In this document: one piece after another, positions 1 through 64,000 of the stretch
Layout: each line of letters opens with the position of its first letter
Position numbering within the stretch: position 1 is the first letter of the stretch
Assembly (NCBI GenBank): GCA_902768335.1
Contig: CACXKR010000012.1
Coordinates: 4,870 to 68,869, forward strand
From: an uncultured Erysipelotrichaceae bacterium
GTDB lineage: Bacteria > Bacillota_I > Bacilli_A > RFN20 > CAG-826
Direction: 5' to 3'
Length of the DNA stretch: 64,000 bases
Made by a program: the position numbers and the translations under genes
Notes under the pieces: model-generated
Seen by the model: the letters and a program-made list of their open reading frames with translations, nothing else
Database searches by the model: none
What the model was told of the DNA's origin: nothing

Positions 1-1166
1 CAGGAAAAACATTGGTCGCTATTATCGCTTTATATGCTAATTATCTTAGAGGTGAACAAGGCGCTTTCATGGCCCCAACAGATGCTCTAGCAAGGCAGCA
101 TTATAAGACTTTTGCAAAGATTTTAGCTCCTTACGGAATTAGAGTTGCTTTGTTATTAGGATCAACTTCTTTAAAGGATAGGTCACAAATTCGTAAAGGT
201 TTAATGAATAATGAAATTAATGTTGTAGTGGGCACTCACGCTTTGTTTTCAAAAGACATTTCATATGCTTCGCTTGGCTTAGCGATTATTGACGAACAAC
301 ATAAATTCGGCGTCAACCAAAGAATGCTATTAACATCTAAAGGTGAAAATGCCGATTTACTTTTAATGAGCGCAACGCCTATTCCACGTACTTTAGCTTT
401 AACTTTATATGGAGATTTAGATGTTTCAACATTGACTGATTTTCCATTTAAAGAAAGAAAAATAACGACAAAAATTGTAAAAGATGACGATAAAAAGATC
501 TTTTCAGAAATCGAAAAATCTATCTCAAATAATAAAAGAGTTTTTATCGTTGCTCCTTTAATAATTGAGAACAATGAAAAGCAGATATCAGTCGAAAAAT
601 TATTCGCTAAATATTTGCTTAGGTTTCCAGGAAAAGTCTCACTTTTGCACGGAAAATTAGATCAAGATGATAAAAATTTTGCTTTACAAGATTTCATTAG
701 TGGTGATTCGCCAATCTTAATTTCCACCAGTGTGATTGAAGTTGGAATCGATGTTCCAAATGCAGATTTAATGATTATTTATGATCCAACACATTTTGGT
801 CTTGCTTCTCTTCATCAATTACGAGGACGTATTGGTCGAGACGGCGGTGAATCCACTTGTTTACTGGTAACTAATTCAAACGATGAAGAAGAACTCGACA
901 AATTAAATGTTTTAGTTAAATCTAATGACGGCTTCTATATTGCTGAAGAAGATTTAAAACGTCGAGGCCCAGGTGAACTTGGTGGCGTTCGACAATCTGG
1001 AATCGCGAATTTCTTATTTGTAAATCTCGTCGATGATTTCAGAATGTTTGAAGCGGCTCGAGATGACGCTAAATTTATCATCGATAATTCTGATCAAATT
1101 GGCTTTAGACATATTATTAATCGAGCTAAGAAAGAAATTGATTCATCCGACTTTACTAACGTTTAA
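1..1166 (+). CDS. recG: ATP-dependent DNA helicase RecG (C-terminal part; 5' end outside window)
   Basis: Frame is open to the window edge. The first codons read (S)GKTLVA, completing a Walker A. DEQH box (IIDEQHKFG) and helicase motif VI (QLRGRIGRDG) are present. Confidence 0.9.
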   Translation, partial: GKTLVAIIALYANYLRGEQGAFMAPTDALARQHYKTFAKILAPYGIRVALLLGSTSLKDRSQIRKGLMNNEINVVVGTHALFSKDISYASLGLAIIDEQHKFGVNQRMLLTSKGENADLLLMSATPIPRTLALTLYGDLDVSTLTDFPFKERKITTKIVKDDDKKIFSEIEKSISNNKRVFIVAPLIIENNEKQISVEKLFAKYLLRFPGKVSLLHGKLDQDDKNFALQDFISGDSPILISTSVIEVGIDVPNADLMIIYDPTHFGLASLHQLRGRIGRDGGESTCLLVTNSNDEEELDKLNVLVKSNDGFYIAEEDLKRRGPGELGGVRQSGIANFLFVNLVDDFRMFEAARDDAKFIIDNSDQIGFRHIINRAKKEIDSSDFTNV

Positions 1167-1167
1167 T

Positions 1168-2016
1168 ATGAAAGCTCTCTTTATTTATAATAAGACTTCT
1201 GGAAGAGGAATTATTCTTAAAAAGAAAGAACCTATTCTTTCTTCGCTTCATGAAGTTTTCGATGAAGTTGAATGTGTCGAATCTTTGTCGGAAGAACATT
1301 TTAAGGAAGTGGTTGTTAATAGTTGTGGTAAATATGATTCCTTGATTTTTGCTGGAGGCGACGGAACTTTTAATATGGCCGTTAACGCTCTAGCAGAAAA
1401 AGATAATCGCCCCACTTTAGGAGTTATACCTACAGGTACCATAAATGATGCTGCTAAAAACTTTGGAGTTCCTAAAAATATTAAGAAGGCTCTTAAAATA
1501 ATTAAGAATCAAAAGAAACGTAGATTCGATATTGGAAAACTAAACGATAGCTATTATGTCTTTGCGGCAGCAATTGGCGTCTATGCTGATATTCCTATAA
1601 TTACTACTAAAAGAGACAAAAAGAAATTTGGTCCATTTGCGTATTATTTCAAAGCTTTTCCTTCCTTTTTTAAACTGAGAAATATCGAAGGAGATATTGA
1701 AATTGATGGTGTTCTTCATCACTATAAAACGCCATTTGTTTTAATCATGAATTCGACTCACATTGGCGGGTTTAAAATTAATCCTAAAAGTAACATTTCT
1801 GACGGCAAAATGGACATATTTTTATCAAAACCAGGTATTTTTAATTCCTTACTTCAGTATCTATTTTTAAGGCGAAAAATTAAACATTTCCAAGGTTCAA
1901 ATATCAAAGTTAAAGTTAACTGTGATGATGATTGGGATCTCGATGGTGAAAAGGGTCCAAAGGGTGACGCTAATATAAAGGTTTTACCCTCTCACATTTC
2001 TATTTATTCAAAATAA
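1168..2016 (+). CDS. DagK/YegS/BmrU-family lipid kinase
   Basis: GGDGT motif (IFAGGDGTFN) and IPTGTINDAA. The ATG at 1168, 2 nt after the recG stop, is preferred over the ORF-track start at 1033, which overlaps recG. Confidence 0.8.
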   Translation: MKALFIYNKTSGRGIILKKKEPILSSLHEVFDEVECVESLSEEHFKEVVVNSCGKYDSLIFAGGDGTFNMAVNALAEKDNRPTLGVIPTGTINDAAKNFGVPKNIKKALKIIKNQKKRRFDIGKLNDSYYVFAAAIGVYADIPIITTKRDKKKFGPFAYYFKAFPSFFKLRNIEGDIEIDGVLHHYKTPFVLIMNSTHIGGFKINPKSNISDGKMDIFLSKPGIFNSLLQYLFLRRKIKHFQGSNIKVKVNCDDDWDLDGEKGPKGDANIKVLPSHISIYSK

Positions 2017-2100
2017 TTTAATATAGTACAATTAAACAATTCATTGTTTTAGATATGATATAAATATTTATTATGATAAAATAACCTCGGAGATTTTCTT

Positions 2101-3072
2101 ATGGTTAAAATTGTTGTCGATATGATGGGTGGAGATAATGGTGCTAAGCCAACTATCGCTGCCGTATCAAAATTTATTAAAGATCATGATGATGTTTCAA
2201 TCATTGCTGTTGGTGATGAAAAGGTTTTAGAACCTCTTAAAGATAAAGTAAAAATTATCCCATCTACAACCGTCGCTCCAATGGAGTGTTCAGTCATGCA
2301 AGCAATGAGAGATAAAGAATCATCTGTTTATAAAGCTGTTAACGCTTGTTTAAGTGAAGATGCTGATGCTGTTTTAAGCGCAGGTTCAACCGGTGCTTTC
2401 TTGTCTTTGTGTACATTGATTATTAAAAAGATTGACGGTGTTGATAGACCAGCATTAATTACGCAATTTCCAACGAAGGTTAAAGGCAAATATTGTGTCC
2501 TTCTTGATGTTGGTGCAAGCAGCGAAAACAGTCCATCTGAATTAGCCCAATTTGCTAAAATAGGCGAAGCCTACTACCAAGCTTTCTATGAAAAGAAAGA
2601 CCCAAATGTTTATCTAATTTGTAACGGAACCGAGGAAGGTAAAGGTAATACTCTTTCCAAAGAAACTTATGCTCTTTTAAAAAATGAAAAGAACTTTAAA
2701 GGATATATGGAAGCTAGAGACGTTTTATCAGGCAGTGCAGATGTCGTTGTTTTTGATGGTTTCACTGGAAATGTCTTCCTTAAAGGAAGTGAAGGTATGG
2801 CGAAGATGATGGGCGGATTAATGAAAGAAGCTTTCACATCATCATTTAGATCAAAATTAGGTTATTTGTTTGCTCGTAAAGGCATGAAAGGTATGCTTGA
2901 GACAATGAATTATAAACGTGTTGGAGGAGCTCTTCTTGTTGGTGTTAATAAAGTTGCTGTTAAAGCGCACGGAAACGCTGATGAAGAATCTTTCTATGGT
3001 TCACTCAATGTTGCATATACTTCTGCTAAAAAGCAAACAGTCAAAAAAATTAAAGAGAATTTGAAATTATGA
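2101..3072 (+). CDS. plsX: Phosphate acyltransferase PlsX
   Basis: Full-length similarity to PlsX (VDMMGGDNGAK N-terminus, GFTGNV motif). SD-like ggag lies upstream. Ends in TGA, overlapping the rnc start. Confidence 0.9.
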   Translation: MVKIVVDMMGGDNGAKPTIAAVSKFIKDHDDVSIIAVGDEKVLEPLKDKVKIIPSTTVAPMECSVMQAMRDKESSVYKAVNACLSEDADAVLSAGSTGAFLSLCTLIIKKIDGVDRPALITQFPTKVKGKYCVLLDVGASSENSPSELAQFAKIGEAYYQAFYEKKDPNVYLICNGTEEGKGNTLSKETYALLKNEKNFKGYMEARDVLSGSADVVVFDGFTGNVFLKGSEGMAKMMGGLMKEAFTSSFRSKLGYLFARKGMKGMLETMNYKRVGGALLVGVNKVAVKAHGNADEESFYGSLNVAYTSAKKQTVKKIKENLKL

Positions 3073-3752
3073 GACCTGTAAGTGAACTTTTAGAAAAACT
3101 AAACATCAAACCAAAGCATATTTCATTATATGAAACTGCTTTTACACATTCTTCCTATAACGCGGATGCGAACACTAAACATCACGATTATGAAAGAATG
3201 GAATTTTTAGGTGATTCAGTTATTGGTTTAGTTGTTTCCGAAGTTTCTTTTGGTGCGCGTCCTGAAATGACGCAAGGCCCGCTTACAAAAATGAAATCAA
3301 ATTTGGTGTCTACAAATTCTCTTGCTGATCTTGCAAGAAAATATGGTTTCCCTAATTATATTAGAGTCGGCAACTCATTCTCGGGAGACATTTCAAAAGC
3401 AAACCATCTTTTGGAAGATGTTTTCGAAGCGTTCTTTGGAGCACTTTATCTCGATCAAGGATTTGAAGTTGCTCGTAAACTACTTATTGATATTTTCATT
3501 AATATCATCAAAAACTACAACATCGAAGATTCAACTGATTATAAATCGAAACTTCAAGAAGAAATGCAAGCTGAACATCGCGAATCGGTAAGCTATGAAG
3601 TTATCTCTGAAACTGGTCCATCTCACGATAGACATTTCGTCGTCCGTGTTGTATTCGATGGAATGGAACTTGGAGTTGGCGAAGGTTCAACTAAAAAACA
3701 GGCTGAACAAATGGCGGCTAAAGCTGCGTTAGAAAAGGAAGCAGGTAAATAA
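3069..3752 (+). CDS. rnc: Ribonuclease III
   Basis: RNase III signature ERMEFLGDSV and a C-terminal dsRNA-binding domain (GEGSTKKQAEQMAAKAAL). Confidence 0.92.
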   Translation: MRPVSELLEKLNIKPKHISLYETAFTHSSYNADANTKHHDYERMEFLGDSVIGLVVSEVSFGARPEMTQGPLTKMKSNLVSTNSLADLARKYGFPNYIRVGNSFSGDISKANHLLEDVFEAFFGALYLDQGFEVARKLLIDIFINIIKNYNIEDSTDYKSKLQEEMQAEHRESVSYEVISETGPSHDRHFVVRVVFDGMELGVGEGSTKKQAEQMAAKAALEKEAGK

Positions 3753-4726
3753 TGGGTTTATTTAAGTTTCTTAAAGAAAAGATCGCAAAGAAAAATGTTA
3801 AGGAGACTGAAACATATGTTTCAGGCATGACAAAATCTCGTGAAAACTTTGCTAATAAACTCGACGAACTTTCTAGACGCTACAAAGAAGTTAATCAAGA
3901 ATATTTTGAGCAACTTGAAGAAATTCTTATCGAAGCAGACGTTGGTGTTTCATTGACTTTAAGAATCATTGAAGAAGTGATTGAAGAAAGTAAAAGTGAA
4001 GGTATTAAAGAACCAACCGCTATAAACGAACTTGTCGTTGATAAAATGTTTATCGGCTATGCAACTAAAGGTGGAGATATCACTAATGAAATCAGTTTTG
4101 TTAATGGTGGCCCGACTGTTTTACTTGTTGCTGGTGTTAATGGAGTTGGTAAAACTACTTCAATCGCCAAATTGGCCTATCGCTATATTAATAAAGGCAA
4201 AAAAGTTATGCTTTGTGCCGCTGATACTTTTAGAGCAGGAGCGGTGGAGCAATTATCAATTTGGGCAAAGCGCTTAAATTGTCCAATCGTCGTTGGAAAA
4301 CCGGAATCTGATCCTGCCAGCGTCGCATTTGAAGGTGCAAGACGCGCTAAAGAAGAAGGTATCGATTTATTGATTGTTGATACTGCTGGTAGATTACAAA
4401 ACAAAACTAATTTAATGAATGAACTCGCCAAGATTTCGCGTGTTATTTCAAAAGAGATTCCAAACGCTCCACATGAAGCGTTCCTAGTTATTGATGCGAC
4501 CACAGGACAAAACGGTGTTTTGCAAGCAAAACAATTCCTTGATTGTATCAAACTTACCGGCATTGTTATCACTAAAATGGACGGAACATCTAAAGGTGGA
4601 ATCATTTTAGCGATTAGAGATGAACTTGGCATACCTGTTCGTTTTATCGGCCTTGGTGAAAAAATGGAAGATTTAGAAGAGTTTGATTTAGATAAATATC
4701 TATATGGACTCTGTTTAGCAAAATAG
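3752..4726 (+). CDS. ftsY: Signal recognition particle receptor FtsY
   Basis: SRP GTPase motifs GVNGVGKTT, DTAGR and TKMDGT. Conserved position before ylxM-ffh. Confidence 0.92.
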   Translation: MGLFKFLKEKIAKKNVKETETYVSGMTKSRENFANKLDELSRRYKEVNQEYFEQLEEILIEADVGVSLTLRIIEEVIEESKSEGIKEPTAINELVVDKMFIGYATKGGDITNEISFVNGGPTVLLVAGVNGVGKTTSIAKLAYRYINKGKKVMLCAADTFRAGAVEQLSIWAKRLNCPIVVGKPESDPASVAFEGARRAKEEGIDLLIVDTAGRLQNKTNLMNELAKISRVISKEIPNAPHEAFLVIDATTGQNGVLQAKQFLDCIKLTGIVITKMDGTSKGGIILAIRDELGIPVRFIGLGEKMEDLEEFDLDKYLYGLCLAK

Positions 4727-4728
4727 AT

Positions 4729-5031
4729 ATGAGTGATGTTAAGAAAGTTGAAAAGATAAATCGTTTACTCGACATTTATGGTCGACTTTTGACAAATTCG
4801 CAATTCGACATCATGTCCGATTATTACTATTGCGATTTGTCGCTAAGTGAAATTTCTGAACTAAGAAAAATCAGTCGAACCGCGGTATCTGATGCAATAA
4901 AGCAATCAACAAAAAAACTTGAGCAATTTGAAAAAAAACTAGGGATTTGCAAAGCTTTTGATGAGTTTAAAACCCCTGAAAACAAGAAGATTATCGAAGA
5001 GTTAGAGGAGAGAATAAAAGATGGCATTTGA
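4729..5031 (+). CDS. ylxM: YlxM/UPF0122 small DNA-binding (sigma-70 region 4-like) protein
   Basis: 100-aa protein immediately upstream of and overlapping ffh. HTH-like segment LSLSEISELRKISRTAVSDAI. Confidence 0.75.
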   Translation: MSDVKKVEKINRLLDIYGRLLTNSQFDIMSDYYYCDLSLSEISELRKISRTAVSDAIKQSTKKLEQFEKKLGICKAFDEFKTPENKKIIEELEERIKDGI

Positions 5032-6373
5032 GTCCTTGAGTGAAAAATTTCAAAGAATCTTAAAAAAGGTTAGAGGTCAATCTAGATTAACTGAAGCTAA
5101 TATGGACGATATGCTCAAAGAAGTCCGCATTGCTCTTCTAGAAGCTGACGTTAATTTTAAAGTTGTTAAAGAATTTGTTGAACAAGTAAAACAAAAAGCC
5201 ATTGGTGCGGAGGTTTATACAAAACTTAATCCATCCCAAATGGTTGTTAAAATTGTTCACGATGAATTAACTGAACTTTTAGGTTCAGGCGATAGTGAAC
5301 TTACTTACGAGAAAAATAAACCAACAATTATTATGCTCGTTGGTCTACAAGGAACTGGTAAAACTACTTCCGCTGGTAAACTTGCTAATTTAATGAAACG
5401 CAAGCTTGCCAAAAAAGTTTTGCTTGCCGCTGCTGATGTTTATCGTCCAGCCGCTATTGATCAATTGGAACAAATCGGTAAACAAATCGATGTTCCTGTT
5501 TTTACAATGGGAACCGGTGTTTCGCCAGTCGAAATCGCTAAGAAAGCAAAAGAAAAAGCCTATAACGATCATTTTGATGTGCTCATCATCGATACTGCTG
5601 GTCGATTACAAATCGATGAACCTTTGATGAAAGAGTTAAATAATATTTCAGATAATGTTAATCCAAACGAAATTTTGCTTCTTGTTGATGCCATGTCTGG
5701 CCAAGATGCGATCAATGTGGCAAAAGCATTTAATGAATCGCTTCAACTCACTGGTATCATTATGTCCAAACTTGATGGCGATGCTCGTGGTGGTTCCGCT
5801 TTATCAATCAAACATCTAACAGGTGTTCCAATTAAGTTTGCAGGTACAGGCGAAAAATTAACTGATTTAGATGTTTTCCATCCTGACCGTATGGCAGACC
5901 GAATTCTTGGAATGGGTGACTTAGTCACCTTGGTTGAGAAAGTCCAAGAAGAAATCGATGAAAAGGAAGCGAGAAAAGATGCTGAGGCGATGATGTCGGG
6001 TAAATTTACTCTCGATGATTTACTTAAGCAAATGAAAAGAATTCAAAAAATGGGTTCGCTTGGCGGTTTATTAAAACTTATTCCTGGTATGCCTAAGATT
6101 ACGGAAGAACAAAAAGAAGCCGGTGAAAAGGAAATGAAAAACTTTGAGGCTATTATAAATTCCATGACTCCATATGAAAGAGAAAATCCGGAAGTTTTAA
6201 AGAATTCACGGAAGGTTAGAATTGCTAAAGGTTGTGGAAAGACTAATGCAGATATCAATCGTTTATTGAAACGCTACGAATCAATGCTCGAAATGATGAA
6301 GAAGATGCAACAATATAAAAAAACAGGAAGAATGCCGCCTGGCATGGGCTTCCCTCCTGGAGGAATGATGTAA
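5021..6373 (+). CDS. ffh: Signal recognition particle protein Ffh
   Basis: GLQGTGKTT, DTAGR, SKLDGD motifs and a Met-rich M domain at the C-terminus. Confidence 0.95.
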   Translation: MAFESLSEKFQRILKKVRGQSRLTEANMDDMLKEVRIALLEADVNFKVVKEFVEQVKQKAIGAEVYTKLNPSQMVVKIVHDELTELLGSGDSELTYEKNKPTIIMLVGLQGTGKTTSAGKLANLMKRKLAKKVLLAAADVYRPAAIDQLEQIGKQIDVPVFTMGTGVSPVEIAKKAKEKAYNDHFDVLIIDTAGRLQIDEPLMKELNNISDNVNPNEILLLVDAMSGQDAINVAKAFNESLQLTGIIMSKLDGDARGGSALSIKHLTGVPIKFAGTGEKLTDLDVFHPDRMADRILGMGDLVTLVEKVQEEIDEKEARKDAEAMMSGKFTLDDLLKQMKRIQKMGSLGGLLKLIPGMPKITEEQKEAGEKEMKNFEAIINSMTPYERENPEVLKNSRKVRIAKGCGKTNADINRLLKRYESMLEMMKKMQQYKKTGRMPPGMGFPPGGMM

Positions 6374-6399
6374 AAAAGGTGCTCGATTGAGCGCCTTTT
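6374..6399. terminator. Bidirectional rho-independent terminator between convergent ffh and trmD
   Basis: aaaaGGTGCTCgatTGAGCGCCtttt: a 7-bp stem flanked by an A-run and a T-run. Overlaps the trmD stop codon. Confidence 0.7.
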
Positions 6400-7171
6400 A
6401 CTTTGTAAATTTTTTGCCTTTTTCAAGTGCGTCGATATACCATTTTGGTTCATCTACGCCTTCATCAATTTCTTTTAGAAGTTTTAAATCTTGTTTTGTT
6501 TTTATGTGTTTATCGAACAAATCAGGTCGATTTTCTCTTGTAATTTTAAGACTTTCTTTTCGGCGATATTTATTAATTGCCTCGTGATTACCAGTGTAAA
6601 GAATATCTGGAACTTTTTTGCCTTCAAATTCTTTTGGTTCAGTATATTGAGGATATTCTAACAAATCATCTGAAAAAGTTTCTTCTTCTAGTGAAGCGTC
6701 AGTAATTGCTCCATCGAGTAATCTAATTACTGAATCAGCAATGACCATAGCTCCAAGTTCTCCACCGGTCAAAACATAGTCGCCTATTGAGATGAGTTCA
6801 TCAACATAATTGTTAACTCTTTCATCGACTCCTTCATAGTGTCCGCACACTAAGACAATATCGTTTAATTTTGCTAATTTAACCGCGTTTTGCTGACGAT
6901 ATTGCTTTCCTTTCGGGGATAAAAGAATTTTGAAAGAGTCAGGTTTTGCGTTGTTTTTTAAAGCGTCGACAATTGGCTGACATTTCATTATTAAGCCAGC
7001 TCCGCCGCCAATTGGAGGAGTGTCGACTCGACCATATTTATCAAGGGTATAATCGCGAATATTTACAATCTTAACTTCAACAACTTTCTTTCCAATTGCG
7101 CGTTTAATAATTGAGTTCGTTAAAAACCCATCAAACATTTCAGGAAACAAAGTTAAAATCGTTATTCTCAT
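6398..7171 (-). CDS. trmD: tRNA (guanine37-N1)-methyltransferase TrmD
   Basis: MRITILTLFPEMF N-terminus and GHYEGVDERV motif typical of TrmD. Confidence 0.92.
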   Translation of the reverse strand: MRITILTLFPEMFDGFLTNSIIKRAIGKKVVEVKIVNIRDYTLDKYGRVDTPPIGGGAGLIMKCQPIVDALKNNAKPDSFKILLSPKGKQYRQQNAVKLAKLNDIVLVCGHYEGVDERVNNYVDELISIGDYVLTGGELGAMVIADSVIRLLDGAITDASLEEETFSDDLLEYPQYTEPKEFEGKKVPDILYTGNHEAINKYRRKESLKITRENRPDLFDKHIKTKQDLKLLKEIDEGVDEPKWYIDALEKGKKFTK

Positions 7172-7674
7172 AATAAACCTTCAATATAATTTACAACAAT
7201 TTTCTTTTCTTCTAGAGAAACGGATTTGATAAAAGCTTTCACAAATGGAATTAGAACATCTTTTGGGGAATGCTTAATTCTTAAAGTCGAATAACTTGTA
7301 TATTCTTCAATTTTTTCTACTTTTCCGATTAATGAACCATTATCGAAATATACTTCCATTCCAACAAGATCGGAATAAAAGAATTCGCCCTTTTTTAGAA
7401 AGGAAATATCTTTTTTAACAAACAGATCTTGATGAACGAATTTCTCGACTTTTTCAATCGTATCGAAACCTTCGAAAATGAGGTTATCACAGTCACCATT
7501 TTTAGCATGCTTTACTATAAGTAAGTCTTCAACGATATTCTTGTTTTCGTCGAGTAAAAAAACGTGGCTCCCTTTTGAAAATCGAGAGTCACGAAAATGG
7601 GTTGATGGATAGACTTTAACTTCGCCTTTTAAACCAACTGTTCTAACAATAGTTCCGACTGTTAAAAAATCCAT
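7168..7674 (-). CDS. rimM: 16S rRNA processing protein RimM
   Basis: Size (168 aa), GTIVRTVGLKGEVKV N-terminus, and position between the KH protein gene and trmD. Confidence 0.85.
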   Translation of the reverse strand: MDFLTVGTIVRTVGLKGEVKVYPSTHFRDSRFSKGSHVFLLDENKNIVEDLLIVKHAKNGDCDNLIFEGFDTIEKVEKFVHQDLFVKKDISFLKKGEFFYSDLVGMEVYFDNGSLIGKVEKIEEYTSYSTLRIKHSPKDVLIPFVKAFIKSVSLEEKKIVVNYIEGLL

Positions 7675-7676
7675 TC

Positions 7677-7934
7677 TTATTTTTCTTCATCAAAGGATTC
7701 GAAACTTAGATGAATATGTTTGTTTTCGTTTTTACCAGCAACGGAGATGAGTTCACGCAATGCGGATGCAACCATTCCTTTTTTGCCGATGAGTCTAGCA
7801 GTGTCTTCGCTTTCGGTGCAGATTAATAATCTAACATCTTTTTCGTTATCGCTAGGAAGTTCACGAACCATCAAAGCTTCAGGATTGATTAAGAAAGGAT
7901 CGACAATTGTATGAATGATCTTTTCGTAATCCAT
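7677..7934 (-). CDS. khpA: KH-domain RNA-binding protein (YlqC/KhpA type)
   Basis: 85 aa with GKKG KH motif (LIGKKGMVASALR). Conserved location between rpsP and rimM. Confidence 0.7.
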   Translation of the reverse strand: MDYEKIIHTIVDPFLINPEALMVRELPSDNEKDVRLLICTESEDTARLIGKKGMVASALRELISVAGKNENKHIHLSFESFDEEK

Positions 7935-8209
7935 TATTTAGAAACCTTCTTTGATTCAGCGTATTTTTGCATGATGCCCTTTTTGGTGAATAATGTACGA
8001 ATCGAATCACTTGGTTGAGCACCTTTTTGAAGCCACTTTAATGCTGCTTCGACATTAATATCGGCATTTTCTTCACCTTTTGCTGGATCGAAGTAACCGA
8101 TTTGTTCGACATAACGACCGTCTCTAGCGAATCTAGAATCCGCGACAACAACACGGTAGATAGCTTCTTTATGACGACCAATTCTGGTAAGTCTAATTTT
8201 AACTGACAT
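7934..8209 (-). CDS. rpsP: 30S ribosomal protein S16
   Basis: MSVKIRLTRIGRHK N-terminus is diagnostic for S16. Confidence 0.92.
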   Translation of the reverse strand: MSVKIRLTRIGRHKEAIYRVVVADSRFARDGRYVEQIGYFDPAKGEENADINVEAALKWLQKGAQPSDSIRTLFTKKGIMQKYAESKKVSK

Positions 8210-8237
8210 ATTTGTAATCTCCTTTTTACCGCCAACT

Positions 8238-8265
8238 ATTATAACTTGTTATATAGATGTGTCAA
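8238..8265 (-). promoter_or_regulatory. Sigma-70-type promoter of the rpsP-khpA-rimM-trmD operon
   Basis: The minus strand reads TTGACA (8265-8260), a 16-nt spacer, then TATAAT (8243-8238), about 30 nt upstream of the rpsP ATG. Confidence 0.7.
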
Positions 8266-8299
8266 GTACTTTTACTTAACACCACCTGAAATAATTTTC

Positions 8300-8328
8300 T
8301 TGCACCTATTATATAGATTTGTTAATAT
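8300..8328 (+). promoter_or_regulatory. Sigma-70-type promoter of rplS
   Basis: TTGCAC (8300-8305), 17-nt spacer, TAATAT (8323-8328). Gives an untranslated leader of about 90 nt. Confidence 0.65.
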
Positions 8329-8334
8329 CTTTCA

Positions 8335-8423
8335 TGCGAGTTTAAAAACTCGCTCAGGACGTCCCGCTTTCAAGTCATGATATGAACGTACCGAGTAAAT
8401 ACTTGTAAGAAGGAGGAAAAGAC
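8335..8423 (+). promoter_or_regulatory. Structured rplS 5' leader (candidate L19 autoregulatory leader)
   Basis: Hairpin GCGAGTttaaaaACTCGC at 8337-8354, then a GC-rich segment and SD aaggagg before the ATG at 8424. An L19 leader RNA family is known upstream of rplS in low-GC Gram-positives. I cannot confirm a match to that family without a covariance model. Confidence 0.4.
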
Positions 8424-8771
8424 ATGAACACAAATATCGTTAACGAAGTTACTACTCGTCAACTTAAGAAAGATGTCCCAGAATTCTCTTCTGGTGATAC
8501 TGTTAAAGTTTACGTGAGAATTATCGAAAACAACAAAGAACGTATCCAAGTCTTCCAAGGCGTCGTTATGCAACGCCGCGGCTCCGGTGTCAGCGAAACC
8601 TTCACTGTTAGAAAAATTTCTTCAGGTGTCGGTGTTGAAAGAACTTTCCCAATCCATTCACCAGTCATCTCTAAGATCGAACTCGTGAAACGTGGTAAAG
8701 TTCGTCGTAGTAGAATTACCTATTTACGCAAACGTTCTGGCAAAGCCGCTCGTATTAAAGAAGTTCTTTAA
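8424..8771 (+). CDS. rplS: 50S ribosomal protein L19
   Basis: 115 aa with the [25 protein letters not shown] pattern typical of L19. Strong SD aaggagg. Confidence 0.92.
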
Positions 8772-8793
8772 TAAGAGATACTTAGAAAGATTA

Positions 8794-8815
8794 AACCCAC
8801 TCGTTGGGTTTTTTC
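8794..8815 (+). terminator. rplS rho-independent terminator
   Basis: AACCCActcgtTGGGTT followed by TTTTT. Confidence 0.75.
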
Positions 8816-8877
8816 TTTACTTACTTAGAACGGAAATAAAACTTTAGTTTTGAAACTTTTCTACTATAATTGTGTAT

Positions 8878-9612
8878 ATGAGCGAAGTTAATACTAAAAA
8901 ACCTGTAACGCCTTTTAGAGCTTTTGTTGATAAGCTTGTTTTCGCTTTATATGTTATCGCTTTGATTTTAGCGGTTTGTTTTTCAGCATTTATTTGGTTC
9001 CAAAAAACTTATTTTTCAGCTTACTGGGTTAATGGCCAATCAATGTGGCCAACTTTAAATGCTGACGCTAAAGATGCTAAAGGAATTCCATTTAACGAAG
9101 AGAAAAGAGCACTCGATGGTGCTACTGGAGTTGACTTTGTCATTGGTGATTGTCATCAAAATGCAATCGATAGTATTAAGCGTTTTGATATTGTAGTTTG
9201 TAAATATAGTGACTCTGATTATTCCGATAAGATTAAACGTGTCATCGTTTTACCTGGTGAAACTTTTTATATCGATACCACAGGTGCCGGTAATGAAGGA
9301 AACGGTGTTCTTCACATATTGAACTCAAGCACAAATGATTATGAGGTAATCGACCAGTCATTCACTAATATTAGTGCGGGAGATTATCCTGCTATTTATG
9401 GTCAACCAACAACCCTTAATGAAAATGAGTATTTTGTGATGGGTGATAATCGCGCTAATTCGAGTGACTCAAGGCAAAATGGTCCGATCACCAAATCTAA
9501 TATTGAAGCTAAAACGATAGCGTTAGTTGCTAAATGTAAAATCGTTTACAACGTCAGTGAAGGTAAATATGTCCCAACTGATGTTAATTATTCTTGGCCG
9601 AGGTTTTTCTAA
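8878..9612 (+). CDS. lepB: Signal peptidase I
   Basis: N-terminal TM segment, catalytic Ser box GQSMWPTL, and GDNRANSSDSR box. ATG 8878 is preferred over GTG 8872. TATAAT lies 7 nt upstream of the ATG, suggesting a leaderless mRNA. Confidence 0.85.
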   Translation: MSEVNTKKPVTPFRAFVDKLVFALYVIALILAVCFSAFIWFQKTYFSAYWVNGQSMWPTLNADAKDAKGIPFNEEKRALDGATGVDFVIGDCHQNAIDSIKRFDIVVCKYSDSDYSDKIKRVIVLPGETFYIDTTGAGNEGNGVLHILNSSTNDYEVIDQSFTNISAGDYPAIYGQPTTLNENEYFVMGDNRANSSDSRQNGPITKSNIEAKTIALVAKCKIVYNVSEGKYVPTDVNYSWPRFF

Positions 9613-10454
9613 TGAAACAGATTCATTGGTATCCGGGCCATATGAAAAAGGCTCAAAACGATATCGAGGAAAGAATCAAAATAGTTGATTTAGTTATTGA
9701 ACTTCTCGATGCAAGGATTCCTTTTTCAAGTCGTAATCCCATTCTTTTTAAACTCTCACAAAATAAAAAGCGATTAGTGGTGCTTACAAAGAACGATTTG
9801 GCAGATTCAAAAATTACTGAAAAGTGGATATCTCATTTTAGAAGTGAGGGATTTGAAGCAATATTTGCAGACTTAAATAAAGATAAAGATATTAAAAATA
9901 TCATTAAATCCGCCGAAAAACTTGGCGAAGAAAAGAATAATAAATTAGTTGCCAAAGGCATGAAAGCGCAACCTATTCGCGCCATGATAATAGGTATTCC
10001 TAATGTTGGGAAATCAACTTTGATTAATAAGATTGCAAAACGAAACGCGGCCAGTGTTCAAAATAAGCCAGGCCACACTAAAGCACAACAATGGATCAAA
10101 GTTAGCGATCGCTTCCAACTATTAGATACTCCGGGAATTTTACCATCTAACTACGAAGACAAAAATGTCGCTTTAAACCTTGCACTTGTTGGTTCAATCA
10201 ATGAAGAAATTCTTCCTTTAGACGAACTTGCAAACTACTCTTTTAATTACTTAAAAGAAAATTATAAAGACAATTTGTGTCGAAGATTCGACTATCTTAA
10301 TTTAATTCTTTCTAACGATGAAAACTTCTCTCTTATAGCGAAAAGAAGAGGCTATTTTAGCAAGGATGGTTTAGATATCAATAAAGCCCACAAAGTCTTC
10401 TTAAATGAATTAAAAAACGGTATTTTAGGACAAATTAGTTTTGAAACAATCTAA
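9612..10454 (+). CDS. rbgA: Ribosome biogenesis GTPase A (RbgA/YlqF)
   Basis: Circularly permuted GTPase order TKNDL ... GIPNVGKST ... DTPGI. The WYPGHM N-terminus fixes the start at ATG 9612. Confidence 0.88.
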   Translation: MKQIHWYPGHMKKAQNDIEERIKIVDLVIELLDARIPFSSRNPILFKLSQNKKRLVVLTKNDLADSKITEKWISHFRSEGFEAIFADLNKDKDIKNIIKSAEKLGEEKNNKLVAKGMKAQPIRAMIIGIPNVGKSTLINKIAKRNAASVQNKPGHTKAQQWIKVSDRFQLLDTPGILPSNYEDKNVALNLALVGSINEEILPLDELANYSFNYLKENYKDNLCRRFDYLNLILSNDENFSLIAKRRGYFSKDGLDINKAHKVFLNELKNGILGQISFETI

Positions 10455-11079
10455 CGGTTTATCGTATCAAGAACAATTCTACTCAGACAAAGTAAAACTG
10501 ATTGTTGGAGTGGATGAAGCAGGACGTGGACCACTCGCTGGACCAGTTGTCGCCGCGGCCGTGATTTTCGCGCGCACGTATATAAATAAAGAAATAAATG
10601 ATTCGAAACAAATAAGTGAAAAGAAACGAGAAGAGCTCTACAAAGTCATAAAAGAAAACGCTCTTGCGATAGGCGTTGGAATCGTGGACGCTAAAACAAT
10701 CGACGAGATAAACATCTATGAAGCAACTAAAGTCGCAATGAAAGAAGCAATCAAGAATTTGAATCATGATTTTGACCTTATTCTCACTGATGCGATGAAA
10801 TTAGAAAATCAAAAAACGATGGTAATAGATATTATTAAAGGTGACGCTAAGGCACTACCAATCGCCGCTGCATCGATAATAGCTAAAGTCACTCGAGACC
10901 ATATGATGAACGATTTAGCGAAGAAATATCCTGAATACGGTTTTGATGAACACAAGGGTTATGGAACTAAGAAGCACATGGACGCAATTAAAAAATATGG
11001 CCCAATAAAAGATGTGCATCGTTTCTCATATAAGCCCGTTTATCGGGCTTCCCAGATGTCTTTGTTCGATATTGAATAG
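10441..11079 (+). CDS. rnhB: Ribonuclease HII
   Basis: GVDEAGRGPLAGPVV active-site motif. A TTG start at 10441 overlaps the rbgA end; the start codon is uncertain. Confidence 0.88.
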   Translation: MKQSNGLSYQEQFYSDKVKLIVGVDEAGRGPLAGPVVAAAVIFARTYINKEINDSKQISEKKREELYKVIKENALAIGVGIVDAKTIDEINIYEATKVAMKEAIKNLNHDFDLILTDAMKLENQKTMVIDIIKGDAKALPIAAASIIAKVTRDHMMNDLAKKYPEYGFDEHKGYGTKKHMDAIKKYGPIKDVHRFSYKPVYRASQMSLFDIE

Positions 11080-11098
11080 ATGGGCAACCATCTTTTTT
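11078..11098 (+). terminator. rnhB terminator
   Basis: AGATGGgcaaCCATCT followed by TTTTTT. Confidence 0.7.
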
Positions 11099-11155
11099 AA
11101 AAATTTTCACACTTTTTTCGATTTTTCTCAGTATTAAGTTTGTGGAGGCAAAACT

Positions 11156-11959
11156 ATGAATGCTAGAGAAATGTTAATTTACATCGCCCTTAGATTTAAT
11201 GGCGACTACCATTTGATGCGAGATTTTCTTGCTAACCACAAAACAATTGAAGAAGAATTTGGCGAAAGTGATCCAAAGCTACCAAACTTTAATTCTAAAG
11301 CCCTCACCATACTCGATGAGGATTATCCTGATGAATTAAAGAATTGTTGGTGCCCACCGATTGTCCTTTTCTATCAGGGGAATATATCGCTACTCAAAGA
11401 ATTATCGAAAGCGATTGCGGTGATCGGAACTCGAAAGCCGACCAAATATGGAATTGAGGCAACTAAGAAATTAGTTAAAGAAATCGATAAAGATATGATC
11501 ATCGTTTCTGGTTTAGCAAGAGGAATAGATGCTATAGCCCATATGCAGTGCTTAAACGATAGAGGAAAGACAATTGCTGTTTTAGGTTCTGGAATCAACT
11601 ATTGTTATCCTGAAGACAATCAAGAAATCTATGACCATATAAAAGAAAAAGGATTAATTGTTTCCGAATACCCCGATAAAAGCGTCCCATCACAAACAAA
11701 TTTTCCTTTTCGAAATAGATTAATCAATGCTTTATCACGTGGTGTGCTCGTAACAGAGGCATTCGCGCGTTCTGGTACTTCAATAACAGTCAACTACGCT
11801 TTATCAGTAAATAAACCAGTCTTCACCATACCTCATCAAATCGGAAAATATTCGTTCTGCAATGAGTTAATTAAAGATGGTGCTGAAATCATAGAAAGCG
11901 GTGATGACATCCTTGAATACTTAGGTTTAAAGAAAAACAAACCAATTTTCGAAATATGA
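11156..11959 (+). CDS. dprA: DNA processing protein DprA (Smf)
   Basis: Rossmann-like DprA core (IAVIGTRKPT, VSGLARGIDA, NRLI). SD ggagg. Conserved dprA-topA synteny. Confidence 0.85.
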   Translation: MNAREMLIYIALRFNGDYHLMRDFLANHKTIEEEFGESDPKLPNFNSKALTILDEDYPDELKNCWCPPIVLFYQGNISLLKELSKAIAVIGTRKPTKYGIEATKKLVKEIDKDMIIVSGLARGIDAIAHMQCLNDRGKTIAVLGSGINYCYPEDNQEIYDHIKEKGLIVSEYPDKSVPSQTNFPFRNRLINALSRGVLVTEAFARSGTSITVNYALSVNKPVFTIPHQIGKYSFCNELIKDGAEIIESGDDILEYLGLKKNKPIFEI

Positions 11960-11996
11960 AAAAAAGTTAAAGTATATCTTTAAGAAAAAAACGGCT

Positions 11997-12025
11997 TTGA
12001 CAAGGCTAGTCTATGTGTCTATAGT
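11997..12025 (+). promoter_or_regulatory. topA promoter
   Basis: TTGACA (11997-12002), 17-nt spacer, TATAGT (12020-12025). The ATG at 12038 lies 12 nt downstream, giving a very short leader with no SD. Confidence 0.65.
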
Positions 12026-12037
12026 ATGTTGCAGTTT

Positions 12038-14110
12038 ATGAAGCTTGTAATCGTCGAATCCCCAAATAAATGTCACACAATCTCTCGCTATCTCGGCCAG
12101 GGATACGAAGTCCTTGCTACGGTTGGGCACGTGCGTGACCTTTCCACAAGTGGAAAGGGAGGCTTTGGTGTTGACCTAAAAAATGACTTTAAACCATCAT
12201 ATGTTGTGGTGAGTAATAAGCGCAAAGTTGTCAGCGAACTTAAAGAAGCCGCTCGTAAAGCGAGCGACATCTATCTTGCAACCGACCCTGATCGTGAAGG
12301 AGAAGCTATCGCCTGGCATTTAACGCAGATTTTAGATCTACCAGTTGAGACAACTAAACGCCTTGAATTCCATGAAATTACACGCGTATCGATTTCAGAA
12401 GCAATGAAAAATCCTAGAACCATCGATATGAATCTCGTTAACTCTCAAGAAACAAGAAGAATTATCGATCGTATCATCGGTTTTAAACTTTCAAACATCA
12501 TTCAAAAAACGATCAAGTCTAGATCGGCTGGGCGCGTCCAATCAGCGACTTTAAAACTTATCACCGAACATGATGAAGAAATCGCTAATTTCGTTCCTAC
12601 TCCATATTGGACTATTAATATTGAATTAATAATAAATAAAAGAAAAATCACTGCAAACTTTGATTATTTTGGTGATATAAAGAAACTTGATGATGAAGAA
12701 AATGTGAATAAAATCCTCTCTTCTTTATCTGATAAAGCCAAAGTTATTTCGGTGAAAAAATCTCATAAATTAATTGAATCAAAACCAGCCTTTACAACAT
12801 CGACCCTTCAACAAGAAGCATATAATGTTTATCATTTTTCAACTTCCAAGACATCACGTTTAGCACAAGAGTTATATGAAGGCGTTCAAATTAAAGGTGA
12901 ACATACAGGTTTAATCACCTATATCCGTACTGATTCAACTTATTTATCTGATACTTTCGTTGCTCGTGCCGAAGCCTTTATCGAAGAAAAATTTGGTAAA
13001 GAATATTGCGGAAAGCGAAAAGTTGTTAAAGTTGCTGGCGCGCAAAACGCTCACGAAGCTATTCGTCCTACAAGCAACCATACAACTCCTGAATCTATTA
13101 GACCTTATGTCAGTCCAGACCTTTATAAACTATATAAGTTAATTTATGAAAGAGCGGTCGGATCATTAATGGCTCCAAAGAAAGAAGCTGTTCAAACCGT
13201 TTTGTTTGATTGCGGTGGAGTTGTATTTAAATGCGAAGGTCATTCAACCATCTTTGATGGTTATACTAGATTAAACAAGAGTGAAACTAGCGAAGAATTT
13301 TCACTTCCAATTTTAAATGAAGGTGACGAATTTGATGTTTCAAAAGTCAATAATGAAAAGAAAATGACTGAGCCACCTGCTTACTATACTGAAGCTAGAA
13401 TCGTTAAGCTTATGGAAGAAAAGAAGATTGGCCGCCCATCTACATATGCATCGACTATTTCAACTTTATTAAAAAGAAAATATGTTGAATCCGTTAAAGG
13501 TTCAATCATATCGACTGATGTTGGAAAACGAACCGCCTATGTCTTAAACAAATATTTTCCTAATTTCGTCGATGTTAAATACACCGCTCAAATGGAAAAT
13601 GAGTTAGACAAGATTCAAGAAGGCGAAATTTCAAGACTCAAAACTCTTACTGAATTTTATAAAAAATTCATGAAAGAAGTTGATGATGCATATAAAATAA
13701 TGTACACAGACGAAGACGAAGAAGTCGGAAGAAATTGCCCGATCTGCGGTGCACCATTAGTTAAAAAGAAATCACGTTATGGTGAATTCGTTGGTTGTTC
13801 AAATTACCCAGACTGCAATTATCGTGAAAAGGAAGAACTTGAACTTACTGGTGAACGTTGTCCAAAATGTGGTAGACCTCTAGTCTATAGAATTAATAAG
13901 AAACACAAAAAATTCATCGCTTGTTCAGGTTATCCAAAATGCGATTATGTTAGAAACGATGAAGAGGTCAAGGTTGAACATAAGCATTCTGGATTAGTTT
14001 GTCCAGAGTGCGGTGGTGAACTCGTCGAAAGACGACATGGTAAAAAGACATTCTTAGGATGTTCAAATTACCCAAAATGTCATCACATTGAACCGATTCG
14101 AAAAAAATAG
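12038..14110 (+). CDS. topA: DNA topoisomerase I
   Basis: TOPRIM (LVIVESPNK, DPDREGE), type IA core, and C-terminal Cys4 zinc ribbons (CPICG, CPKCG, CPECG). Confidence 0.93.
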   Translation: MKLVIVESPNKCHTISRYLGQGYEVLATVGHVRDLSTSGKGGFGVDLKNDFKPSYVVVSNKRKVVSELKEAARKASDIYLATDPDREGEAIAWHLTQILDLPVETTKRLEFHEITRVSISEAMKNPRTIDMNLVNSQETRRIIDRIIGFKLSNIIQKTIKSRSAGRVQSATLKLITEHDEEIANFVPTPYWTINIELIINKRKITANFDYFGDIKKLDDEENVNKILSSLSDKAKVISVKKSHKLIESKPAFTTSTLQQEAYNVYHFSTSKTSRLAQELYEGVQIKGEHTGLITYIRTDSTYLSDTFVARAEAFIEEKFGKEYCGKRKVVKVAGAQNAHEAIRPTSNHTTPESIRPYVSPDLYKLYKLIYERAVGSLMAPKKEAVQTVLFDCGGVVFKCEGHSTIFDGYTRLNKSETSEEFSLPILNEGDEFDVSKVNNEKKMTEPPAYYTEARIVKLMEEKKIGRPSTYASTISTLLKRKYVESVKGSIISTDVGKRTAYVLNKYFPNFVDVKYTAQMENELDKIQEGEISRLKTLTEFYKKFMKEVDDAYKIMYTDEDEEVGRNCPICGAPLVKKKSRYGEFVGCSNYPDCNYREKEELELTGERCPKCGRPLVYRINKKHKKFIACSGYPKCDYVRNDEEVKVEHKHSGLVCPECGGELVERRHGKKTFLGCSNYPKCHHIEPIRKK

Positions 14111-14117
14111 ACAAATG

Positions 14118-14141
14118 AGTAAGCATATGGCTTACTTTTTT
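14118..14141 (+). terminator. topA terminator
   Basis: AGTAAGCatatgGCTTACT followed by TTTTT. Confidence 0.75.
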
Positions 14142-14157
14142 GTTATACTTATCACAC

Positions 14158-15438
14158 ATGAAAAAGGTAAATGTCATCGGTGGTGGTTTAGCAGGTGTTG
14201 AAGCTTGCTATTGTTTGCTTAAAAAAGGATATGAAGTTCACCTTTACGAAAAGCGGCCTTCAAAGATGACACCCGCTCACGTTACTCCTTATTTTGGAGA
14301 ACTGGTTTGTTCTAATTCTTTAAAATCAAATCGCTTAGACAATGCTTGCGGTTTACTTAAAGAAGAGATGAGGCACATGGACTCATTAACGATGAAAGTT
14401 GCTAGTGAAACAAGCGTTCCAAGCGGCAATGCTTTAAGCGTTGATCGAAATCAATTTGCTAAGAAAATAACCGCAATTCTTAAAGATTTTCCAAATTTAA
14501 TAATTCACGAAGAAGATGTTGAAACCCTTAATAATGAACCAACAATAGTTGCTACTGGACCTTTAACTAGTGAACCTTTAGCAAAATATTTAGCTTCATT
14601 AGTCGGCAAAGAATCTCTCTTCTTTTTTGACGCTAGCGCACCTATCGTAAAGAAAGATTCAATCGATATGAGCATCGCTTACAAGAAAGCTCGTTATGAT
14701 CAAGGCGACGATAGTTACATTAATTGTCCATTTTCCATTGAACAATACGATAAGTTCTACGATGCTTTAATCAATGCGGAAGTAGCGAAAGTTCACGAAT
14801 TTGATAAAGCCTATTTTGAAGGCTGTATGCCAATTGAGGTTATGGCTAAACGCGGGAAAGATACTTTAAGATATGGTCCGATGAAACCAAAAGGACTTCA
14901 GCTAGAAGGTCGAGAAAAGTTCCATGCTGTCATTCAATTAAGACAAGATAATCTCCATGGCGATTTATATAACATTGTCGGTTTTCAAACTAACCTAACC
15001 TACAGTGAACAAAAGCGAGTTTTTAGAATGATTCCAGGACTTGAAAATGCTGAATTTGTCCGTTATGGCTTGATGCATAGGAATACTTATATTTGTTCGC
15101 CTTTAGCACTAAACGAAAACATGTCTTTTAAAAATAAAAAGAATCTATTTTTAGCGGGACAACTCACCGGTGTAGAAGGTTATGTTGAATCCGCTGCGAT
15201 GGGTATTTTAGCAGCGATTTATCTTGATGCTTATTTAGAAAATAAGAAATTACCTGATCTACCAATAAACACCATGCTTGGCTCACTTCATAATTATATA
15301 ATTCATGGCGACGTGAAAAACTTCTCTCCAATGAACGCGAATTATGGAATTCTTTATGGAGCGAACAAACATAATCATGAAGAATGTGCGACTAAATCTA
15401 TACAATTAATTGATGAATGGATGAAATATGCAAATTAA
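14158..15438 (+). CDS. trmFO: Methylenetetrahydrofolate-tRNA-(uracil54-C5)-methyltransferase TrmFO (Gid)
   Basis: FAD-binding VNVIGGGLAGVEA N-terminus and full-length TrmFO similarity. Extended -10 TGtTATACT (14141-14149) lies 8 nt before the ATG. Confidence 0.9.
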   Translation: MKKVNVIGGGLAGVEACYCLLKKGYEVHLYEKRPSKMTPAHVTPYFGELVCSNSLKSNRLDNACGLLKEEMRHMDSLTMKVASETSVPSGNALSVDRNQFAKKITAILKDFPNLIIHEEDVETLNNEPTIVATGPLTSEPLAKYLASLVGKESLFFFDASAPIVKKDSIDMSIAYKKARYDQGDDSYINCPFSIEQYDKFYDALINAEVAKVHEFDKAYFEGCMPIEVMAKRGKDTLRYGPMKPKGLQLEGREKFHAVIQLRQDNLHGDLYNIVGFQTNLTYSEQKRVFRMIPGLENAEFVRYGLMHRNTYICSPLALNENMSFKNKKNLFLAGQLTGVEGYVESAAMGILAAIYLDAYLENKKLPDLPINTMLGSLHNYIIHGDVKNFSPMNANYGILYGANKHNHEECATKSIQLIDEWMKYAN

Positions 15439-16336
15439 GGAAATCCAAGAATTTAAAGATTACCTAAAATATAATCTCAATTATTCAGACAAAACCATTG
15501 TTTCGTACGAAAGAGATATTGAGAGTTTTTATTTATTTATCTTTGCAGAAGGTGTCGATATCGATGATGTTGATTTACATATTATTCGTAATTATTTATC
15601 AGTGCAACTTTCAAATGGTATTTCGAAAAGAACGCTTTGTCGTAGGCTATCTTGCTTTCGACATTATTTCTCTTTCCTAGTTAATAAAGGTTATATTCAC
15701 GAAAATAGTTTCATCTTTGTTAATTCTCCAAAAAAAGAAATTCGTTATCCAAATGCTTTATATATAGAACAAATCGATACTTTGTTTGAAAGAAATAGAG
15801 AACGAAGCGATCACCTCATGCTTCGTGATCAAATCATTCTCGAGCTTTTATATGCCACCGGTGTACGTGCTTCTGAATTTGTAAATATCAAACTTCACGA
15901 CATCAATCCTCGTCAAAGATCGATTCGAATTTTAGGCAAAGGAAATAAAGAAAGAATCGTATTATATTCAAGAAGTGCAGCGAAAACGCTTGAAGATTAC
16001 ATTAAAAATTGTCGCCCAACTTTGCTTGCAAAAAACAAAATGTCATTCAATAGTGATTACCTAATTTTAAATGACCAAGGCAAGCAAATGACAACTCGTG
16101 GACTCGAATATGTATTAAAGAATATTGAAAAATTAACTGGTTGTAATTATGGCTTACATCCACACATCTTTAGACATTCAATCGCTACTCATCTTCTTGA
16201 AGGTGGAGCGGACCTTCGCGTCATCCAAGAATTATTAGGCCACGCTTCTCTTGATGCAACTCAGGTTTATACTCATGTCACAGAGGAAGCGATGAAGTCT
16301 CAGTTTATTGCTCATCATCCTCGTGCTAAAAAATAA
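15428..16336 (+). CDS. xerC: Tyrosine recombinase XerC/CodV type
   Basis: Catalytic residues in ATGVRASE, HIFRHSIATHLL and LGHASLDATQVYTHV. Conserved trmFO-xerC synteny argues for the chromosomal dimer resolvase. Confidence 0.85.
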   Translation: MQIKEIQEFKDYLKYNLNYSDKTIVSYERDIESFYLFIFAEGVDIDDVDLHIIRNYLSVQLSNGISKRTLCRRLSCFRHYFSFLVNKGYIHENSFIFVNSPKKEIRYPNALYIEQIDTLFERNRERSDHLMLRDQIILELLYATGVRASEFVNIKLHDINPRQRSIRILGKGNKERIVLYSRSAAKTLEDYIKNCRPTLLAKNKMSFNSDYLILNDQGKQMTTRGLEYVLKNIEKLTGCNYGLHPHIFRHSIATHLLEGGADLRVIQELLGHASLDATQVYTHVTEEAMKSQFIAHHPRAKK

Positions 16337-16386
16337 TTTTTGTTTTTCTTAATACATTAAGTTAATATTTTGTTGAGGAAATATTT

Positions 16387-17160
16387 ATGAAACACAAATC
16401 TTTTTTGCCGTTTTTAGTTGTTGCTCCGCTGATTCTTGCTGGTTGTGACGGAAGCTTTGGTTCAGGCGGAAAAGCAAAGAGAAAAGATCCTAATATCGTT
16501 AACGTGAAGGATTGGAATGCTGTCTTTGAACCAGAGAACTTTTCGCTACACACTAATTTCTCACATAAGGTAACCCAAACGATTAAACTTAAGGATGGTA
16601 GTGAGATTGTCCGTTGCAGTGAGGAAATGGAAATGGATTCGGGAAAAATCCACGCTATTCAAAAATATGCGAATGTCGTTCCTGATGAGGAAGGTAATCT
16701 AGTTCTTATAAACGATGAAGTTTATACTATTGAAGGATATTACAATTTTATAAAAATTGATGAAGACGAATGTGCTGAGTATGAACTATATATGAAGCGA
16801 GAAGGTGCGTGGCAAAAACAAAGTGGAAAAGATTACATTGAAACCATTTATCTCGATTTGGCGTTATTTGAATTCCCTTTTGAAGAATTTGAATTCAATT
16901 CAAAAACAAATTCATATTATTCTGAGCAATATACTTACAAGGTCGAACACGAATACCATCTAGGTCTTAAAGAAATTCGCATTAGCAAATGCAATGTAAA
17001 ATTTAACAAAAACTTACCAGTTTCATATGATTTTGACTTCACATCAATTAATACTGATGCCACAGATAATCTTACCGCTCATATGACTGGAACATTTGGT
17101 GATTATAACAAGATAAAACTTGAATTACCGGAAGTAACCGAAGTAAGCGAACAATCTTAA
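16387..17160 (+). CDS. Lipoprotein, unknown function
   Basis: Signal peptide with lipobox LILAGC. No recognisable domain. Confidence 0.7.
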   Translation: MKHKSFLPFLVVAPLILAGCDGSFGSGGKAKRKDPNIVNVKDWNAVFEPENFSLHTNFSHKVTQTIKLKDGSEIVRCSEEMEMDSGKIHAIQKYANVVPDEEGNLVLINDEVYTIEGYYNFIKIDEDECAEYELYMKREGAWQKQSGKDYIETIYLDLALFEFPFEEFEFNSKTNSYYSEQYTYKVEHEYHLGLKEIRISKCNVKFNKNLPVSYDFDFTSINTDATDNLTAHMTGTFGDYNKIKLELPEVTEVSEQS

Positions 17161-17189
17161 ATAGTAAAAACTATTTGTCTAAAGCTAAG

Positions 17190-17218
17190 AAGAGTGTTAT
17201 TATACAAGCACTCTTTTT
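17190..17218 (+). terminator. Terminator after the lipoprotein gene
   Basis: AAGAGTG ... CACTCTT stem followed by TTT. Confidence 0.7.
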
Positions 17219-17244
17219 ATATAGAAAAGAGATAACGCACATTG

Positions 17245-17335
17245 TGGATTCAACATCCTAGTCCCATGACCAAGGGGTCGATAGTGGGGGATGTTGTTAG
17301 AAACAATGGAGGCTAAAACAAATGGAGGTTCATTA
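17245..17335 (+). promoter_or_regulatory. Structured rpsB 5' leader
   Basis: 8-bp helix CAACATCC (17251-17258) / GGATGTTG (17289-17296) enclosing an inner GACCaaggGGTC hairpin. SD ggagg at 17324-17328. Confidence 0.45.
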
Positions 17336-18439
17336 ATGAACGAAGAACAAAAAACTGTCGCCCCTACTGCTGAAGTCGCAGAGGAAAAAGGCGATGTCAT
17401 GCAAATGGTAATGCATGATGAAAACGCACCAATTATTACCATCCGCAAATTACTCGAAGGTGGAGTCCACTTTGGACATAACACCCGCAAATGGAATCCA
17501 AAAATGGGCAAATACATCTACGGTGCCCGTAATGGAATCTACATAATCGATTTAAATAAGTCGGCGGAAAAACTCGGAGAAGCATATCTTGCTTTAAAGA
17601 AAATCGTCGATGAAAACGGTAAAGTTTTATTTGTCGGTATCAAACCACAAACCAAAGCTATCGTTGAAGAACAAGCCTTAAGAAGTGGTTCGTTCTATAT
17701 CACTAACCGTTGGTTAGGTGGTACACTTACCAACTTCAAGACCATTCAATCAAGAATTCGTCGTCTAAAAGAACTCGAAGCTCAAGAAACAGATGGAACA
17801 TTCGACCGTCTTCCAAAGAAGGAAGTTGCTCTTCTAAAGAAAGAAAAAGATAAATTAGCTAAAAACTTATCTGGTATTAAAGAAATGAGAAAGGTTCCAA
17901 ACGCAGTTGTCGTTTGCGATCCAACTATTGAACACAATGCTGTTGCCGAAGCTCATAAATTAAATATTCCAGTCTTCGGTATCGCTGATTCAAATTCTGA
18001 TCCAGATGTTCTTGACTACGTCATCCCAGGCAATGACGATGCAGTTCGCTCTGTCAAAGTCATTATCACAACCTTAGCAGACGCTGTTGTCGAATCTAAG
18101 GGTGGTATCACCGAAGTTGCTTATACAAAAGACGAAGGTGAAGAAGCCACAATGAAGGATGCTATCCGTCAAGCTGATAAAGAAAATGCTGAAAGATTAG
18201 CAGCTATTCGTAAAGCTCGCCAAGAAAAACAAGAACGTTACGAAAAGATGCAAGCTTTCCGTAAACAAAAAGAAGCAGCAAGAGAAGCTGCTAAAGCAGC
18301 CGAAGCAAAACCTGAAGCAAAAGCTGAAGAAAAACCAGTAGAAGAAAAGAAAGCTGAAGAAAAACCAGCTGCCAAAAAAGCTCCTGCTAAGAAAGCTCCA
18401 GAAAAGAAAGAAGCTGCCAAAGAAGAAGAGGCTAAATAA
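17336..18439 (+). CDS. rpsB: 30S ribosomal protein S2 with N- and C-terminal extensions
   Basis: S2 core (LLEGGVHFGHNTRKWNPKM, NRWLGGTLTN). About 30 aa of extra N-terminus and a KAE-rich tail of about 100 aa. ATG 17336 has the best SD. Confidence 0.9.
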   Translation: MNEEQKTVAPTAEVAEEKGDVMQMVMHDENAPIITIRKLLEGGVHFGHNTRKWNPKMGKYIYGARNGIYIIDLNKSAEKLGEAYLALKKIVDENGKVLFVGIKPQTKAIVEEQALRSGSFYITNRWLGGTLTNFKTIQSRIRRLKELEAQETDGTFDRLPKKEVALLKKEKDKLAKNLSGIKEMRKVPNAVVVCDPTIEHNAVAEAHKLNIPVFGIADSNSDPDVLDYVIPGNDDAVRSVKVIITTLADAVVESKGGITEVAYTKDEGEEATMKDAIRQADKENAERLAAIRKARQEKQERYEKMQAFRKQKEAAREAAKAAEAKPEAKAEEKPVEEKKAEEKPAAKKAPAKKAPEKKEAAKEEEAK

Positions 18440-18441
18440 TT

Positions 18442-19308
18442 ATGGCCAGCATGATTGAACTTATTAAAGAATTACGCGATCGTACCGGTGCTGGTATGAT
18501 GGATTGTAAAAGAGCCCTCGAAGCATCAAATTCTGATGTTGACAAGGCTATCGACTGGTTAAGAGAAAAAGGCATCGCTAAAGCTCAAGCTAAGGCTTCA
18601 AGAATTGCTGCCGAAGGTTTAGCTGGTGTTATCGTTAAAGGCGATACCGCAATCATCGCTGAAGTCAACTGTGAAACAGACTTTGTCTCTAAAGGCGAAA
18701 AATTCCACAGACTCGTCGATGATACAATGGAAGCAACTCTCAAAGCTGGTTCCAAATCAATCGAAGAAGCTAAAGAAGTTACTCAATCCTTATTCACCGA
18801 TGCGACTGTTTCGATGGGTGAAAAATTAGATTATCGTCGTTTCGATATCGTTAAGAAAAGCGCTGCTCAAGGTTTCGGTTCTTACATCCATATGGGTGGA
18901 AAGATTGCTACCTTAGTCCTTCTTGAAAAAGAAGATGCTGAACTTGCTAAAGGTTTAGCAATGCATATCGCCGCTAACGCTCCTAAATACGTTAGTGAAT
19001 CCGATATTCCAGCTGATGTTATCGAACACGAAAAAGCTATTGCTTTAGAAACTGCAAAGGCTGATCCAAAATTAGCTGGTAAACCAGAACAAATGCTCCA
19101 AGGCATCGTTGCTGGTAAAGTTAAAAAGATCTTATCTGAATCGATTCTCTTATCTCAAACCTATTTGTTAGATGGTGAAAAGAGCGTTGCTCAAGTCTTA
19201 AAAGAAAAAGGCAACACCGTTGTTAAATTCGTGAGATATGCTGTCGGTGAAGGTATTGAAAAACGTCAAGACAACTTCGCTGAAGAAGTCATGAAAGAAA
19301 TTAAATAA
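18442..19308 (+). CDS. tsf: Elongation factor Ts
   Basis: UBA-like N-terminus ELRDRTGAGMMDCKRAL and full-length EF-Ts similarity. Confidence 0.92.
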   Translation: MASMIELIKELRDRTGAGMMDCKRALEASNSDVDKAIDWLREKGIAKAQAKASRIAAEGLAGVIVKGDTAIIAEVNCETDFVSKGEKFHRLVDDTMEATLKAGSKSIEEAKEVTQSLFTDATVSMGEKLDYRRFDIVKKSAAQGFGSYIHMGGKIATLVLLEKEDAELAKGLAMHIAANAPKYVSESDIPADVIEHEKAIALETAKADPKLAGKPEQMLQGIVAGKVKKILSESILLSQTYLLDGEKSVAQVLKEKGNTVVKFVRYAVGEGIEKRQDNFAEEVMKEIK

Positions 19309-19328
19309 TTAATTTAAGGAGCCCCGCT

Positions 19329-20042
19329 ATGTATAAAAGAATCTTAGTTAAGCTCTCTGGAGAAGCTCTCTCTGGAGATTCGACCAAAGGTATTTTAGAT
19401 AGTGAGGCTCTTTTAAATACTTGCCGCTCTTTAAAAGCAATCGCTGATGAGGGCGTACAAGTTACAGTCGTCGTTGGTGCCGGAAATATTTGTCGTGGTG
19501 GAGCTGCTGAAAAGATGGGCTTCGACCGTATTACTGGCGATTATATGGGAATGTTAGGTACCGTCATTAATTCTTTTGCATTAAGAGAAACGCTTAAAAA
19601 ATTAGGCACAAATGCGGTGGTCTTATCTGCGATTAAGATGGAAGAATTCACCGAAACATATTCTAAAGAACTCGCTGATGAATATTTAAATAAAGGTTAT
19701 GTTGTCATCTTTGGCGGTGGAACTGGTAAGCCACTTTTCACTACTGATACATGTGCAACTTTAAGAGCAATTGAAACTAATTGTGAAGCTATTCTCATCG
19801 GTAAAAACGGTGTTGATGGCATTTATGATGACGACCCACGCTATAATAAAAACGCCAAACTTTATAAAGAAGTTAACTGTTCCACAATCATCGAAAAGAA
19901 CTTAAAAGTCATGGACCTCACAGCGGTCGAAATGCTCAAGGATAAAGATATCGATGTTTGTGTATTTAACGCGCAAAACACGGATAATTTTGCTAAAGTT
20001 GCTCGTGGTGAACGCTTAGGAACTATCGTTAAGAAAGGATAA
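19329..20042 (+). CDS. pyrH: UMP kinase
   Basis: ILVKLSGEAL N-terminus, GAGNICRG, GGGTGKPLFTTD motifs. Confidence 0.92.
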   Translation: MYKRILVKLSGEALSGDSTKGILDSEALLNTCRSLKAIADEGVQVTVVVGAGNICRGGAAEKMGFDRITGDYMGMLGTVINSFALRETLKKLGTNAVVLSAIKMEEFTETYSKELADEYLNKGYVVIFGGGTGKPLFTTDTCATLRAIETNCEAILIGKNGVDGIYDDDPRYNKNAKLYKEVNCSTIIEKNLKVMDLTAVEMLKDKDIDVCVFNAQNTDNFAKVARGERLGTIVKKG

Positions 20043-20047
20043 AAATT

Positions 20048-20593
20048 ATGGATGAAATTGTCTTAGAAGCTAAAGAAAGATTAGCGAAATGTGTCACCTC
20101 ACTTGCTAATGAATTAACAACATTAAGAACTGGAAGAGCTTCTCCAGCAATGCTTGATCGAGTTGAGTGTGAATATTATGGAGATAAGATTGCAATTAAT
20201 CAAATCTCATCAATCTCTTCACCTGAACCAAGACAGCTTTTAATTAAGCCATATGATAAGGGTGACGTTAAAGCTATTGTTGCTGCTATCGCTGCCGCAA
20301 ATCTTGGAGTAAATCCTGTTAACGAAGGCGATTCGATTCGCATCACTGTCGCTCCACTAACCGAAGACACAAGACGTGAAATGGTTAAGAAAGCAAAAGC
20401 GATGTCTGAAGAAGCTAAAGTGGCTGCTAGAAATGTTCGTCGTGAATATGTCGACTTTGTCAAAGATGCCGATGATATGACCGATGATTACAAAGAACGT
20501 GTCCAAGATGATCTACAAAAAGTTGTTGATGAAACAATGAAACAAATTGAAGATACGTTCGCTATTAAAGAAAAAGAAATCATGACAGTATAG
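20048..20593 (+). CDS. frr: Ribosome recycling factor
   Basis: 181 aa with LRTGRASPAMLD motif. Confidence 0.92.
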   Translation: MDEIVLEAKERLAKCVTSLANELTTLRTGRASPAMLDRVECEYYGDKIAINQISSISSPEPRQLLIKPYDKGDVKAIVAAIAAANLGVNPVNEGDSIRITVAPLTEDTRREMVKKAKAMSEEAKVAARNVRREYVDFVKDADDMTDDYKERVQDDLQKVVDETMKQIEDTFAIKEKEIMTV

Positions 20594-20618
20594 AGAGGTT
20601 AATTCCTCTCTTTTCTTT
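20592..20618 (+). terminator. frr terminator
   Basis: AGAGAGGttaattCCTCTCT followed by a T-rich run. Confidence 0.75.
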
Positions 20619-20686
20619 TAGAAGATTAGCGAATATTTTATCTATACGCTTGTTTTAAGTGCGCCTACGCTTGTATAATATAGCGC

Positions 20687-21421
20687 ATGAGTGAAAAAGT
20701 AATTTTAAATAAACCTATTAAGCATATTGCTTTCATCATGGACGGCAATGGTAGATGGGCTAAAGAGAGAGGACTTCCTCGTCATCTTGGTCATAAAGAA
20801 GCCTGCAACCGTATCATTGAAATTTTTGATTATTGTATTGAATTTGATATCCATATTGTTTCTTTCTATGCTTTCTCCACTGAAAACTGGAAGAGACCGA
20901 AAGCTGAAATCAACCATCTTTTCAATTATTTAGAGATTTTCTTTAAGAAAGAGATTAATAAATTAATTAAAGATGGAACACGAGTGATGATCTCTGGAGA
21001 TGTTTCTAGACTTCCTAAGAAAACTCAAAAGACAATCGCTAATGCAATTGAATTAACCAAAGATTGCAAAAATAATGTTTTTAACATTTGTCTAAATTAT
21101 GGTGGAAAAGAAGAACTTACAAGAGCCGCTAAATTAATTGCTAAAGAAGTTCAAGAAGGTAAATTAAAAATTGATGATATAACTGAGCAAACAATGGAAG
21201 ATCATCTTTATACAGCAGGTCTACCAAATGTTGATTTACTTGTAAGAACTTCTGGTGAAGTCAGAATTTCAAATTTCCTTCCATGGCAACTTTGCTATGC
21301 TGAAATGATTTTCACTCCAGTCAAATGGCCAGATTTCAAATATGAGCCATTCTTAGACTGTATGAAGGAATTTAATAAACGAAACCGCCGCTATGGAGGA
21401 CTCGATAATGAAAAAAATTAA
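20687..21421 (+). CDS. uppS: Undecaprenyl (isoprenyl) diphosphate synthase
   Basis: HIAFIMDGNGRWA, FSTENWKRP and RTSGEVRISNFLPWQ motifs. TATAAT at 20674-20679 is 7 nt before the ATG and there is no SD. Confidence 0.92.
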   Translation: MSEKVILNKPIKHIAFIMDGNGRWAKERGLPRHLGHKEACNRIIEIFDYCIEFDIHIVSFYAFSTENWKRPKAEINHLFNYLEIFFKKEINKLIKDGTRVMISGDVSRLPKKTQKTIANAIELTKDCKNNVFNICLNYGGKEELTRAAKLIAKEVQEGKLKIDDITEQTMEDHLYTAGLPNVDLLVRTSGEVRISNFLPWQLCYAEMIFTPVKWPDFKYEPFLDCMKEFNKRNRRYGGLDNEKN

Positions 21422-22430
21422 ACATAACGAAATTAGTAACGAAACAAAGTCGTCTTTAAAGAAAAGAGTTATCACTGCTTTGGTGATGGCTGCTATTGCT
21501 TTTCCTTGCATCATCTTTGGAAACTGGGTTTACTTCATTTTTATTATTGCTGTCACCCTATTAGCATCTTATGAACTTGTTCATGTTACTAAAATTCAAG
21601 GTAAATTAAGAATTGCTATCTATGTCATTACCATCACTTTAACTTTGTTACTTGTTAACTATATTTTATTTAGAAATAACTGGAGTTTAGTTAAAGAAAA
21701 TACCCCCATCGATGCTTGGGAATTTGTTGCAAATGGTTTCGATAACATCGAATTATCATCGATGCTTATTATTTTAGCCGCGATGATTTTCTTTGTTATT
21801 TCATTTGTTAATGAAAAAATGACTATCTATTACGTCTTCTATTTCACGACGATGATTATTGTTTTATCCCTTGGCATTCAATCGTTCTTATATTTAAGAT
21901 ATTCGCCATTCTCTGCTTGGAAACTAGCAGATCCATCTTATTTCAATCTACCATCATTCCCATATTTTGAGTCACTACTTCTTATTTTATATTTAATGAT
22001 TGGCGTCATGATGAACGATATTGGTGCTTATTTTGTTGGAATTTTGTTTGGAAAGCACAAAATGAATCCAAGAATCTCTCCTAAAAAGACTTGGGAAGGC
22101 TTCGTTGGTGGAATTGTTATTTCCACTTTATTCTCAACATTGTTTGCTTTAATAATGGCTCTAGTCCATCGTCCAATTCTTCCAAGATTTGATTTAAGTC
22201 AATTCTACTGGGTTGTCCTGGTTTCCATCGTCATGCCTTTAGCGGGTGACATCGGAGACTTCGTTTTCTCCGCTATTAAACGAAACGAAGGAATCAAGGA
22301 TTTCTCTAATTTACTTCCAGGACACGGCGGAATTTTAGACCGTATCGATTCAATGCTATTCGCATCTGGATCTATCGCTGCGATGATTGCATTCATCGAT
22401 TTCATCTCTCCAATTATTGAAAATATTTAG
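21408..22430 (+). CDS. cdsA: Phosphatidate cytidylyltransferase
   Basis: Polytopic membrane protein with the CdsA C-terminal signature (KRNEGIKDFSNLLPGHGGILDRIDS). SD ggagga precedes ATG 21408. Confidence 0.85.
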   Translation: MKKIKHNEISNETKSSLKKRVITALVMAAIAFPCIIFGNWVYFIFIIAVTLLASYELVHVTKIQGKLRIAIYVITITLTLLLVNYILFRNNWSLVKENTPIDAWEFVANGFDNIELSSMLIILAAMIFFVISFVNEKMTIYYVFYFTTMIIVLSLGIQSFLYLRYSPFSAWKLADPSYFNLPSFPYFESLLLILYLMIGVMMNDIGAYFVGILFGKHKMNPRISPKKTWEGFVGGIVISTLFSTLFALIMALVHRPILPRFDLSQFYWVVLVSIVMPLAGDIGDFVFSAIKRNEGIKDFSNLLPGHGGILDRIDSMLFASGSIAAMIAFIDFISPIIENI

Positions 22431-22438
22431 AGGTTAAA

Positions 22439-23575
22439 ATGAAGAAGGTTTTACTTTTAGGAGCATCTGGATCGATTGGCACTCAAAGCCTCGATGTTAT
22501 AAAAAATAACAATGAGGAATTCGTGCTAACTGCTTTTTCAGTTGGTCATAGAAGTGAATTTATTGAAGAAGTTTTAAAAGATAATAAATCTGTTAAATAT
22601 ATTTATTTAATTGATACAAAAGAAGCTAAAAGATTTGCTAAAAGATACAAAGACATTAAATTCTACAGTGGCAAAAACGGCCTCGCTAAATTAACTAAGG
22701 TCGCCGATTATGATATGTGCGTTGATGCCTTAGTAGGTTTTGCCGGACTCGAGCCTGCTGTTATAGCTTTAAAAAGAAATAAAATTCTTTGTTTAGCAAA
22801 TAAAGAAGCGCTTGTTACAGGCGGAACTCTTTTATCAAGATATCTTGCAACTGGACATGGAAAACTATATCCAATCGATAGCGAACATGTTGCTTTAGCA
22901 AAATGTCTTTCCAAAGTTAACAAAGAAGATGTTAAAAAACTTATTATTACCGCTTCCGGTGGAGCGTTAAGAAATGTTCCAATCGAAGATTTAGCAAAAA
23001 TGAACAAGGATGATGCTTTGAAGCATCCAACTTGGAAGATGGGTAATAAAATCACTATCGATTGTGCAACGATGATGAACAAGGGTTTTGAAATCATCGA
23101 AGCCTGGTATTTATATAATTATCCGCTAGATCAAATTGAAGTTAAGATGCACGATGAATCGCTTGTTCATTCTGCGGTGGAGCTAAATGACGGCACTCTT
23201 ATCGTGGATTATGGAAAGCCAGATATGCACACTCCAATCGAATGGGCTATGAAAGAAGGCAAAGTTAAATTTGATGTTCTTACTTTGAAATCTTTTGACG
23301 AACTTAAAGATTGTCATTTCCATAACTATGATCCTAAACGATATCCATGTACCGAATTAGCCAAGAAATGTCTTATTAGTGGCGCATCAAAAATGATTGC
23401 TTTAAATGCTGCCAACGAAGTTGCAGTCAATCGTTTCTTGAAAGATGAAATTAAATTTACTGATATTGCAAAAATTGTTGAGCGTGTCGTAAATGAAACA
23501 CCAATTGTTTATAAACCTTCATTAAGAAAAATTAAAAAGATTGATAAAAAATCTAGAAAGGCGGCTTTAGCATGA
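22439..23575 (+). CDS. dxr: 1-deoxy-D-xylulose 5-phosphate reductoisomerase
   Basis: LLGASGSIGTQSLDV NADPH-binding N-terminus, LANKEAL and DSEH motifs. Confidence 0.9.
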   Translation: MKKVLLLGASGSIGTQSLDVIKNNNEEFVLTAFSVGHRSEFIEEVLKDNKSVKYIYLIDTKEAKRFAKRYKDIKFYSGKNGLAKLTKVADYDMCVDALVGFAGLEPAVIALKRNKILCLANKEALVTGGTLLSRYLATGHGKLYPIDSEHVALAKCLSKVNKEDVKKLIITASGGALRNVPIEDLAKMNKDDALKHPTWKMGNKITIDCATMMNKGFEIIEAWYLYNYPLDQIEVKMHDESLVHSAVELNDGTLIVDYGKPDMHTPIEWAMKEGKVKFDVLTLKSFDELKDCHFHNYDPKRYPCTELAKKCLISGASKMIALNAANEVAVNRFLKDEIKFTDIAKIVERVVNETPIVYKPSLRKIKKIDKKSRKAALA

Positions 23576-24903
23576 GTTGGTGGGAATGGCTTATTTCAAT
23601 CATTCTATTTTTGGTTTCGTTAACCGTTTTAATTTCCCTTCATGAGCTCGGTCACCTTTCAATGGCTAAATTATTTAATGTGTACTGCCAAGAATATTCA
23701 ATCGGGTTTGGTCCAACTTTATTAAAAAAGAAACGCAAAAATGGCGAAACATATTTTTCAATTAGAGCAATTCCCTTTGGCGGATATGTTGCAATGTATG
23801 GTGAAGACACTCAACTTGAAGAAGGAATCGAAGTTCCACCTGAACGCTCAATCGAAGGCATTAAGAAATGGAAGAAGATTATTGTTGTCAGTGCAGGCGT
23901 TGTTACCAATGCTGTTTTAGCGTTAACTCTTATCTTTATTTCCAATGTTGCTTTCCCAATTATTAGAACGACTAGCTTTACTAAGGTAAGTGAAACAAGC
24001 ATCGCCTATCAATCTGGGGTTCGCGATAATGATAAATTACAAATTTATTACCCAAAATCACAAGAAGTTATTGATGATGGTGAAACAAAAGTTAGACCAT
24101 TTGCCACTCCAAAAGGCGTAGGTTTCTTTGTTGTTGATCCAAATGTTGTATTTAATGAGCATCACTACGTTTTAACTTATTATCCAGTTACAACAAAACA
24201 CGATAATGTTCTTTCTGAATGTCTAACTTTATATGTCGCCGCCGATAAAGAAAAAGTCGCTAGTGACCAAGAATTATCGAATCTATTCTTAGATTGGACC
24301 AAGGAAGAAAATGCTCCAGATTATTATCCAAATTTTAATGAGAAATTTATTTATAAAACTGAAGATATCCCTGTAAATCTCCGCTTTAAATACCAAGTAA
24401 GCGAAAATGAAACTGCGATAAAAAGTATTGATTTAACTCTTTCGACCAAAGATGGAAAAGTTCAAGATTTTGGTGTTTCATTAAAGATTGAAAATATTTG
24501 GCTTCCATTCTCGCAAAGACTTTCGAATACATTTGTTGATTTTGGTGAAGCCTCAATCGTTGTCTTTAGAGGAATAGGTTCCCTCTTTACTGGTGGAATT
24601 AAAAATATGAGTGGCATCGTTGGTATCTTTAATTTAAGTGCTCAACTTTATGGCAACTATGCATTTGCCACTTATTTATATTTCTGGGGATTGATATCTA
24701 TCAACTTAGCGATATTTAATTTGCTACCTTTCCCAGGTCTTGATGGTTGGCAAATTTTAGTTACTTCCGTAGAAGGTATTTCAAAGAAAAAGATTCCAAA
24801 CAAAGTTAAAACCATCGTTTCTTTTGTTGGTTTAGCTTTGCTATTTGCCCTAATGATTGCGATTGTCGTAATGGACGTGCTTAGAATTGCAGGAGTGATG
24901 TAA
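23572..24903 (+). CDS. rseP: M50 site-2 zinc metalloprotease (RseP/RasP family)
   Basis: HELGH zinc motif in the first TM region and the LLPFPGLDG motif near the C-terminus. Confidence 0.85.
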   Translation: MSWWEWLISIILFLVSLTVLISLHELGHLSMAKLFNVYCQEYSIGFGPTLLKKKRKNGETYFSIRAIPFGGYVAMYGEDTQLEEGIEVPPERSIEGIKKWKKIIVVSAGVVTNAVLALTLIFISNVAFPIIRTTSFTKVSETSIAYQSGVRDNDKLQIYYPKSQEVIDDGETKVRPFATPKGVGFFVVDPNVVFNEHHYVLTYYPVTTKHDNVLSECLTLYVAADKEKVASDQELSNLFLDWTKEENAPDYYPNFNEKFIYKTEDIPVNLRFKYQVSENETAIKSIDLTLSTKDGKVQDFGVSLKIENIWLPFSQRLSNTFVDFGEASIVVFRGIGSLFTGGIKNMSGIVGIFNLSAQLYGNYAFATYLYFWGLISINLAIFNLLPFPGLDGWQILVTSVEGISKKKIPNKVKTIVSFVGLALLFALMIAIVVMDVLRIAGVM

Positions 24904-27900
24904 TGAATAATAAAATGGTTCGTTTTTTATCCTCGTTAGAGATCAAAGATATTGACCGTTTTGATTTGGATTTTGATTTGGTGTCACGTAATCAATTCAT
25001 CCATGAACAAATCGATATGTTTATCGTAAAAGACACTCCTTGGGACTATGCTCTTTTAGAAGAATTTCAAAATGGCTTAGCAATCATTGGCTATCCATAT
25101 ACCATTCAATTTTCCTATAAGATAAAGCCTACTGTTTATGATGCGATTCGTTTATTTGACGATTGGCATCGAAGTCATAATCGTTACCAAGCCGAAATTC
25201 ATCTAGATGGTAAAGGCGATATCATCACTTTTGTTTATAAATCCGAAAAGCAAAAAGAAGAATATGAACAAGTAGTAAAAGATTATAAAGAATTCTTGGA
25301 ATTCCTTTGCTATAACTTTGATTTTGATGAAGAAATTCACGAAGTGAGTGATAACGCTCCAACAGTTTCTCAAAAGAAATTGGAGAAGATTGAAGCTAAA
25401 GCAATAAAGGTTCTTGAAGAGGAAGAAAATGAAGAAGAAAGCGAAACTTCCTACTACAAGGACAGAGAGGAAGTCGAAGAAGAACAAGAAGAACTTCGTC
25501 AGGCTGAAGAAGAATATATTCAAAATCTCAAAGATAATCTTGAGCAAATGAAGAAAGATCAAAAGAAGGGCAAATCCACCTATAAAAACTGGCGAGATAA
25601 AATCCCATATGCAATTGTTAAAGATTTATCTTTACTTGATGAGAATAGCGGCAATGTTGATATAAGTGGAGAATTATTTGGAATCGATAAAACTAGAACG
25701 TTAAGAAACGGAAAAACGTTCCTCACTTTTGGTATTGGTAATTCCACTGGCGCAATCAATGTTAAAGCTATGGAAGGTGATTACATCAGTGCCGAACAAC
25801 TTGAATCATTTAAAAATGGTATGTTCGCTAGAATTGCTGGCTATGTTGGTTTGGACAAATATAGTGGAAAACCTGTTTTAGATGCTAGGGCAATCGATTT
25901 GTTACCACCTCCAGAACTTAGAAAAGACGAAGAAGAACAAAAACGTGTTGAACTTCATCTTCATACCAAGATGTCGGTCATGGATGGCGTTACCGATATT
26001 AAAAAATATTGTGAACTCGCTAAAAATATGGGTCACACAGCAATCGCTATTACTGACCACGGCGTCACTCAAGGCTTCCCTGACGCAAGCGACGCTGCTA
26101 AAGCTACTGGCATCAAAATGATTTACGGTAGTGAACTTTACATGGTTAATGATGAACTACCATTTGCCTTAAACCCAACTGATGAATTGCTTAGAAGTGC
26201 AAGTTATGTTGTATTCGACTTAGAAACAACTGGTCTATCGACTCGCTATGATCGTATCACCGAATTTGGTGGTGTTCGTTTTGAACATGGTCAAGTAGTG
26301 GAGACCCTCGATATTTTAATTAATCCAGAATGCGAAATCCCCGCAAAAATCGTGGAAAAAACCAAAATCACTAACGAAATGGTAAAAAATAAACCAACCA
26401 TTGCACAGGCGATTGACCGCATTCTTGAATTTATGAAAGGCTCGATTTTGGTCTCTCATAACATCACCTTCGATTATGGCTTTATTAATGAGAATTTAAA
26501 GAATTTAGGAAGAGAAAAGCTAACTTTACCTGCTATTGATACGCTTTCTTTGTCTCACTATTTATTCCCAGAGGCTAGCAAACACACCTTGGGAGCGTTG
26601 TCTCGTAATTTAGGAATAACTTCATATAACGAAGAAGAAGCTCACCGCGCTGATTTCGATGCTCGTATACTAAATGAAGTTTGGCTAGCAATGCTTAATA
26701 GATTAACCAAAGAAAACTATGACATGAAGCATAGCGATTTAGCGAAGATTAAATCCACTAACGCGATGCTTAAACATATGAGACCTTCTCACATTACTTG
26801 TTTAGCAATGAATAAAGACGGTTTCCATGATTTAAATCAACTCATTTCTGAATCACATATTGATTTCTTGGCCGATGTTCCAAAAACACCAAAAAGAGAA
26901 ATTGCTAGATTAAGAAAGAATCTTCTTTTAGGCTCCGCTTGTTTAAACGGTGAAGTTTTTGATATTGAAAGAACTAGATCGAAAGAAGATCTTTTAGAAG
27001 CAATGAAATTTTATGACTTCATTGAAGTTCAACCGCCTGCTAATTACTCGGTTTTGATTAATCGTGGACAATGTTATAACGAAGAAGAAATTAAAAAATA
27101 TATCAAAGATATAGTTTTATGCGCTGAAGAACTTGGCATCACCTGTGTCGCTACTGGTGATGTTCATTATGCTAATCCTGAAGATAAAGTTATCCGCGAT
27201 ATTTATATTGAAGCTCCTGCGGTTGGAGGAAGACCTCATCCATTAAATATTAGAAATAAGGACTGCGAATCCCCTGACCAGCATTATCGTTCAACTAAAG
27301 AGATGCTCGATGCCTTTGAATTTTTAGGAAAAGAAAAAGCTTTTGAAATTGTTGTTACTAACACCAATAAGATTGCAGATATGTTCCCCAATATTTCTCC
27401 AATCCAAAAGACTTTGCATCCTCCAGTAATTGAAGGTTCACCAGAAATCTTAACTAATACTTGTTACGAAAACGCTAAAAAGCTTTATGGCGATCCTCTT
27501 CCAGAAGAAATTCAGACTCGTCTACAAAAAGAATTAGATGGTATTATCAAAAACGGCTATTCCGTTACCTATTATATTGCAAATCAAATTGTTTCTAGAG
27601 CAAACAAAGATGGATTCATGGTTGGTTCCCGTGGTTCGGTTGGTTCTTCCTTCGCTGCCCATATGTTTGGCATCACCGAAGTTAATCCTTTAAGGCCACA
27701 TTATCGTTGTCCAAAATGTAAACATCTTGAATTTGCCGACTCAAACCAATATCTTTCTGGCTATGATCTTCCAGACAAAATATGCCCGGTTTGCGGAGAA
27801 AAAATGGTTGGAGATGGTCAAAATATTCCTTTTGAAACCTTCCTTGGCTTCAACGCTGAAAAGATTCCTGATATCGACTTGAACTTCCCTTCAGATTATC

Positions 27901-29333
27901 AAGCACGAGCCTTTAATTTAACGAAAGAAATCTTTGGTCCGAACAATGTTTTTAGAGCGGGTACGATTGAAACTGTTGCCGAAAAAACTGCCTTTGGCTA
28001 TGTCCGTCGTTATTTTGAACACAAAGGTTTAAATCCTGATGAAGTCAATCCTGCTTTAATTGCTTATTATGCTGCTCACGCTGTCGATGTTAAAAGAACA
28101 ACAGGCCAGCATCCTGGAGGTATCATGGTTCTTCCTAAAGGATTATCGATTTATGATTTCACTCCGATTCAATATCCTGCCGATGATAAAGAATCAACTT
28201 GGCTAACAACTCACTTAGCCTATACTGCGCTCCACGATGCACTTTTAAAACTTGACCTTTTAGGTCACGTTGACCCATTAGCTTTAAAAATGATGTCAGA
28301 AATGACTGGCATTGATGTAAAGAAAATTCCTTTAAATGATCAAAGAGTTATTTCCTTATTTACTTCCGATAAGGCTCTAAAAAGAAACGGAAACTATTTA
28401 GGAGAAAGAACTGGCGCAATTGGTTTACCAGAATTCGGTACTCAAACAGGTATGGATATTCTTCGTGATGCTAATCCAAAATCATTCGCTGATTTAGTAG
28501 CGATCGCTGGTCTAGCTCATGGTACTGACGTCTGGGCTAATAACGCTAGGGATTTAATCGTCAAACAAGGAATGACTTTGCGTGACGTTATCGGTTGCCG
28601 TGATGACATCATGACTTATTTAATAAATAAAGATATTCCATCAAACATTGCTTTCGCTGTTATGGAAGATGTTCGTAAAGGTCGTAAAGTTAAACCGGAA
28701 TATGAAGCTGTTTTAAGAGCGAAAAACGTTCCTGATTGGTATATTGATTCTTGCAACAAGATTAAATACATGTTCCCAAAAGCCCACGCTGTTGCTTATG
28801 TTACAATGGCGGTTCGTGTCGGTTATTTTAAACTTTATCACCCACTTGAATTCTATGCTGTTTGGTTCACGGCTAGATGTAAAGCTTATGATATTAAAGC
28901 TATGCTTGCAGGAAAAGATGGCATTATTGCAAGATATAATGAACTAAAAGTTAAGAAAACCAACAAACTTGAAAAACTATCTCCTAAGGAGACAGAAATA
29001 ATGAAGATGTTAACTATTGCTATTGAAATGGCTGAACGTGGCTATGAATTTGGCAATATTGACTTATATAAATCCGATGCTTTAAGATTTATCGTTGATA
29101 AAGAGACCAATAAGATAATTCCACCATTCATCGTAATCGATGGACTTGGTGACAACGCCGCTTTAAGTGTTGTTGAAGCTCGTAAAGAAGGCCCATTCTC
29201 ATCCAAAGAAGACCTCCTAAGACGTACCAAACTTAATGGTACAAATGTTGATGACTTATCTGAATTAGGTGTTTTGGATGGCCTAGGCGAATCCGATCAA
29301 ATGTCTCTTTTTGAATTCGGATTAGATGATTAA
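24903..29333 (+). CDS. polC: DNA polymerase III PolC-type
   Basis: 1476 aa. PHP domain (HLHTKMSVMDG), DEDDh 3'-5' exonuclease (VVFDLETTGL ... HRADFDA), zinc finger CPKCK..CPVCG, and polymerase core. Confidence 0.95.
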   Translation: MNNKMVRFLSSLEIKDIDRFDLDFDLVSRNQFIHEQIDMFIVKDTPWDYALLEEFQNGLAIIGYPYTIQFSYKIKPTVYDAIRLFDDWHRSHNRYQAEIHLDGKGDIITFVYKSEKQKEEYEQVVKDYKEFLEFLCYNFDFDEEIHEVSDNAPTVSQKKLEKIEAKAIKVLEEEENEEESETSYYKDREEVEEEQEELRQAEEEYIQNLKDNLEQMKKDQKKGKSTYKNWRDKIPYAIVKDLSLLDENSGNVDISGELFGIDKTRTLRNGKTFLTFGIGNSTGAINVKAMEGDYISAEQLESFKNGMFARIAGYVGLDKYSGKPVLDARAIDLLPPPELRKDEEEQKRVELHLHTKMSVMDGVTDIKKYCELAKNMGHTAIAITDHGVTQGFPDASDAAKATGIKMIYGSELYMVNDELPFALNPTDELLRSASYVVFDLETTGLSTRYDRITEFGGVRFEHGQVVETLDILINPECEIPAKIVEKTKITNEMVKNKPTIAQAIDRILEFMKGSILVSHNITFDYGFINENLKNLGREKLTLPAIDTLSLSHYLFPEASKHTLGALSRNLGITSYNEEEAHRADFDARILNEVWLAMLNRLTKENYDMKHSDLAKIKSTNAMLKHMRPSHITCLAMNKDGFHDLNQLISESHIDFLADVPKTPKREIARLRKNLLLGSACLNGEVFDIERTRSKEDLLEAMKFYDFIEVQPPANYSVLINRGQCYNEEEIKKYIKDIVLCAEELGITCVATGDVHYANPEDKVIRDIYIEAPAVGGRPHPLNIRNKDCESPDQHYRSTKEMLDAFEFLGKEKAFEIVVTNTNKIADMFPNISPIQKTLHPPVIEGSPEILTNTCYENAKKLYGDPLPEEIQTRLQKELDGIIKNGYSVTYYIANQIVSRANKDGFMVGSRGSVGSSFAAHMFGITEVNPLRPHYRCPKCKHLEFADSNQYLSGYDLPDKICPVCGEKMVGDGQNIPFETFLGFNAEKIPDIDLNFPSDYQARAFNLTKEIFGPNNVFRAGTIETVAEKTAFGYVRRYFEHKGLNPDEVNPALIAYYAAHAVDVKRTTGQHPGGIMVLPKGLSIYDFTPIQYPADDKESTWLTTHLAYTALHDALLKLDLLGHVDPLALKMMSEMTGIDVKKIPLNDQRVISLFTSDKALKRNGNYLGERTGAIGLPEFGTQTGMDILRDANPKSFADLVAIAGLAHGTDVWANNARDLIVKQGMTLRDVIGCRDDIMTYLINKDIPSNIAFAVMEDVRKGRKVKPEYEAVLRAKNVPDWYIDSCNKIKYMFPKAHAVAYVTMAVRVGYFKLYHPLEFYAVWFTARCKAYDIKAMLAGKDGIIARYNELKVKKTNKLEKLSPKETEIMKMLTIAIEMAERGYEFGNIDLYKSDALRFIVDKETNKIIPPFIVIDGLGDNAALSVVEARKEGPFSSKEDLLRRTKLNGTNVDDLSELGVLDGLGESDQMSLFEFGLDD

Positions 29334-29334
29334 T

Positions 29335-29410
29335 CGGGGCATAGCACAGTTGGTAGTGCGCTTGGTTCGGGACCAAGAGGTCGTGAGTTCGATTCTCACT
29401 GCTCCGACCA
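29335..29410 (+). tRNA. tRNA-Pro (anticodon CGG), CCA encoded
   Basis: Hand-folded cloverleaf: acceptor CGGGGCA/TGCTCCG, anticodon arm CTTGG-TTCGGGA-CCAAG, T arm GTGAG-TTCGATT-CTCAC. Confidence 0.9.
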
Positions 29411-29465
29411 TTAAAGGTTAATTCATTCTTAGGAATGTATTAATAATTGTAAGAAAGGAGTAAAA

Positions 29466-29972
29466 ATGAAGAAAGTATTACAATTCTCTGGAGTAATTTC
29501 TGCAGTACTAGGAATTATTGCATTAGTTTTAATGATGGTTACAAATGCTGTCGTCGTTAAAGTTGGCAATGCCCAAGTAGTAACCGAAGGTATCGTTGCA
29601 ATCTTTGGTAAAACTGAAAAAACACTTCTTGGTGATCTTATTACCAAGCCATCTCCATTAGCATTAATTGGTTGGATCTTAGCATTAGTTGGCGTTCTCG
29701 TCGTGTTATGCGGCGTCATCCTTCCACTTCTTAAAGTCAAAGGTATTAAGAGATTTGCCGGTCTTATGAACGTGGTTGCTGTCGTCTGCTTAGTACTTGC
29801 TGGTGTTTTCATGTTCTTGGTCGTTCCAACATTTGTTTCCGCAAATGGTGGTGAAGTCTCTGAATATCATCACATCGGTGCTGGCTGGGTCATTGCTGGA
29901 ATCTTATCAATTGCTGCAGGTGCATTTGCTATTTTACCTGCCGCTGCTGATTTTCTTGCAAAAAAGAAATAA
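29466..29972 (+). CDS. Small polytopic membrane protein, unknown function
   Basis: SD aaggag 7 nt upstream. Four or five hydrophobic segments. The antisense ORF 29429-29812 is rejected. Confidence 0.6.
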   Translation: MKKVLQFSGVISAVLGIIALVLMMVTNAVVVKVGNAQVVTEGIVAIFGKTEKTLLGDLITKPSPLALIGWILALVGVLVVLCGVILPLLKVKGIKRFAGLMNVVAVVCLVLAGVFMFLVVPTFVSANGGEVSEYHHIGAGWVIAGILSIAAGAFAILPAAADFLAKKK

Positions 29973-29992
29973 ATTTAGAAACAAGCATAATT

Positions 29993-30018
29993 AGGTGTGG
30001 GTTGACTCACACCTTTTT
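29993..30018 (+). terminator. Terminator after the membrane protein gene
   Basis: AGGTGTGggttgactCACACCT followed by TTTT. Confidence 0.75.
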
Positions 30019-30063
30019 ATGTTGTTAACAAAGTAAATTAATATATAATTTAGTAAATGAGCA

Positions 30064-30113
30064 TCTTCCTCCTAAGAAGAGGGTCGGACGTTCGAATCGT
30101 CTTGAGCGCGCCA
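30064..30113 (+). pseudogene. 5'-truncated tRNA-Arg (anticodon CCT) remnant: anticodon arm, variable loop, T arm, 3' acceptor strand and CCA
   Basis: TCTTC-CTCCTAA-GAAGA, GGGTC, GGACG-TTCGAAT-CGTCT, TGAGCGC-G-CCA. No complementary GCGCTCA 5' acceptor strand or D arm occurs in the 90 nt upstream. Confidence 0.75.
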
Positions 30114-30125
30114 CACGATTTATAA

Positions 30126-30147
30126 GCACTGCTAGGCAGTGTTTTTT
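30126..30147 (+). terminator. Terminator retained downstream of the tRNA-Arg remnant
   Basis: GCACTGCtagGCAGTGT followed by TTTTT. Confidence 0.65.
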
Positions 30148-30156
30148 AAAAGCTGT

Positions 30157-30185
30157 TTGACATTGTCATGACAGTGTAATACAAT
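30157..30185 (+). promoter_or_regulatory. Promoter with embedded palindromic operator for the DinJ-PIN operon
   Basis: TTGACA (30157-30162), 17-nt spacer, TACAAT (30180-30185). The spacer contains the palindrome TGTCATGACA within the imperfect 18-bp dyad ACATTGTCATGACAGTGT. Confidence 0.7.
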
Positions 30186-30207
30186 TGAAGAGGGATGGAT
30201 AAAAGGG

Positions 30208-30501
30208 ATGGCATTAATACAATTTCGTGTTGATGATGATTTGAAAAATCAAGCTACTGAAGTTTATGAAAAAATAGGTATTGATATTTCTACTGCTATG
30301 CGAATGTTTTTAAAAAAATGTGTTTCTGTTAATGGTATTCCATTTTCTTTACTCAACTCTGATACAGCTTATGTTGCTTCGAAAGGCGTCGATGCTCTTG
30401 AATCTATGCAAAAAGTTTCTAAAGCAAATGGTAATTCAAAGATGACCATTGATCAAATTAATGATGAGATTAGTCTTTCGAGGAAACTAAAAAATGAATG
30501 A
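30208..30501 (+). CDS. Type II antitoxin, RelB/DinJ family
   Basis: An N-terminal RHH-like IQFRVDDDLKNQATEVYEKIGIDISTAMRMFL is typical of DinJ. Overlaps the downstream PIN gene by 8 nt. Confidence 0.8.
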   Translation: MALIQFRVDDDLKNQATEVYEKIGIDISTAMRMFLKKCVSVNGIPFSLLNSDTAYVASKGVDALESMQKVSKANGNSKMTIDQINDEISLSRKLKNE

Positions 30502-30907
30502 GTTTTATGCTGTTATCGATACAAATGTGATCGTTTCTGCTTTTCTAAAAAGCGGTTCAATACCAGATAAAATATTAAGGCATGCATTGACTGGTTCAAT
30601 CATCCCTCTTTTGAATGACGAAATTATTGAAGAATATCGAGACGTTCTCTTAAGAAATCAATTTGGATTCGATAGAAAAACGATTGAAATCTTCATCAAT
30701 GAACTTTCTAAAAGAGGAATTTTTCTTGATCGTGAAAAAACGGATGAGGAATTTCTCGATTTGGATGATATTGTTTTTTATGAAATTGTATTGTCAGCAA
30801 GAAATGCTGTTTTTGCTTATTTAATCACCGGAAATAAGCGCCATTATCCGTTCAAACCTTTTGTTGTAACGCCTAGAGAAATGCTCAATATAATTGAACA
30901 CAATTAA
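30494..30907 (+). CDS. PIN-domain toxin (putative ribonuclease)
   Basis: An N-terminal AVIDTNVIVSAF acidic motif and a C-terminal ITGNKRHY are typical of the PIN toxin family. Confidence 0.8.
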   Translation: MNEFYAVIDTNVIVSAFLKSGSIPDKILRHALTGSIIPLLNDEIIEEYRDVLLRNQFGFDRKTIEIFINELSKRGIFLDREKTDEEFLDLDDIVFYEIVLSARNAVFAYLITGNKRHYPFKPFVVTPREMLNIIEHN

Positions 30908-30983
30908 AAAATGTGACTTTATATGCGAAAAACTAGTTTTCTTTTGCTATAATCATTTTGCATTTTATAGAAAGGAAACATTT

Positions 30984-31898
30984 ATGAATCTTATCGAAAC
31001 GAAGGATTTATGCAAAAAATATGGCGATAAATTAGTTATTGATCATGTTAATATGCATGTTCCTGAAAAAGCGATCTACGGTTTTGTTGGTGAAAATGGT
31101 AGTGGTAAAACCACTATTATGAGATTAGTCACTGGATTAGCAAATCCTACCAGTGGCGAATATTCACTTTTTGGTGTTGATTATAAAGACCGCAAAATTA
31201 ATGAAGCGAAAAAGCAAATTTCCGCTATTGTTGAAACAGTTTCTTTAGTACCTTCTTTAACTGCTAAGCAAAATATGATTTATCAAGAGTTATATCAAGG
31301 CATCAAACTTAGCGAAAAAGAAAGAGAGACTTTACTTAAGAAAGTTAGACTTTCTGATGTTGAAAATAAAAAAGTTAAAAATTATTCCCTTGGCATGAGA
31401 CAAAGACTTGGCATTGCTCTTGCATTAATGAGCAAACCAAAACTCATGTTTCTTGATGAACCAATGAATGGTTTAGACCCGGAAGGTATCGCCGAACTTA
31501 GAGACCTTCTCATCGAACTTAACCAAAAGGATGGAATCACAGTTTTAATTTCGTCTCACATCCTTTCCGAACTTGAAAAAATCGCAAGTTGCTATGGATT
31601 TATTTCTAAAGGAAAATTAATTGAGGAAATCAGCGCTGAAGAACTTCAAAAACGCTGCAAAAAATCATTAAATCTCAAAGTCGGAAATCTTGAAGCAGCA
31701 AAAGAAATCCTTGCAAATCTTGAATTAAAAGACGTAAATGTCTATCCAAATGGAGATATTAAAATCTTTGATGACATTAAGGTTAATAAAGTTGTTATGG
31801 CCTTTGATAAAGCAGGAGTGGAACTCTTAGGAATCCACACCTCTGAAGGTTCGGTCGAAGATTACTATTTAGACCTCGTGAAAGGAGTTGAACAATAA
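30984..31898 (+). CDS. ABC transporter ATP-binding protein (ABC-2 exporter type)
   Basis: Walker A GENGSGKTT, signature YSLGMRQR, Walker B LMFLDEP. ATG 30984 follows the extended -10 TGcTATAAT (30945-30953). Confidence 0.9.
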   Translation: MNLIETKDLCKKYGDKLVIDHVNMHVPEKAIYGFVGENGSGKTTIMRLVTGLANPTSGEYSLFGVDYKDRKINEAKKQISAIVETVSLVPSLTAKQNMIYQELYQGIKLSEKERETLLKKVRLSDVENKKVKNYSLGMRQRLGIALALMSKPKLMFLDEPMNGLDPEGIAELRDLLIELNQKDGITVLISSHILSELEKIASCYGFISKGKLIEEISAEELQKRCKKSLNLKVGNLEAAKEILANLELKDVNVYPNGDIKIFDDIKVNKVVMAFDKAGVELLGIHTSEGSVEDYYLDLVKGVEQ

Positions 31899-32800
31899 TG
31901 AAAAACTTATTTATTTCTTATTTATACAAACTCCGCCACGATTTAGCTTTTAAAATCACCTTAATTATCGGTGGTGGTCTAGCACTTTTCTTAACGCTAA
32001 TCTATTTCTTACTTTCAATGTTGATTAAGGTGAATATGCTCGATGGACCATCGATGCTCATTTCATCGTTATCTCCAGGAAGTAATTTTGGTTTAGCGGT
32101 TCCTATCAACCTTATCACTTTTACAGTTCTGGAATTCAATCATGGCTCAATTCGTAACAAGATTATTTCGGGCCATTCAAAAGCTAATGTTTATACATCA
32201 CTTTTCTTAAATGGACTTGTCTTTACATTTGCTTTAATGATTGTTTATACATTGCTCTGTTTTGGACTTGGCTCATTGTTCGGTGTGGTCACCAAGAATA
32301 TCCTTGAAGGAATGAAAAACGATGAAATCGTTAGAACTGGTTATAGTGAGATTATGCCAGAATCAATGTCTGTTTATGGTGGAATGTATATTTTCAAGAC
32401 AATTGTTCTTGCGGTGTTCTGCTATATTTCGATTGTTTCATTTACAATTTTCTTCTCAACCTTATTTAGAAATATTGGACCATCTATTCCAGTTGTTATT
32501 CTCGTGCTCGTATTCGCATCATCTCTTATTCCAATTGTCTTAATCATTGGTGATAGAAATGAAGGACTTATCTGGGCCTTTAGAATCATTGACCCATTAT
32601 TCTGTTTAGGTGCAGGCGAATCTGAAGTTGTTGGTCAAACGATCGTCATGTCACCTGATGGTATGCCAATCATTCAAGATATCACTGAACCAACCATCAC
32701 TAATGAAACATTTATTTCAGGCATTTGCTCTAACGTTTTCTATGCTGCTGCATTCTATCTTGGTGGTTTATTCATCTTCAAAAAGAGAGATGTGAAATAA
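31898..32800 (+). CDS. ABC-2 type transporter permease
   Basis: Six predicted TM segments. Start overlaps the ATPase stop (ATGA). Confidence 0.7.
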   Translation: MKNLFISYLYKLRHDLAFKITLIIGGGLALFLTLIYFLLSMLIKVNMLDGPSMLISSLSPGSNFGLAVPINLITFTVLEFNHGSIRNKIISGHSKANVYTSLFLNGLVFTFALMIVYTLLCFGLGSLFGVVTKNILEGMKNDEIVRTGYSEIMPESMSVYGGMYIFKTIVLAVFCYISIVSFTIFFSTLFRNIGPSIPVVILVLVFASSLIPIVLIIGDRNEGLIWAFRIIDPLFCLGAGESEVVGQTIVMSPDGMPIIQDITEPTITNETFISGICSNVFYAAAFYLGGLFIFKKRDVK

Positions 32801-32809
32801 AAAACCTTC

Positions 32810-32838
32810 TTGAAAAGAAATACATAAATGAGTAATAT
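32810..32838 (+). promoter_or_regulatory. tRNA-Ala promoter
   Basis: TTGAAA (32810-32815), 17-nt spacer, TAATAT (32833-32838). The tRNA begins 10 nt downstream. Confidence 0.65.
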
Positions 32839-32848
32839 ATAACTCGCT

Positions 32849-32924
32849 GGGCCTGTAGCTCACCTGGGAGAGCGCCTCCATGGCATGGAGGAGGTAGCCG
32901 GTTCGATCCCGGTCAGGTCCACCA
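32849..32924 (+). tRNA. tRNA-Ala (anticodon GGC), CCA encoded
   Basis: Acceptor GGGCCTG/CAGGTCC with the G3:U70 identity pair. Anticodon arm CCTCC-ATGGCAT-GGAGG. Confidence 0.9.
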
Positions 32925-32937
32925 GTTATAGAAAATA

Positions 32938-32965
32938 ACCTCTGTCAAATTGATAGAGGTTTTAA
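32938..32965 (+). terminator. tRNA-Ala terminator
   Basis: ACCTCTgtcaaattgatAGAGGT followed by TTT. Confidence 0.65.
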
Positions 32966-33064
32966 TTTTATAAGCATATAATTAAGTATTTCTTTTAATT
33001 ACTTTCTAAAACGATTACAATAAGCTCAAGATATTTAATATCTATTTCCTATTAAGACATATTT

Positions 33065-36000
33065 ATGAAGAAGTTAATCGCAGGTATAGTCTTCACCATC
33101 TCATTGTCTTTTTCTTTTTTGTTACCAATTAATAAACAAAAAGGAGTGGAAATTGATAATCCAGAACTCGCTAAACCAGGCATGGTTGCCTACGCTGCTA
33201 GCTATGCTATTGACCCGACAAATGAACCTAAATATTCAACTCAAAATTCAAAGACATTTCAGTATCTTAATCTTGGACACACTTTAGAACATTATCGTGG
33301 TGATTCCGTCAAAGTCGGCATCATCGATTCTGGTATCAACTATGATCATGAAGACTTTTTGGTAAGCGGATCTAGAAAAGTTAAAGGCGATTCAAAATAT
33401 TATGCATATCAATCTTCTTCCTGGGTTCCTTACAAAGCATCTCAACATGGTTATTCATACATCAACGATACTTTAGGCCACGGCACAAATGTTGCTGCGA
33501 CAGTTGCTGCTGCGATAAATAGCGTTGGCGGAACAGGTCTAGCGCCAAATGTTGAACTATATGTTTACAAAGTAACCAACACAAGCAATGGTTATGAATT
33601 TGGGGCGATTCAAAATGCTTTAATGGATGCTAAAACCCTTGGTCTTGATGTAATCAACATGTCGTTCCAAAGTTATGAACACGCTGTTAGTTATAATGGT
33701 TCATCCATGGGCGCATCCTCTGGCTGCTCAACTATTCTTTCTTATTATTTAAATCAAGCCTATAATGCTGGTATCACCCTTGTGGGTGCGGCAGGAAACT
33801 ACAACACTAATGAGCCATCTTATCCTGGATCAAATAATCACGTTATCAATGTTGGCTCTTTAAATCAAACCGGTACCGATAAGGCTGGGTTTTCTAACTT
33901 TGGAAGCACAATCGATTTAGTCGCTCCAGGTTATGTTCATATCGCAGATAAAGGAACCAGTTCCTCATATAAAGACACATCTGGAACTTCGTTTTCTGCG
34001 CCTCTAGTAACTGCTGCGATTGCTTTATATAAACAACAAAATCCAAACGCAACTCCATCACAAATTGAATCAGCACTTTATGCAAGCTGTGATCCAATTG
34101 ACAGTGGATCTACATATTCTAACTGGGCTGGTAATGGCGCACTTAATGTCGCTAAGTTTTTAGGAGTTGAAGGTGAAAACTGTCCGACTGACATCGTCAT
34201 CAATAATCCTGAAATAGTTAATGAAGAATTAGAACTAGAAGTTGGTGATTATCTAGATTTAAATTGGACCGTTAACGGAAACGGAACATTTGATGATTCT
34301 GTTACTTTTTCTACGTATTCTGGAAATAACAATGTTGTTTCCATTAATTCTAGTGGAAGAATAACCGCTGTTGGCGAAGGCGAAGATATTGTTACAATCG
34401 AATCTAATGCTGATTCTAGTGTCACCGCTGATGTTTATGTAACTGTTACTTCTTCAAGTTCAACTCCAACGGTTTCATCTGTCACAGTTTCTCCAGCCTC
34501 TTTAAGTCTTGACTTAAACGGCACCACAACAGGTAATTTAAGTGCAACCGTAAATGGAGATAATAATCCATCTCAAGTAGTTTCTTGGGGTAGTTCAAAT
34601 ACAAGTATTGCCACTGTTTCGGCTTCGGGTGTTGTCACCGCTAAAGCAGTTGGCACAGCGACCATAACCGCAACTTCACAGCAAGATTCAACAAAATCTG
34701 GAAGTTGTACAGTGACTGTTACCGATAGCACTCCTCAGCCAGGGCCAACCGATTCAACTCAATATTCTTTGATTACTAGCACCGACGATTTGCAAGCCGG
34801 CAAGAGTTATTTAATTACCAATGGCACTAGTGAAACCGTGAAAACTATGTCTTCTTCAAGCAATACCAATAATAGACCGACAGTCAACGCCACGGTTTCA
34901 AGTAGCAAAATAACTAGAGGGTCTTCTGTTTTAAGTGTTACATTAGGTGGTTCATCTGGTGCATGGACGTTTGCAACCGATAATTACGCTGGAACAGCAG
35001 GTTATCTAAATGCCACTAGCACGACTGGCAGTAACTATCTTCAAGTAGTGTCATCACTTGATAAATATGCTTATTTCACCATTTCATTTTCTAATAACCA
35101 AGCGGTAATAACGTGTACTGGAAAGTCATCGAGAAACATAATTAGGTGTAATTCGAGTGGTACCCCAATTGCTTGTTATTCATCCGGACAAAATCCGGTT
35201 TATCTTTGGAAAGAAATTACTACTAAGACTCTTTCGAGTATCTCGGTAAATACCGCACCTACAAAAACAACATATGAAGCTGGCGATTATTTTGATCCAA
35301 CCGGACTTGTAATTACAAGAACTTATAGCGATAAAACTTCTGACACATATTCATATGCAAATCACACTAGTGAATTTGCTTTTAATCCAACAACATCAAT
35401 TGCATTAACTACAAGCCACACAAGTGTGACAATCACCTATGGTGGTAAGTCTACTTCTCAAGCAATTACAGTAAGTGCTGCAAAAACACTTTCTTCTATT
35501 ACAATCAGCGACTATAAAACCACGTTTGTTGAAGGAGACACGTTCTCATTTGATGGAACTGTAACCGCTCATTATTCAGACTCTTCTAGCGCTGACGTCA
35601 CTTCATCATCAACTTTTACTGGTTATAGCATGGCAAATGTCGGTAACCAAACAGTGACTGTTAGTTATACTCATAAAGGCGCAACGAAAACTCAAACATA
35701 TGAAATCACTATAAGTGCCGGAACACTTTCATCAATTTCGGTCAGTGGAATGACTACTGAATATGTGAAAAATGCTTCATTCACATTTGATGGAACTTGT
35801 ACTGCAACATTTGAAAACGGTTATCAAAAAACAGTTACTCCAACAAGCGTTTCATCTCCTGATATGACAACTGGCGGGAACAAAACTGTAACTGTTAGTT
35901 ACACATATAACGGAAAGACTGTAACAACCAACTATTCAATTACAGTTAACGCATATAGAACAGTTATGGAAAATGTGGTAAGTACAATTGGAACTGTTAA

Positions 36001-36748
36001 TTACTCGACAAATTCAGAAGTAATTACTGGTCCAGGAATTACTACAAGCAATAAAAGTACTGCGACGATAGAGAGTAATGCAATTAAACTAGGTAGTGGT
36101 AATTATGCCGGATCGTTTAAAGTCAATTACACTTCTGCCAGCATTTGTAAAGTAACGCTTTATGCGAAATCATACGGTAGTGATTCTGGAGTCACCTTGA
36201 GTGTAAACGGAATATCAAAGCCTTTAACTACTTCATACGCGACATATGAGTATGAGATTGCTGAACCGGTATCGTCTATTACAATTGCCACTTCAGCAAA
36301 GAATAAGAGAGCTTACATTCAAGTCGTAACCTTGTATTCAGAATCACTTCAAGACATCGGTCAAAGTGAAGATTGCAAAGGCCTAGAAACATTTATCAAT
36401 AACTATATGCATATGGATTACACCGAAAACCTCGGTTATTGTAGCGATTCAACTCACCATTACTATGCGACCGCCAAAGCAGCATTCAATGTTTTAAACG
36501 ATCATCAAAGAAAATTATTTACGACAAATTCTGCTTATTTAGTGGAGTGGACTAGATTATCGACTTGGGCTTCTAAAAACGGCGATAATCTCAATTCATC
36601 AAATCAGTTAGAAATTGCGGTAAAACCAGTAAATATTATCGCTTCAGGCTTTAATTCAGACATTGTTATTATCTTAGTAATAGGCACGCTTATTTCGCTT
36701 ACAGTTATAGGCGGATACTTACTTTTAAGAAAACGAAGAGAAGAATAG
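33065..36748 (+). CDS. Membrane-anchored subtilisin-like (S8) serine protease with Ig-like repeat domains
   Basis: Signal peptide. Catalytic triad motifs VGIIDSGI (Asp), HGTNVAATVA (His), SGTSFSAPLV (Ser). Big_2-like segments (VSWGSSNTSIATVSASGVVTAKAVGTATITA). Four repeats of about 80 aa of the YEAGDYFDPTGLVIT type. C-terminal TM helix plus RKRREE. Confidence 0.85.
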   Translation: MKKLIAGIVFTISLSFSFLLPINKQKGVEIDNPELAKPGMVAYAASYAIDPTNEPKYSTQNSKTFQYLNLGHTLEHYRGDSVKVGIIDSGINYDHEDFLVSGSRKVKGDSKYYAYQSSSWVPYKASQHGYSYINDTLGHGTNVAATVAAAINSVGGTGLAPNVELYVYKVTNTSNGYEFGAIQNALMDAKTLGLDVINMSFQSYEHAVSYNGSSMGASSGCSTILSYYLNQAYNAGITLVGAAGNYNTNEPSYPGSNNHVINVGSLNQTGTDKAGFSNFGSTIDLVAPGYVHIADKGTSSSYKDTSGTSFSAPLVTAAIALYKQQNPNATPSQIESALYASCDPIDSGSTYSNWAGNGALNVAKFLGVEGENCPTDIVINNPEIVNEELELEVGDYLDLNWTVNGNGTFDDSVTFSTYSGNNNVVSINSSGRITAVGEGEDIVTIESNADSSVTADVYVTVTSSSSTPTVSSVTVSPASLSLDLNGTTTGNLSATVNGDNNPSQVVSWGSSNTSIATVSASGVVTAKAVGTATITATSQQDSTKSGSCTVTVTDSTPQPGPTDSTQYSLITSTDDLQAGKSYLITNGTSETVKTMSSSSNTNNRPTVNATVSSSKITRGSSVLSVTLGGSSGAWTFATDNYAGTAGYLNATSTTGSNYLQVVSSLDKYAYFTISFSNNQAVITCTGKSSRNIIRCNSSGTPIACYSSGQNPVYLWKEITTKTLSSISVNTAPTKTTYEAGDYFDPTGLVITRTYSDKTSDTYSYANHTSEFAFNPTTSIALTTSHTSVTITYGGKSTSQAITVSAAKTLSSITISDYKTTFVEGDTFSFDGTVTAHYSDSSSADVTSSSTFTGYSMANVGNQTVTVSYTHKGATKTQTYEITISAGTLSSISVSGMTTEYVKNASFTFDGTCTATFENGYQKTVTPTSVSSPDMTTGGNKTVTVSYTYNGKTVTTNYSITVNAYRTVMENVVSTIGTVNYSTNSEVITGPGITTSNKSTATIESNAIKLGSGNYAGSFKVNYTSASICKVTLYAKSYGSDSGVTLSVNGISKPLTTSYATYEYEIAEPVSSITIATSAKNKRAYIQVVTLYSESLQDIGQSEDCKGLETFINNYMHMDYTENLGYCSDSTHHYYATAKAAFNVLNDHQRKLFTTNSAYLVEWTRLSTWASKNGDNLNSSNQLEIAVKPVNIIASGFNSDIVIILVIGTLISLTVIGGYLLLRKRREE

Positions 36749-36860
36749 TTTGAGAATAGATTTTTAAGAAATGGGTTATGAGAATATCTATGCCCTTTTT
36801 ATTTTGGCTTAGATTTTTTGTTTAAAAATATCTAATTATGTAATAACATATAATAGATTT

Positions 36861-38156
36861 ATGATTGCTAAAACAAGACATATTGAAGATACAAAGAAAT
36901 TGCTTGGTTCGTTGCCTGCAGTCAGATACGTTGATCCTGAATACGTTTATCTTCCAATTACTAATGCTAGATGCGCCAAAGGTGATCTTTTCATTAAGGA
37001 AGGTGACCACGTTGATACATGCCAATTGATTGGAATGAGACATGGTCCATTTTTTGAACAACCAATCCATGCGACTTGCTCAGGAACATTTGTTGGAATT
37101 GAAAAGCATTATCATCGTAATGGCAAACTCGTTGATTTTGTAAAGATTAAAAACGACTTCAAAGATACTTTCGATAAATCCGCTAAAAAAAGAACTCCAG
37201 AAGAAATCGCTAAATTAACCAAGGATGATTTCACTGAAATAGTTAAGAATTGCGCGCTTGTTGGTTTAGGAGGATCATCTTTCCCAACTTATGTTAAGTT
37301 TCAAACCGATAAGAAGATCGATACGATTTTAATTAACGCTATCGAATGTGAACCATATATTACTGCAGACCATCGTTTGATGCTCGAATATCCTTATCGA
37401 GTTATAAATGGTATTCAATATGCAATGCAAGCCTTTAATTGCAAGAAAGCATATATTTGCATCAAATCAAAATATAAAGACCTGAAAGAGGTCTACTCTC
37501 AACTACTAAAAGAAGTTGAAGGAATTGAACTTTGCTGTGTTGGTAACTACTATCCACAAGGATGGGAAGTTGAGATGATTAAAAGCGCAACCGGCATTCA
37601 ACTTAATCCAGGTGAACTTCCATCTAATCGTGGAATCATCGATTTCAATGTTTCAACAATCGTCGGTTTATATAAAGCCGTTAAATATAACATTCCAGTT
37701 ATTAAACGTTTTATTTCCATCACTGGTGATGGCATTAATTACCCAAAGAACTTTAGAGTTAGAGTGGGAACCTCGATTAAAGATCTAATTCCTTTAGTGG
37801 ATGGCTATAAAAATCCTGATAAAGAAAAAGTCTTTATTTTAGGTGGCCCTATGATGGGTGCATCAGTTCCAAGTGATGACTGCATCATTACAAAAACAGT
37901 TACTTCTATTCTTGTCTTTGACAAGCATGACGAAAAAGAAGAACCATGTGTTAGATGTGGTAGCTGTGTTTTATCTTGCCCAGTTCATCTTGAACCAGTC
38001 CAAATCATGAACGCAGTTAAAGCTGCTGATAAAGAAAGAATTAAAAAACTTAATCCTCTTAAATGCATTGAATGCGGCTTATGTGCTTATTCTTGCACTT
38101 CAAAGATTCAAGTTACCGATTATATTAGAAAGGCGAAGATTTTTGCGAAGCTATGA
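36861..38156 (+). CDS. rnfC: Rnf electron transport complex subunit C
   Basis: RnfC N-terminal barrel, NADH/FMN-binding GLGGSSFPT, and two 4Fe-4S motifs CVRCGSCVLSCP and CIECGLCAYSC. TATAAT (36849-36854) lies 6 nt before the ATG. Confidence 0.88.
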   Translation: MIAKTRHIEDTKKLLGSLPAVRYVDPEYVYLPITNARCAKGDLFIKEGDHVDTCQLIGMRHGPFFEQPIHATCSGTFVGIEKHYHRNGKLVDFVKIKNDFKDTFDKSAKKRTPEEIAKLTKDDFTEIVKNCALVGLGGSSFPTYVKFQTDKKIDTILINAIECEPYITADHRLMLEYPYRVINGIQYAMQAFNCKKAYICIKSKYKDLKEVYSQLLKEVEGIELCCVGNYYPQGWEVEMIKSATGIQLNPGELPSNRGIIDFNVSTIVGLYKAVKYNIPVIKRFISITGDGINYPKNFRVRVGTSIKDLIPLVDGYKNPDKEKVFILGGPMMGASVPSDDCIITKTVTSILVFDKHDEKEEPCVRCGSCVLSCPVHLEPVQIMNAVKAADKERIKKLNPLKCIECGLCAYSCTSKIQVTDYIRKAKIFAKL

Positions 38157-39271
38157 CAATAGTTAAAGAGAGCGCTCCACATTTAAGAAGAAAAGCCTCC
38201 GTCACAAGAATGATGGTGGATGTTTTAATCGCGCTATTCCCAACGCTAGTCTTTTCCTTTGTTGCTTATCCAATCAACACATTAATTTTCTATCTAACAT
38301 CTTTAGCGATTATGATTGGGGCAGAATTCATCTATGTTGGTTTAAGAGGCATTCTCCCTAAGGATGGACAAAAACACACCTTTAAAGAATGGTTTAATCA
38401 TGCCTATAAAGGAAAATATGATCAAAACAATATTTTAGCTCCTGCTATTACGGCTATTATATACACGCTCATTATGCCAGCTGGTGCGCCTATATACGCA
38501 TTCATCGTAGGTGCTATTGTCGGTATCGTATTTGGTAAACTTGTCTTCGGTGGACTTGGAAGCAACATCTTTAACCCTGCAGCAGTAGGTATGCTTTTTG
38601 CAAAGATTTGCTTTGGTTCACAATATCAACAAGTTTCAACTTGGTATTACACAATTCCTGATACTGTTTCGGGTGCCACACCTTTAGGTGTCATAAATGG
38701 TGGAATGCATGCTTCAATTGGAGATTATCAATTATTTGATCTCTTCTTTGGAAGAATACCAGGAACATTAGGTGAAGTTTATAAAATAACAATCATCATT
38801 GGCCTTGTTTATCTTCTTATTAGAAGAAGTGCTGATTATCGTATCGTCGTTTCTTATCTTGGCACATTCTCAATTTTAATGCTCATCGCTGGTTTATCCG
38901 TTATGGGACTTGGGACTGGAATTAATCCTTTTATGTTCCTACTTTATAACTTATTAAGCGGTGGTGTTTTGTTCGGCGCAGCATTTATGTTAACCGATCC
39001 AGTTACTTCACCAATCAACCCCCCATCTCGTTGGATTTATGGTATGGTCGCAGCTGTCGCTACAGTGTTAATTAGATTATTCGCAGCTTTGCCAGAAGGT
39101 GTTGGTTTCTCAATTCTAATCGCCAATATGGTGGCCTGTGTCTTAGATCACTATGAATGGTCATCATCAAGATATACTTGGAAGAAGTTCTTAACAATGG
39201 GTCTACTAATTGTGATTCCAGCGTTAATCGTTTTCTTAGCAATTTTCTATGGAGGTACATATAATGGCTAA
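38153..39271 (+). CDS. rnfD: Rnf complex subunit D
   Basis: Polytopic NqrB/RnfD family protein with the FMN attachment motif TVSGATPLG. Confidence 0.88.
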   Translation: MTIVKESAPHLRRKASVTRMMVDVLIALFPTLVFSFVAYPINTLIFYLTSLAIMIGAEFIYVGLRGILPKDGQKHTFKEWFNHAYKGKYDQNNILAPAITAIIYTLIMPAGAPIYAFIVGAIVGIVFGKLVFGGLGSNIFNPAAVGMLFAKICFGSQYQQVSTWYYTIPDTVSGATPLGVINGGMHASIGDYQLFDLFFGRIPGTLGEVYKITIIIGLVYLLIRRSADYRIVVSYLGTFSILMLIAGLSVMGLGTGINPFMFLLYNLLSGGVLFGAAFMLTDPVTSPINPPSRWIYGMVAAVATVLIRLFAALPEGVGFSILIANMVACVLDHYEWSSSRYTWKKFLTMGLLIVIPALIVFLAIFYGGTYNG

Positions 39272-39797
39272 CGCTAAACATTATATTTTTGTCTCCATAA
39301 CACTTGGTTCAATTGCTGCTGCAAGTGCGCTTTTAATCGGCGGTGCAAATTATTTAACTAGAGAAAAAATTACACAGAACGAAATAAATAGCATTAATAA
39401 GGGAATTGTCGCGATTTTTGGGCAATCTGCAGGGATAATTGAACAAAAAGAAATCGCTAATGATAGCTATAAATATGTCACCTATTACTATGCAGTTTCA
39501 AAAGAAGGAAGCGATGAGAATATCGGTGTCGCTTACCGCACGACCGGTTCAAATATGTATGGTAAAATCTCACTTCTTGTCGGATTTAATTTATCGAACG
39601 AATTTGTTTCTATTTCAGTTATCAGCGATGAACAAACATACGCTCAAACGTTGACCGATAATTATATCGTTCCTGTTCAAGATGGAACCAGAGATTATAA
39701 CGATGTTAGTTGTGGCGCTACTTATGGTGCAAAACTCATTAGAGATATGATTAATGACGCTAGCAAAGCTAACGAAGCACAAATATGGAAGGATTAA
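39264..39797 (+). CDS. rnfG: Rnf complex subunit G
   Basis: N-terminal TM plus FMN-binding domain with attachment-type motif SCGATYGAK. ATG 39264 preferred. Confidence 0.8.
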   Translation: MANAKHYIFVSITLGSIAAASALLIGGANYLTREKITQNEINSINKGIVAIFGQSAGIIEQKEIANDSYKYVTYYYAVSKEGSDENIGVAYRTTGSNMYGKISLLVGFNLSNEFVSISVISDEQTYAQTLTDNYIVPVQDGTRDYNDVSCGATYGAKLIRDMINDASKANEAQIWKD

Positions 39798-39798
39798 A

Positions 39799-40542
39799 AT
39801 GAAAAGGGAAAAGGGTTATACAAAAAAGAATTTCCTAAAAGGTATCATTAACGAGAACCCTCTTTTCGTTTCGATCCTTGGAACATGTCCTGCTCTTGCG
39901 ACTACTAAAACATTAGAGGCCGCGATCGGTATGGGTATCTTATTTACAGTTGTATTAATTTGTTCAAGTGCTTTGGTTTCTTTACTAAGAAAAGTTATAA
40001 GTGAAGAAATTCGTACACCTGCTTATATTGTTATCATCGCGACATTTGTCACAATTGTGAAAATGTTCACTAATGCTTTCTTACCAGATTTATATTCAAC
40101 ATTAGGTGTATTTATTTCGCTCATTGTTGTTAATTGCATTGTTCTTGGCCGTGCCGAAGCTTACGCTTCTAAAAACAATGTCTTTGATTCATTTATTGAC
40201 GCTTTAGGCATGGGTGTTGGCTACACCTTGGCTTTATTATCAATGGCATTCTTTAGAGAATTTTTAGGAACAGGCGCTTTTGCCTTTGGCAATATTTTCA
40301 CCTTTATTCCTCTCGTTAAAGTTCAAATTATTCCTAAGGAATATGTGATGTCTATATTCCAAAATCCAGCTGGAGCATTTATCGTCTTTGGTTTGATTCT
40401 TGCTGTCTTAGCGTTTATTAAAAACCGTAAAGAAGAATATAAAGCCTATCTTGCTAGACAAGAAAAGATTCGTAAAGCTGAAGAAGCCAAGAAAGCTGCA
40501 TTAGCAACTGCTGCTAATAAAGAGGAAGGAGGAAACAAATAA
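39799..40542 (+). CDS. rnfE: Rnf complex subunit E
   Basis: NqrD/RnfE family (ILGTCPALATT). ATG 39799 lies directly after the rnfG stop. Lys/Ala-rich C-terminal tail. Confidence 0.85.
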   Translation: MKREKGYTKKNFLKGIINENPLFVSILGTCPALATTKTLEAAIGMGILFTVVLICSSALVSLLRKVISEEIRTPAYIVIIATFVTIVKMFTNAFLPDLYSTLGVFISLIVVNCIVLGRAEAYASKNNVFDSFIDALGMGVGYTLALLSMAFFREFLGTGAFAFGNIFTFIPLVKVQIIPKEYVMSIFQNPAGAFIVFGLILAVLAFIKNRKEEYKAYLARQEKIRKAEEAKKAALATAANKEEGGNK

Positions 40543-41141
40543 TGAATATATTTGTCGCATTTGTTTTAGCTATTATTTCCTCGATGCTTATGGATAACGT
40601 CGTCTTATCTAGATTTTATGGCATTTGTCCATTCCTTGGCGTTTCCCGTAAAGTTAATTCTTCCCTAGGAATGGGTGTAGCGGTTGTTTTTGTTATCATG
40701 CTCGCTACATTGATATGCTGGCCTTTCTACACCTACATCTTGGTGCCTGCTGGAATCCCATTCATGGATACGGTTGCCTATATCCTTGTTATTGCTTCTT
40801 TAGTTCAACTAACTGGTCTATTTATTAAAAAATATTCACCATCTCTATATAAGAGCCTTGGTATTTATTTACCACTTATTACTACTAACTGTGCAGTTTT
40901 AGGTGTTGCTCAAGGTAATACCGATCAAGGTTTATCTTTCTTAGATAGCATTGCGAATGGTTTAGGAACCTCGATTGGTTTCTTATTAATCATCGTTACC
41001 TTTAGTTGCATTAGAACTAGACTCGAAACCGCGAATACACCAAAAGCATTTAAGGGTTTACCAATCGCTTTAATCACTGCTGCAATTATGGCAATTGCTT
41101 TAGTAGGTCTACAAGGATTATTCTCAGGAATTAAGTTATGA
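40542..41141 (+). CDS. rnfA: Rnf complex subunit A
   Basis: NqrE/RnfA family (FYGICPFLGVS), six TM segments. Confidence 0.88.
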   Translation: MNIFVAFVLAIISSMLMDNVVLSRFYGICPFLGVSRKVNSSLGMGVAVVFVIMLATLICWPFYTYILVPAGIPFMDTVAYILVIASLVQLTGLFIKKYSPSLYKSLGIYLPLITTNCAVLGVAQGNTDQGLSFLDSIANGLGTSIGFLLIIVTFSCIRTRLETANTPKAFKGLPIALITAAIMAIALVGLQGLFSGIKL

Positions 41142-41341
41142 GTAAGGATTTAACATTAGTTATCGCAATTGTTATCTTAACTGCTTTAGTAGCTATATTT
41201 TTCATTTCTTTTGTCGCGTACCGTAAAACACCGATGCCTAAGGGATGCGAAAATCTAAAGATGGATCAAGAAAAATGTGCTTCTTGTTCTAATGAATCAT
41301 GCATGTTTCATAAGAAAGAAGAAAGCGAGGATAATAAATAA
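41138..41341 (+). CDS. Small membrane-anchored Cys-rich protein inserted between rnfA and rnfB
   Basis: 67 aa, translationally coupled at both ends. One N-terminal TM helix, then C-x9-C-x2-C-x4-C ([21 protein letters not shown]). The architecture resembles FeoB-associated Cys-rich mini-proteins. Confidence 0.6.
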
Positions 41342-41658
41342 TGGAAATTTTGTGGGCTATTTTAATTTTATTAGGTGTTGGCCTTGTCCTCGGTTTTGGT
41401 CTTGCTATTGCTGCTAAAATTCTTCATGTTAAAGAAGATGAAAGAATAGATGAAGTCGCCAAAAGGCTTCCAAACTACAACTGTGGTAGCTGTGGTTATG
41501 CTGGCTGTAAAGCTCTTGCGGAAGCTATTGTTAAGGGCGAAGAAGAAAATCTGCGTAGATGTAAACCGGGTAAAGAAGACCTTAACTTCAAACCTATTAT
41601 CGAATATTTAGATCAACATCCAAACGAAGATGGCACAAAAGTAAAAGTCCATCTCTAA
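41341..41658 (+). CDS. rnfB: RnfB-like subunit, N-terminal Fe-S domain only (no ferredoxin-type dicluster domain)
   Basis: TM helix plus [21 protein letters not shown]...RRCKPG matches the N-terminal RnfB cluster domain. The protein stops at 105 aa and apbE starts 3 nt later. Confidence 0.75.
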
Positions 41659-41660
41659 AA

Positions 41661-42611
41661 ATGAAATTAAAATCACTTTTATCAACTCTATTAATCATTC
41701 CTTTAATATCTTGCTCACAAGCTTCTAGTCTTGAAAGCAAGGTTTTTTGTTTTGATACCGCAATCGACATAAGATTATTTGAAGGCGAAAAACAAAACCT
41801 AAATGATATTGAAAACATTTTTTCTTATTACGATAAAATCAGTGATAACTATAAGCAAAGAGACGTTAATAATGTCTATTTAGTTAACAACACAAATGAT
41901 GATGTTTTAGTTGATGAAACACTATATTCGATGTTACAAAAATCATTCGCGCTAAAAGAAGAGATTCGCTATTTTAATCCGCTTTGTGGAAGCCTCGCAA
42001 AAAAATGGAAAGAATCTCTAAAATCCTCGCAAATCTTGGATGAAGCGACCATCCAAAGCGAACTAAGCAAGTTGAATAATTCCTCAGTTTTATTTAAAGA
42101 TAATAATCTCATTCAAAGGCTTGGCGGAGCTGAAATCGATCTAGGCGCAGTCGCCAAAGGTTTTGCCCTAGATGAGGTCAAAAAATATCTCGTTTCAAAA
42201 TCATTTTCTAAATATTTAATTAATTCTGGATATTCATCCATTCTTCTAGGTCAAAAGCAATCCGATGATGGTTTATTTTCCGTTGGTTTAAGCGATATCG
42301 ATAATGCGTATTTGAAATTATCTAATTGTTTTGTTTCTACTTCTGGCGTTTCAACTCAAGGTGTTAAAATCGATGATCAAATATATTCTCATATTGTTAA
42401 TCCTTATACGGGCAGTGCCATTAATAATTACGATACAGTCATCGTTATTTCTTCTTCAGGCTATCTTGGAGACGCTATATCTACCTCGTTTATGCTTTCA
42501 AGCATTGATGAAATAAAACAAGTAGAACAAACTCAAAATGTTAAGGCGATTGCTATTAAAGATAAGAATATCGTTTATAAAAACGAATCACTCGAGGTGT
42601 ATTATCACTAA
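41661..42611 (+). CDS. apbE: FAD:protein FMN transferase ApbE (lipoprotein)
   Basis: Lipobox LISC and ApbE family core (DLGAVAKGFALD). Confidence 0.8.
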   Translation: MKLKSLLSTLLIIPLISCSQASSLESKVFCFDTAIDIRLFEGEKQNLNDIENIFSYYDKISDNYKQRDVNNVYLVNNTNDDVLVDETLYSMLQKSFALKEEIRYFNPLCGSLAKKWKESLKSSQILDEATIQSELSKLNNSSVLFKDNNLIQRLGGAEIDLGAVAKGFALDEVKKYLVSKSFSKYLINSGYSSILLGQKQSDDGLFSVGLSDIDNAYLKLSNCFVSTSGVSTQGVKIDDQIYSHIVNPYTGSAINNYDTVIVISSSGYLGDAISTSFMLSSIDEIKQVEQTQNVKAIAIKDKNIVYKNESLEVYYH

Positions 42612-42985
42612 TGGATAAGAAAAAATTAACTAATGACATAATTCTTATTGGCTCGCTTCTTGTCCTAGCAATAGTGTCTTTAGTCATCATTTTAACTACA
42701 AGAAATAAATCAAATTTGATCGCAACTGTCCGCGTTCAAAATCAAATTGTTTTAAAAATTGATTTAAATAAAGACGAGGGTAAAGATTTTGTTGTAGATG
42801 GTATTAACGGGCAAGTTCGTATTCACGTTAAAGATGGAGCGATCGCTGTTACTGAGTCAAATTGCCCACATCAAGACTGTGTTAGAACAGGTTACGTGAA
42901 TCAAACCGGAAAACCAATTATTTGCGCTTATAATGGTGTTAGTATAACCATTGAAGGCAATTCTAGTAACGATATTGAGGTTTAA
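42611..42985 (+). CDS. NusG domain II-containing membrane protein
   Basis: Single N-terminal TM segment, beta-rich domain, CPHQDCV motif. The usual partner of Gx transporter genes. Confidence 0.55.
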   Translation: MDKKKLTNDIILIGSLLVLAIVSLVIILTTRNKSNLIATVRVQNQIVLKIDLNKDEGKDFVVDGINGQVRIHVKDGAIAVTESNCPHQDCVRTGYVNQTGKPIICAYNGVSITIEGNSSNDIEV

Positions 42986-42987
42986 AA

Positions 42988-43506
42988 ATGAATACTCATA
43001 AGTTAGTGTTAATCGGTGTTTTGTCGGCCTCCGCAATTGTTATTGCCATTTTAGAATCATTTATTCCTAGTATTGGAATACCTGGAATTAAACTTGGTTT
43101 AGCAAATATAGTTATTTTATTAACTATCTATGAATTAGGCGTCATGGAAGCTGCTTTTATTAATATTCTCCGTGTCCTAATAGTAGCAGTGGTTAGAGGA
43201 ACCTTGTTATCAATGGGCTTTTTCATGTCTTTAACTGGAGCATTTTTATCTTTTGCGATCATGGTTTTATTTGCATTAACAATAAAAAAATTCTCCGTCA
43301 TCGGTGTATCCGTTATCGGAGCAATTTTTCATGTTGTCGGACAAATTATTGTCGCGATGATTTATTTAGATTCTGCTTATATTCTTTTTTATCTTCCAAT
43401 TATCGCTTTGTCCGCTATTATCACCGGAATTTTAGTGGGAATAGTTACTCAGGCAATTATTCGCACTGGTGTAATTAAAAAGCAACGAGAAAAATACAAT
43501 TTTTAG
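42988..43506 (+). CDS. Gx transporter family membrane protein (heptaprenyl diphosphate synthase component I-like)
   Basis: 172 aa with five TM segments. Conserved pairing with the NusG_II gene next to apbE. Confidence 0.6.
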   Translation: MNTHKLVLIGVLSASAIVIAILESFIPSIGIPGIKLGLANIVILLTIYELGVMEAAFINILRVLIVAVVRGTLLSMGFFMSLTGAFLSFAIMVLFALTIKKFSVIGVSVIGAIFHVVGQIIVAMIYLDSAYILFYLPIIALSAIITGILVGIVTQAIIRTGVIKKQREKYNF

Positions 43507-43946
43507 AATAAATCTTCCAGTATTGAAGCGACTTTCGTAAGGAAGTCCTTTTCTTTATTAGTAAATCTAGACAATAAAGGAGAATCGATATCGATAACTC
43601 CTTTGACTACATTATTTTTTATAATTGGCACGACAATTTCACTTTTGGATTTTGCAGAGCAGGCAATATGACCTTCAAATTTTGATACATCATCAACAAT
43701 GATTGTTTCTTTTCTTTTGAACGAGGTGCCACATACTCCTTTTCCACATTCAATTTTAGTGCAGGCCACTTCACCTTGAAATGGTCCTAGATAAAGAGTA
43801 TTTCCGTTGACCAAATAAAAGCCGCACCAATTGATGTCTTCCATCTGATTTAGAACCGCAGAAACATTCGAAAGGTTACTATATAGCGGCAGCGATTTAT
43901 CAACTAATAATTCAATTTGTTTATGCAGAATATCGTAGTTTTGCAT
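43503..43946 (-). CDS. GAF domain protein (free methionine-R-sulfoxide reductase type)
   Basis: 147 aa. The WCGFY, GPFQGEVACTKI and GKGVCG pattern is typical of fRMsr/YebR GAF proteins. Confidence 0.7.
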   Translation of the reverse strand: MQNYDILHKQIELLVDKSLPLYSNLSNVSAVLNQMEDINWCGFYLVNGNTLYLGPFQGEVACTKIECGKGVCGTSFKRKETIIVDDVSKFEGHIACSAKSKSEIVVPIIKNNVVKGVIDIDSPLLSRFTNKEKDFLTKVASILEDLF

Positions 43947-43948
43947 AC

Positions 43949-44503
43949 TTATTTAAGTGTAAAACCTACTTTGAAAGCATCTGCAACTTCTTCTTTAACA
44001 AGACGATATTTGTGGTTAACTGCATCGTAGGAAATAAATTCCATTTTTTCGGTGTCGATTTTTCCATCCTTAATATAGGATTCATCAACACTAACGGAAA
44101 TAACTTTACCAATTAAAATACCTTCTTCTTCGTCAAAGCTTTCGACTTCGCATTCCATTGTAAAAGGAAATTCTTCAAATAATGGAGCGTTTACTTTACT
44201 TGATTTAATAGGAGTTAAACCAGCTTTTTTAATTTTGTTAGGTTCTTGTTTTTGTGATACCACTCCAACATAATCGCAAGCTGCAACAGTTTTCCTAGTT
44301 CCAAAGCTTAAGGTGAATGCTTTGTTTAATTTGAGATTAGCGGTGGTCTTATGTTCGCTTAAAGCGATGAAGACTTTATCCATATCATAAGTTCCACCCC
44401 AAGCAGCGTTCATTGCATTGGCATTTCCTTCTTTATCGTAAGTTCCGATTATTAGAACTGGTTGTGGCATAATCCACGGTTTACTTGAATATTCTTTTCT
44501 CAT
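43949..44503 (-). CDS. Flavin reductase-like FMN-binding protein
   Basis: Split-barrel flavoredoxin-like sequence (PQPVLIIGTYDKEGNANAMNAAWGG). The ATG at 44503 has SD gagga; the longer ORF start at 44536 is rejected. Confidence 0.7.
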   Translation of the reverse strand: MRKEYSSKPWIMPQPVLIIGTYDKEGNANAMNAAWGGTYDMDKVFIALSEHKTTANLKLNKAFTLSFGTRKTVAACDYVGVVSQKQEPNKIKKAGLTPIKSSKVNAPLFEEFPFTMECEVESFDEEEGILIGKVISVSVDESYIKDGKIDTEKMEFISYDAVNHKYRLVKEEVADAFKVGFTLK

Positions 44504-44587
44504 AATTTTTTCCTCAATGAAATAATAATTCAACAAAATATTGTTGTATAGTTTTTCTTTGCCTAAAATAAAGATAGGAGGATATTT

Positions 44588-44920
44588 ATGAAAAAGTTAA
44601 TTCATGCATTCTTAAAAGTCGGTTTTATTTTATCCATCGTGATTGTTGCGTTAGGTGTTTTATTAATACCACTTTCATTCGTTGATGGCTTCGATGCTTC
44701 TCGACTTGCTTTTGGTATCGTTTTAACTATCTTTGGTGTCGCTAACTTAATTGGCATGATCATCATTAGAAAGAAATGGGACGAGGTCAAAACTAAAGCC
44801 GAAGCAAAACCACTTGCAATTTGGTCAATTATTTTAGGTGCTTTATTCACCGAATTCCCAATCGTTGCTGGTATCTTAATGTTTGTCTTACCAGAAGAAG
44901 AATACGGTAAGAAAGAATAG
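44588..44920 (+). CDS. Small membrane protein, unknown function
   Basis: SD aggagg. Four hydrophobic segments. Confidence 0.5.
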   Translation: MKKLIHAFLKVGFILSIVIVALGVLLIPLSFVDGFDASRLAFGIVLTIFGVANLIGMIIIRKKWDEVKTKAEAKPLAIWSIILGALFTEFPIVAGILMFVLPEEEYGKKE

Positions 44921-45370
44921 TTATCTTATTCTTTGAATAATATTTTCCAAACATTCGTCTATCTCCTCGACAACTTCATCGAATTGCCCTGTATACCAAG
45001 GGTCATCAATTTGAGTTAAGTGAGGAGTGTAGATTGTAATCGGAAAAACGATTTTCTTATAATCGTCTATTAAATAAGAGAGATTCCTTTTATTAAATTC
45101 ATCCATATAAAAGATGTAGTCGGCAGATTCATAATCTTGTCTACTTATCTGCTTAGCGTGATGATGATAAAATGGGATCTCTTTATTATATAAAGCTCTT
45201 TTCATCGGGGGATAAATATCGTTTCCGATTTCTTCGGCGGAAGTCGCTCTAGAGATTACTTTAAAATCTTCATCAAGATGATATCTGATGAGTTTATTTT
45301 TCATAATGTATTCCGCCGCAACGGAGCGGCAGATATTCCCATGGCAGACAAAAATTATCGTTTTCATCAC
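44921..45370 (-). CDS. Low molecular weight protein-tyrosine phosphatase
   Basis: P-loop CHGNICRS (C-X5-R-S) at the N-terminus and a DP motif near the C-terminus. Confidence 0.85.
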   Translation of the reverse strand: MMKTIIFVCHGNICRSVAAEYIMKNKLIRYHLDEDFKVISRATSAEEIGNDIYPPMKRALYNKEIPFYHHHAKQISRQDYESADYIFYMDEFNKRNLSYLIDDYKKIVFPITIYTPHLTQIDDPWYTGQFDEVVEEIDECLENIIQRIR

Positions 45371-45422
45371 TAAAATTAAATCACAAATCTAAGTTTGTGA
45401 TAAGATACTAAAGAGGTTAATT

Positions 45423-45818
45423 ATGAAAAGACAAGTATACGTAGTTGCTGGTGCAATTATTAAAGATAAAAAAGTTTTTGCCGCTCAAAGAGGCAACAAA
45501 GGTGAAACAAAATTTAAATGGGAATTTCCTGGTGGAAAGATCGAGCCAGGCGAAACTCCTGAGCAAGCTTTAGCACGTGAATTAAAAGAAGAACTCAAAA
45601 TCGATGTTAAAGTTTACGAACTTATCACCTCAATTGTTGATGAATATGAAACGCAAGTGCTTCATATCGATACTTATAGATGTGAATTAATTAATGGCAC
45701 TCCAACATTAACTGAGCACATTGATATGGCGTGGTCAAATAAAGAAGAATTAGATAAATTAACATTCTCGCCTGCCGACAAACCTACCTTAGCAAAAATT
45801 AAGAAAGAATATTTATAA
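45423..45818 (+). CDS. NUDIX hydrolase (MutT-like)
   Basis: Nudix box GGKIEPGETPEQALARELKEELKI. Confidence 0.85.
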   Translation: MKRQVYVVAGAIIKDKKVFAAQRGNKGETKFKWEFPGGKIEPGETPEQALARELKEELKIDVKVYELITSIVDEYETQVLHIDTYRCELINGTPTLTEHIDMAWSNKEELDKLTFSPADKPTLAKIKKEYL

Positions 45819-46783
45819 TGCCAATTTATGTAATTATTTCAATAATTATTGGAGCTATTCTGCTCTTTTTGTTATCTGCATATCTAGTGCATTTTTTGGT
45901 TTCGAATTCAATATATGGCAGAAGAGGAGACGCTTCGATATCTATTAATTATTTGCTTCCAAGCGATTTTCCAAATCTTAATGTCAAAAAATCATATTTT
46001 CTAAATAACAAAAAGGCTAGATTAAGCGTTTATGAATACACTCAAAAAGGAACTAAGCCAATTGGACTAGTTTTATTTATACATGGCATCGGTGGTGGAC
46101 ATTTTTATTCTTTATCGCTAATCAATTACCTTTGCGAACGAGGCTTAATGGTTGTTGCATATGATCAATACGCGAGCGGAACTAGTGAAGGTCGTAAAAT
46201 CGATTCGATGAATCAAGGTGCAATTGATGTTAAATATGCCGTTAAATACATTGAAGAAAATTATGACCTCCCATTTTATGTTGCAGGTCATTCATGGGGT
46301 GGATATGCCGCTAGTCAAGCCTTAAGATATTCAAAAAGAATAAGTAAATGCGTAAACATTGCAGGACTAAACAATGAAATATCGATGGCTTCAAAATTGT
46401 CTCGACCTTTAGTGGCGATTTCAGGCTTCCTTCATTATGGAAAATACGCCCTATACTCAACCTATGGTGCATTTAAAAAAACAACCGCAAAAGTCTTATA
46501 TCTTCAAGGAAAACAAGACGCAACTGTTGATCCAAAATGCAATGGATTTCGCTATGAGAAAAAGTTTAAAAATAAAAAGAATATCAAAGTGGTGATGCTC
46601 GATAATAAAGGTCACTCTCCAATCATTGATTACAAATCTCAAGTAGCTCAGCTTCAAGTTATGAAACAATTTGGAATGCTCGGTGGTGTGCTTGTTCCGC
46701 TTGAAACTTACGTTGACTTTAATAAAAATAACGTCCCAGATATGGACGTCTATAAAATGATTGGCGATTTTCTTGTCAATTAA
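45818..46783 (+). CDS. Alpha/beta hydrolase with N-terminal TM anchor
   Basis: HGIGGGH oxyanion region, nucleophile elbow GHSWGG, and a late His (KGHSP). Confidence 0.7.
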   Translation: MPIYVIISIIIGAILLFLLSAYLVHFLVSNSIYGRRGDASISINYLLPSDFPNLNVKKSYFLNNKKARLSVYEYTQKGTKPIGLVLFIHGIGGGHFYSLSLINYLCERGLMVVAYDQYASGTSEGRKIDSMNQGAIDVKYAVKYIEENYDLPFYVAGHSWGGYAASQALRYSKRISKCVNIAGLNNEISMASKLSRPLVAISGFLHYGKYALYSTYGAFKKTTAKVLYLQGKQDATVDPKCNGFRYEKKFKNKKNIKVVMLDNKGHSPIIDYKSQVAQLQVMKQFGMLGGVLVPLETYVDFNKNNVPDMDVYKMIGDFLVN

Positions 46784-48729
46784 TTCTTTTGTTTAAGAAT
46801 AAATAAAGTAAATTCGTTAATCGTATTTAATCTACCTATCATCTCGGTAGGTATTTTTATTTCAAATTCCGATTCGATTGAAGCGATAATAGACATATAG
46901 GTAAATGAATCTCCACCTAAATCTAAAATTACATGTGAATTAGGCGCGATATCTTTTTTCTCAATTCCTAAAACATCCGAGACGATATCGATAATGTGTT
47001 CAGAGATATCTTTAATATCTTTTTTATCAAAACCTTCGAATGAAACAATCTCACCATGACCAAGTTTAACAAAACCTTCTGGTCTATTTTTAAGATCATC
47101 AATAATTTGATAGCGCATCACTTTCATCGAAGCATTAGTTGGAAGCGGTGAAGTTGATAAATAGAATTCTTGCACTTGCATCGCCACTGGTAGTCTTGCA
47201 TTTGCATCTGCGATTTGATTTTCAAGTTTTTTAATTTCTTCTTTTTCAAGTCTATGAGAAATATAAATGACTAATGCTAGTTTTTCGCCTTCCTTTGTTG
47301 GAATACCTAAAACCGATAAATCATCTATTAGATCAATATCAGCAAATTTGGTCTCGATTTCATCTGGATAAATGTTTTCACCATTCGAGCCAATAACAAC
47401 ATCTTTTAATTTACCTTTGATATAGGTGTAGCCATCTTCATCAATCGAAGCAATGTCGCCAGTATGGAAATATCCTTCTTCATCGAGAATAGCTTTTTCA
47501 AGATTTCCATCAACAAGTATTTCACTATGGATTTGCGGAGATTTTACAAGCAATTCACCATTTTTTAGCTTATATTCAATGTCATATAAAGGCTTTCCGA
47601 CGCTAGCCTTATTTCTTTGAATAACGCTTGGAGAAAGTTCAACGGAAGTGATTCCAATCTCGGTCATTCCATAGCCGTTATAAAGAGGATAACCAACCCC
47701 ATTTATGAGGTGGAGTGTGTCCTTAGATAAGGCGCTTCCTCCAGCAATACAATAAACAACTTTGTTACCTAAAATCTTCTTTTGGAGTTTGTTTCGAACA
47801 ATTTTTGAACCCGCAAAACCGGCTTCGGTTCTACTGATTTCTCCGTTATTAAACGCAATTGTCTTGGCGATTAATTTTTGTTTTCCTTCGCTTTCTAAAG
47901 AAAGAGTATTTCTAATTGATTTAGCGACTCGATCCCAGAATAAAGGCACGGAGAAGATGTGACTAACTTTGTATTTTTGACACATTCTAACGATTTCGTC
48001 TGGATTAATTGTTTTGGTGAATACTAAGCATCTTCCGAAGAAAGTGAACCAAAGCAAAACCGCAACAAAACCAAAGATATGAGAAAAAGGTACGATTGTG
48101 ATTAATCTAACTTCTGGTTTTTGATACATAATCGTCTTAGTGGTTTCAGGCATGATATAAGCCGCATAGATTTGATGAACAATATTCTCGCTACTATAGA
48201 CAAAGATTCGAGATTTGCCTGTTGTTCCACTCGTGCAGAAAGCGATTTTTTCGCCAAAAGATTCTGGATTCAATTCTTCACTTAATTCTAAAGAATTAAC
48301 ATCGATAGATGGAACAAGCAGTTCTTCTTCTTTATCGTTTATAACTGCCTTCGCACCAGATTCTTTTAATAATCTATTCGTGTCGCTAGTTAAAGTGATT
48401 GGATTAATCATGATTGGTGAATAACCCGCAATTAATAAACCCCAAAAGACATAAGCCCATTTTGGAGAATTATTCATTTTCAAAGCAATAAACGATCCTT
48501 TTGGAGCGTTAAGTTTTTTATTTAATGCATAACCATACTTTTTAGACAAGCTTCCAAATTCAGCATAGCTCACTTTATGAGGACGATTTTTTTCATCTTC
48601 GAAAATAAAGATTGTTCTCTTCTTCCAGGTTTCGATTTGGATATCAAAAATATCTTTAAAAGTTCGCTTAGTTTCTAAAAGACGATTAGCTTCATCAAAG
48701 AAAATTTGCATCTTTGGATCTTGTTCCAT
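46780..48729 (-). CDS. Adenylate-forming enzyme fused to a C-terminal carrier (ACP/PCP) domain
   Basis: AMP-binding core motifs FCTSGTTGKSR, NGYGMTEIG and FHTGDIASIDEDGYTYIKGKLKD. The carrier motif LDLGGDSFTYM carries the phosphopantetheine Ser. Start uncertain: ATG 48729 is preferred over TTG 48777. Confidence 0.85.
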   Translation of the reverse strand: MEQDPKMQIFFDEANRLLETKRTFKDIFDIQIETWKKRTIFIFEDEKNRPHKVSYAEFGSLSKKYGYALNKKLNAPKGSFIALKMNNSPKWAYVFWGLLIAGYSPIMINPITLTSDTNRLLKESGAKAVINDKEEELLVPSIDVNSLELSEELNPESFGEKIAFCTSGTTGKSRIFVYSSENIVHQIYAAYIMPETTKTIMYQKPEVRLITIVPFSHIFGFVAVLLWFTFFGRCLVFTKTINPDEIVRMCQKYKVSHIFSVPLFWDRVAKSIRNTLSLESEGKQKLIAKTIAFNNGEISRTEAGFAGSKIVRNKLQKKILGNKVVYCIAGGSALSKDTLHLINGVGYPLYNGYGMTEIGITSVELSPSVIQRNKASVGKPLYDIEYKLKNGELLVKSPQIHSEILVDGNLEKAILDEEGYFHTGDIASIDEDGYTYIKGKLKDVVIGSNGENIYPDEIETKFADIDLIDDLSVLGIPTKEGEKLALVIYISHRLEKEEIKKLENQIADANARLPVAMQVQEFYLSTSPLPTNASMKVMRYQIIDDLKNRPEGFVKLGHGEIVSFEGFDKKDIKDISEHIIDIVSDVLGIEKKDIAPNSHVILDLGGDSFTYMSIIASIESEFEIKIPTEMIGRLNTINEFTLFILKQKN

Positions 48730-48797
48730 ATTGATAAGTATAAATGAAAAATGTTTGAGTAGATAATTATAATTCAATTAATTATACTTACATTGTT

Positions 48798-48880
48798 GCA
48801 GCGATGGCGAAATTGGTAAACGCGTAGGTTTCAGAAGCCTATCCTAACGGTTGAGAGTTCAAGTCTCTCTCGCTGCACCA
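48798..48880 (+). tRNA. tRNA-Leu (anticodon CAG), CCA encoded
   Basis: Acceptor GCAGCGA/TCGCTGC, anticodon arm TAGGT-TTCAGAA-GCCTA, long variable arm, T arm GAGAG-TTCAAGT-CTCTC. Confidence 0.9.
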
Positions 48881-48895
48881 TTAGTAAACAAAAAA

Positions 48896-48915
48896 TCGCA
48901 CTTTTGTGCGTTTTT
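48896..48915 (+). terminator. tRNA-Leu(CAG) terminator
   Basis: CGCACttttGTGCG followed by TTTTT. Confidence 0.65.
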
Positions 48916-48918
48916 ATA

Positions 48919-48951
48919 TTGTTGTAAATAAATACATATGCTATCATATGT
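48919..48951 (+). promoter_or_regulatory. Promoter plus dyad operator of the RHH-MNT/HepT operon
   Basis: TTGTTG (48919-48924), 17-nt spacer, TATCAT (48942-48947). Inverted repeat ACATATG-ctat-CATATGT at 48934-48951 overlaps the -10. Confidence 0.6.
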
Positions 48952-48971
48952 TTGCAAAGGGGAAGATTAAG

Positions 48972-49427
48972 ATGTCTTTTAATCAAAAGCAGTACATTGA
49001 AAGTTATAACAAAAACAACTACAAAATGTTTCCTTTTCGTGTTCGAAAAGACGACACAAAAGTGATTGAAAAACTTACCAATGTACCAAGTATGAATAAA
49101 TATATTTATTCTCTTATTGATAATGACATTAATCCAAATATTTTAACTCTTAAACAAATTAAGGATAAAGTTTTGCCTATCTTATCTAAACACCACATCA
49201 ATGAGGTTTATTTGTTTGGTAGTTATGCTCGAGGCGAAGCAAAAAATACGAGTGACGTCGATATCTATTGCGAATCGGGCGATATAAAGACTTTTATTGA
49301 TCAAGGCTTTTTGGAAGATGAGTTAGAAGAAGCTCTAGGAAAAGAAGTTGATATTATTTTCATCGGCTCTAAAATGGATGACTTTTTCAAAAAGCAATTA
49401 GAAGGAGACAAAATTAGAATATGTTAA
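48972..49427 (+). CDS. MNT-type nucleotidyltransferase antitoxin with N-terminal RHH-like DNA-binding domain
   Basis: The NTase motif LFGSYARGEA...SDVDIY is preceded by a domain of about 70 aa (YKMFPFRVRKDDTKVIEKL...NKYIYSLI) with a strand-helix-helix pattern. ATG 48972 has SD aagggga. Confidence 0.8.
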   Translation: MSFNQKQYIESYNKNNYKMFPFRVRKDDTKVIEKLTNVPSMNKYIYSLIDNDINPNILTLKQIKDKVLPILSKHHINEVYLFGSYARGEAKNTSDVDIYCESGDIKTFIDQGFLEDELEEALGKEVDIIFIGSKMDDFFKKQLEGDKIRIC

Positions 49428-49765
49428 CAATCAAAGAGCAAGGTTTGCTTAGAAATATCATTAAACATTGTGAAAAAATAATCGAAAAAACAAACGATCT
49501 CTCAAGGGAAAAATTTGATAAAGATGAAGATGTTGTCCAAATCATTTGTTTTAACATTCTTCAAATTGGGGAACTTGTCAAAAATTTTGAACCATCATTT
49601 ATCGCCAAATTTAACGAGATTCCTTGGAGACAAATCAAAGGTATGAGGGATAAAGTGGCTCATGGCTATGGAACAATTGATTTAGATAGAGTTTGGGACA
49701 CCGCCCAACGAGACATAAAACCTTTGCTGTATTATTGCCAGAAAATAATTAGTGAAAACGTATAA
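49421..49765 (+). CDS. HepT (DUF86) family RNase toxin
   Basis: Rx4HxY motif RDKVAHGY. ATGTTAA overlap with the MNT gene. Confidence 0.8.
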   Translation: MLTIKEQGLLRNIIKHCEKIIEKTNDLSREKFDKDEDVVQIICFNILQIGELVKNFEPSFIAKFNEIPWRQIKGMRDKVAHGYGTIDLDRVWDTAQRDIKPLLYYCQKIISENV

Positions 49766-49856
49766 TTTGACTATAAAACAAATATTTTTAAAATAATTTA
49801 ATTATTTCTCGAAATAACATAACAAAGCATTATAATAATTTTATTGTTTTTAGTTT

Positions 49857-51347
49857 ATGAAAAAGACGCCTTTCAACAATCAAAAATATTTAAAGATTCA
49901 AAGGGAATCTATTTTGAAGCGGATCAATAAATTCGGAGATAAGCTTTATCTAGAATTTGGCGGAAAACTTTTTGATGATTATCACGCTAGTAGAGTGCTC
50001 CCTGGTTTTAAAAGCGATTCTAAACTTCAAATGCTTTTAGGCATTAAAGATAAAGTTGAAATAGTCATCGTTGTTTCAGCAAACGATATTGCTTCTAACA
50101 AAGTTAGAAATGATACGCTTATCACCTATCAAGAAGAGGTTGAAAGACTCATCGATACTTATCGTGAAGTTGGTTTCTACGTCAGCAGTGTTGTCATCTC
50201 TTTTTATGAAAGCTTATTAACTGTAGATAATTTCATTAAGAAATTAGAACATAATAATTTAAAAGTTTATCGCCACTATAAAATTAATGGTTATCCTCAA
50301 AATATTTCCTTAATCGTTTCTGAAGATGGATTAGGAAAGAATGAGTACATTCAAACCACAAAACCTTTAGTGGTGGTGACTGCACCAGGCCCAGGAAGCG
50401 GAAAGATGGCAACTTGCTTGTCACAACTCTATCACGAAAATAAAAGAGGTATTCGCGCTGGATACGCTAAATACGAAACGTTCCCAGTCTGGAATCTTCC
50501 ACTTAATCATCCAGTTAATTTAGCTTACGAAGCAGCAACTGTTGATTTGAGCGATGTCAATATGATCGATCCTTATCATCTTGAAGCGTATAATCAAACC
50601 GCGGTTAATTATAACCGAGATATCGAAGTATTCCCTTTATTAAAAAATATCTTTGAAAAGATCTATGGTGAATCTCCATATAATTCACCAACCGATATGG
50701 GCGTTAATAAAGTTGGTTTTGCTATCGAAGATGAAGAAGGCGTTATCAAAGCCTGTAATGAAGAAATCATTCGTCGATATTATCAAACCCTTAAGAATGT
50801 TTATCTAGGCCGTTTTAATGATGATTCAATCAATAAAATTGAAATATTGCTCAACAAGGCAAATGTTTCAACTTCTTCTCGTCGCTGTGTTAACGAATGT
50901 TTAAAAGCCGCTAAAGAAAGCGAAGAACCAAGCGTTGCCATCGAATTAAGTAATGGCAAAATCATCACCGGTCATCGTAGTCCACTCTTCGGTGCTTGTG
51001 CAGCTGCCCTTTTAAACGCGATGAAATATCTAGCGAAAATCGATAAAAAGATGTTTTTATTAATGCCAGCGGTTCTTGAACCAATCAAAGAATTAAAAAC
51101 AAATTATCTTCATAGAAGCAATACTCGTTTAAGAGCAGAAGAAGTGCTCCTCGCATTATCGATTCAATCAAAAACGAACCCTCTTGCCGAACTCGCTATT
51201 AAACAACTTCCAAAATTAATCGGTTGCGAAGCCCATAGTAGCACCATTCTTTCACAAGTTGACTTAGGAACGCTTAATAGACTTGGCCTCCGCGTTACGG
51301 AAGAACCAATATCTTATAAACAAAAACTCTACACAAACAATCAATAG
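49857..51347 (+). CDS. DUF1846/UPF0371 family protein
   Basis: About 496 aa with N-terminus FNNQKYLKIQRESILKRI...HASRVLPGF, typical of the conserved Firmicutes UPF0371 family. Function unknown. Confidence 0.7.
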   Translation: MKKTPFNNQKYLKIQRESILKRINKFGDKLYLEFGGKLFDDYHASRVLPGFKSDSKLQMLLGIKDKVEIVIVVSANDIASNKVRNDTLITYQEEVERLIDTYREVGFYVSSVVISFYESLLTVDNFIKKLEHNNLKVYRHYKINGYPQNISLIVSEDGLGKNEYIQTTKPLVVVTAPGPGSGKMATCLSQLYHENKRGIRAGYAKYETFPVWNLPLNHPVNLAYEAATVDLSDVNMIDPYHLEAYNQTAVNYNRDIEVFPLLKNIFEKIYGESPYNSPTDMGVNKVGFAIEDEEGVIKACNEEIIRRYYQTLKNVYLGRFNDDSINKIEILLNKANVSTSSRRCVNECLKAAKESEEPSVAIELSNGKIITGHRSPLFGACAAALLNAMKYLAKIDKKMFLLMPAVLEPIKELKTNYLHRSNTRLRAEEVLLALSIQSKTNPLAELAIKQLPKLIGCEAHSSTILSQVDLGTLNRLGLRVTEEPISYKQKLYTNNQ

Positions 51348-51383
51348 ACATTTCTTTTATTCTTTAATAAAATTATTCACACT

Positions 51384-51468
51384 GCTCACGTGGTGAAACT
51401 GGTAGACGCAATGGACTCAAAATCCGTCGGAGAAATCCATGTCGGTTCGATTCCGACCGTGAGCACCA
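51384..51468 (+). tRNA. tRNA-Leu (anticodon CAA), CCA encoded
   Basis: Acceptor GCTCACG/CGTGAGC, anticodon arm ATGGA-CTCAAAA-TCCGT, long variable arm, T arm GTCGG-TTCGATT-CCGAC. Candidate promoter TAGACA-16-TAAAAT at 51346-51373. Confidence 0.9.
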
Positions 51469-51574
51469 TCTAATGAACTTAGTCCTTGATACAATTCGTA
51501 TTGAGGATTTTTTTGTATCAAAATTATTGATTGATGATACAATAAATGATACAATAAATTTGCGAGGTAAAAAT

Positions 51575-52909
51575 ATGGAAAATCGTGAATCAGAAACAGT
51601 TGAATTTAAAAAAAGTACATCAGAATTGAAACAAGGAATTGTATCTCTATCTTCCATGCTCAATAAGTCAGGTAGTGGAATTTTATATTTTGGAGTGTTG
51701 AACGATTCGACAGTAGTGGGTCAACAAATAGGAAAAGACACAACACACGATATTTCTGTTGAAATTAAAAACCATATTAAACCAGAAGTTATTCCAACAG
51801 TAGAATTAATAAATATTAACGATAAATACATTATAAAAGTATCAGTTGCTGGTATAAAAAAACCTTATTCTGCTTATGGAAGGTATTATATTAGAAGCGA
51901 TGATGAAGATTTGCTGATGAGTAATGAAATACTTGAGCAGTTTTTCAAAGACGATTCTATTGATTATTCAAAATGGGAAAACGCAATTACTGAATGGACA
52001 ATTGATGATATTGATGAAGAGAGATTGATTAGGTATTTTAACGAAGCTAACGAATGCGGAAGATTGAATTATGTTTATAAAGACAGCATTGATGCTTTAA
52101 CGAAATTAGGTCTTTTTAAGAACAATCATTTAAATAACGCAGGATACTACCTTTTTTCAAAAAATAAGCCACTCAAATTGAAATTAGCTGTTTTTAATAC
52201 TGATGAAAGATTATCTTTTTCTGACATCAAACTATTTGAAGGCAATATATTTGATTGCATCGAAGAAGGAATTCGTTACATTTCTGAAAGAATGAGGTGG
52301 AATGCTAAGATTGTTGGAAGCAAGAGAGTAGAATCTCCAGAGATACCACTAGAAGCAATTAGAGAAATTGTTGTTAATAGTTTCGCTCATATGAAGGTAA
52401 ATCCAGCTATTTTAAACGAAATCTATTTAACTCCTACCAAAATAAAAATCAGTAATCCAGGCAATATTGCTAAGAACATTGATCCAATGGATTTTGCAAT
52501 AGGAAAACAAAGTCCGATATTAAGGAACCCACTGATTGATATGACTTTATATAAAAATAATACTATTGACTCTTTTGCTACTGGCTTTGAAAGAACTTTC
52601 AAACTCTGCAAGGAAGCAGGGATAAAATGGGAATATGAAAATACTAAAACATCCTTCAGTTTTACTTTTATTAGATCAAATGATACAACAAATGATACAA
52701 CAAATGATACAATAAAAAATCGCCAAAGCGATATTATTAGTCTAATTAAAAAAGCTCCTTCAATAACAAGAAAAGAGATAGCGCAGACATTAAATATTTC
52801 AGAGCCAACGGTTGCAAGAGACTTAAAACTACTACAAGAAATTGGCATCATCAAAAGAAATGGTTCAAACAAAACAGGCTATTGGGAGATACTAGAAAAT
52901 GGCAAATAA
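51575..52909 (+). CDS. AlbA_2 (Schlafen-like) / HATPase_c_4 ATP-binding protein with C-terminal winged HTH
   Basis: The N-terminal ESETVEFKKS motif is diagnostic of the AlbA_2 divergent-AAA domain. A central RecG-C-terminal-like ATPase-like region follows. C-terminal HTH ITRKEIAQTLNISEPTVARDLKLL. SD gaggt precedes ATG 51575. Confidence 0.65.
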   Translation: MENRESETVEFKKSTSELKQGIVSLSSMLNKSGSGILYFGVLNDSTVVGQQIGKDTTHDISVEIKNHIKPEVIPTVELININDKYIIKVSVAGIKKPYSAYGRYYIRSDDEDLLMSNEILEQFFKDDSIDYSKWENAITEWTIDDIDEERLIRYFNEANECGRLNYVYKDSIDALTKLGLFKNNHLNNAGYYLFSKNKPLKLKLAVFNTDERLSFSDIKLFEGNIFDCIEEGIRYISERMRWNAKIVGSKRVESPEIPLEAIREIVVNSFAHMKVNPAILNEIYLTPTKIKISNPGNIAKNIDPMDFAIGKQSPILRNPLIDMTLYKNNTIDSFATGFERTFKLCKEAGIKWEYENTKTSFSFTFIRSNDTTNDTTNDTIKNRQSDIISLIKKAPSITRKEIAQTLNISEPTVARDLKLLQEIGIIKRNGSNKTGYWEILENGK

Positions 52910-53279
52910 AGAATTTAAAAACATTGAAGAATTTATTGAAGGATTCACTAGAAATGGTCCTACTCCTGAAAATTATAATTATGATGGTGTAATATGGGGA
53001 ATGGAATTCCAGTATAAAAATAGAATTTTTAGAGTTACAAGAGATACTATTGGACACGAAAAAGAAATCCGAATTAAATTCAATAAATCAGAAAAAGCAC
53101 ATATTCAACTATTCGAAATACCCGTTAACGAATATCCAAATGCCGATGGAAAAGATTTGAACATGTATTTAGGTATATTTGATGACGTAAACGACTTGCT
53201 TGATAATGGCAAGATAGATGGTGTTTCGCTTAGAAATATCATTGCAAGCGACCAAACTGAAATTCTTGCAATTGATTAA
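52899..53279 (+). CDS. Hypothetical 126-aa protein translationally coupled to the AlbA_2 gene
   Basis: Overlaps the upstream gene by 11 nt. No domain recognised. Confidence 0.5.
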   Translation: MANKEFKNIEEFIEGFTRNGPTPENYNYDGVIWGMEFQYKNRIFRVTRDTIGHEKEIRIKFNKSEKAHIQLFEIPVNEYPNADGKDLNMYLGIFDDVNDLLDNGKIDGVSLRNIIASDQTEILAID

Positions 53280-53489
53280 TAAAAACTTAAATAATTGATA
53301 AACGCTCTGATTAGCATTCGGGGCGTTTTATTATTTGTCTCAAAAGGTATAGTTTTTCACTTCTCAACTAACCAAGTTAAACGGCATCATTCTACCATTT
53401 TTATGCGCACATGTAATGATGAAACTGATTTTATTTTAAAATATAGTTGAAATTTGGAATAATATAAAATATCATAATTGTCGCCCTTT

Positions 53490-53565
53490 GCCGTCGTAGC
53501 TCAGTCGGTAGAGCAACTGTCTCGTAATCAGTAGGTCGGGAGTTCGATTCTCTTCGACGGCACCA
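53490..53565 (+). tRNA. tRNA-Thr (anticodon CGT), CCA encoded
   Basis: Acceptor GCCGTCG/CGACGGC, anticodon loop CTCGTAA (31-39 U-U mismatch), T loop TTCGATT. Candidate promoter TTGAAA-17-TATCAT at 53447-53475. Confidence 0.85.
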
Positions 53566-53584
53566 TTTCCCAGAAAAAAGCATT

Positions 53585-53660
53585 GGGTGTTTAGCTCAGC
53601 TGGGAGAGCATCTGTTTGACGTACAGAAGGTCACAGGTTCGAGCCCTGTAGCACCCACCA
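53585..53660 (+). tRNA. tRNA-Val (anticodon GAC), CCA encoded
   Basis: Acceptor GGGTGTT/AGCACCC, anticodon arm TCTGT-TTGACGT-ACAGA, T arm ACAGG-TTCGAGC-CCTGT. Confidence 0.9.
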
Positions 53661-53672
53661 TTTACTAAGAAT

Positions 53673-53700
53673 TCCAATGTCGTAAGATGTTGGATTTTTT
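53673..53700 (+). terminator. Repeated terminator module, copy 1 (after tRNA-Val)
   Basis: TCCAATGTCgtaaGATGTTGGA hairpin (two G-U pairs, so specific to the + strand) followed by TTTTTT. The same 22-mer recurs at 55362 and 58580. Confidence 0.75.
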
Positions 53701-53736
53701 ATTGCGTTTAGATTAGCACTCTTACACAGTAAGTGC

Positions 53737-53763
53737 TTGACTCTCTCTCTCTCTCTTTAGAAT
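53737..53763 (+). promoter_or_regulatory. Promoter cassette 1: TTGACT-(CT)n-TAGAAT, 15-nt spacer
   Basis: -35 TTGACT at 53737-53742 and -10 TAGAAT at 53758-53763. The spacer is CTCTCTCTCTCTCT plus T (15 nt). SD aggag and ATG 53803 lie downstream. Confidence 0.7.
53741..53756 (+). repeat. (CT)8 dinucleotide microsatellite inside the promoter spacer
   Basis: Direct count of 16 nt of perfect CT repeat, including the CT that ends TTGACT. Confidence 0.95.
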
Positions 53764-53802
53764 TAAAGATATCTCTAAATGCAACTCAATCAGGAGAATC
53801 TT

Positions 53803-55311
53803 ATGAAAACACGTAAATCAATTTTTGTCGTTTCTTGTTTTATGCCTTTTTTGCTTGGCGCATGTGGTGAAGCCGGAACTACGTCTTCAGGAATCGCAAG
53901 CAATCCATATGCTGATCGAGCCGTTGATGTTAAATTAATTGCCGATAGCGATTTAACCGCGGACAAAAATTTCGCCATCATCTATGGTGGTAAGATTGAA
54001 AAATTAGAAGCTGCGACTAGAAATTATTCAACTTTTAAAGGTTGGTATACCAAGAAAGCCGATATCGAATATCTTGTTCATGATGGAAGCAAGTTCACCG
54101 CCGGATTCGATACCATTTCTAATGATAAATATTCAATCAATCAGTCCGAATCCAAAGAATTATCGGTCGAAATATATGCTAAATATGACACCGAAAACAT
54201 TTCAGTCCGTTTGATTGCGAATTCTGATATTTCCGAAGATAAAACCATTGAAGTACCTTATTACTCTAATATGCCTACTCCTTCAGCAGTTGAAAAATCT
54301 CATAACGTTTATGTCGGTTGGCATACCGAATATAACGATGCTAAAGTGGTGGTCTATAAAAATAATTCATTCATCAAAGGAATGGAAAAATTATCCTTGG
54401 ATAATTATGAGATTAATCTAAATAAAGAAACTACCTTATATGCTGATTTTGAATTAGAGAAGATTGATGTTACTTGTCATCTTCCTAATGGAACCTCAAG
54501 CGTTGTTAAAGTTCCTTATCAATCTAAAGTTGAAAGATTTGCTTCTTCTTTAAGAGTGAATGGCTTTGCGGTCTCCAAATGGTCAACTGTTGAAAACGAT
54601 ACCTCATTAGAACACATTTTCACCGATGATGTTACAGCGCCTATAACCTTATATGCTGCTGAATACGATAAATATTATGTCGAATTCGTCGCCGATGAAG
54701 ATGTTCAATTCTTTTTTGCTTTACCAGGAAGCGAAATCAATGTTCCAGAAGTTCCACATATTTCAGGTTATCGTTCATCTGGCTACAAAGATAAAAACGG
54801 AAATCTCGTTTCTGGTAAATTAGTTGTTAATGCATGCGCTACATATGTAGCAACTTATGAAATCGCTACTTTTTCATGCACTAAATATGGTCAACTACAG
54901 AACACCGAGATTTATACTCCTAAAGCCTATAACAACACTTCCAATTATCGTCATTGGTCAGATACCATTAACTTTGGCACTACCTATTCGATAAAAGCTC
55001 TTAAATCTATTGGATATACTAAATTCAATTTAAGAATCCATTTATTCATCCATTCCATCAATGATGGATATCAAGACATCTTCGTTTATTCGCCAAATAG
55101 AGAACTTTACCATCAACAATATTCATATGGTGAAGATGCATATGGCGAGGTTAGTTTCAATTATTCTTTGAATTTTGCTGATTTAGATAACAATTCATTC
55201 TTTGAAATTAAATATGCCGCAAGTGGATGGTTTAATACTTTATTCTATTCAAATGGTAATCATTGGGTTTTATCCACGAATATAGAAGTGCAAATGACTC
55301 CTGCTAAATAA
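53803..55311 (+). CDS. Surface lipoprotein with Listeria-Bacteroides (Flg_new-type) repeats
   Basis: Lipobox FLLGAC. Repeated modules carrying the F/Y-x-GW-x-T signature (TFKGWYTKKAD, VYVGWHTEYND, AVSKWSTVEND). ATG 53803 has SD aggag. Confidence 0.75.
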   Translation: MKTRKSIFVVSCFMPFLLGACGEAGTTSSGIASNPYADRAVDVKLIADSDLTADKNFAIIYGGKIEKLEAATRNYSTFKGWYTKKADIEYLVHDGSKFTAGFDTISNDKYSINQSESKELSVEIYAKYDTENISVRLIANSDISEDKTIEVPYYSNMPTPSAVEKSHNVYVGWHTEYNDAKVVVYKNNSFIKGMEKLSLDNYEINLNKETTLYADFELEKIDVTCHLPNGTSSVVKVPYQSKVERFASSLRVNGFAVSKWSTVENDTSLEHIFTDDVTAPITLYAAEYDKYYVEFVADEDVQFFFALPGSEINVPEVPHISGYRSSGYKDKNGNLVSGKLVVNACATYVATYEIATFSCTKYGQLQNTEIYTPKAYNNTSNYRHWSDTINFGTTYSIKALKSIGYTKFNLRIHLFIHSINDGYQDIFVYSPNRELYHQQYSYGEDAYGEVSFNYSLNFADLDNNSFFEIKYAASGWFNTLFYSNGNHWVLSTNIEVQMTPAK

Positions 55312-55361
55312 TCTAATTTAAATAAGAGTGCTGGTCTTTGAACCAACCATTTGATAAGAAT

Positions 55362-55389
55362 TCCAATGTCGTAAGATGTTGGATTTTTT
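55362..55389 (+). terminator. Repeated terminator module, copy 2 (after the lipoprotein gene)
   Basis: Identical TCCAATGTCGTAAGATGTTGGA hairpin followed by TTTTTT. Confidence 0.75.
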
Positions 55390-55424
55390 ATTACTAAAAA
55401 TTGGCACTTTCACATAGTGAGTGC

Positions 55425-55453
55425 TTGACTCTCTCTCTCTCTCTCTTTAGAAT
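55425..55453 (+). promoter_or_regulatory. Promoter cassette 2: TTGACT-(CT)n-TAGAAT, 17-nt spacer
   Basis: -35 TTGACT at 55425-55430 and -10 TAGAAT at 55448-55453. The spacer is (CT)8 plus T (17 nt). ATG 55466 lies 12 nt after the -10, with no SD. Confidence 0.7.
55429..55446 (+). repeat. (CT)9 dinucleotide microsatellite inside the promoter spacer
   Basis: Direct count of 18 nt of perfect CT repeat, including the CT that ends TTGACT. Confidence 0.95.
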
Positions 55454-55465
55454 AAAAACAGTTAT

Positions 55466-56257
55466 ATGTTATTTACAAAAGGTATTGGAATTGCAAGTGT
55501 AGCAGTTAAAGCCGGAAAAGCCATCATTGCTGTAAAAAATGCTGGTGATAGCGGAAAGCTAGATTTTTTGGTTCCGAAATTTAGAGAATTAAGTAGCGAG
55601 ATTTTAAGTGATGAATATGATGACTCGCCAGAACTAATCACCGCTATTAAAAAAGCTAATAGTGCTATTAAAAAATCCAACAATAGTGAAGAGGATGCTG
55701 AAAAGGCTAAACAAGCGATTGAAGAAGCCTTATCTCTAATCGAAAAACAAAAAACCGAGTTAGATGAAAAAGATCAACAGCTTATAGAAGAAAGAAAGAA
55801 AAGAGAAGAAATCGAAGCAAACCTCAAAAAAATTGAAGAAGAACGTGTTCTTCAAGCTAAAAAGAAATCTCCAGAAAAAGTTAAAAAGGGAAGAATGATT
55901 GGGTTTGGAATCGCTTCGCTCATTTGCTTTTTTGTAGGAATTTATGCATTTATTCCTCATCAAACGACGGATTCGAGTGGAGCAACCGTGACGGAGACAA
56001 GTCCGATTGTTGGAATCACCTTATTAATCGGTGGTGGAATATTTCTAATATTATTCATTCTTTTTGCTTTAGAAAAAGTTGTTGTTAAATCTCTACAAGG
56101 GCATAAAGCTGTCGCTGTTAGTGGATTAACCAAGAATAGAGTTGTTGTAGATGGCGATTTAGTTTACGAGGGTAAAGAAGCTCTTGTTTATCTCGAACTT
56201 TCTGATGGCATAAAGTTCTCTGTGTCTTTTGAAGGCAAAGATGTAAAAATTCTTTAA
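55466..56257 (+). CDS. Membrane protein with coiled-coil region and two TM helices, unknown function
   Basis: 263 aa. Charged heptad-like segment (KQKTELDEKDQQLIEERKKREEIEANLKKIEEE), then two hydrophobic helices and a beta-rich C-terminus. Confidence 0.6.
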   Translation: MLFTKGIGIASVAVKAGKAIIAVKNAGDSGKLDFLVPKFRELSSEILSDEYDDSPELITAIKKANSAIKKSNNSEEDAEKAKQAIEEALSLIEKQKTELDEKDQQLIEERKKREEIEANLKKIEEERVLQAKKKSPEKVKKGRMIGFGIASLICFFVGIYAFIPHQTTDSSGATVTETSPIVGITLLIGGGIFLILFILFALEKVVVKSLQGHKAVAVSGLTKNRVVVDGDLVYEGKEALVYLELSDGIKFSVSFEGKDVKIL

Positions 56258-56359
56258 TAATAATTAATCAATTAATTAATATTTTGTTTTGTACAGTGTT
56301 CATATTTTTTTCGACAATTTTTTAAAAAACCTCAGTAATTAGTATGTGGAGGCATCTTT

Positions 56360-57373
56360 ATGAATGATAAAGAAAAACAAACCACTATTAATATTCTTGA
56401 GATGGTTAATAAACATCGAAATACCATTTATCTCAAAATTAATGAAGAACTGGTGTCGTTATATTACGAGATTGGCGAACTGCTTTCAAATATGATTAAT
56501 AAAGAAAAATGGGGGCACAAAAACATAGAAACCATTTCAAAACAAATCAAACAACATATACCTACAATTAAAGGATTTGAAAGGCCAAATCTTTATAGGA
56601 TGGTCCAGTTTTATGAAACATATAGAGACAATGTAATTGTCTCACCACTGGTGAGAAAAATTAGCTGGACCAATAATCTAATAATTCTTCATCACAAATC
56701 ATCAATTGAAGAAAAAGAGTTTTACATTAGACTTTGCATTAAAAATAATTATTCAAAAAGAGAGTTAGAAAGGCAAATTGCTTCTCATTATTATGAGCGA
56801 TACTTATTGTCTGATGGAAACGAACTTCCTAGTGAGAAAACGCTAATTGACGAAAACGATTATCCAAACACTAGAATTCTTGAAATAAATGATCTGTCTT
56901 TTTTAGATCTTCCATCTTGTTATGGCGAGAAAGACGTTAGAGACGGTTTGGTCAATAATATAAGAGATTTTATTTTAGAAATAGGCAAAGACTTTTCGTT
57001 TATTGGCAAGGAATATCGCATTACAGTTGGCAACACCGATTATTATATTGATCTTCTCTTCTTTAATCGTTACACAAATAGTCTAGTGGCATTCGAATTA
57101 AAGATTGATAAATTTAGGCCAGAATATCTTTCAAAGATGAATTTTTATTTAGAAGCTCTAGATAGGCAAGAAAGAAGAGGCAGAGAGAATCCCTCGATTG
57201 GGATAATTCTCTGCTCCGAGAAAGATCAAGCGGTTGTAGAATACGCAATGAGTAAAAATCCTTACCCAGTTTATATTTCAGAATATATCACCAAAACGCT
57301 TGATAAAAAGATGTTGGAAAACAAAATAATGCAAATAAGAAACCTTTTTGATAATGCCGACCACAAACTTTAA
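56360..57373 (+). CDS. DUF1016 (YhcG-type) PD-(D/E)XK nuclease family protein
   Basis: N-terminal helical domain (LYYEIGELL..WG, SWTNNLIIL, EKEFYIRLCIKNNYSKRELERQI). C-terminal nuclease core with DLLFFNRYTNSLVAFELK. SD ggagg. Confidence 0.75.
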   Translation: MNDKEKQTTINILEMVNKHRNTIYLKINEELVSLYYEIGELLSNMINKEKWGHKNIETISKQIKQHIPTIKGFERPNLYRMVQFYETYRDNVIVSPLVRKISWTNNLIILHHKSSIEEKEFYIRLCIKNNYSKRELERQIASHYYERYLLSDGNELPSEKTLIDENDYPNTRILEINDLSFLDLPSCYGEKDVRDGLVNNIRDFILEIGKDFSFIGKEYRITVGNTDYYIDLLFFNRYTNSLVAFELKIDKFRPEYLSKMNFYLEALDRQERRGRENPSIGIILCSEKDQAVVEYAMSKNPYPVYISEYITKTLDKKMLENKIMQIRNLFDNADHKL

Positions 57374-57409
57374 AATAGTCTTTTTAGAATTGTTTATAAA
57401 ATATAACGT

Positions 57410-57423
57410 GTATGATATCATAC
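57410..57423 (+). promoter_or_regulatory. Perfect 14-bp palindrome (putative operator) upstream of the second RHH-MNT gene
   Basis: GTATGATATCATAC is its own reverse complement. It shares the core TATG-N-TATCATA with the dyad at 48934-48951 and overlaps the -10-like TATCAT (57416-57421). Confidence 0.55.
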
Positions 57424-57439
57424 TCTTGAGGCAATAGTT

Positions 57440-57895
57440 ATGAATGCTAAACGTGCTAAATATATAAATAACTTCAACAAAGATAATTACAAGATGTATC
57501 AATTTCGAATCAAAAGGAGCGATACTAAATTAATCAATAAATTAGATAGTGTCTCAAATAGGAATAACTATTTGACCAATCTAATTTTGGAAGATATTGA
57601 GCCAAACGTTTTAACAATCAAAGAGATTAAAGAAAAAATAAGACCAGTTATAGAGAAGCATGGTATCAAAGATGTTTACTTATTCGGCAGTTACGCTCGT
57701 GGTGAAGCAAATAGAAATAGTGATGTTGACATTTATTGTGATGGTGGTGATGTTAAAACACTTTGGGAACACTCCTCGCTAGAAGATGAACTTGAAGAAG
57801 CTCTAGGAAAAGAAGTTGATGTAGTGACAATCGGATCTCAAATGCATGACTTTTTTAGACAGCAATTAGAAAAAGACATGATTAAAATATGTTAA
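57440..57895 (+). CDS. RHH-MNT nucleotidyltransferase antitoxin, second paralog
   Basis: Colinear with the 48972-49427 product (YKMYQFRIKRSDTKLINKL, LFGSYARGEANRNSDVDIY). Confidence 0.8.
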   Translation: MNAKRAKYINNFNKDNYKMYQFRIKRSDTKLINKLDSVSNRNNYLTNLILEDIEPNVLTIKEIKEKIRPVIEKHGIKDVYLFGSYARGEANRNSDVDIYCDGGDVKTLWEHSSLEDELEEALGKEVDVVTIGSQMHDFFRQQLEKDMIKIC

Positions 57896-57966
57896 GTACA
57901 AAAGAAAAAGGAATAATGTCATACATTATCAAGCATTGTAATAGAGTTGTTAATATATCACTATAA
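57889..57966 (+). pseudogene. Truncated hepT remnant (25 codons)
   Basis: Same ATGTTAA overlap with the MNT stop as the intact pair. MLSTKEKGIMSYIIKHCNRV aligns with HepT MLTIKEQGLLRNIIKHCEKI. A stop at 57964-57966 falls well before the Rx4HxY motif. Confidence 0.7.
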
Positions 57967-57993
57967 TGATAGAATTATATCAGAGGAAATAAT

Positions 57994-58260
57994 ATGACTA
58001 TCTTACCATCGACAAGTTTAAGAAACCAATATAACGAAATATCAGAAAAATGTAAGAAAAGTGGAGAACCAATTTACCTTACTAAAAATGGTGAAGGTGA
58101 TTTGGTGGTAATGTCTGTAGAAGCCTATGAAAAACAACTAGCTCTTTTAAAATTAAAAGAAAGACTTCTTGATATTGAATTAGAGCAACGAAGTGGAGCG
58201 AAAAGTTATAGTCTTGATGAACTAGATTCCGCTTTAAGAAAAATTGTAAATAATGGATAA
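57994..58260 (+). CDS. Phd/YefM family antitoxin
   Basis: 88 aa. The N-terminal pattern LRNQYNEISEKCKKSGEPIYLTKNGEGDLVVMSVEAYE is typical of Phd/YefM. Confidence 0.8.
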   Translation: MTILPSTSLRNQYNEISEKCKKSGEPIYLTKNGEGDLVVMSVEAYEKQLALLKLKERLLDIELEQRSGAKSYSLDELDSALRKIVNNG

Positions 58261-58564
58261 ATACAAAATCGTTATAACCCAAAGAGCATTTTCGGACCTT
58301 TTAGAGTGCGTGCTTTTTGTTAATGCAGTTTCTAATGAGGCCGCTAAAAAGCTTCATTTAGAAATAATGGAATCGATCCGTTCTTTAGAAACATTCCCAG
58401 AAGCACATCCATTTATCGATGGGCTAACTATCGCTAATATCAAGATTAGGAGAATGTTAGTGCATAATGGTAGATACTTCATTCTTTATAAGATCGAAAA
58501 AGATATCGTAACAATCTATGATATTTTAGATTCAAGAAAGGATAATTCTATTCTTAAACTTTAG
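58253..58564 (+). CDS. RelE/ParE family toxin
   Basis: 103 aa, 8-nt overlap with the antitoxin gene. The YFILYKIEKDIVTIYDILDSR C-terminus is typical of the RelE/ParE fold. Confidence 0.75.
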   Translation: MDKYKIVITQRAFSDLLECVLFVNAVSNEAAKKLHLEIMESIRSLETFPEAHPFIDGLTIANIKIRRMLVHNGRYFILYKIEKDIVTIYDILDSRKDNSILKL

Positions 58565-58579
58565 TTTAAATGCAAAAAA

Positions 58580-58606
58580 TCCAATGTCGTAAGATGTTGG
58601 ATTTTT
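58580..58606 (+). terminator. Repeated terminator module, copy 3 (after relE/parE)
   Basis: TCCAATGTCGTAAGATGTTGGA followed by TTTTT. Confidence 0.75.
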
Positions 58607-58670
58607 ATTTGCCTATTTTTAGTTGAAACCTGGAACGAGTTATAATGTAAATAACAAAGGAGTCTTATTT

Positions 58671-59366
58671 ATGACATTAACACAACTTTTGCCATTCTCT
58701 TTCCAGTGGTGGGGCGACGGTTCTGAAAGTGCCAAACAAGCAGTCGACGATATCATCGTTAGAAGCACTGCTAATTTCAATTGGACTTTCATCTTTATTC
58801 TTGCGGTTGTCTTCTATGTTTATTGGTCAGAGATTCATAAGAAAAACTATGAAGCCGTTTTCGCAGGACTTGCGTTATACGCGGTTCACTGGCTATACGA
58901 AATCGCTAACGCTATCATCGGTAAAGCAAGCGGCTATCCGCTATGGGCGGTCTCAAATGCATCAAGTACATTCATTCTTCTTGAAGGTGTATCTTGGGAA
59001 TTATCGATGATGTTTGCTCTTGCTGGTATCATCTCTTATAAGATGATGGGAGACAAGAATAAGCGTTATTTCACCTTTGGTGGTAAATATAAAGGTGTCT
59101 CCACTAGAGTAGTCACAACTATCTCTATGGCGTTACTCTTTGCGTTATTTGAAGCTTTCTTAGCAGGAACATCCAACGGCTCATTCATCTGGGTTTATCC
59201 ATGGTGGGGCGTTCTTCCTGTCTTTATTACCACTTATATTCCATTCTTTATCGCTAGTAATTACATCAACATGGCAAAGCCAAAACTAAGAACTATTCTC
59301 CTTGCATCATCTTGGGGCTTAGTCGCCATTCTCTTGGTCGTGCTCATTCCTTGTGGAATCATTTAA
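58671..59366 (+). CDS. Polytopic membrane protein, unknown function
   Basis: SD aaggag before ATG 58671. Six or seven TM segments. Confidence 0.6.
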   Translation: MTLTQLLPFSFQWWGDGSESAKQAVDDIIVRSTANFNWTFIFILAVVFYVYWSEIHKKNYEAVFAGLALYAVHWLYEIANAIIGKASGYPLWAVSNASSTFILLEGVSWELSMMFALAGIISYKMMGDKNKRYFTFGGKYKGVSTRVVTTISMALLFALFEAFLAGTSNGSFIWVYPWWGVLPVFITTYIPFFIASNYINMAKPKLRTILLASSWGLVAILLVVLIPCGII

Positions 59367-59382
59367 ATAAAATTTTCTATAA

Positions 59383-59417
59383 GAAAAGGGATTCGTCTAT
59401 TGAACTGAATCCCTTTT
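59383..59417. terminator. Bidirectional terminator between convergent membrane protein genes
   Basis: aaaaGGGATTC ... GAATCCCttttt. Confidence 0.75.
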
Positions 59418-59428
59418 TGTTTTGTTAA

Positions 59429-60316
59429 CTATTCTTTTTCTTCCTTCTTCTTATTTACAAGTAGAATAGCGATTCCTACACCAGTATACGCTAAGAAGTG
59501 AATGATGATCTCAACTGGAAGTGAAGCCATCCTATCGATTGGATAGATTTGAGAGATCGAAGAAATATAAGAAGTATCGTTTAAGCCACTAATGACCGTA
59601 TAGACAAAGAAGCCGACATTTAAAGCTAAAGCGATGAGAGCCATCACGAAGGTTTTCTTTTTATTAAGAATACCTAAGTTCATTAATACAAGTATTACAC
59701 CTAAGAATACCGGTAGTAATAGATATAAGAAGGTTGGGAATGTTTGATAGAGATTTCTAACGTAAACATAACCTGGTAAGGCTAAGAATAAACCTAATCT
59801 ACTTAAAGCCATTCCAATAAAGAGAGTCCAACCAATTGTTTTAAGAACATAGACGAAGTTAACTTTAATTCTTTCTTTGTCCTCTTCCATTTTCTTCACA
59901 AGGAAGAATCTTGCATAGCAAGATGCACATAAAACAAGGATATTAAGAATCATAAAGAGGATTAAATATCCTGGGAATGGGTTAGGACCGACAAAGGTTT
60001 TGTAAGTAATAACTCCACCTAAGATAGATCCGACCACACCAAGAAGCGCAAATGCCATTGCGATAACTAAATATGTGCTAGCGATTCTCTTCTTACATTC
60101 TGGATGTCTATAGGTTCTAATAAAATAGAAGATTCCTAAGATAAACATCACGGCGATGCTAACGGCAGGAAGAGATACAAAGATGGTCATATTGGAGAAT
60201 GAGACGCCTTTGTTAAATAAGTCATCCATGAGCATATTGGATGCAAGTAAGGTAAACATCGCTCCAGCAAGGCTAAGAACGATTAACGAAATGAGGGTAA
60301 TATATTTTTTATTCAT
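59429..60316 (-). CDS. Polytopic membrane protein, unknown function (last gene of the GT2 operon)
   Basis: About 8 TM segments. Its start lies 1 nt after the upstream gene's stop. Confidence 0.6.
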   Translation of the reverse strand: MNKKYITLISLIVLSLAGAMFTLLASNMLMDDLFNKGVSFSNMTIFVSLPAVSIAVMFILGIFYFIRTYRHPECKKRIASTYLVIAMAFALLGVVGSILGGVITYKTFVGPNPFPGYLILFMILNILVLCASCYARFFLVKKMEEDKERIKVNFVYVLKTIGWTLFIGMALSRLGLFLALPGYVYVRNLYQTFPTFLYLLLPVFLGVILVLMNLGILNKKKTFVMALIALALNVGFFVYTVISGLNDTSYISSISQIYPIDRMASLPVEIIIHFLAYTGVGIAILLVNKKKEEKE

Positions 60317-60317
60317 C

Positions 60318-61334
60318 TTACATTACCTCCTTGTATTCGTGATAATAGTCTTCATAAGAAAGTGAATGGTCTTCATTAAGAGTAATAACTCTTCCGCCTA
60401 ATAAGCTATCATCCGCGTAGACTCTATCGGTGGCTTTGATACCATAACCGAAGTGAATACCTTCATAGTTAATAATATAATTATTAATGTGGTCATGACC
60501 AAAGTACATGCCATGTGTTGAACCGAGTTCTTTGATCACTTTATAGAATCCGGAATTGTAATCTGGATTACATGGTTCTTCATTTTCTTGCGCCTTGGAG
60601 CCAGTTGGGTTAAGAATCAAAGATTCATCCTTTTTTGCGGCCGCCCAAGCATCCCTAACTTCTGGAAGCGGGATGTGATAGAACATAAGAGATGGCACTG
60701 TAACGTCGCCGTTTTCTTTCTTAGTTTCTTTCACTAAAGCAGAATACCAATCGATTTGATCTTGGTGAAAATAGTCGTAGCCGAAGTAACCATTATAGTT
60801 GTAGCGATTGCTATCCATAACGATTAATTGTTCAAAGACTTTGTCGTCTTTCATCAGATTGATCGCGAAGTTAGCGTTACCTTGAACTTTGTCATCTTGA
60901 AGGTCTTTGAAGACGCAGTAGGAACTGCCGTCTTTAATTCTCTTCTCATTTAATTTGTTCAAGTAACCGGTTATCCAATCGATTGAATACCAACATTGCT
61001 CGTCGTGGTTACCAAAGGTAATTGTCCATGGAACTTTGTGAGAATCTAGCCAATTAAAATAATTGATTGCTGTTCCTTTAGATGCAAAGGTGAAGACGTC
61101 ACCAGTGACAATGATGAAATTTGGATGAGCTTCTTTAATCGTCAAATCCATGAAATCGTAATGCAATTTGGTGTTATCTTTATCACCGATATGCGTGTCA
61201 GTGAGCTGTAAGATACGATATTGTTTTGAATAATCTAATTGCAATACGTAGTCTTTCGGTTCATAAGCTTTGTTACCACAAGAAGTGAGTAATACCGCTA
61301 ATAAACCAGAAAAAAATACAAATTTATTTTTCAT
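60318..61334 (-). CDS. Calcineurin-like metallophosphoesterase lipoprotein
   Basis: Lipobox LLTSCG. Metallophosphoesterase motifs LTDTHIGD, VTGDVF, GNHDE, GHDH. Confidence 0.8.
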   Translation of the reverse strand: MKNKFVFFSGLLAVLLTSCGNKAYEPKDYVLQLDYSKQYRILQLTDTHIGDKDNTKLHYDFMDLTIKEAHPNFIIVTGDVFTFASKGTAINYFNWLDSHKVPWTITFGNHDEQCWYSIDWITGYLNKLNEKRIKDGSSYCVFKDLQDDKVQGNANFAINLMKDDKVFEQLIVMDSNRYNYNGYFGYDYFHQDQIDWYSALVKETKKENGDVTVPSLMFYHIPLPEVRDAWAAAKKDESLILNPTGSKAQENEEPCNPDYNSGFYKVIKELGSTHGMYFGHDHINNYIINYEGIHFGYGIKATDRVYADDSLLGGRVITLNEDHSLSYEDYYHEYKEVM

Positions 61335-61398
61335 ATCTATTTGTGTTTTCCTTTCTTTATTATTTTAAATTTAAAAACGCATTTAGTGAAATTTTCTC

Positions 61399-62703
61399 TT
61401 ATTTATTCACGCCATGGGGAATTTTTCGCCATTTAACATCACGAACTAACATCGCTGATAAATCAAGTGGGATTTGTGTAACGACAAATAATGGGAAAAA
61501 TACGAAACCTAAAATAAGAGGCAATTTTGGTTGATTTTTAAATTTGTCTCTCGAGCCAATGAGCACCATAAGGGCCATAAGATAAATGCTAAGAAAAGTA
61601 AATACTATTGTTCTAGCCATTAAAAATAAAGCGCCGACATTTAAATTTAAAAATAAATTTTCAAACCAATTTAAATCATAATTCCAAGATAAGAATGTTT
61701 CTTGTAACGAAATCCCAAATAGTGGTGATAAGCAAAGTAAAGCGTATTGAAGAACAAAGGAAAAGAACATCGTAAGAGGAAGGAAGGAGTGGAAGACTAG
61801 ATTGACAAATAATGACATCTTGTTTTTCTTTTCTTTGCTAAACAAAGCTTTTAGTAATTTAGGGAAAAATGTTTTACAACCAAGATATTGACCTTTCGCC
61901 CATCTAAGACGTTGAAACCACATTGTCTTCACATCGTGTGGTTGCTCATCATAAAAGATTGCTTCATCGCAATAGTGAATCGTATTACCTGCTAAAATCG
62001 TATTGCCGCTATATTCAATATCCTCGGTAATTCCTAAATAATTCCAGCCATTTTCGACCATTCTTGTCGGTAAAAGAAAACCGCATCCAGTAATACGGCT
62101 AGAGACGTTAAAGTTTTCTCGACCAGCATAACCTAAGGTGCAAGATGTCGCAAAATAATAACAATACATCGCAGGCATAGCACCATCTTTAACATTTAAG
62201 GTATGACGGAAACTAGTGATCGTTTCCTTTTTGCCTAGATAAACAAAAGCATCGTTTAATTTGTCAAAGAATTTTTTATCGACAATGTTGTCAGCGTTTA
62301 AGACAACAAAGCCATCATATTTTTTAATATCTATATGTTTAAAAGCATAGTGATATGCACTTCCAAGAGTTCTAGCATTTGGATTATTGTATTCGATAAC
62401 ATGAGCGCCTAAGGACCTCGCGACTTCAGCAGTCTTATCCGAACAATTGTGCGCAATGATAATAATATCTAATTTGTCTTGAGGATAATCTGCAGATCTA
62501 ATTGAACCAATCAAACGTGGGATAACATTTTCTTCGTCTTTTGCAGAGATTAAAACACCATAACGACATTTTTCATCGCTATGAGGGAATCTTTTTTTGT
62601 GTATAACCCCCACGATTGCAAAGAAAGCAAATTGGAAGGTATATAGACTTAGTAAGGTACCAAAGATGAGGAAGATGAGATTTACAATAGCTACGTAATT
62701 CAT
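61399..62703 (-). CDS. Membrane-integrated family 2 glycosyltransferase (processive, IcaA/cellulose-synthase-like)
   Basis: N-terminal TM segment and a GT-A fold with a DxD-like NADN motif. Q(R)LRWAKG motif as in processive GT2 enzymes. C-terminal TM bundle. Start is either ATG 62703 or ATG 62763. Confidence 0.8.
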   Translation of the reverse strand: MNYVAIVNLIFLIFGTLLSLYTFQFAFFAIVGVIHKKRFPHSDEKCRYGVLISAKDEENVIPRLIGSIRSADYPQDKLDIIIIAHNCSDKTAEVARSLGAHVIEYNNPNARTLGSAYHYAFKHIDIKKYDGFVVLNADNIVDKKFFDKLNDAFVYLGKKETITSFRHTLNVKDGAMPAMYCYYFATSCTLGYAGRENFNVSSRITGCGFLLPTRMVENGWNYLGITEDIEYSGNTILAGNTIHYCDEAIFYDEQPHDVKTMWFQRLRWAKGQYLGCKTFFPKLLKALFSKEKKNKMSLFVNLVFHSFLPLTMFFSFVLQYALLCLSPLFGISLQETFLSWNYDLNWFENLFLNLNVGALFLMARTIVFTFLSIYLMALMVLIGSRDKFKNQPKLPLILGFVFFPLFVVTQIPLDLSAMLVRDVKWRKIPHGVNK

Positions 62704-62756
62704 TTTCGTATGTAATATTCTATAACAATTTTTTAATTGTGTTAAAATTACTTGGT

Positions 62757-63686
62757 ATGTCAAAGCAAAACACCAAAATCACTAACGCTAGAACAATCAA
62801 TAAGATGCGTTGCATAGTCGGTTTAGTTCTCTGCTCAATTGTCATCGTTTTAACTGTCGTTTCAATAACGTTTAATTTTATTAATTTTTATAATGAAGAT
62901 TCTCCCGAAGCAGGCGTACGCACCCTAAGAATGTATACAACTATATCAAACATCATCGCCACCCTTGGAGCGTCGATTTGCATCCCGTTTCAAATTGATG
63001 GTTTAAGAAAGAATAGGTATATACTTCCTAAGTGGATTGTCGAAGTCTTGTATGTCGGTGCGGTCGGAGTATTCTTAACTTTTGTTACAGCCCTTAGCTT
63101 TATTTCAATCAATTCAGGTTTTGTATATGCAATGTTTACTAATTCAAACATCTTCATGCATACGCTAAATCCAATTTTCATCACCATCTTATTCACGGTC
63201 GCTATTTCGGATAGCCACTTAAAATTCAAAGACTCTTTTATTACCATCGTTCCAACGATTGTCTATGCGATGCTATATTTTGTTTTAGTGTTTATCACTA
63301 ATACATGGAGAGATCATTATTCTTTAGAAAATGTTTTACCTTGGCCAGTTGAATTTATTTTAATCATCGCTTTTGCTTTTGGTTTATCTCAACTTCTCCG
63401 TCTTTTGCATAATCTCACCAATAAGTTTGTTAACAAAAATATTGAAAGATATTACAAAGAATCGCCGGATTATGAATTCGAAAAAATTACTTTCGCCATC
63501 CAAAAATTAGCGTTAGAAGAAGCGAAATATTATCATGTAGATGATGAAATCTATATTCCAGTGGATATCATTCAACTTTTATCGCAAAGATATAAAACCG
63601 CTACACTCCCACTTGATATCCAATACGATATTTATTTAGAGGCTTATCTAGAAAACATTCATAAGAAAGAAAAAATGCACACGTAG
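62757..63686 (+). CDS. Polytopic membrane protein with soluble C-terminal domain, unknown function
   Basis: Divergent from the GT2 operon. Six TM segments. ATG 62757 lies 9 nt after TAAAAT (62742-62747). The stop codon lies inside the tRNA-Gly gene. Confidence 0.6.
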   Translation: MSKQNTKITNARTINKMRCIVGLVLCSIVIVLTVVSITFNFINFYNEDSPEAGVRTLRMYTTISNIIATLGASICIPFQIDGLRKNRYILPKWIVEVLYVGAVGVFLTFVTALSFISINSGFVYAMFTNSNIFMHTLNPIFITILFTVAISDSHLKFKDSFITIVPTIVYAMLYFVLVFITNTWRDHYSLENVLPWPVEFILIIAFAFGLSQLLRLLHNLTNKFVNKNIERYYKESPDYEFEKITFAIQKLALEEAKYYHVDDEIYIPVDIIQLLSQRYKTATLPLDIQYDIYLEAYLENIHKKEKMHT

Positions 63687-63750
63687 TTCAGTGGTAGAAC
63701 ACTAGCTTCCCAAGCTGGCTATGCGGGTTCGATTCCCGTCGTGTGCTCCA
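63677..63750 (+). tRNA. tRNA-Gly (anticodon CCC), CCA encoded
   Basis: Acceptor GCACACG/CGTGTGC, anticodon arm CTAGC-TTCCCAA-GCTGG, T arm GCGGG-TTCGATT-CCCGT. Confidence 0.9.
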
Positions 63751-63761
63751 TAAGTTTAATT

Positions 63762-63783
63762 CCCTATTGAAAAATAGGGTTTT
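63762..63783 (+). terminator. tRNA-Gly terminator
   Basis: CCCTATTgaaaAATAGGG followed by TTTT. Confidence 0.75.
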
Positions 63784-63799
63784 ATTTTGTATTATAAAG

Positions 63800-63828
63800 T
63801 TGTCAAAAGGGTAACCTCTTGATAGATA
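63800..63828 (+). promoter_or_regulatory. Promoter reading into the 44-nt tandem repeats
   Basis: TTGTCA (63800-63805), 17-nt spacer, extended -10 TGaTAGATA (63820-63828). Confidence 0.5.
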
Positions 63829-63911
63829 TGGTCTGAGGGTAAGACCTTAAAAAGAAATCCCAAACGAAGATATGGTCTGAGGGTAAGACCTTAAAAAGAA
63901 ATCCCAAATGA
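63824..63911 (+). ncRNA. 2 x 44-nt perfect-phase tandem repeat; candidate type III antitoxin RNA (ToxI/CptI-like)
   Basis: Units 63824-63867 and 63868-63911 differ at one base (C63865 versus T63909). Each contains the hairpin GGTCtgagggtaaGACC and an A-rich tail. Confidence 0.45.
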
Positions 63912-63915
63912 AATT

Positions 63916-63936
63916 GCTTGGATTTTCCAAGCTTTT
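63916..63936 (+). terminator. Rho-independent terminator between the repeat array and the downstream ORF
   Basis: GCTTGGattttCCAAGC followed by TTTT. Confidence 0.75.
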
Positions 63937-63945
63937 ATTATCTCT

Positions 63946-64000
63946 ATGGCAAAACTTATTGAATTGAGAAAATTATCAAAAGAGTTTTATAAGGCTTATC
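63946..64000 (+). CDS. 5' end of an ORF (MAKLIELRKLSKEFYKAY...); candidate type III toxin (ToxN/AbiQ/CptN-like endoribonuclease). Truncated by the window.
   Basis: An ATG 10 nt after the terminator opens a frame that runs to the window end. The call rests on locus architecture, not on the 18 visible residues. Confidence 0.35.
   Translation, partial: MAKLIELRKLSKEFYKAY

Follow-up and report, generated by a model that had tools for sequence, protein, structure and literature searches.

A predicted Rnf operon of the minimal-RnfB type in Bacilli encodes a conserved Cys-motif membrane mini-protein between rnfA and rnfB

The window, i.e., the whole 64,000-nucleotide stretch of DNA that was analyzed, carries an Rnf operon at positions 36861-43506. 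Its genes lie on the plus strand in the order rnfC-D-G-E-A, a 67-aa open reading frame (ORF), a 105-aa rnfB, apbE, a NusG_II gene and a Gx gene. All six Rnf subunit genes are found in this one operon, and rnfC, D, E, A and B score at or near the NCBIfam/Pfam cut-offs. rnfC (36861..38156, 431 aa; TIGR01945, E = 1.5e-104, 350 bits against a cut-off of 246) codes for the NADH/FMN-binding subunit, with the Pfam domains Complex1_51K, RnfC_N, SLBB and Fer4 and two [4Fe-4S] motifs. The product of rnfD (38153..39271, 372 aa; PF03116, E = 2.6e-77) has an SGAT flavinylation motif, read as TVSGATPLG. rnfE (39754..40542, 262 aa) matches NF009070 (E = 1.9e-72) and TIGR01948 (218.5 bits; cut-off, 213.4), and rnfA (40542..41141, 199 aa) matches TIGR01943 (230.9 bits; cut-off, 229.3). 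Two Cys residues for an intramembrane [2Fe-2S] center were read from each translation, in GICPF and TNCAVLG for RnfA and in GTCPAL and VNCIVLG for RnfE, with the ligand positions taken from a review (PMC12174285).

A sequence-only reading that preceded this work had called rnfC, D, G, E and A canonical, which does not hold for G. RnfG is divergent (39249..39797, 182 aa), with a match to TIGR01947 that is weak (30 bits where the cut-off is 102; E = 3.9e-7), no Pfam match, FMN_bind included, and a flavinylation-like motif that is CGAT instead of SGAT (DVSCGAT). Its position in the operon and the DVSCGAT motif nevertheless fit RnfG. Of the flavinylation features expected of Rnf, [S/T]GA[S/T] motifs in RnfD and RnfG together with an ApbE gene, the operon has SGAT in RnfD, CGAT in RnfG and apbE. 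The latter (41661..42611, 316 aa, lipoprotein-like N-terminus; PF02424, E = 7.6e-38) codes for a flavin transferase and starts 2 nt past the rnfB stop codon. It is followed by genes for a NusG_II-domain membrane protein (42611..42985, 124 aa; PF07009, E = 1.2e-23), found downstream of short-RnfB and long-RnfB operons alike, and for a Gx transporter or PF07456 membrane protein (42988..43506, 172 aa; PF07456, E = 8.8e-39). The earlier reading let the operon run on through these three genes into a GAF gene and a flavin-reductase gene. We placed the last two (43503-43946 and 43949-44536) outside the operon, because they are on the minus strand, convergent with it, and a terminator-like hairpin (43530-43547) lies 3' of the Gx gene, which is the operon's final one. 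By its gene content, then, the window holds a complete operon for an Rnf complex, the ion-pumping ferredoxin:NAD+ oxidoreductase, of a type with a minimal RnfB.

RnfB (41341..41658, 11.6 kDa) consists of a transmembrane (TM) helix, one PF04060 domain and a short helical tail. Only two family models match it, PF04060 at residues 43-76 (E = 1.3e-12) and TIGR01944 over the N-terminal half of the model (71.1 bits; cut-off, 68.7; model positions 4-92 of 190). The FeS domain (41467..41568) contains C48, C51, C56 and C74, all four invariant in alignment A3. The Pfam and NCBIfam scan showed neither Fer4 nor a C-terminal ferredoxin-like domain in the protein, which ends at residue 105. This confirms the initial description of a 105-aa RnfB made of the TM helix and the N-terminal cluster domain, without the 2x[4Fe-4S] ferredoxin-like domains. 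In canonical Rnf, the PF04060 domain is the mobile part that hands electrons to the [2Fe-2S] center of RnfA/E.

The AF2 model of RnfB (pLDDT 91.4) has a compact fold with a helix at residues 2-27, and its top Foldseek match in the PDB is 2ycl_A, the CFeSP N-terminal [4Fe-4S] domain (prob 1.0). In the solved RnfB chains 9eri_B, 7zc6_B and 8ahx_B, residues 4-80 align with the window protein, whose tail, 30 residues long, carries a Y-L-x2-H-P-x2-D-G motif conserved in alignment A3. Short RnfB orthologues form 598 clusters at 90% identity, the best 120 of the 598 being 105 to 106 aa long. With some 600 orthologue clusters of similar length, the short RnfB is native and not a truncation artifact. 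Searches of the genome, which is 89% complete, found no second or full-length RnfB elsewhere and no stand-alone polyferredoxin, and our literature search found no description of a short RnfB in Erysipelotrichia or Acholeplasma.

The 67-aa ORF (41138..41341, 7.6 kDa) is fitted tightly between rnfA and rnfB. Its start overlaps the rnfA stop as ATGA, with AGGA 8 nt upstream, and its stop overlaps the rnfB start as TAATG, with GAGGA 9 nt upstream of the latter. The translational coupling proposed at first is therefore borne out by both overlaps, each with its own Shine-Dalgarno sequence. The ORF and rnfB are in different reading frames. As had been noted from the letters, the product has one TM helix (residues 3-30, 41144..41227; AF2 helix with block-mean pLDDT 88-98) and a tail with the motif C37-x9-C47-x2-C50-x4-C55 (41246..41302). 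In the AF2 model, built on a 25-sequence alignment, the TM helix is confident, whereas the Cys tail of about 20 residues is predicted to be unstructured, at an unreliable pLDDT of 53-59. Among 142 representatives of the mini-protein, the charge averages +1.7 over the 8 residues that follow the TM segment and is close to 0 at the N-terminus. This positive-inside pattern predicts an N-out, C-in topology, which puts the Cys motif of the single-pass protein in the cytoplasm.

C47, C50 and C55 are invariant in the mini-protein alignments A1 and A2, and C-x2-C-x4/5-C is present in 145 of 149 representatives. Of the 145 that bear this core, 37 (~25%) have no upstream Cys, so that a classical Cys4 site is not conserved in the family, and only 42 of the 145 have a His or Cys within 5 residues past the last Cys. 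The initial statement that the tail has enough ligands for one cluster is thus right in part only, the invariant core of the family having three Cys. The C-x2-C-x4-C spacing equals that of the RnfB cluster motif CGxCGxxGC, and hhalign sets both in register. We considered the mini-protein as a paralogue of the RnfB N-terminus, with hhalign probabilities of 48-56%, and rejected this candidate, as reversed-sequence controls showed that the score came mostly from the TM helix. The cytoplasmic part alone gave 12 aligned columns at a probability of 15%, and homology was not established.

No Pfam or NCBIfam model covers the mini-protein in scans of the window protein and 16 orthologues, NCBI calls it "hypothetical protein" wherever a name is given, and our literature search found nothing describing it. 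The missing family match and the "hypothetical" label would suit an ORF that arose by chance, or a spacer without coding function, between the two rnf genes. Against this, the frame, position and motif are kept across hundreds of species in many families, and the family comprises 290 clusters at 50% identity, all of 49 to 101 aa and without a single fusion. Over the same 105 pairs, dN/dS was about 0.23 for the mini-gene and 0.17 for rnfB, the charged tail of the former being relaxed (0.76); the protein evolves fast outside its Cys core. In the sets of fetched loci, the mini-gene lay between rnfA and a short rnfB in 20/20, 29/29, 80/80 and 23/23 cases, so that the ORF is at the same position next to rnfB in every relative examined. 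These conservation data effectively refute a chance ORF already, leaving it a negligible probability, and indicate that the ORF is a real gene, co-translated and under purifying selection.

The mini-gene is present in 182 of 301 genomes of the order, in 188 of 399 genomes of the class and in 117 of 218 genera, and its carriers span many families of Bacilli, with roughly 360 species found in all. The phylum-level scan returned members of the same class only, so that the sampling covers this class and not Clostridia. The minimal-RnfB clade consists of gut and rumen MAGs labelled Bacilli, Erysipelotrichaceae, Acholeplasmatales or Anaeroplasmataceae, and it also takes in Ca. Onthovivens, Ca. Pelethenecus and Ca. 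Alloenteromonas; Anaeroplasma bactoclasticum and Peloplasma aerotolerans are cultured members. In this large clade of Bacilli with small genomes, Rnf with a minimal RnfB is the rule.

We defined the family by three features, namely a single TM helix, C-x2-C-x4/5-C on the cytoplasmic side and the location of the gene between rnfA and a short or tandem-FeS rnfB. The window protein, which was the query of alignments A1 and A2, has all these features. The tandem-FeS form of RnfB was seen in one family. Of 125 non-redundant loci, 117 have a short or tandem-FeS RnfB, and all but two of these (115) carry the mini-gene. None of the other 8, whose RnfB is a long polyferredoxin, has it, no mini-gene being found at E <= 0.001 in the long-RnfB genomes, which belong to the same class. 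However, the eight long-RnfB operons form one clade on the RnfA tree. As this amounts to about two changes of state, or one to two evolutionary events, the anticorrelation between the mini-gene and a long RnfB must be tempered as functional evidence. In two operons, that of G468 and the second operon of G542, a short RnfB directly follows rnfA without a mini-gene, which indicates that a one-cluster RnfB does not strictly require the mini-protein. Three other genomes (G179, G100 and G325) that looked mini-less in the HMM scans proved on inspection to have divergent or very short mini-proteins. The idea that the mini-protein stands in place of the missing RnfB domains was thus overstated, given the one or two events and the two short-RnfB operons that do without it.

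The reduced RnfB had also been read as a non-standard input module, possibly for a partner other than ferredoxin. RnfB's C-terminal domain, with 2 to 7 [4Fe-4S] clusters, is described as the acceptor for cytoplasmic ferredoxins (PMC12174285), and its absence, along with the failure to find a full-length RnfB or a stand-alone polyferredoxin in the genome, would be in line with a complex that gave up ferredoxin and uses the minimal RnfB and the mini-protein as input for another redox partner. Nevertheless, purified Rnf of Thermotoga maritima, a ferredoxin:NAD+ oxidoreductase which has a 10.56-kDa one-cluster RnfB, oxidizes clostridial ferredoxin and pumps Na+ (PMC7414866). Moreover, the genome has kept pyruvate:ferredoxin oxidoreductase (PFOR) and a 61-aa Fer4_15 ferredoxin, and no flavodoxin scored above the cut-off in it. 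Another partner is not needed to account for these data, and we regard it as very unlikely. In view of the T. maritima precedent and of the PFOR and ferredoxin genes, ferredoxin is most likely still the partner. The complex would exchange electrons with it like the one-cluster T. maritima enzyme, the likely partner being the single-cluster 61-aa ferredoxin reduced by PFOR.

What, then, might the mini-protein do? Its gene is real, conserved and co-translated and accompanies the short RnfB, which keeps the earlier suggestion of an unrecognized Rnf component alive; the subunit role as such is a hypothesis. According to the sequence data, it probably either forms an additional part of the Rnf pump or serves it as a dedicated helper. 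We tentatively favor an accessory metal-binding subunit, at somewhat less than an even chance, over an assembly factor of the NqrM kind. The mini-gene sits inside the structural block and is coupled on both sides, the maturation gene apbE coming only after rnfB, and the rest of the Rnf complex is intact in family scans. None of the eight polyferredoxin-RnfB operons has a mini-gene, despite having the same RnfA/E cluster to mature. The Cys spacing shared with the RnfB cluster motif points in the same direction. The mini-protein would be a seventh, roughly stoichiometric accessory subunit, located in the membrane beside RnfB and RnfA/E and holding a metal center, Fe-S cluster or Zn, at the cytoplasmic membrane face. 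In members without the upstream Cys, another residue may provide the fourth ligand. Such a subunit would either assist in placing or parking the mobile domain of RnfB or offer ferredoxin an additional relay or docking site.

A bolder form of this proposal makes the seventh subunit redox active, as a membrane-anchored micro-ferredoxin that has an Fe-S cluster of its own on the cytoplasmic side of the membrane, at the surface, which we hold to be rather unlikely. Its C-x2-C-x4-C might derive from the RnfB FeS motif, and RnfB or RnfA/E might contribute a ligand to complete its cluster. With a single-cluster RnfB, or a tandem-FeS one in that one family, it would then make up an entry site for ferredoxin electrons of a new kind, composed of PF04060-like units and not of a polyferredoxin.

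Conversely, the Cys residues might form a Zn knuckle or a thiol switch in a non-redox micro-subunit whose only task would be to keep the complex stable or under control; in aerotolerant anaerobes, it could, for instance, sense oxygen or the redox state. A three-Cys core with so few nearby His or Cys residues fits Zn as well as Fe-S, and the tail is short and without predicted structure. In addition, the window protein has a match to PF12669, a family of FeoB-associated Cys-rich membrane proteins, of 15.6 bits (E = 0.02), below the 27-bit gathering cut-off, and such weak matches were obtained for 9 of 16 members at E < 10 (best E = 0.0037). To our knowledge, PF12669 has no known function. A non-redox role is nonetheless unlikely, as the Cys spacing is identical to that of the Fe-S motif in the neighboring RnfB, and the other products of the operon are all carriers of redox cofactors or their maturases.

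The assembly factor, a possible but not a probable explanation, would be a small Cys protein anchored in the membrane that delivers iron or an Fe-S unit to the intramembrane [2Fe-2S] center of RnfA/E or to the RnfB cluster during maturation, and it would not be a permanent subunit. NqrM is said to have been characterized by Kostyrko et al. in 2016 as a protein with one TM helix and four Cys, only one of them essential. The dispensable first Cys of the mini-protein would fit such a requirement. Its fast evolution outside the Cys core, the position of its gene one gene away from apbE and the two short-RnfB operons that lack it fit an assembly factor as well. NqrM is built in the same way; it is described as a small protein for Fe-S maturation that is bound to the membrane and whose gene is co-transcribed with the structural nqr genes and apbE (PMC12174285). 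However, PF04400, the NqrM family, was matched neither by the window protein nor by any of 16 orthologues at E values up to 10, with the proviso that HMMER filters may hide very weak matches. The mini-gene lies between two structural genes and is coupled to both, not after apbE. The eight long-RnfB operons must mature the same RnfA/E cluster and show no mini-gene at the threshold used, and for canonical Rnf complexes, among them those that were expressed and those with a solved structure, no requirement of this kind is reported (PMC12174285).

With either role, the accessory subunit that we favor or the assembly factor, the family deserves a name and a model, as annotation pipelines label it "hypothetical". 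Rnf is a central energy-coupling enzyme of anaerobes, and according to its current structures, ferredoxin docks on RnfB's C-terminal, multi-cluster domain. This domain is absent from a large clade abundant in the gut and rumen, which has, in nearly all loci, a membrane micro-protein with a Cys motif instead. As a subunit, this protein would redefine the minimal electron-entry module of Rnf and add a micro-subunit of a new type, with an Fe-S cluster or a metal. As an assembly factor, it would give Rnf its first counterpart of NqrM and would matter for the heterologous expression of Rnf, which is notoriously difficult.

The system in the window is a variant of known Rnf, and the mini-protein family itself is undescribed. 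Canonical RnfB proteins (TIGR01944; 7ZC6_B, 8AHX_B, 9ERI_B) share with the window RnfB the N-terminal TM helix and the C-x2-C-x4-C-x17-C of PF04060; what the latter lacks is their C-terminal domain with 2 to 7 [4Fe-4S] clusters. A close likeness is that to the Rnf of T. maritima, which likewise has an RnfB of ~100 residues with one predicted cluster in an otherwise standard operon and of which more than six bands were seen (Kuhns et al. 2020, PMC7414866), the two RnfB proteins being likened by size and cluster number only. Compared by description, the T. maritima operon has six genes, rnfCDGEAB, and no reported mini-protein (PMC7414866), and the host of the window operon, unlike T. maritima, is a mesophilic gut or rumen member of Bacilli. 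Like the mini-protein, the Na+-NQR maturation factor NqrM (PF04400/DUF539) is a small single-pass protein with conserved Cys encoded with structural genes and apbE; its Cys spacing differs, and its gene follows apbE, whereas the mini-gene lies between structural genes. The FeoB-associated Cys-rich membrane proteins (PF12669) resemble it in their length of 40 to 70 aa, single TM segment and Cys-rich cytoplasmic tail, although, contrary to that family's name, the mini-gene never adjoins feoB in the loci seen. Finally, RnfH of Azotobacter and Rhodobacter is soluble, lacks cofactor-binding Cys and is unrelated to the mini-protein in sequence and architecture, but it is an earlier case of a seventh Rnf subunit that is particular to certain lineages and has its gene in the operon (PMC12174285).

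The window carries a complete Rnf operon with a one-cluster RnfB, tightly packed on the plus strand according to the ORF listing and the raw sequence. rnfC (36861-38156, 431 aa), rnfD (38153-39271, 372 aa), an rnfG-like gene (39249-39797, 182 aa), rnfE (39754-40542, 262 aa) and rnfA (40542-41141, 199 aa) are followed by the mini-gene (41138-41341, 67 aa), rnfB (41341-41658, 105 aa), apbE (41661-42611, 316 aa), a NusG_II gene (42611-42985, 124 aa) and the PF07456 "Gx" gene (42988-43506, 172 aa). The sequence-only reading had called rnfC, D, G, E and A canonical. This holds for RnfC, D, E and A, which match Pfam and NCBIfam models at or near trusted cut-offs, but not for the RnfG-like protein, which has a weak TIGR01947 match (E = 3.9e-7, 30 bits versus a cut-off of 102), no Pfam match, FMN_bind included, and CGAT in place of SGAT at its presumed flavinylation site. 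Judged by its sequence, this protein is very divergent. RnfGs of 332 to 388 aa, about twice the usual length, occur in operons of the same type (loci L066, L078, L085, L110, L127 and L129); multi-FMN or fused forms, such as Meheust et al. 2021 reportedly described, are a possible explanation.

The GAF and flavin-reductase genes had also been assigned to the operon, but both lie on the minus strand, and a terminator-like hairpin is found 3′ of the Gx gene. The apbE, NusG_II and Gx trio forms a conserved Rnf-associated module; in the class, it is found downstream of operons with short RnfB (a TM helix and one PF04060 [4Fe-4S] domain) and with long, polyferredoxin-type RnfB alike. Directly upstream of the operon, a 1227-aa ORF (33065-36748) has hydrophobic N- and C-terminal segments and a long Ser/Thr-rich middle.

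The RnfB homolog had been described as only 105 aa long and devoid of ferredoxin-like domains, and indeed its matches are limited to PF04060 (residues 43-76) and the N-terminal half of TIGR01944. No second RnfB, full-length or other, was detected in the 89%-complete host genome (989 kb, 27 contigs, 35% G+C), which has a single PF04060 match. Many relatives also encode a PF04060-carrying protein of ~560-580 aa unrelated to Rnf (e.g., G240:C5:19873 and G284:C10:18501, genomes and contigs of the order scan), which is absent from the window's genome at that completeness. A search of 5.8 billion proteins yielded 598 clusters of short RnfB at 90% identity, of which the 120 best listed are 105-106 aa long. 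In alignments to the solved RnfB chains 9eri_B (333 aa), 7zc6_B (274 aa) and 8ahx_B (174 aa), the window RnfB covers their residues 4-80. Its four Cys (C48, C51, C56 and C74) are invariant. Its AF2 model (pLDDT 91.4, 24-sequence alignment) is confident: the TM helix spans residues 2-27 and is followed by a small helical domain, in which the conserved tail forms the final helix (79-92). Among PDB folds, it is best matched by the archetypal PF04060 domain, the [4Fe-4S] domain at the N-terminus of the corrinoid iron-sulfur protein (2ycl_A, probability 1.0). The short form of RnfB is native and occurs across the lineage.

The proposed translational coupling of the 67-aa ORF to its neighbors was borne out. 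It overlaps the rnfA stop codon by ATGA and the rnfB start codon by TAATG, and each start has its own Shine-Dalgarno sequence (AGGA, 8 nt upstream of the mini-gene; GAGGA, 9 nt upstream of rnfB). A tblastn-type search of 60 relatives, followed by profile searches of the order and class, detected the mini-gene in 182/301 genomes of the order and 188/399 of the class, spread over 117 of 218 genera. All the mini-gene loci fetched have it in the same place, after rnfA and before a short rnfB (20/20, 29/29, 80/80 and 23/23), and its conservation beside rnfB, raised as a check, is thus established. Carriers are labeled by their depositors as uncultured rumen or gut "Bacilli", "Erysipelotrichaceae", "Acholeplasmatales" and "Anaeroplasmataceae/Anaeroplasma", or as Ca. 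Onthovivens, Ca. Pelethenecus and Ca. Alloenteromonas, the last three presumably of GTDB order RFN20. An HMM search run exhaustively on 1.84 billion representatives recovered 290 clusters at 50% identity, of 49-101 aa throughout and never fused to another protein; wherever NCBI names the protein, it is a "hypothetical protein". Nei-Gojobori dN/dS was 0.23 for the mini-gene and 0.17 for rnfB over the same 105 pairs, and 0.31, 0.26 and 0.76 for the TM, linker plus Cys and charged-tail parts of the mini-gene, all rough ratios as dS was near saturation. The mini-ORF is therefore a real, conserved gene, and its kept position, its dN/dS and its 290 clusters effectively exclude a spurious ORF.

The mean charge of the mini-protein is +1.7 in the eight residues after the TM helix and ~0 before it, which indicates an N-out, C-in topology, so that the Cys motif faces the cytoplasm like the RnfB domain. 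Residues T31, P32, P34, G36, C37, E38, C47, C50 and C55 are invariant at the order level. In the tail, described as C-x9-C-x2-C-x4-C, the C-x2-C-x4/5-C part is kept in 145 of the 149 family representatives listed, but the Cys 4-12 residues upstream is present in 108 and missing in 37 of these 145 (e.g., L025, L159, L161, L173 and L176), and thus the invariant core is three Cys. Their spacing is that of the cluster-binding CGxCGxxGC of RnfB. hhalign placed the motifs and TM helices of the two proteins in register with a probability of 56%. Reversed-sequence controls showed that most of the score comes from the TM helix; the cytoplasmic part alone gave 12 columns at 15%, versus 1% for the reversed control. 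We therefore do not regard homology as demonstrated and treat the likeness as a motif-level resemblance. The AF2 model is confident for the TM helix and poor for the tail, as would be expected of a peptide that depends on a metal or a partner. Locus L175 (genome G379) has a second mini-like ORF of 66 aa (2148-2348, minus strand) ~800 nt downstream of rnfB, with a TM helix and C-x7-C-x2-C-x4-C, in addition to the copy between rnfA and rnfB.

RnfB states were assigned by locus inspection and a class-wide TIGR01944 scan and counted over non-redundant loci of the same class. The mini-gene is specific to this operon type: it accompanies short RnfB at 111 loci and, in one family with larger genomes, a tandem RnfB of 183-192 aa (two PF04060, no Fer4) at four. 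It is absent from eight loci of two families with long RnfB (263-277 aa), where rnfB starts ~10 nt after rnfA, and no match was found anywhere in these eight genomes at E ≤ 0.001. Two short-RnfB loci lack it (G468 and the second operon of G542). Three genomes scored as mini-less by HMM proved on inspection to have divergent or very short versions (G179, C-x2-C-x3-C; G100, C-x4-C-x2-C-x4-C; G325, 40 aa). In the RnfA tree, a single clade (SH-aLRT 87) holds the long-RnfB operons and a separate one (SH-aLRT 84) the two short-RnfB operons without a mini-gene. As only about two state changes are required, the association, though real, is phylogenetically shallow evidence of functional compensation.

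In the tandem RnfBs (L173-L176, from G414, G403, G379 and G353; 2.3-3.6 Mb), a Lys-rich linker joins the PF04060 domains, an arrangement missing from the solved complexes tabulated in a review (PMC12174285). In the mini-less operons of G468 (L171/L193) and G542:C1 (L172/L194), RnfB has 100-104 aa, directly follows rnfA and lacks the Y-L-x2-H-P-x2-D-G motif in its tail; no apbE, NusG_II or Gx gene was found on the rnf strand of the fetched stretches. Genomes of family f22 (e.g., G334, G465 and G657; 1.4-2.2 Mb) have 6-8 TIGR01944 matches each, including several short RnfB-like genes with or without a mini-gene, which suggests multiple Rnf-like operons per genome.

We tentatively favor the mini-protein as an accessory, roughly stoichiometric Rnf subunit, because its gene stands among the structural genes and is coupled to both neighbors, with the known maturase gene apbE after rnfB, because sister polyferredoxin-RnfB operons have to mature the same RnfA/E cluster without it, and because its motif mimics an Fe-S-binding one. 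The main rival, a somewhat unlikely one, is an assembly factor resembling NqrM, which is also a small Cys protein of the membrane and is co-transcribed with its pump and apbE (PMC12174285). A helper would fit both a Cys set that is in part dispensable and the short-RnfB operons that have no mini-gene, but the mini-protein has no detectable similarity to PF04400 (NqrM). A non-redox Zn or thiol micro-subunit seems less probable still. Our literature search found no published description of the mini-protein, nor any of short-RnfB operons from Bacilli or Mollicutes-related bacteria. In one description of Peloplasma aerotolerans, the accessions listed for the Rnf cluster skip MDI6452239 and MDI6452242, as they would if further, unannotated genes lay at just these places. 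The mini-protein is a candidate new Rnf component that is directly testable.

A complex working with a partner other than ferredoxin had also been proposed. This appears very improbable and is not needed, since purified Thermotoga maritima Rnf, whose RnfB (10.56 kDa) has one predicted cluster, oxidizes clostridial ferredoxin and pumps Na+ (PMC7414866), and since both PFOR (1187 aa) and a Fer4_15 ferredoxin of 61 aa are retained in the window's genome, where no flavodoxin scored above cut-off at 89% completeness. Ferredoxin is therefore the economical assumption, and we infer that the complex would act as a ferredoxin:NAD+ oxidoreductase. In known systems, the PF04060 domain of RnfB is flexibly tethered and passes electrons to the RnfA/E [2Fe-2S] center, and in every complex with a solved structure, ferredoxin is received by a C-terminal domain with 2-7 clusters (2025 review, PMC12174285). 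The window RnfB lacks that domain, and its mobile domain would take electrons directly, or nearly so, from a small ferredoxin. Short RnfB is already documented for Thermotoga, and the window RnfB resembles that of T. maritima in being small with one predicted cluster (PMC7414866).

Follow-up and report, generated by a model that had tools for sequence, protein, structure and literature searches.

The window analysed here is a 64-kb stretch of DNA in which a tRNA-Val(GAC) gene (53585–53660, + strand; found by ARAGORN and Rfam) is followed by a lipoprotein gene and a membrane-protein gene, each preceded by a promoter-like cassette with a CT microsatellite in its spacer. PolC and Rnf genes (checked against Pfam), the standard genetic code and an rpsB-tsf-pyrH-frr-like gene order, the last inferred from ORF sizes, point to a low-GC PolC-type member of the Bacillota as the host, and the assembly labels suggest ruminant gut metagenomes as its source. 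The cassette, TTGACT-(CT)n-TAGAAT, occurs twice in the window, both times on the + strand. In copy 1, the −35-like hexamer TTGACT (53737–53742; identical to TTGACA at five of six positions) runs into a (CT)8 tract (53741–53756, Tandem Repeats Finder), and the −10-like hexamer TAGAAT lies at 53758–53763, leaving a spacer of 15 nt. In copy 2, the corresponding elements are TTGACT at 55425–55430, a (CT)9 tract at 55429–55446 (Tandem Repeats Finder) and TAGAAT at 55448–55453, with a spacer of 17 nt; this TTGACT-17-TAGAAT arrangement scores 10 of 12 matches. TTGACT followed by (CT)5.5 is matched twice, compared to 0.01 matches expected from shuffles, and apart from the two CT tracts the window contains no dinucleotide run of at least five units.

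Both cassettes are enclosed in directly repeated units of about 110 bp (53653–53763 and 55342–55453). Besides the promoter, each unit contains a stretch resembling the tRNA-Val 3′ end, the same intrinsic terminator hairpin and, over the −35 box, an inverted repeat. The original prediction had described two paralogous promoters, one with (CT)8 and 15 nt and the other with (CT)9 and 17 nt, whose tract fills the gap between the two hexamers; coordinates and sequence agree with this at both loci, and the promoters are paralogous. The terminator and the inverted repeat, which resembles the CIRCE operator of HrcA, had not been noticed at the time. According to a terminator scan, the first terminator (53673–53700, +) consists of the hairpin TCCAATGTCGTAAGATGTTGGA followed by T6, and the second lies at 55362–55389 (+) within a 31-mer (55359–55389) that is identical to copy 1. 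A third copy of the hairpin, with two mismatches and without a CT promoter, is located at 58577–58607 (+), at the far edge of a variable island. The inverted repeat reads TTAGCACTC-N9-AAGTGCTTG in copy 1 (53713–53739) and, by sequence alignment, TTGGCACTT-N9-GAGTGCTTG in copy 2 (55401–55427). Folded as a DNA hairpin, it reaches only −4.3 to −5.2 kcal/mol (z −1.4 to −2.3), and in view of this weak folding a structural role was set aside in favor of a protein-binding dyad. The −35 hexamer shares TTG with the inverted repeat and CT with the first repeat unit, and its conservation is therefore not independent evidence for a promoter element.

An Rfam search of the module returned tRNAs only, so that it matches no known RNA element, and a scan of viral contigs for AGTGCTTGACTCTCTCTCT gave zero matches. 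A scan of 185,579 species genomes and the JGI metagenomes for TTGACTCTCTCTCTN{0,20}TTAGAAT yielded unrelated chance matches only; since this pattern requires TTAGAAT and is blind to (CT)nAGAAT and CACTCTAGAAT alleles, absence of the cassette elsewhere cannot be concluded from the collection scans.

The gene behind copy 1 (53803–55311, +) encodes a lipoprotein of 502 amino acids, with its ATG preceded by AGGAG at 53792–53796. The product contains the lipobox FLLGAC and matches the Listeria-Bacteroides repeat family PF09479 with 32.2 bits (cut-off 27). The gene behind copy 2 (55466–56257, +) starts with an ATG located 12 nt past the −10 box, lacks a Shine-Dalgarno sequence at its start and encodes a helical protein of 263 amino acids, whose N-terminal half is long and helical and which contains two hydrophobic helices predicted to span the membrane. 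These features fit the lipobox lipoprotein with Listeria-Bacteroides repeats and the coiled-coil membrane protein that had been placed behind the two promoters, and products of the envelope or surface, here a lipobox lipoprotein and a protein predicted to cross the membrane twice, are those expected of phase-variable spacer promoters. The 263-aa protein belongs to a cluster of 21 variants sharing at least 90% identity. Its matches in Pfam, PADLOC and PHROGs are sub-threshold and driven by the coiled coil (SieB with E = 0.004, LmuB and PtuA), and a single-sequence AlphaFold model is poor (pLDDT 65, pTM 0.36).

Both genes lie in a cassette insertion hot spot that is marked by the tRNA-Val gene, the 3′ end of which opens the first module copy. 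In the related contig L040, direct repeats of about 80 nt, comprising the tRNA-Val 3′ half and the terminator, bracket the lipoprotein gene. Direct repeats of a tRNA 3′ end around an insert, as expected of an island, are thus intact in L040, and the window retains a decayed copy (55325–55392). Alignments place the 3′-end remnant itself, GAGTGCTGGTCTTTGAACCAACCA, at 55325–55349 (+), where L040 has the intact tRNA-Val 3′ half. No integrase or recombinase was found among the gene products scanned between 53.8 and 59.4 kb, and two short toxin-antitoxin genes at 57994–58564 are assigned by precomputed Pfam labels only (PhdYeFM and ParE). Orthologs of the lipoprotein with 52–67% identity have ordinary promoters, as does the L040 lipoprotein gene, which shares 95.7% nucleotide identity with that of the window and is preceded by an ordinary promoter without the inverted repeat. 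The CT promoter is native to the membrane-protein gene and was copied secondarily in front of the lipoprotein gene. This secondary acquisition is an aspect of the locus that the original prediction had missed. In L055–L057, the module precedes a third gene, which survives as a remnant ORF of 19 amino acids. A broader reading takes the unit of about 110 bp, with its terminator, CIRCE-like operator and (CT)n promoter, as a self-contained, portable module that recombination copies before different envelope genes in the tRNA-linked variable island, where it would be shielded from transcription entering from upstream and under dual control, stochastic and by a stress repressor. As a whole this reading is rather doubtful; under it, further copies may be scattered in the genome of this rumen bacterium.

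The length of the CT tract varies in public assemblies. About 40 tract observations, not all of them independent because some of the ENA and Logan contigs may share sequencing runs, cover n = 4 to 10 units and spacers of 11 to 23 nt; the comparisons are between assemblies of different samples, at the level of consensus sequences. At copy 2, three assemblies carry (CT)9 and another three (CT)10, with zero substitutions over up to 12.8 kb. At copy 1, six assemblies carry (CT)8, while (CT)9 was seen in a strain that is 97.7% identical and is the allele of L046 and L047. The membrane-protein promoter of sister lineages contains 4, 7, 8, 9 or 10 units. By type, the alleles of this promoter are n = 9 (three) and n = 10 (three) in type A, the form described above for copy 2; n = 4 (one), n = 8 (seven) and n = 10 (one) in type B, which reads (CT)nCACTCTAGAAT; n = 8 (seven) and n = 9 (one) in type C, which reads (CT)nAGAAT; and n = 9 (three) and n = 10 (three) in type E, whereas L046 has n = 7. 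The type B haplotype, compared as consensus sequences from different samples, is found with n = 4, 8 and 10; the existence of both shorter and longer alleles on this haplotype implies gains as well as losses.

Seven pairs of contigs (0.95–12.8 kb) are free of substitutions and differ in the tract, which is the sole difference in six of the seven. L001 differs from the window over 12,792 bp by a single 2-nt gap in copy 2, and the same single gap in copy 2, again with zero substitutions, separates L003 and L004 from the window. Similarly, L031 differs from L023 by an 8-nt gap, and L050 and L053 each differ from L049 by a 2-nt gap, all with zero substitutions. In the remaining pair, L032 and L033 (3.2 kb, zero substitutions), one CT unit is accompanied by one T in a poly-T run. 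With n ranging from 4 to 10 and substitution-free contigs differing by whole CT units, the CT tract is therefore hypermutable in natural populations. An invariant tract across strains and metagenomes, named in the original prediction as the outcome that would speak against it, is contradicted by the (CT)9 and (CT)10 alleles of copy 2 on substitution-free backgrounds, and repeat-number variation among otherwise identical genomes is what a phase-variable repeat would display.

We consider an ON/OFF switch based on the (CT)n promoter spacer the best explanation of the locus, with a probability of roughly 0.6. In the proposed mechanism, a perfect (CT)n microsatellite would separate the TTGACT and TAGAAT boxes of a sigma-70-type promoter, and slipped-strand mispairing during replication would add or remove whole CT units, shifting the distance between the −35 and −10 boxes in 2-bp steps (11, 13, 15, 17, 19 nt and so on). 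The spacer is odd in all allele types, and therefore only one repeat number in each reaches the optimal 17 nt, the neighboring states being expected to support weak transcription. The outcome would be stochastic, heritable and reversible ON/OFF expression. In the window lineage, the whole module of terminator, inverted repeat and promoter was duplicated before the surface lipoprotein gene, so that the two genes would switch independently. Strong −35/−10 pairs on the coding strand peak at a 17-nt spacer (nine matches, compared to zero to six at other spacings), among them the promoters before tRNA-Thr and tRNA-Leu, and it is because the host genome uses such canonical promoters that control by spacer length would be the best mechanism. 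TTGACT and TAGAAT are predicted to be the working hexamers, transcription should depend on the length of the spacer between them, and frequent switching within a clone is expected. According to the 17-nt rule, the state captured in the window would be OFF for the lipoprotein and ON for the membrane protein.

By analogy, this mechanism would match the (TA)n spacer switches of hifA/hifB and Vmm and would thus be a switch of a familiar type. In Haemophilus influenzae, (TA)n fills the −35/−10 spacer of the fimbrial hifA/hifB promoter, and a change of one unit, or 2 bp, switches transcription (PMC3899988). Both systems have a dinucleotide repeat as the promoter spacer, the effect on expression being predicted for the CT promoter, but hifA/hifB uses a TA unit in a shared divergent promoter of a proteobacterial pathogen, whereas the CT promoter is unidirectional and belongs to a low-GC PolC-type bacterium. 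In Mycoplasma mycoides, dinucleotide indels in the promoter repeat turn the surface lipoprotein Vmm ON and OFF, and several paralogous lipoprotein genes of the mycoides cluster carry poly-TA tracts that differ in repeat number (PMC2628566, PMC3053259). In contrast to these TA tracts, the present locus has CT in two observed copies, one of them before a membrane protein that is not a lipoprotein, and its module additionally includes a terminator upstream and an inverted repeat. Spacer repeat length also sets the level of transcription of Neisseria meningitidis porA and opc and Mycoplasma hyorhinis vlp (PMC3899988). However, these repeats are homopolymers, which change by 1 bp at a time and produce graded levels, while a dinucleotide moves in 2-bp steps, and therefore a single state attains 17 nt here. 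CT repeats subject to slipped-strand mispairing are known from Helicobacter pylori sabA, oipA and other genes (PMC2715451), where they cause frameshifts in the 5′ coding region instead of occupying a promoter spacer. Finally, (TAAA)n in N. meningitidis nadA adjoins the NadR operators, and its repeat number alters the geometry of operator and promoter (PMC2791445); that tract lies upstream of the −35 box and not in the spacer, and for the inverted repeat described here a role as operator is hypothetical.

The distribution of alleles leaves room for a different view of the tract. The 17-nt spacer is present in just 8 of the approximately 40 observed alleles, and in three lineages the most frequent alleles carry spacers of 13, 15 or 19 nt, which fits equally well with genes that are usually OFF and with a spacing that is less important than assumed. 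In the latter case, the tract could be a neutral hypermutable microsatellite, with transcription independent of the TTGACT–TAGAAT distance, for example because it needs just the −10 box or starts from a promoter elsewhere. Many Mollicute promoters depend chiefly on the −10 box (compare PMC4245973), and the membrane-protein gene has stayed intact in lineages where spacers of 13 or 19 nt predominate. Neutrality accounts poorly for the lack of other microsatellites in the 64 kb, for the placement of both tracts precisely between the hexamers and for the use of 17-nt-spaced promoters by the host genome. Furthermore, a perfect run of at least seven units is maintained across lineages whose coding sequences have diverged by 3.5–5%, the n = 4 contig L031 being the sole exception, and we regard neutrality as unlikely, yet to be taken seriously. 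It is very improbable that the differences in tract length are artefacts of sequencing or assembly at a low-complexity tract. PCR stutter is typical of dinucleotide repeats, and Logan contigs often start or stop at the repeated module or within the tract, breaks that arise because the two paralogous copies share 31-mers. However, the tracts (14–20 nt) are below the assembly k-mer size, the differences are whole CT units every time with otherwise identical flanks, and the same alleles reappear in data from independent samples and assemblers, namely ENA MEGAHIT-style contigs, ENA scaffolds and Logan.

Two further alternatives shift the control away from hexamer spacing. The main control could lie with a repressor at the inverted repeat over the −35 box, whether HrcA acting on a CIRCE-like element or some other protein that binds the dyad, with the CT tract tuning the distance from operator to −10 box, for which nadA is a precedent combining operator and repeat tract (PMC2791445). 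A search for the CIRCE consensus allowing up to three mismatches gave one match, that of copy 1, compared to zero expected by chance, and the inverted repeat is kept in all lineages with the CT promoter, in contrast to the ordinary lipoprotein promoter of L040. In addition, CIRCE elements are found upstream of promoters in M. gallisepticum, but the usual limit for calling them is two mismatches (PMC4245973), and neither copy matches TTAGCACTC-N9-GAGTGCTAA at that limit: copy 1, like lineages B and C, departs from the consensus at three positions and copy 2 at four. CIRCE is expected at chaperone and protease genes (groESL, dnaK, clpB, lon), whereas a lipoprotein and a membrane protein are encoded downstream here, and neither hrcA, chaperone or other heat-shock genes nor a genuine CIRCE for comparison were found within the 64-kb window. 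Repression as the main control is quite improbable, although a repressor would be compatible with the spacer switch. The tract might also act by way of its DNA structure, for example as H-DNA or through a supercoiling-sensitive flexibility of the helix, since mirror repeats of the form (CT)n·(GA)n can form triplexes and the unit is CT, unlike the TA of the known dinucleotide switches. This possibility is very improbable: the tracts are short (16–20 bp), and spacing is the simpler explanation of their exact position between the hexamers.

The putative spacer-length switch is of textbook form and was recognized in an uncultured bacterium by sequence alone, with its effect on expression being predicted. 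To our knowledge, records of repeat-driven phase variation come almost entirely from cultured, host-adapted pathogens, and the known switches of gut commensals are chiefly invertible promoters. The key genetic prediction, polymorphism of tract length on identical backgrounds, was confirmed directly in public assemblies, and metagenome assemblies alone suffice to validate promoter microsatellites in this way. Since the locus lies in a region resembling a defence island, switching may be related to phage or host pressure, and the locus offers a target for the study of bet-hedging in the rumen.

Two predicted promoters on the forward strand of the window carry a CT microsatellite between a -35-like and a -10-like hexamer. 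In copy 1, upstream of a lipoprotein gene, TTGACT (53737-53742), (CT)8 (53741-53756) and TAGAAT (53758-53763) leave a spacer of 15 nt, and in copy 2, upstream of a gene for a 263-aa membrane protein, TTGACT (55425-55430), (CT)9 (55429-55446) and TAGAAT (55448-55453) leave one of 17 nt. Re-reading of the sequence returned the cassettes, tract lengths and spacers of the original prediction unchanged. The TTGACT(CT)5.5 core occurs twice in the window against 0.01 expected from dinucleotide-preserving shuffles, and neither Tandem Repeats Finder nor a regular-expression scan finds another dinucleotide run of 5 or more units anywhere in the 64 kb. Furthermore, TTGACT-17-TAGAAT of copy 2 was picked up independently by a consensus promoter scan. 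Behind copy 1 come a 33-nt leader, AGGAG and, at 53803, the lipoprotein ATG; the protein carries FLLGAC as its lipobox and, at 32.2 bits (cut-off 27 bits), a Listeria-Bacteroides repeat (PF09479). In the 263-aa protein, a long helical N-terminal half is accompanied by two hydrophobic helices, and both products match those originally described. The ATG of the 263-aa protein lies 12 nt past the -10 hexamer without a Shine-Dalgarno sequence (55453-55468), a short arrangement kept in all lineages, and its mRNA would be nearly leaderless.

Each CT cassette forms the 3' end of one copy of a ~110-bp direct repeat (53653-53763 and 55342-55453) that is ordered, from 5' to 3', as tRNA 3' end, terminator, inverted repeat and promoter, the latter comprising both hexamers with the CT tract between them. 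The tRNA part is a genuine tRNA-Val(GAC) 3' end in copy 1 and a decayed look-alike, GAGTGCTGGTCTTTGAACCAACCA, in copy 2. The intrinsic terminator hairpin (TCCAATGTCGTAAGATGTTGGA followed by T6) is identical in both copies, and a third terminator copy without promoter is found at 58577-58607. The inverted repeat overlaps the -35 box in copy 1 (53713-53739, TTAGCACTC-N9-AAGTGCTTG) and in copy 2 (55401-55427, TTGGCACTT-N9-GAGTGCTTG). It folds only weakly as a hairpin, one position pair covaries between the paralogous repeats (T-A versus C-G), and it accompanies the CT promoter everywhere, being missing from the ordinary lipoprotein promoter of a relative's contig (L040); it is a probable protein-binding dyad. 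The copy 1 repeat differs from the HrcA operator consensus TTAGCACTC-N9-GAGTGCTAA by 3 mismatches, with 0 such matches expected by chance; there are likewise 3 mismatches in the sister lineages B and C, and 4 in copy 2 and lineage E. CIRCE elements upstream of promoters in M. gallisepticum were called at ≤2 mismatches (PMC4245973); with 3-4 mismatches and downstream genes that are not chaperones, the repeat was not classed as a CIRCE element. An operator acting together with the repeat tract, as at nadA, is possible (cf. PMC2791445).

Contigs were retrieved by exact-protein look-ups in ENA and Logan assemblies of many samples. Contig L001 aligns to the window over 12,792 bp with 0 mismatches and a single 2-nt gap, corresponding to one CT unit in copy 2; L003 and L004 show this same single difference, and L002 and L018 match the window at 100% identity. 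Within the window strain, three assemblies thus have (CT)9 and three (CT)10 in copy 2, and copy 1 is (CT)8 in 6/6. The other lineages are membrane-protein variants of 95-96.5% nucleotide identity with the same promoter. Type B, TTGA(CT)nCACTCTAGAAT, occurs with n=8 (seven times), 10 and 4 (once each), for spacers of 19, 23 and 11 nt. Type C, TTGA(CT)nAGAAT, has n=8 seven times and n=9 once (13 and 15 nt). The same form is found in type E with n=9 and n=10, three times each (15 and 17 nt), in L044 and L054 with n=9 (15 nt) and in L046 with n=7 (11 nt). The lipoprotein promoter of L046 and L047, whose lipoprotein gene is 97.7% identical to that of the window, has the window's form with n=9 and a 17-nt spacer. 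Invariance of the tract, which the original prediction had named as counting against a switch, is contradicted by this range of n=4 to 10.

Within-lineage contig pairs without substitutions differ as follows: L031 differs from L023 by an 8-nt gap at the tract, L050 and L053 each differ from L049 by a 2-nt gap there, and L032 and L033 have 0 mismatches over 3.2 kb, with the length of the tract differing by one CT unit and that of a poly-T run by one T. On these comparisons, no other site of the locus is nearly as mutable as the CT tract, whose length changes in both directions. The differences are unlikely to be artefacts, as no tract reaches the length of an assembly k-mer, changes always involve whole CT units, and identical alleles recur across different assemblers and samples. 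The poly-T run (56305-56311), which precedes the yhcG nuclease gene, is T7 in the window and L032 and T8 in L033 (column 1040 of their alignment); here, too, a promoter region may contain a mutable tract. In L046 (4220-5015), an A6 run of the membrane-protein coding sequence (window 55670-55675) is A7, a change that leaves the gene in three pieces of 73, 76 and 121 aa; this strain combines the broken gene, behind (CT)7 and an 11-nt spacer, with a lipoprotein promoter in the 17-nt state. Another CT-containing promoter spacer may be present in an unrelated GC-rich organism (JGI metagenome Ga0197142), in which the diverged contigs L006 (855-882) and L012 (655-680) carry TTGACT(CT)nGGACTTTAGAAT with one CT unit of difference and spacers of 16 and 14 nt.

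A scan for hexamer pairs (≥5/6 match in each, spacers 12-22 nt) gave a peak at 17 nt among strong pairs on the main coding strand, 9 against 0-6 at each other spacing, including sites directly upstream of tRNA-Thr, tRNA-Leu and several genes. By this peak, the host uses canonical -35/-10 promoters with 17-nt spacing. The spacer is odd in all allele types, so that 17 nt can be reached by slippage and the adjacent states are 15 and 19 nt, which supports a predicted sharp ON/OFF switch. However, only 8 of ~40 alleles have the 17-nt spacer, the dominant ones being 13 nt in type C, 15 nt in the lipoprotein promoter and 19 nt in type B. Either most sampled populations have the genes OFF, or spacing is less important than assumed. 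An OFF state in most populations is common for contingency loci. Taken together, the alignments support a hypermutable repeat sited in a predicted promoter spacer, and its best explanation, to which we give a probability of about 0.6, is that changes in repeat length would switch expression.

The distribution of the module bears on its origin. Lineage B (L023, L024) has no lipoprotein gene and reads tRNA-Val, terminator, CT promoter, membrane-protein gene. In L040-L043, the lipoprotein gene (95.7% nucleotide identity) follows tRNA-Val behind an ordinary AT-rich promoter without CT tract or inverted repeat, an intact 40-nt tRNA-Val 3' half and terminator lie behind it, and no membrane-protein gene is present. 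Ordinary promoters are likewise found before lipoprotein orthologues that are more distant (67% and 52% identity). In L055-L057 (positions 1-121), the CT promoter and leader precede a 19-aa remnant ORF, MKRYKLLAISLFVLSEKSL, overlapping the lipoprotein ATG; in the window, promoter and lipoprotein gene are cleanly fused at ATGAAAA. The remnant is signal-peptide-like, and the promoter module seems to derive from a third secreted-protein gene. By these arrangements, the CT promoter belonged originally to the membrane-protein gene and apparently also to one or more further genes for secreted proteins, and the lipoprotein gene acquired it secondarily by recombination.

The tRNA-Val 3' end is a hot spot for cassettes bounded by direct repeats of ~80 nt (tRNA-Val 3' half and terminator), which flank the lipoprotein gene in L040 (2880-2990 and 4606-4700) and are found in the window at 53620-53703, as a decayed copy at 55325-55392 and as terminator only at 58577-58607. 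Depending on the strain, it holds the lipoprotein gene, the membrane-protein gene or both, and no integrase was found at the hot spot. The neighbourhood looks like a defence island, judged by its genes for an AlbA_2/HTH protein, a YhcG PDDEXK nuclease (PADLOC candidate PDC-S02), a nucleotidyltransferase (PDC-S09) and a Phd/ParE pair. The AlbA_2/HTH gene has 12-nt tandem repeats, ATGATACAAYAA, coding for NDT(I/T) repeats, at both ends (51534-51559 and 52677-52716), and its product is 478 aa in the window versus 431 aa in other strains. Just past tRNA-Gly, a 44-nt unit is present in two tandem copies (97% identical, 63824-63912), with a related partial copy near 61701.

The proposed switch would share its mechanism with the (TA)n spacer of H. 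influenzae hifA/B (PMC3899988), with the promoter of M. mycoides Vmm, which contains a dinucleotide repeat, and with the poly-TA tracts that precede lipoprotein genes in the mycoides cluster (PMC2628566, PMC3053259). The spacers of porA, opc and vlp are homopolymers and work in the same way, but in 1-bp steps, whereas in H. pylori CT repeats are found within coding regions, where they act by frameshift (PMC2715451). None of the papers listed by full-text searches on phase variation with dinucleotide or CT promoter repeats described a (CT)n promoter-spacer switch. What is new is the CT unit, the host and the linkage to a terminator and a putative operator; the principle is already known. A PolC-type polymerase, Rnf genes, the standard genetic code and ~35% GC indicate a low-GC member of the Bacillota, with an rpsB-tsf-pyrH-frr-like gene order suggested by ORF sizes alone. 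The assembly labels STEW19, TONG22 and LIUQ22 suggest ruminant gut metagenomes, STEW19 being consistent with the rumen genome compendium of PMC6785717. Although the proposed mechanism is textbook, the finding provides a clean, publicly checkable contingency locus in an uncultured commensal.

Follow-up and report, generated by a model that had tools for sequence, protein, structure and literature searches.

A tenpIN-Family Type III Toxin-Antitoxin Cassette, Very Probably Complete, Directly after a tRNA-Gly Gene in an Uncultured Gut or Rumen Bacilli-Type Bacterium

Introduction

At the end of a 64,000-nucleotide stretch of DNA from an uncultured bacterium, which is the whole stretch analysed here and is called the window hereafter, a tRNA-Gly gene and its terminator are followed by two head-to-tail repeats, a second terminator, and the first codons of an open reading frame that runs off the end. 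The arrangement raises the question of whether this represents a toxin-antitoxin (TA) system of type III, i.e., one whose antitoxin is an RNA, and, if so, to which of the three type III families it belongs and what it may do for its host. A sequence-only reading of the window had listed these elements, and all of them are present at, or within 1-2 nt of, the positions that it gave. The type III architecture that it proposed is borne out as well, with a complete open reading frame of 155 aa that belongs to the TenpN family and has a predicted ToxN/AbiQ-like fold.

Of the three type III TA families, tenpIN has been studied least. Established in 2012 from 25 loci, it had grown to 722 toxins by 2025, more than half of them in Firmicutes (PMC3401426, PMC12283969). 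As set out below, the locus is very probably a complete tenpIN-family cassette of ∼0.7 kb, located directly after tRNA-Gly in the genome of an uncultured low-GC gut/rumen Bacilli-type bacterium. It adds a member to a known family and is not a new system. The coordinates of its features are collected in Table 1.

Table 1. Features of the cassette and of the adjacent tRNA gene, in window coordinates
Feature	Position	Strand	Evidence or remark
tRNA-Gly (anticodon CCC), outside the TA system	63677..63750	+	ARAGORN; Rfam tRNA 69.2 bits
tRNA-Gly terminator: hairpin CCCTATT-GAAA-AATAGGG 63762-63779 and T-run 63780-63788	63762..63788	+	terminator scan
Predicted sigma-70-type promoter: -35 TTGAAA 63767-63772, 17-nt spacer, -10 TATTAT 63790-63795	63767..63795	+	consensus scan
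5' leader hairpin GUCAA-A-AGG-GUAA-CCU-C-UUGAU, GNRA-type loop	63802..63823	+	minimum-energy and centroid folds
TenpI antitoxin unit 1, 44 nt	63824..63867	+	TRF, stem 1 fold, covariation
Unit 1, stem 1	GGUCU 63830-63834 with AGACC 63842-63846	+	fold and covariation
Unit 1, pseudoknot stem 2	GGG 63837-63839 with CCC 63859-63861	+	covariation
Unit 1, A-rich tract	63849-63857	+	
Linker motif GAAGAU between pseudoknot cores	63866..63871	+	putative TenpN processing site
TenpI antitoxin unit 2, 44 nt	63868..63911	+	TRF, covariation
Unit 2, stem 1 and stem 2	63874-63878 with 63886-63890; 63881-63883 with 63903-63905	+	
Rho-independent terminator, antitoxin/toxin: GCTTGGA-TTT-TCCAAGC 63916-63932, TTTT 63933-63936	63916..63936	+	terminator scan
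tenpN 5' end, first 18 codons	63946..64000	+	ATG at 63946; encodes MAKLIELRKLSKEFYKAY, then runs off the window

Antitoxin Repeats and Their Pseudoknot

TRF reports a tandem repeat with a period of 44, 2.0 copies, a match of 97%, and a score of 171 at 63824-63912, in agreement with the two units that the sequence-only reading had placed at 63824-63911 with one mismatch, now identified as C63865 versus T63909 at a linker position. A near-perfect tandem repeat of 88 nt cannot arise by chance. Each unit carries a hairpin and an A-rich tract, AAAAAGAAAT, both of which had been noticed earlier; the stem, first given as the four pairs of GGTC/GACC, has 5 bp (GGTCT/AGACC).

Dozens of homologous toxin genes are preceded by the same layout of repeats followed by a terminator. 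A scan of a single genome for each species turned up 56 loci with relatives of the toxin, most of them from gut and rumen Bacillota MAGs and the closest ones labelled Erysipelotrichaceae or Bacilli. Repeats were searched for in the 400 nt upstream of these genes, either by TRF or by local alignment, and most relatives have about two units of 42-47 nt, with units of 51-53 nt in the relatives from Fibrobacter and gammaproteobacteria.

An alignment of 82 distinct units, with stem 1 in columns 10-14/23-27 and stem 2 in columns 17-19/43-45, served to evaluate the pseudoknot that the sequence-only reading had suggested predicting for the 44-nt unit. When an H-type pseudoknot is imposed on this alignment, 97.6% of the cells are paired, and compensatory double changes occur in seven of the eight pairs, including all three pairs of stem 2. 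This second stem is 100% paired and swaps GC for AU at each of its three pairs, with variants such as GGA/UCC, GAG/CUC, and AGG/CCU. These values were reached in 0 of 500 shuffled controls, and every slid register collapses. Across the 82 units, the strand between stem 1 and stem 2, AAAGAAAU, is almost invariant, and in the window all eight pairs are intact in both units. The covariation supports a fold in which each unit would form an H-type pseudoknot composed of stem 1, the A-rich strand, and stem 2. A pseudoknot of stem 1, A-stretch, and stem 2 was predicted for TenpI by Nadig et al. 2025 (PMC12283969), and in the clade of the window it is now backed by covariation. An Rfam search of positions 63000-64000, with E up to 10, returned the tRNA only, and the repeats match no ToxI-like or other family in it.

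Toxin Gene and Protein

The full tenpN gene comprises 155 codons and a stop, and it ends 413 nt past the window, as read from overlapping metagenome contigs that were found by an exact-protein look-up of the neighbouring gene. One of these contigs (L002) is 100% identical to window positions 50318-64000, and the other (L001) differs at eight positions, all within 58062-58140. Both give the same 155-aa protein, and it is identical across independent assemblies.

Once the ORF had been extended in this way and run against profiles, a check that the sequence-only reading had put forward, it matched NCBIfam NF047358 (NF047358.1, an equivalog named "type III toxin-antitoxin system TenpIN family toxin") with an E-value of 1.4e-45 and 155 bits against a cutoff of 90 bits, the match covering profile positions 1-139 of 141. 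TenpIN is the sole NCBIfam family matched by the ORF at E up to 10, and all 29 aligned homologs likewise match this family and no other. In total, 202 homologs of the toxin were collected, most of them metagenome proteins, and the closest named one in public records carries the label "hypothetical protein".

Among the 29 aligned homologs, residues R32, P33, Y34, P49, R51, H56, G74, D76, and K79 are invariant or at least 90% conserved. With the exception of P33, these are the residues of the published TenpN signature, namely R36, Y38, P53, R55, H60, G75, D77, and K80 in the numbering of the E. faecium / K. pneumoniae proteins (PMC12283969), with the same spacing.

The AF2 model of the toxin (pLDDT 88.6, pTM 0.84) has the traits expected of a tenpIN toxin, whose core of ∼150 residues is folded like ToxN and includes a long helix, here at residues 97-127. 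The three best Foldseek matches in the PDB are ToxN 2xd0, AbiQ 4glk, and B. thuringiensis ToxN 4ato, with TM-scores of 0.55-0.59 and a probability of 1.0, at E-values that are marginal (4e-3 to 2e-2); MazF/Kid toxins rank behind ToxN and AbiQ. With the Pfam family ToxN_toxin (PF13958), which the sequence-only reading had also named, the toxin scores 15 bits (E 0.029), below the threshold of 25 bits. The kinship of the modelled toxin to toxIN/AbiQ is at the level of fold or superfamily only.

A link to a locus known from the literature is provided by tblastn, which aligned the toxin to the Y. pseudotuberculosis IP 31758 plasmid p153kb with 34.7% identity over 92% coverage (E 2e-9). This plasmid is listed with one tenpIN locus in Table 1 of Blower 2012 (PMC3401426), and the link holds at the level of the replicon. 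Because of the NCBIfam model, the residue signature, the fold matches, and the tblastn link, the toxin is identified from its sequence as TenpN, and not as CptN or as ToxN in the narrow sense. As for other resources, PADLOC had nothing that the toxin matched, PDB sequence and profile searches gave nothing meaningful and no solved structure of a TenpIN family member, tblastn against phage genomes gave no match, and IMG/VR returned distant TenpN relatives only, at 30-41% identity.

Promoter, Leader, and Terminators

The hairpin of the tRNA-Gly terminator (7 bp, -10.4 kcal/mol, z -3.46) forms the conserved left edge of the cassette in loci L006-L012 and in the metagenome loci that carry a cassette. 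Its loop contains the -35 box of the predicted promoter, TTGAAA-17-TATTAT, which has 10 of 12 consensus bases in a region where promoter-like sites are no more numerous than in shuffled sequences. The distance between promoter and leader is conserved: in all 29 leader-bearing loci, a -10-like hexamer (TAnnnT in nearly all) lies exactly 6 nt before the G of GTCAAAAGG, and this spacing is kept even where the upstream DNA is unrelated or a different RNA follows the leader. Transcription is predicted to start at about G63802.

The leader itself retains its stem in the relatives, with GUAA, GAAA, GCAA, GGAA, or ACAA loops and with compensating stem changes in L013 and L015. In L122, L124, and L006 the hairpin precedes another RNA, for which Rfam gave nothing significant.

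The sequence-only reading had placed the promoter elsewhere, as TTGTCA-17-TGaTAGATA. This string does exist, at 63800-63828, and is a weak match that the consensus scan does not report; as a -10 box, TAGATA has three of six consensus bases and misses the final T. It was rejected as the main promoter, TTGTCA-17-TAGATA, on three grounds, namely that TTG varies among the relatives (GTGTCA, GTATCA, ATGTCA), that the -10 is poor, and that the segment coincides with the conserved leader hairpin. "TTGTCA" is more likely to be part of the 5' hairpin of the transcript than a -35 box, and the conserved promoter is predicted to be the one given above.

The terminator between antitoxin and toxin, described as strong from the letters alone, was confirmed by the scan at 63916-63936 as a 7-bp stem with four GC pairs (-9.5 kcal/mol, z -3.49). 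The last unit and the ATG are separated by a GC-rich hairpin with a T-run in at least 44 of 48 related loci, where 44 is the count in a strict gapless test; in the remaining four the hairpin is bulged or the T-run is absorbed in the stem. The count was made by a direct hairpin test, since RNAfold is misleading here because the A-rich linker pairs with the T-run.

No Shine-Dalgarno sequence precedes the ATG of the toxin, and the same is true of about half of the genes in the window, for which reason its absence was dropped as a special feature.

Linker and Candidate Processing Site

The two pseudoknot cores are separated by a linker of 12 nt that carries the conserved GAAGAU. Upstream of the core, the consensus base at each position of this motif is retained in 47-74 of the 82 units, and downstream in 56-74. 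In the window, the inter-unit copy of the motif (63866-63871) is intact; ahead of unit 1 its 3' half, AGAUAUGG, is retained, and past unit 2 its 5' half, CCCAAAUGAA, as expected if cleavage inside the linker gives two equivalent 44-nt units. In the clostridial relatives, GAAGAU stands on both sides of every unit, so that it also precedes the first one and follows the last. These observations make the GAAGAU linker the likely TenpN processing site.

ToxN cuts at AA^AU, and the sequence-only reading had drawn attention to an AAAU in the A-rich tail of each unit. This tetranucleotide was rejected as a ToxN-type cut site, for its place is within the pseudoknot core, flanked by stem 1 and stem 2; the better candidate for cleavage is the conserved linker, which reads GAAGAU. 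As of Blower 2012, the processing register was not known for either cptIN or tenpIN (PMC3401426), and the type III TA literature searched contained no report on the processing site of TenpN or on the stoichiometry of its complex.

Family Assignment and Proposed Mechanism

Families of type III systems are defined by toxin sequence. What the results above establish for this locus is the family and predicted fold of its toxin, its architecture, and, by covariation, the structure of its RNA. With 44 nt, 2.0 copies, and 155 aa, the locus lies within the published tenpIN ranges of 39-57 nt, 1.9-3.0 copies, and 70-259 aa (Blower 2012, Table 2 for the repeats; PMC3401426). Apart from the promoter, which is predicted, every sequence-level trait of tenpIN that was tested is present, and it is the toxin that sets the locus apart from cptIN and toxIN.

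Compared with P. luminescens TT01 and the rest of the tenpIN family, the locus has the same toxin family with its R-x-Y, P-x-R-x4-H, and G-x-D-x2-K residues, the same order of a promoter, predicted in the window, about two tandem repeats, terminator, and toxin, and a unit length and copy number in range. The window toxin is ∼35% identical to the proteobacterial plasmid members found by tblastn, and its units are near-identical to each other, whereas the tenpI arrays of E. coli and Klebsiella have many repeats that differ by up to 35% (PMC12283969). The extras in the closest relatives of the window, relative to published tenpIN loci, are the 5' leader with its GNRA loop, the missing Shine-Dalgarno sequence, and the tRNA-adjacent position. 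The near-identical units and these extras are minor differences.

With ToxIN (Pectobacterium atrosepticum, B. thuringiensis, E. coli) and AbiQ/antiQ (Lactococcus lactis), which provide the best structural matches 2xd0, 4ato, and 4glk, the locus shares the logic of the operon. In those systems the toxin is the processing enzyme of its own repeat RNA, the product of which inhibits it, and they act by abortive infection. Their units are of 34-36 nt in 2.8-5.5 copies, as opposed to two units of 44 nt in the window, and the window toxin stays below the Pfam threshold noted earlier.

The activity proposed in the following is modelled on the toxIN, cptIN, and P. luminescens TenpIN literature (PMC3401426, PMC12283969), from which we infer by homology the transcription start, the processing, the toxicity, its neutralisation, and the abortive infection. 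A constitutive promoter, TTGAAA-17-TATTAT, would drive transcription from ∼63802, and the RNA would consist of the small GNRA-loop hairpin followed by the two 44-nt TenpI units, each of which would fold into an H-type pseudoknot with GGUCU/AGACC as stem 1, GGG/CCC as stem 2, and the A-rich strand between them. The terminator at 63916-63936 would halt most transcripts, so that antitoxin RNA would exceed toxin mRNA, and the transcripts that read through would yield the 155-aa TenpN endoribonuclease. TenpN would then cleave the precursor in the single-stranded GAAGAU linkers and would be held by the unit-length pseudoknots in an inactive, closed RNA-protein complex. If the supply of antitoxin failed or the RNA was degraded, as upon phage infection or loss of the locus, TenpN would be freed and could cut cellular and phage RNA, leading to growth arrest or abortive infection. 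Within the family, it is for P. luminescens TenpIN only that toxicity of TenpN, its neutralisation by the repeats, and abortion of coliphage infection by the locus have been shown (PMC3401426).

For the host genome, the locus represents a probable abortive-infection or addiction module beside tRNA-Gly, and for the family it is a well-documented tenpIN locus gained from uncultured gut or rumen Bacilli. It leaves the known working of type III TA systems unchanged. Its clade provides a compact antitoxin of 44 nt with clear covariation behind its pseudoknot, the GAAGAU linker as a specific candidate for the processing site, and a predicted transcript start with a 5' hairpin, all of which could guide structural or biochemical study.

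Genomic Context and Alternative Readings

The cassette begins 5 nt past the 3' end of tRNA-Gly. In its own genome it stands by itself, between tRNA-Gly and an IS110 element, after which come ordinary metabolic genes. At the nucleotide level, the window and its closest relatives share homology (73-90%) across the cassette alone, from about -150/-219 to +353/+582 with respect to the ATG.

This confinement of the homology to 0.7 kb, together with the occurrence of the cassette after many different tRNA genes, favours the view that it mainly serves addiction or stabilisation, by which it and its tRNA-proximal site would be retained, rather than phage defence. We consider such a main role possible and somewhat unlikely. 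It is also favoured by the array of several such modules in L006, by the IS110 element 390 bp downstream, by the failure of cptIN loci from Firmicutes to protect against phage in the sole test done, and by the caution of Blower et al. that the natural role may be another than abortive infection (both PMC3401426). However, the sole tenpIN locus tested does abort phage infection (PMC3401426), and the cassette has neither a recombinase nor another mobility gene, nor was a target duplication found; moreover, the stabilisation and phage-defence roles are compatible with each other.

It is very unlikely that this tenpIN cassette is a decaying or silent relic in which toxin or antitoxin is no longer active. 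Decayed copies are found in metagenomes, two of them with a single unit and a toxin truncated after 10 codons (L106, L119), one with a single unit and no toxin (L110), and one with two units and no toxin (L116), and because of them not every copy of the cassette can be functional; the missing Shine-Dalgarno sequence ahead of the ATG points the same way. Against this, the ORF of the present copy is of full length with all family-invariant residues, its protein is identical in independent assemblies, its units differ at one linker position only and keep all eight pairs in both, and its terminator, leader, and predicted promoter fit the family consensus. By these features the cassette is apparently intact.

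The sequence-only reading had regarded cptIN as the closest family. The CptIN loci of Eubacterium rectale and Coprococcus catus are arranged in the same order, carry about two units of 40-48 nt, lie on the chromosomes of gut Firmicutes, and share the H-type pseudoknot, in which the A-rich strand of CptIN makes A-minor contacts, as recounted in PMC12283969. The length of 44 nt lies within the ranges of both families, cptIN (40-48 nt, 1.9-3.4 copies; PMC3401426) and tenpIN (39-57 nt), and so unit length does not discriminate between them. That the locus is a cptIN system is extremely improbable, and this reading is already largely refuted: its copy number of 2.0, its chromosomal position, and its Firmicute-type host, as for all cptIN loci in Blower 2012 (PMC3401426), would suit it, but the toxin matches the TenpIN model only, well above the cutoff, with no CptN profile match and no other NCBIfam family at E up to 10 (a database that may hold no CptN model), bears the TenpN residue signature, matches a replicon that carries a founding tenpIN locus, and has no CptN or CptIN entry among the 50 PDB fold matches listed, where ToxN and AbiQ rank 1-3.

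Possible Mobility of the Cassette

The tenpIN cassette starts a few nucleotides after a tRNA gene in the window, in six genome loci, and in ten metagenome loci, the carriers being related gut and rumen Bacilli. At least nine tRNAs are involved, namely Gly-CCC, Arg-CCT, Arg-CCG, Arg-TCT, Met-CAT, Pro-TGG, Leu-CAG, Thr-CGT, and Glu-TTC.

An integrase-type insertion at the tRNA was considered and rejected, since no second copy of the tRNA 3' end turned up downstream in the loci retrieved. No empty site was found either, as each contig that has the neighbouring gene also has the cassette or stops short of it, and a megablast of 63600-64000 gave no phage match and, for plasmids, matches to tRNA fragments only.

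The recurrent junctions suggest, as a low-probability lead, that the cassette may move as a unit to tRNA-proximal sites. A broader version, which we hold to be improbable, is that the tenpIN unit could be one type of cassette in an undescribed cassette-array system of gut and rumen Bacilli that targets the 3' flanks of tRNA genes, the cassette itself having no recombinase of its own. The evidence for this cassette-array reading consists of the recurrent junctions.

As to the ends of the cassette, the left one is a module of terminator hairpin and promoter, TTAATTCCCTATTGAAAAATAGGG..., and at the right one TAAC-N3-GTTA palindromes are followed by AGACA. In the MAG contig L006 this left-end module occurs three times, in what appears to be a head-to-tail stack of small cassettes.

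Association with tRNA genes

Between the window and its relatives (the genome loci L007-L012 and the metagenome loci L104-L121), homology is confined to the 0.7-kb tenpIN cassette, i.e., to window positions 63751-64000 and the sequence beyond them. In the window, six genome loci, and ten metagenome loci, the 3' end of a tRNA gene is followed after a few nucleotides by the start of the cassette, and the identity of the tRNA differs between loci, with at least nine found in this position: Gly-CCC, Arg-CCT, Arg-CCG, Arg-TCT, Met-CAT, Pro-TGG, Leu-CAG, Thr-CGT, and Glu-TTC. In the window and the related loci, neither a duplication of the tRNA end downstream of the cassette nor a recombinase within it was found.

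Decayed copies and viral relatives

Rumen metagenomes also hold decayed copies of the cassette. Two of them (L106 and L119) combine one antitoxin unit with a toxin that is cut short after 10 codons, and a third, L110, has one unit without a toxin. The fourth, L116, retains two units and the terminator without a toxin gene, and is an orphan antitoxin. Distant TenpN relatives, with 30-41% identity, occur on 42 viral contigs of IMG/VR (L062-L103), in agreement with a 2025 report of tenpN in viruses, and none of these 42 contigs encodes a protein close to the TenpN clade of the window.

Shared modules and the leader hairpin

The module composed of the terminator hairpin and the promoter is present in three copies on a single Erysipelotrichaceae MAG contig, L006, each preceded by TAAC-N3-GTTA palindromes plus AGACA, in a pattern resembling small cassettes stacked head-to-tail. 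After the third copy come two short repeats of another kind (CCnTTCGCTTAGT), a T-run, and an ORF of 18 codons, and this arrangement could represent a decayed, different type III-like cassette. Moreover, the 5' leader hairpin of the tenpIN cassette, GTCAAAAGGGAAACCTCTTGATAG, also opens an unrelated conserved RNA of ~190 nt (GG...GGTCCCACCAAACCGCGAGAGACAGTCTCGC...), with the hairpin placed 6 nt past a -10 box and a terminator at the end of the RNA. No Rfam family matches this RNA.

Features near the cassette and on related contigs
Feature	Sequence	Position	Strand	Remark
Type II TA pair: Phd/YefM antitoxin (88 aa) and ParE-like toxin (103 aa)	window	57994-58564
SLFN/AlbA_2-HATPase-HTH protein, 478 aa	window	within about 50300-57900
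DUF1016/YhcG nuclease-like protein, 337 aa	window	within about 50300-57900
NTP_transf_2/Pol-beta nucleotidyltransferase, 151 aa	window	within about 50300-57900
IS110-family (DEDD) transposase gene	L001	5323-6534	-	about 390 bp past the toxin stop, outside the window
~190-nt RNA with GTCAAAAGGGAAACCTCTTGATAG leader	L006	1250-1440
~190-nt RNA with GTCAAAAGGGAAACCTCTTGATAG leader	L122 (metagenome locus)	1812-2000
~190-nt RNA with GTCAAAAGGGAAACCTCTTGATAG leader	L124 (metagenome locus)	from 297 downward	-
Terminator-hairpin/promoter modules	L006	1140-1280; 4730-4880; 5460-5760

Genomic neighbourhood

The window end may be a defence-rich stretch, because several of the upstream genes, as seen in positions 13440-21017 of the metagenome contig L001, encode proteins with domains typical of defence or mobile elements, namely the proteins of 478, 337, and 151 aa in the table. 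The distance from the tenpIN locus to the type II TA pair upstream of it is 5.4 kb, and all 8 differences between the window and L001 in 13.7 kb fall within 58062-58140, inside the antitoxin gene of this pair. The second metagenome contig reaching past the window end, L002, stops at the IS110-family element, which is to be expected if the IS is present in several copies.

Assembly and labelling

Two contigs from k=87 assemblies, L003 and L004, are identical to the window and break off at its positions 63841 and 63899, both within the 88-nt tandem repeat, and it is probably this repeat that breaks k=87 assemblies. Finally, a Bacilli-type cassette with 82% nucleotide identity is found in L009 (CAVGNR010000001.1), a record entitled "Escherichia coli isolate ... 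cleanbin"; the fetched stretch has a GC content of 38.5%, and the Escherichia coli label appears to stem from an error in binning or naming.
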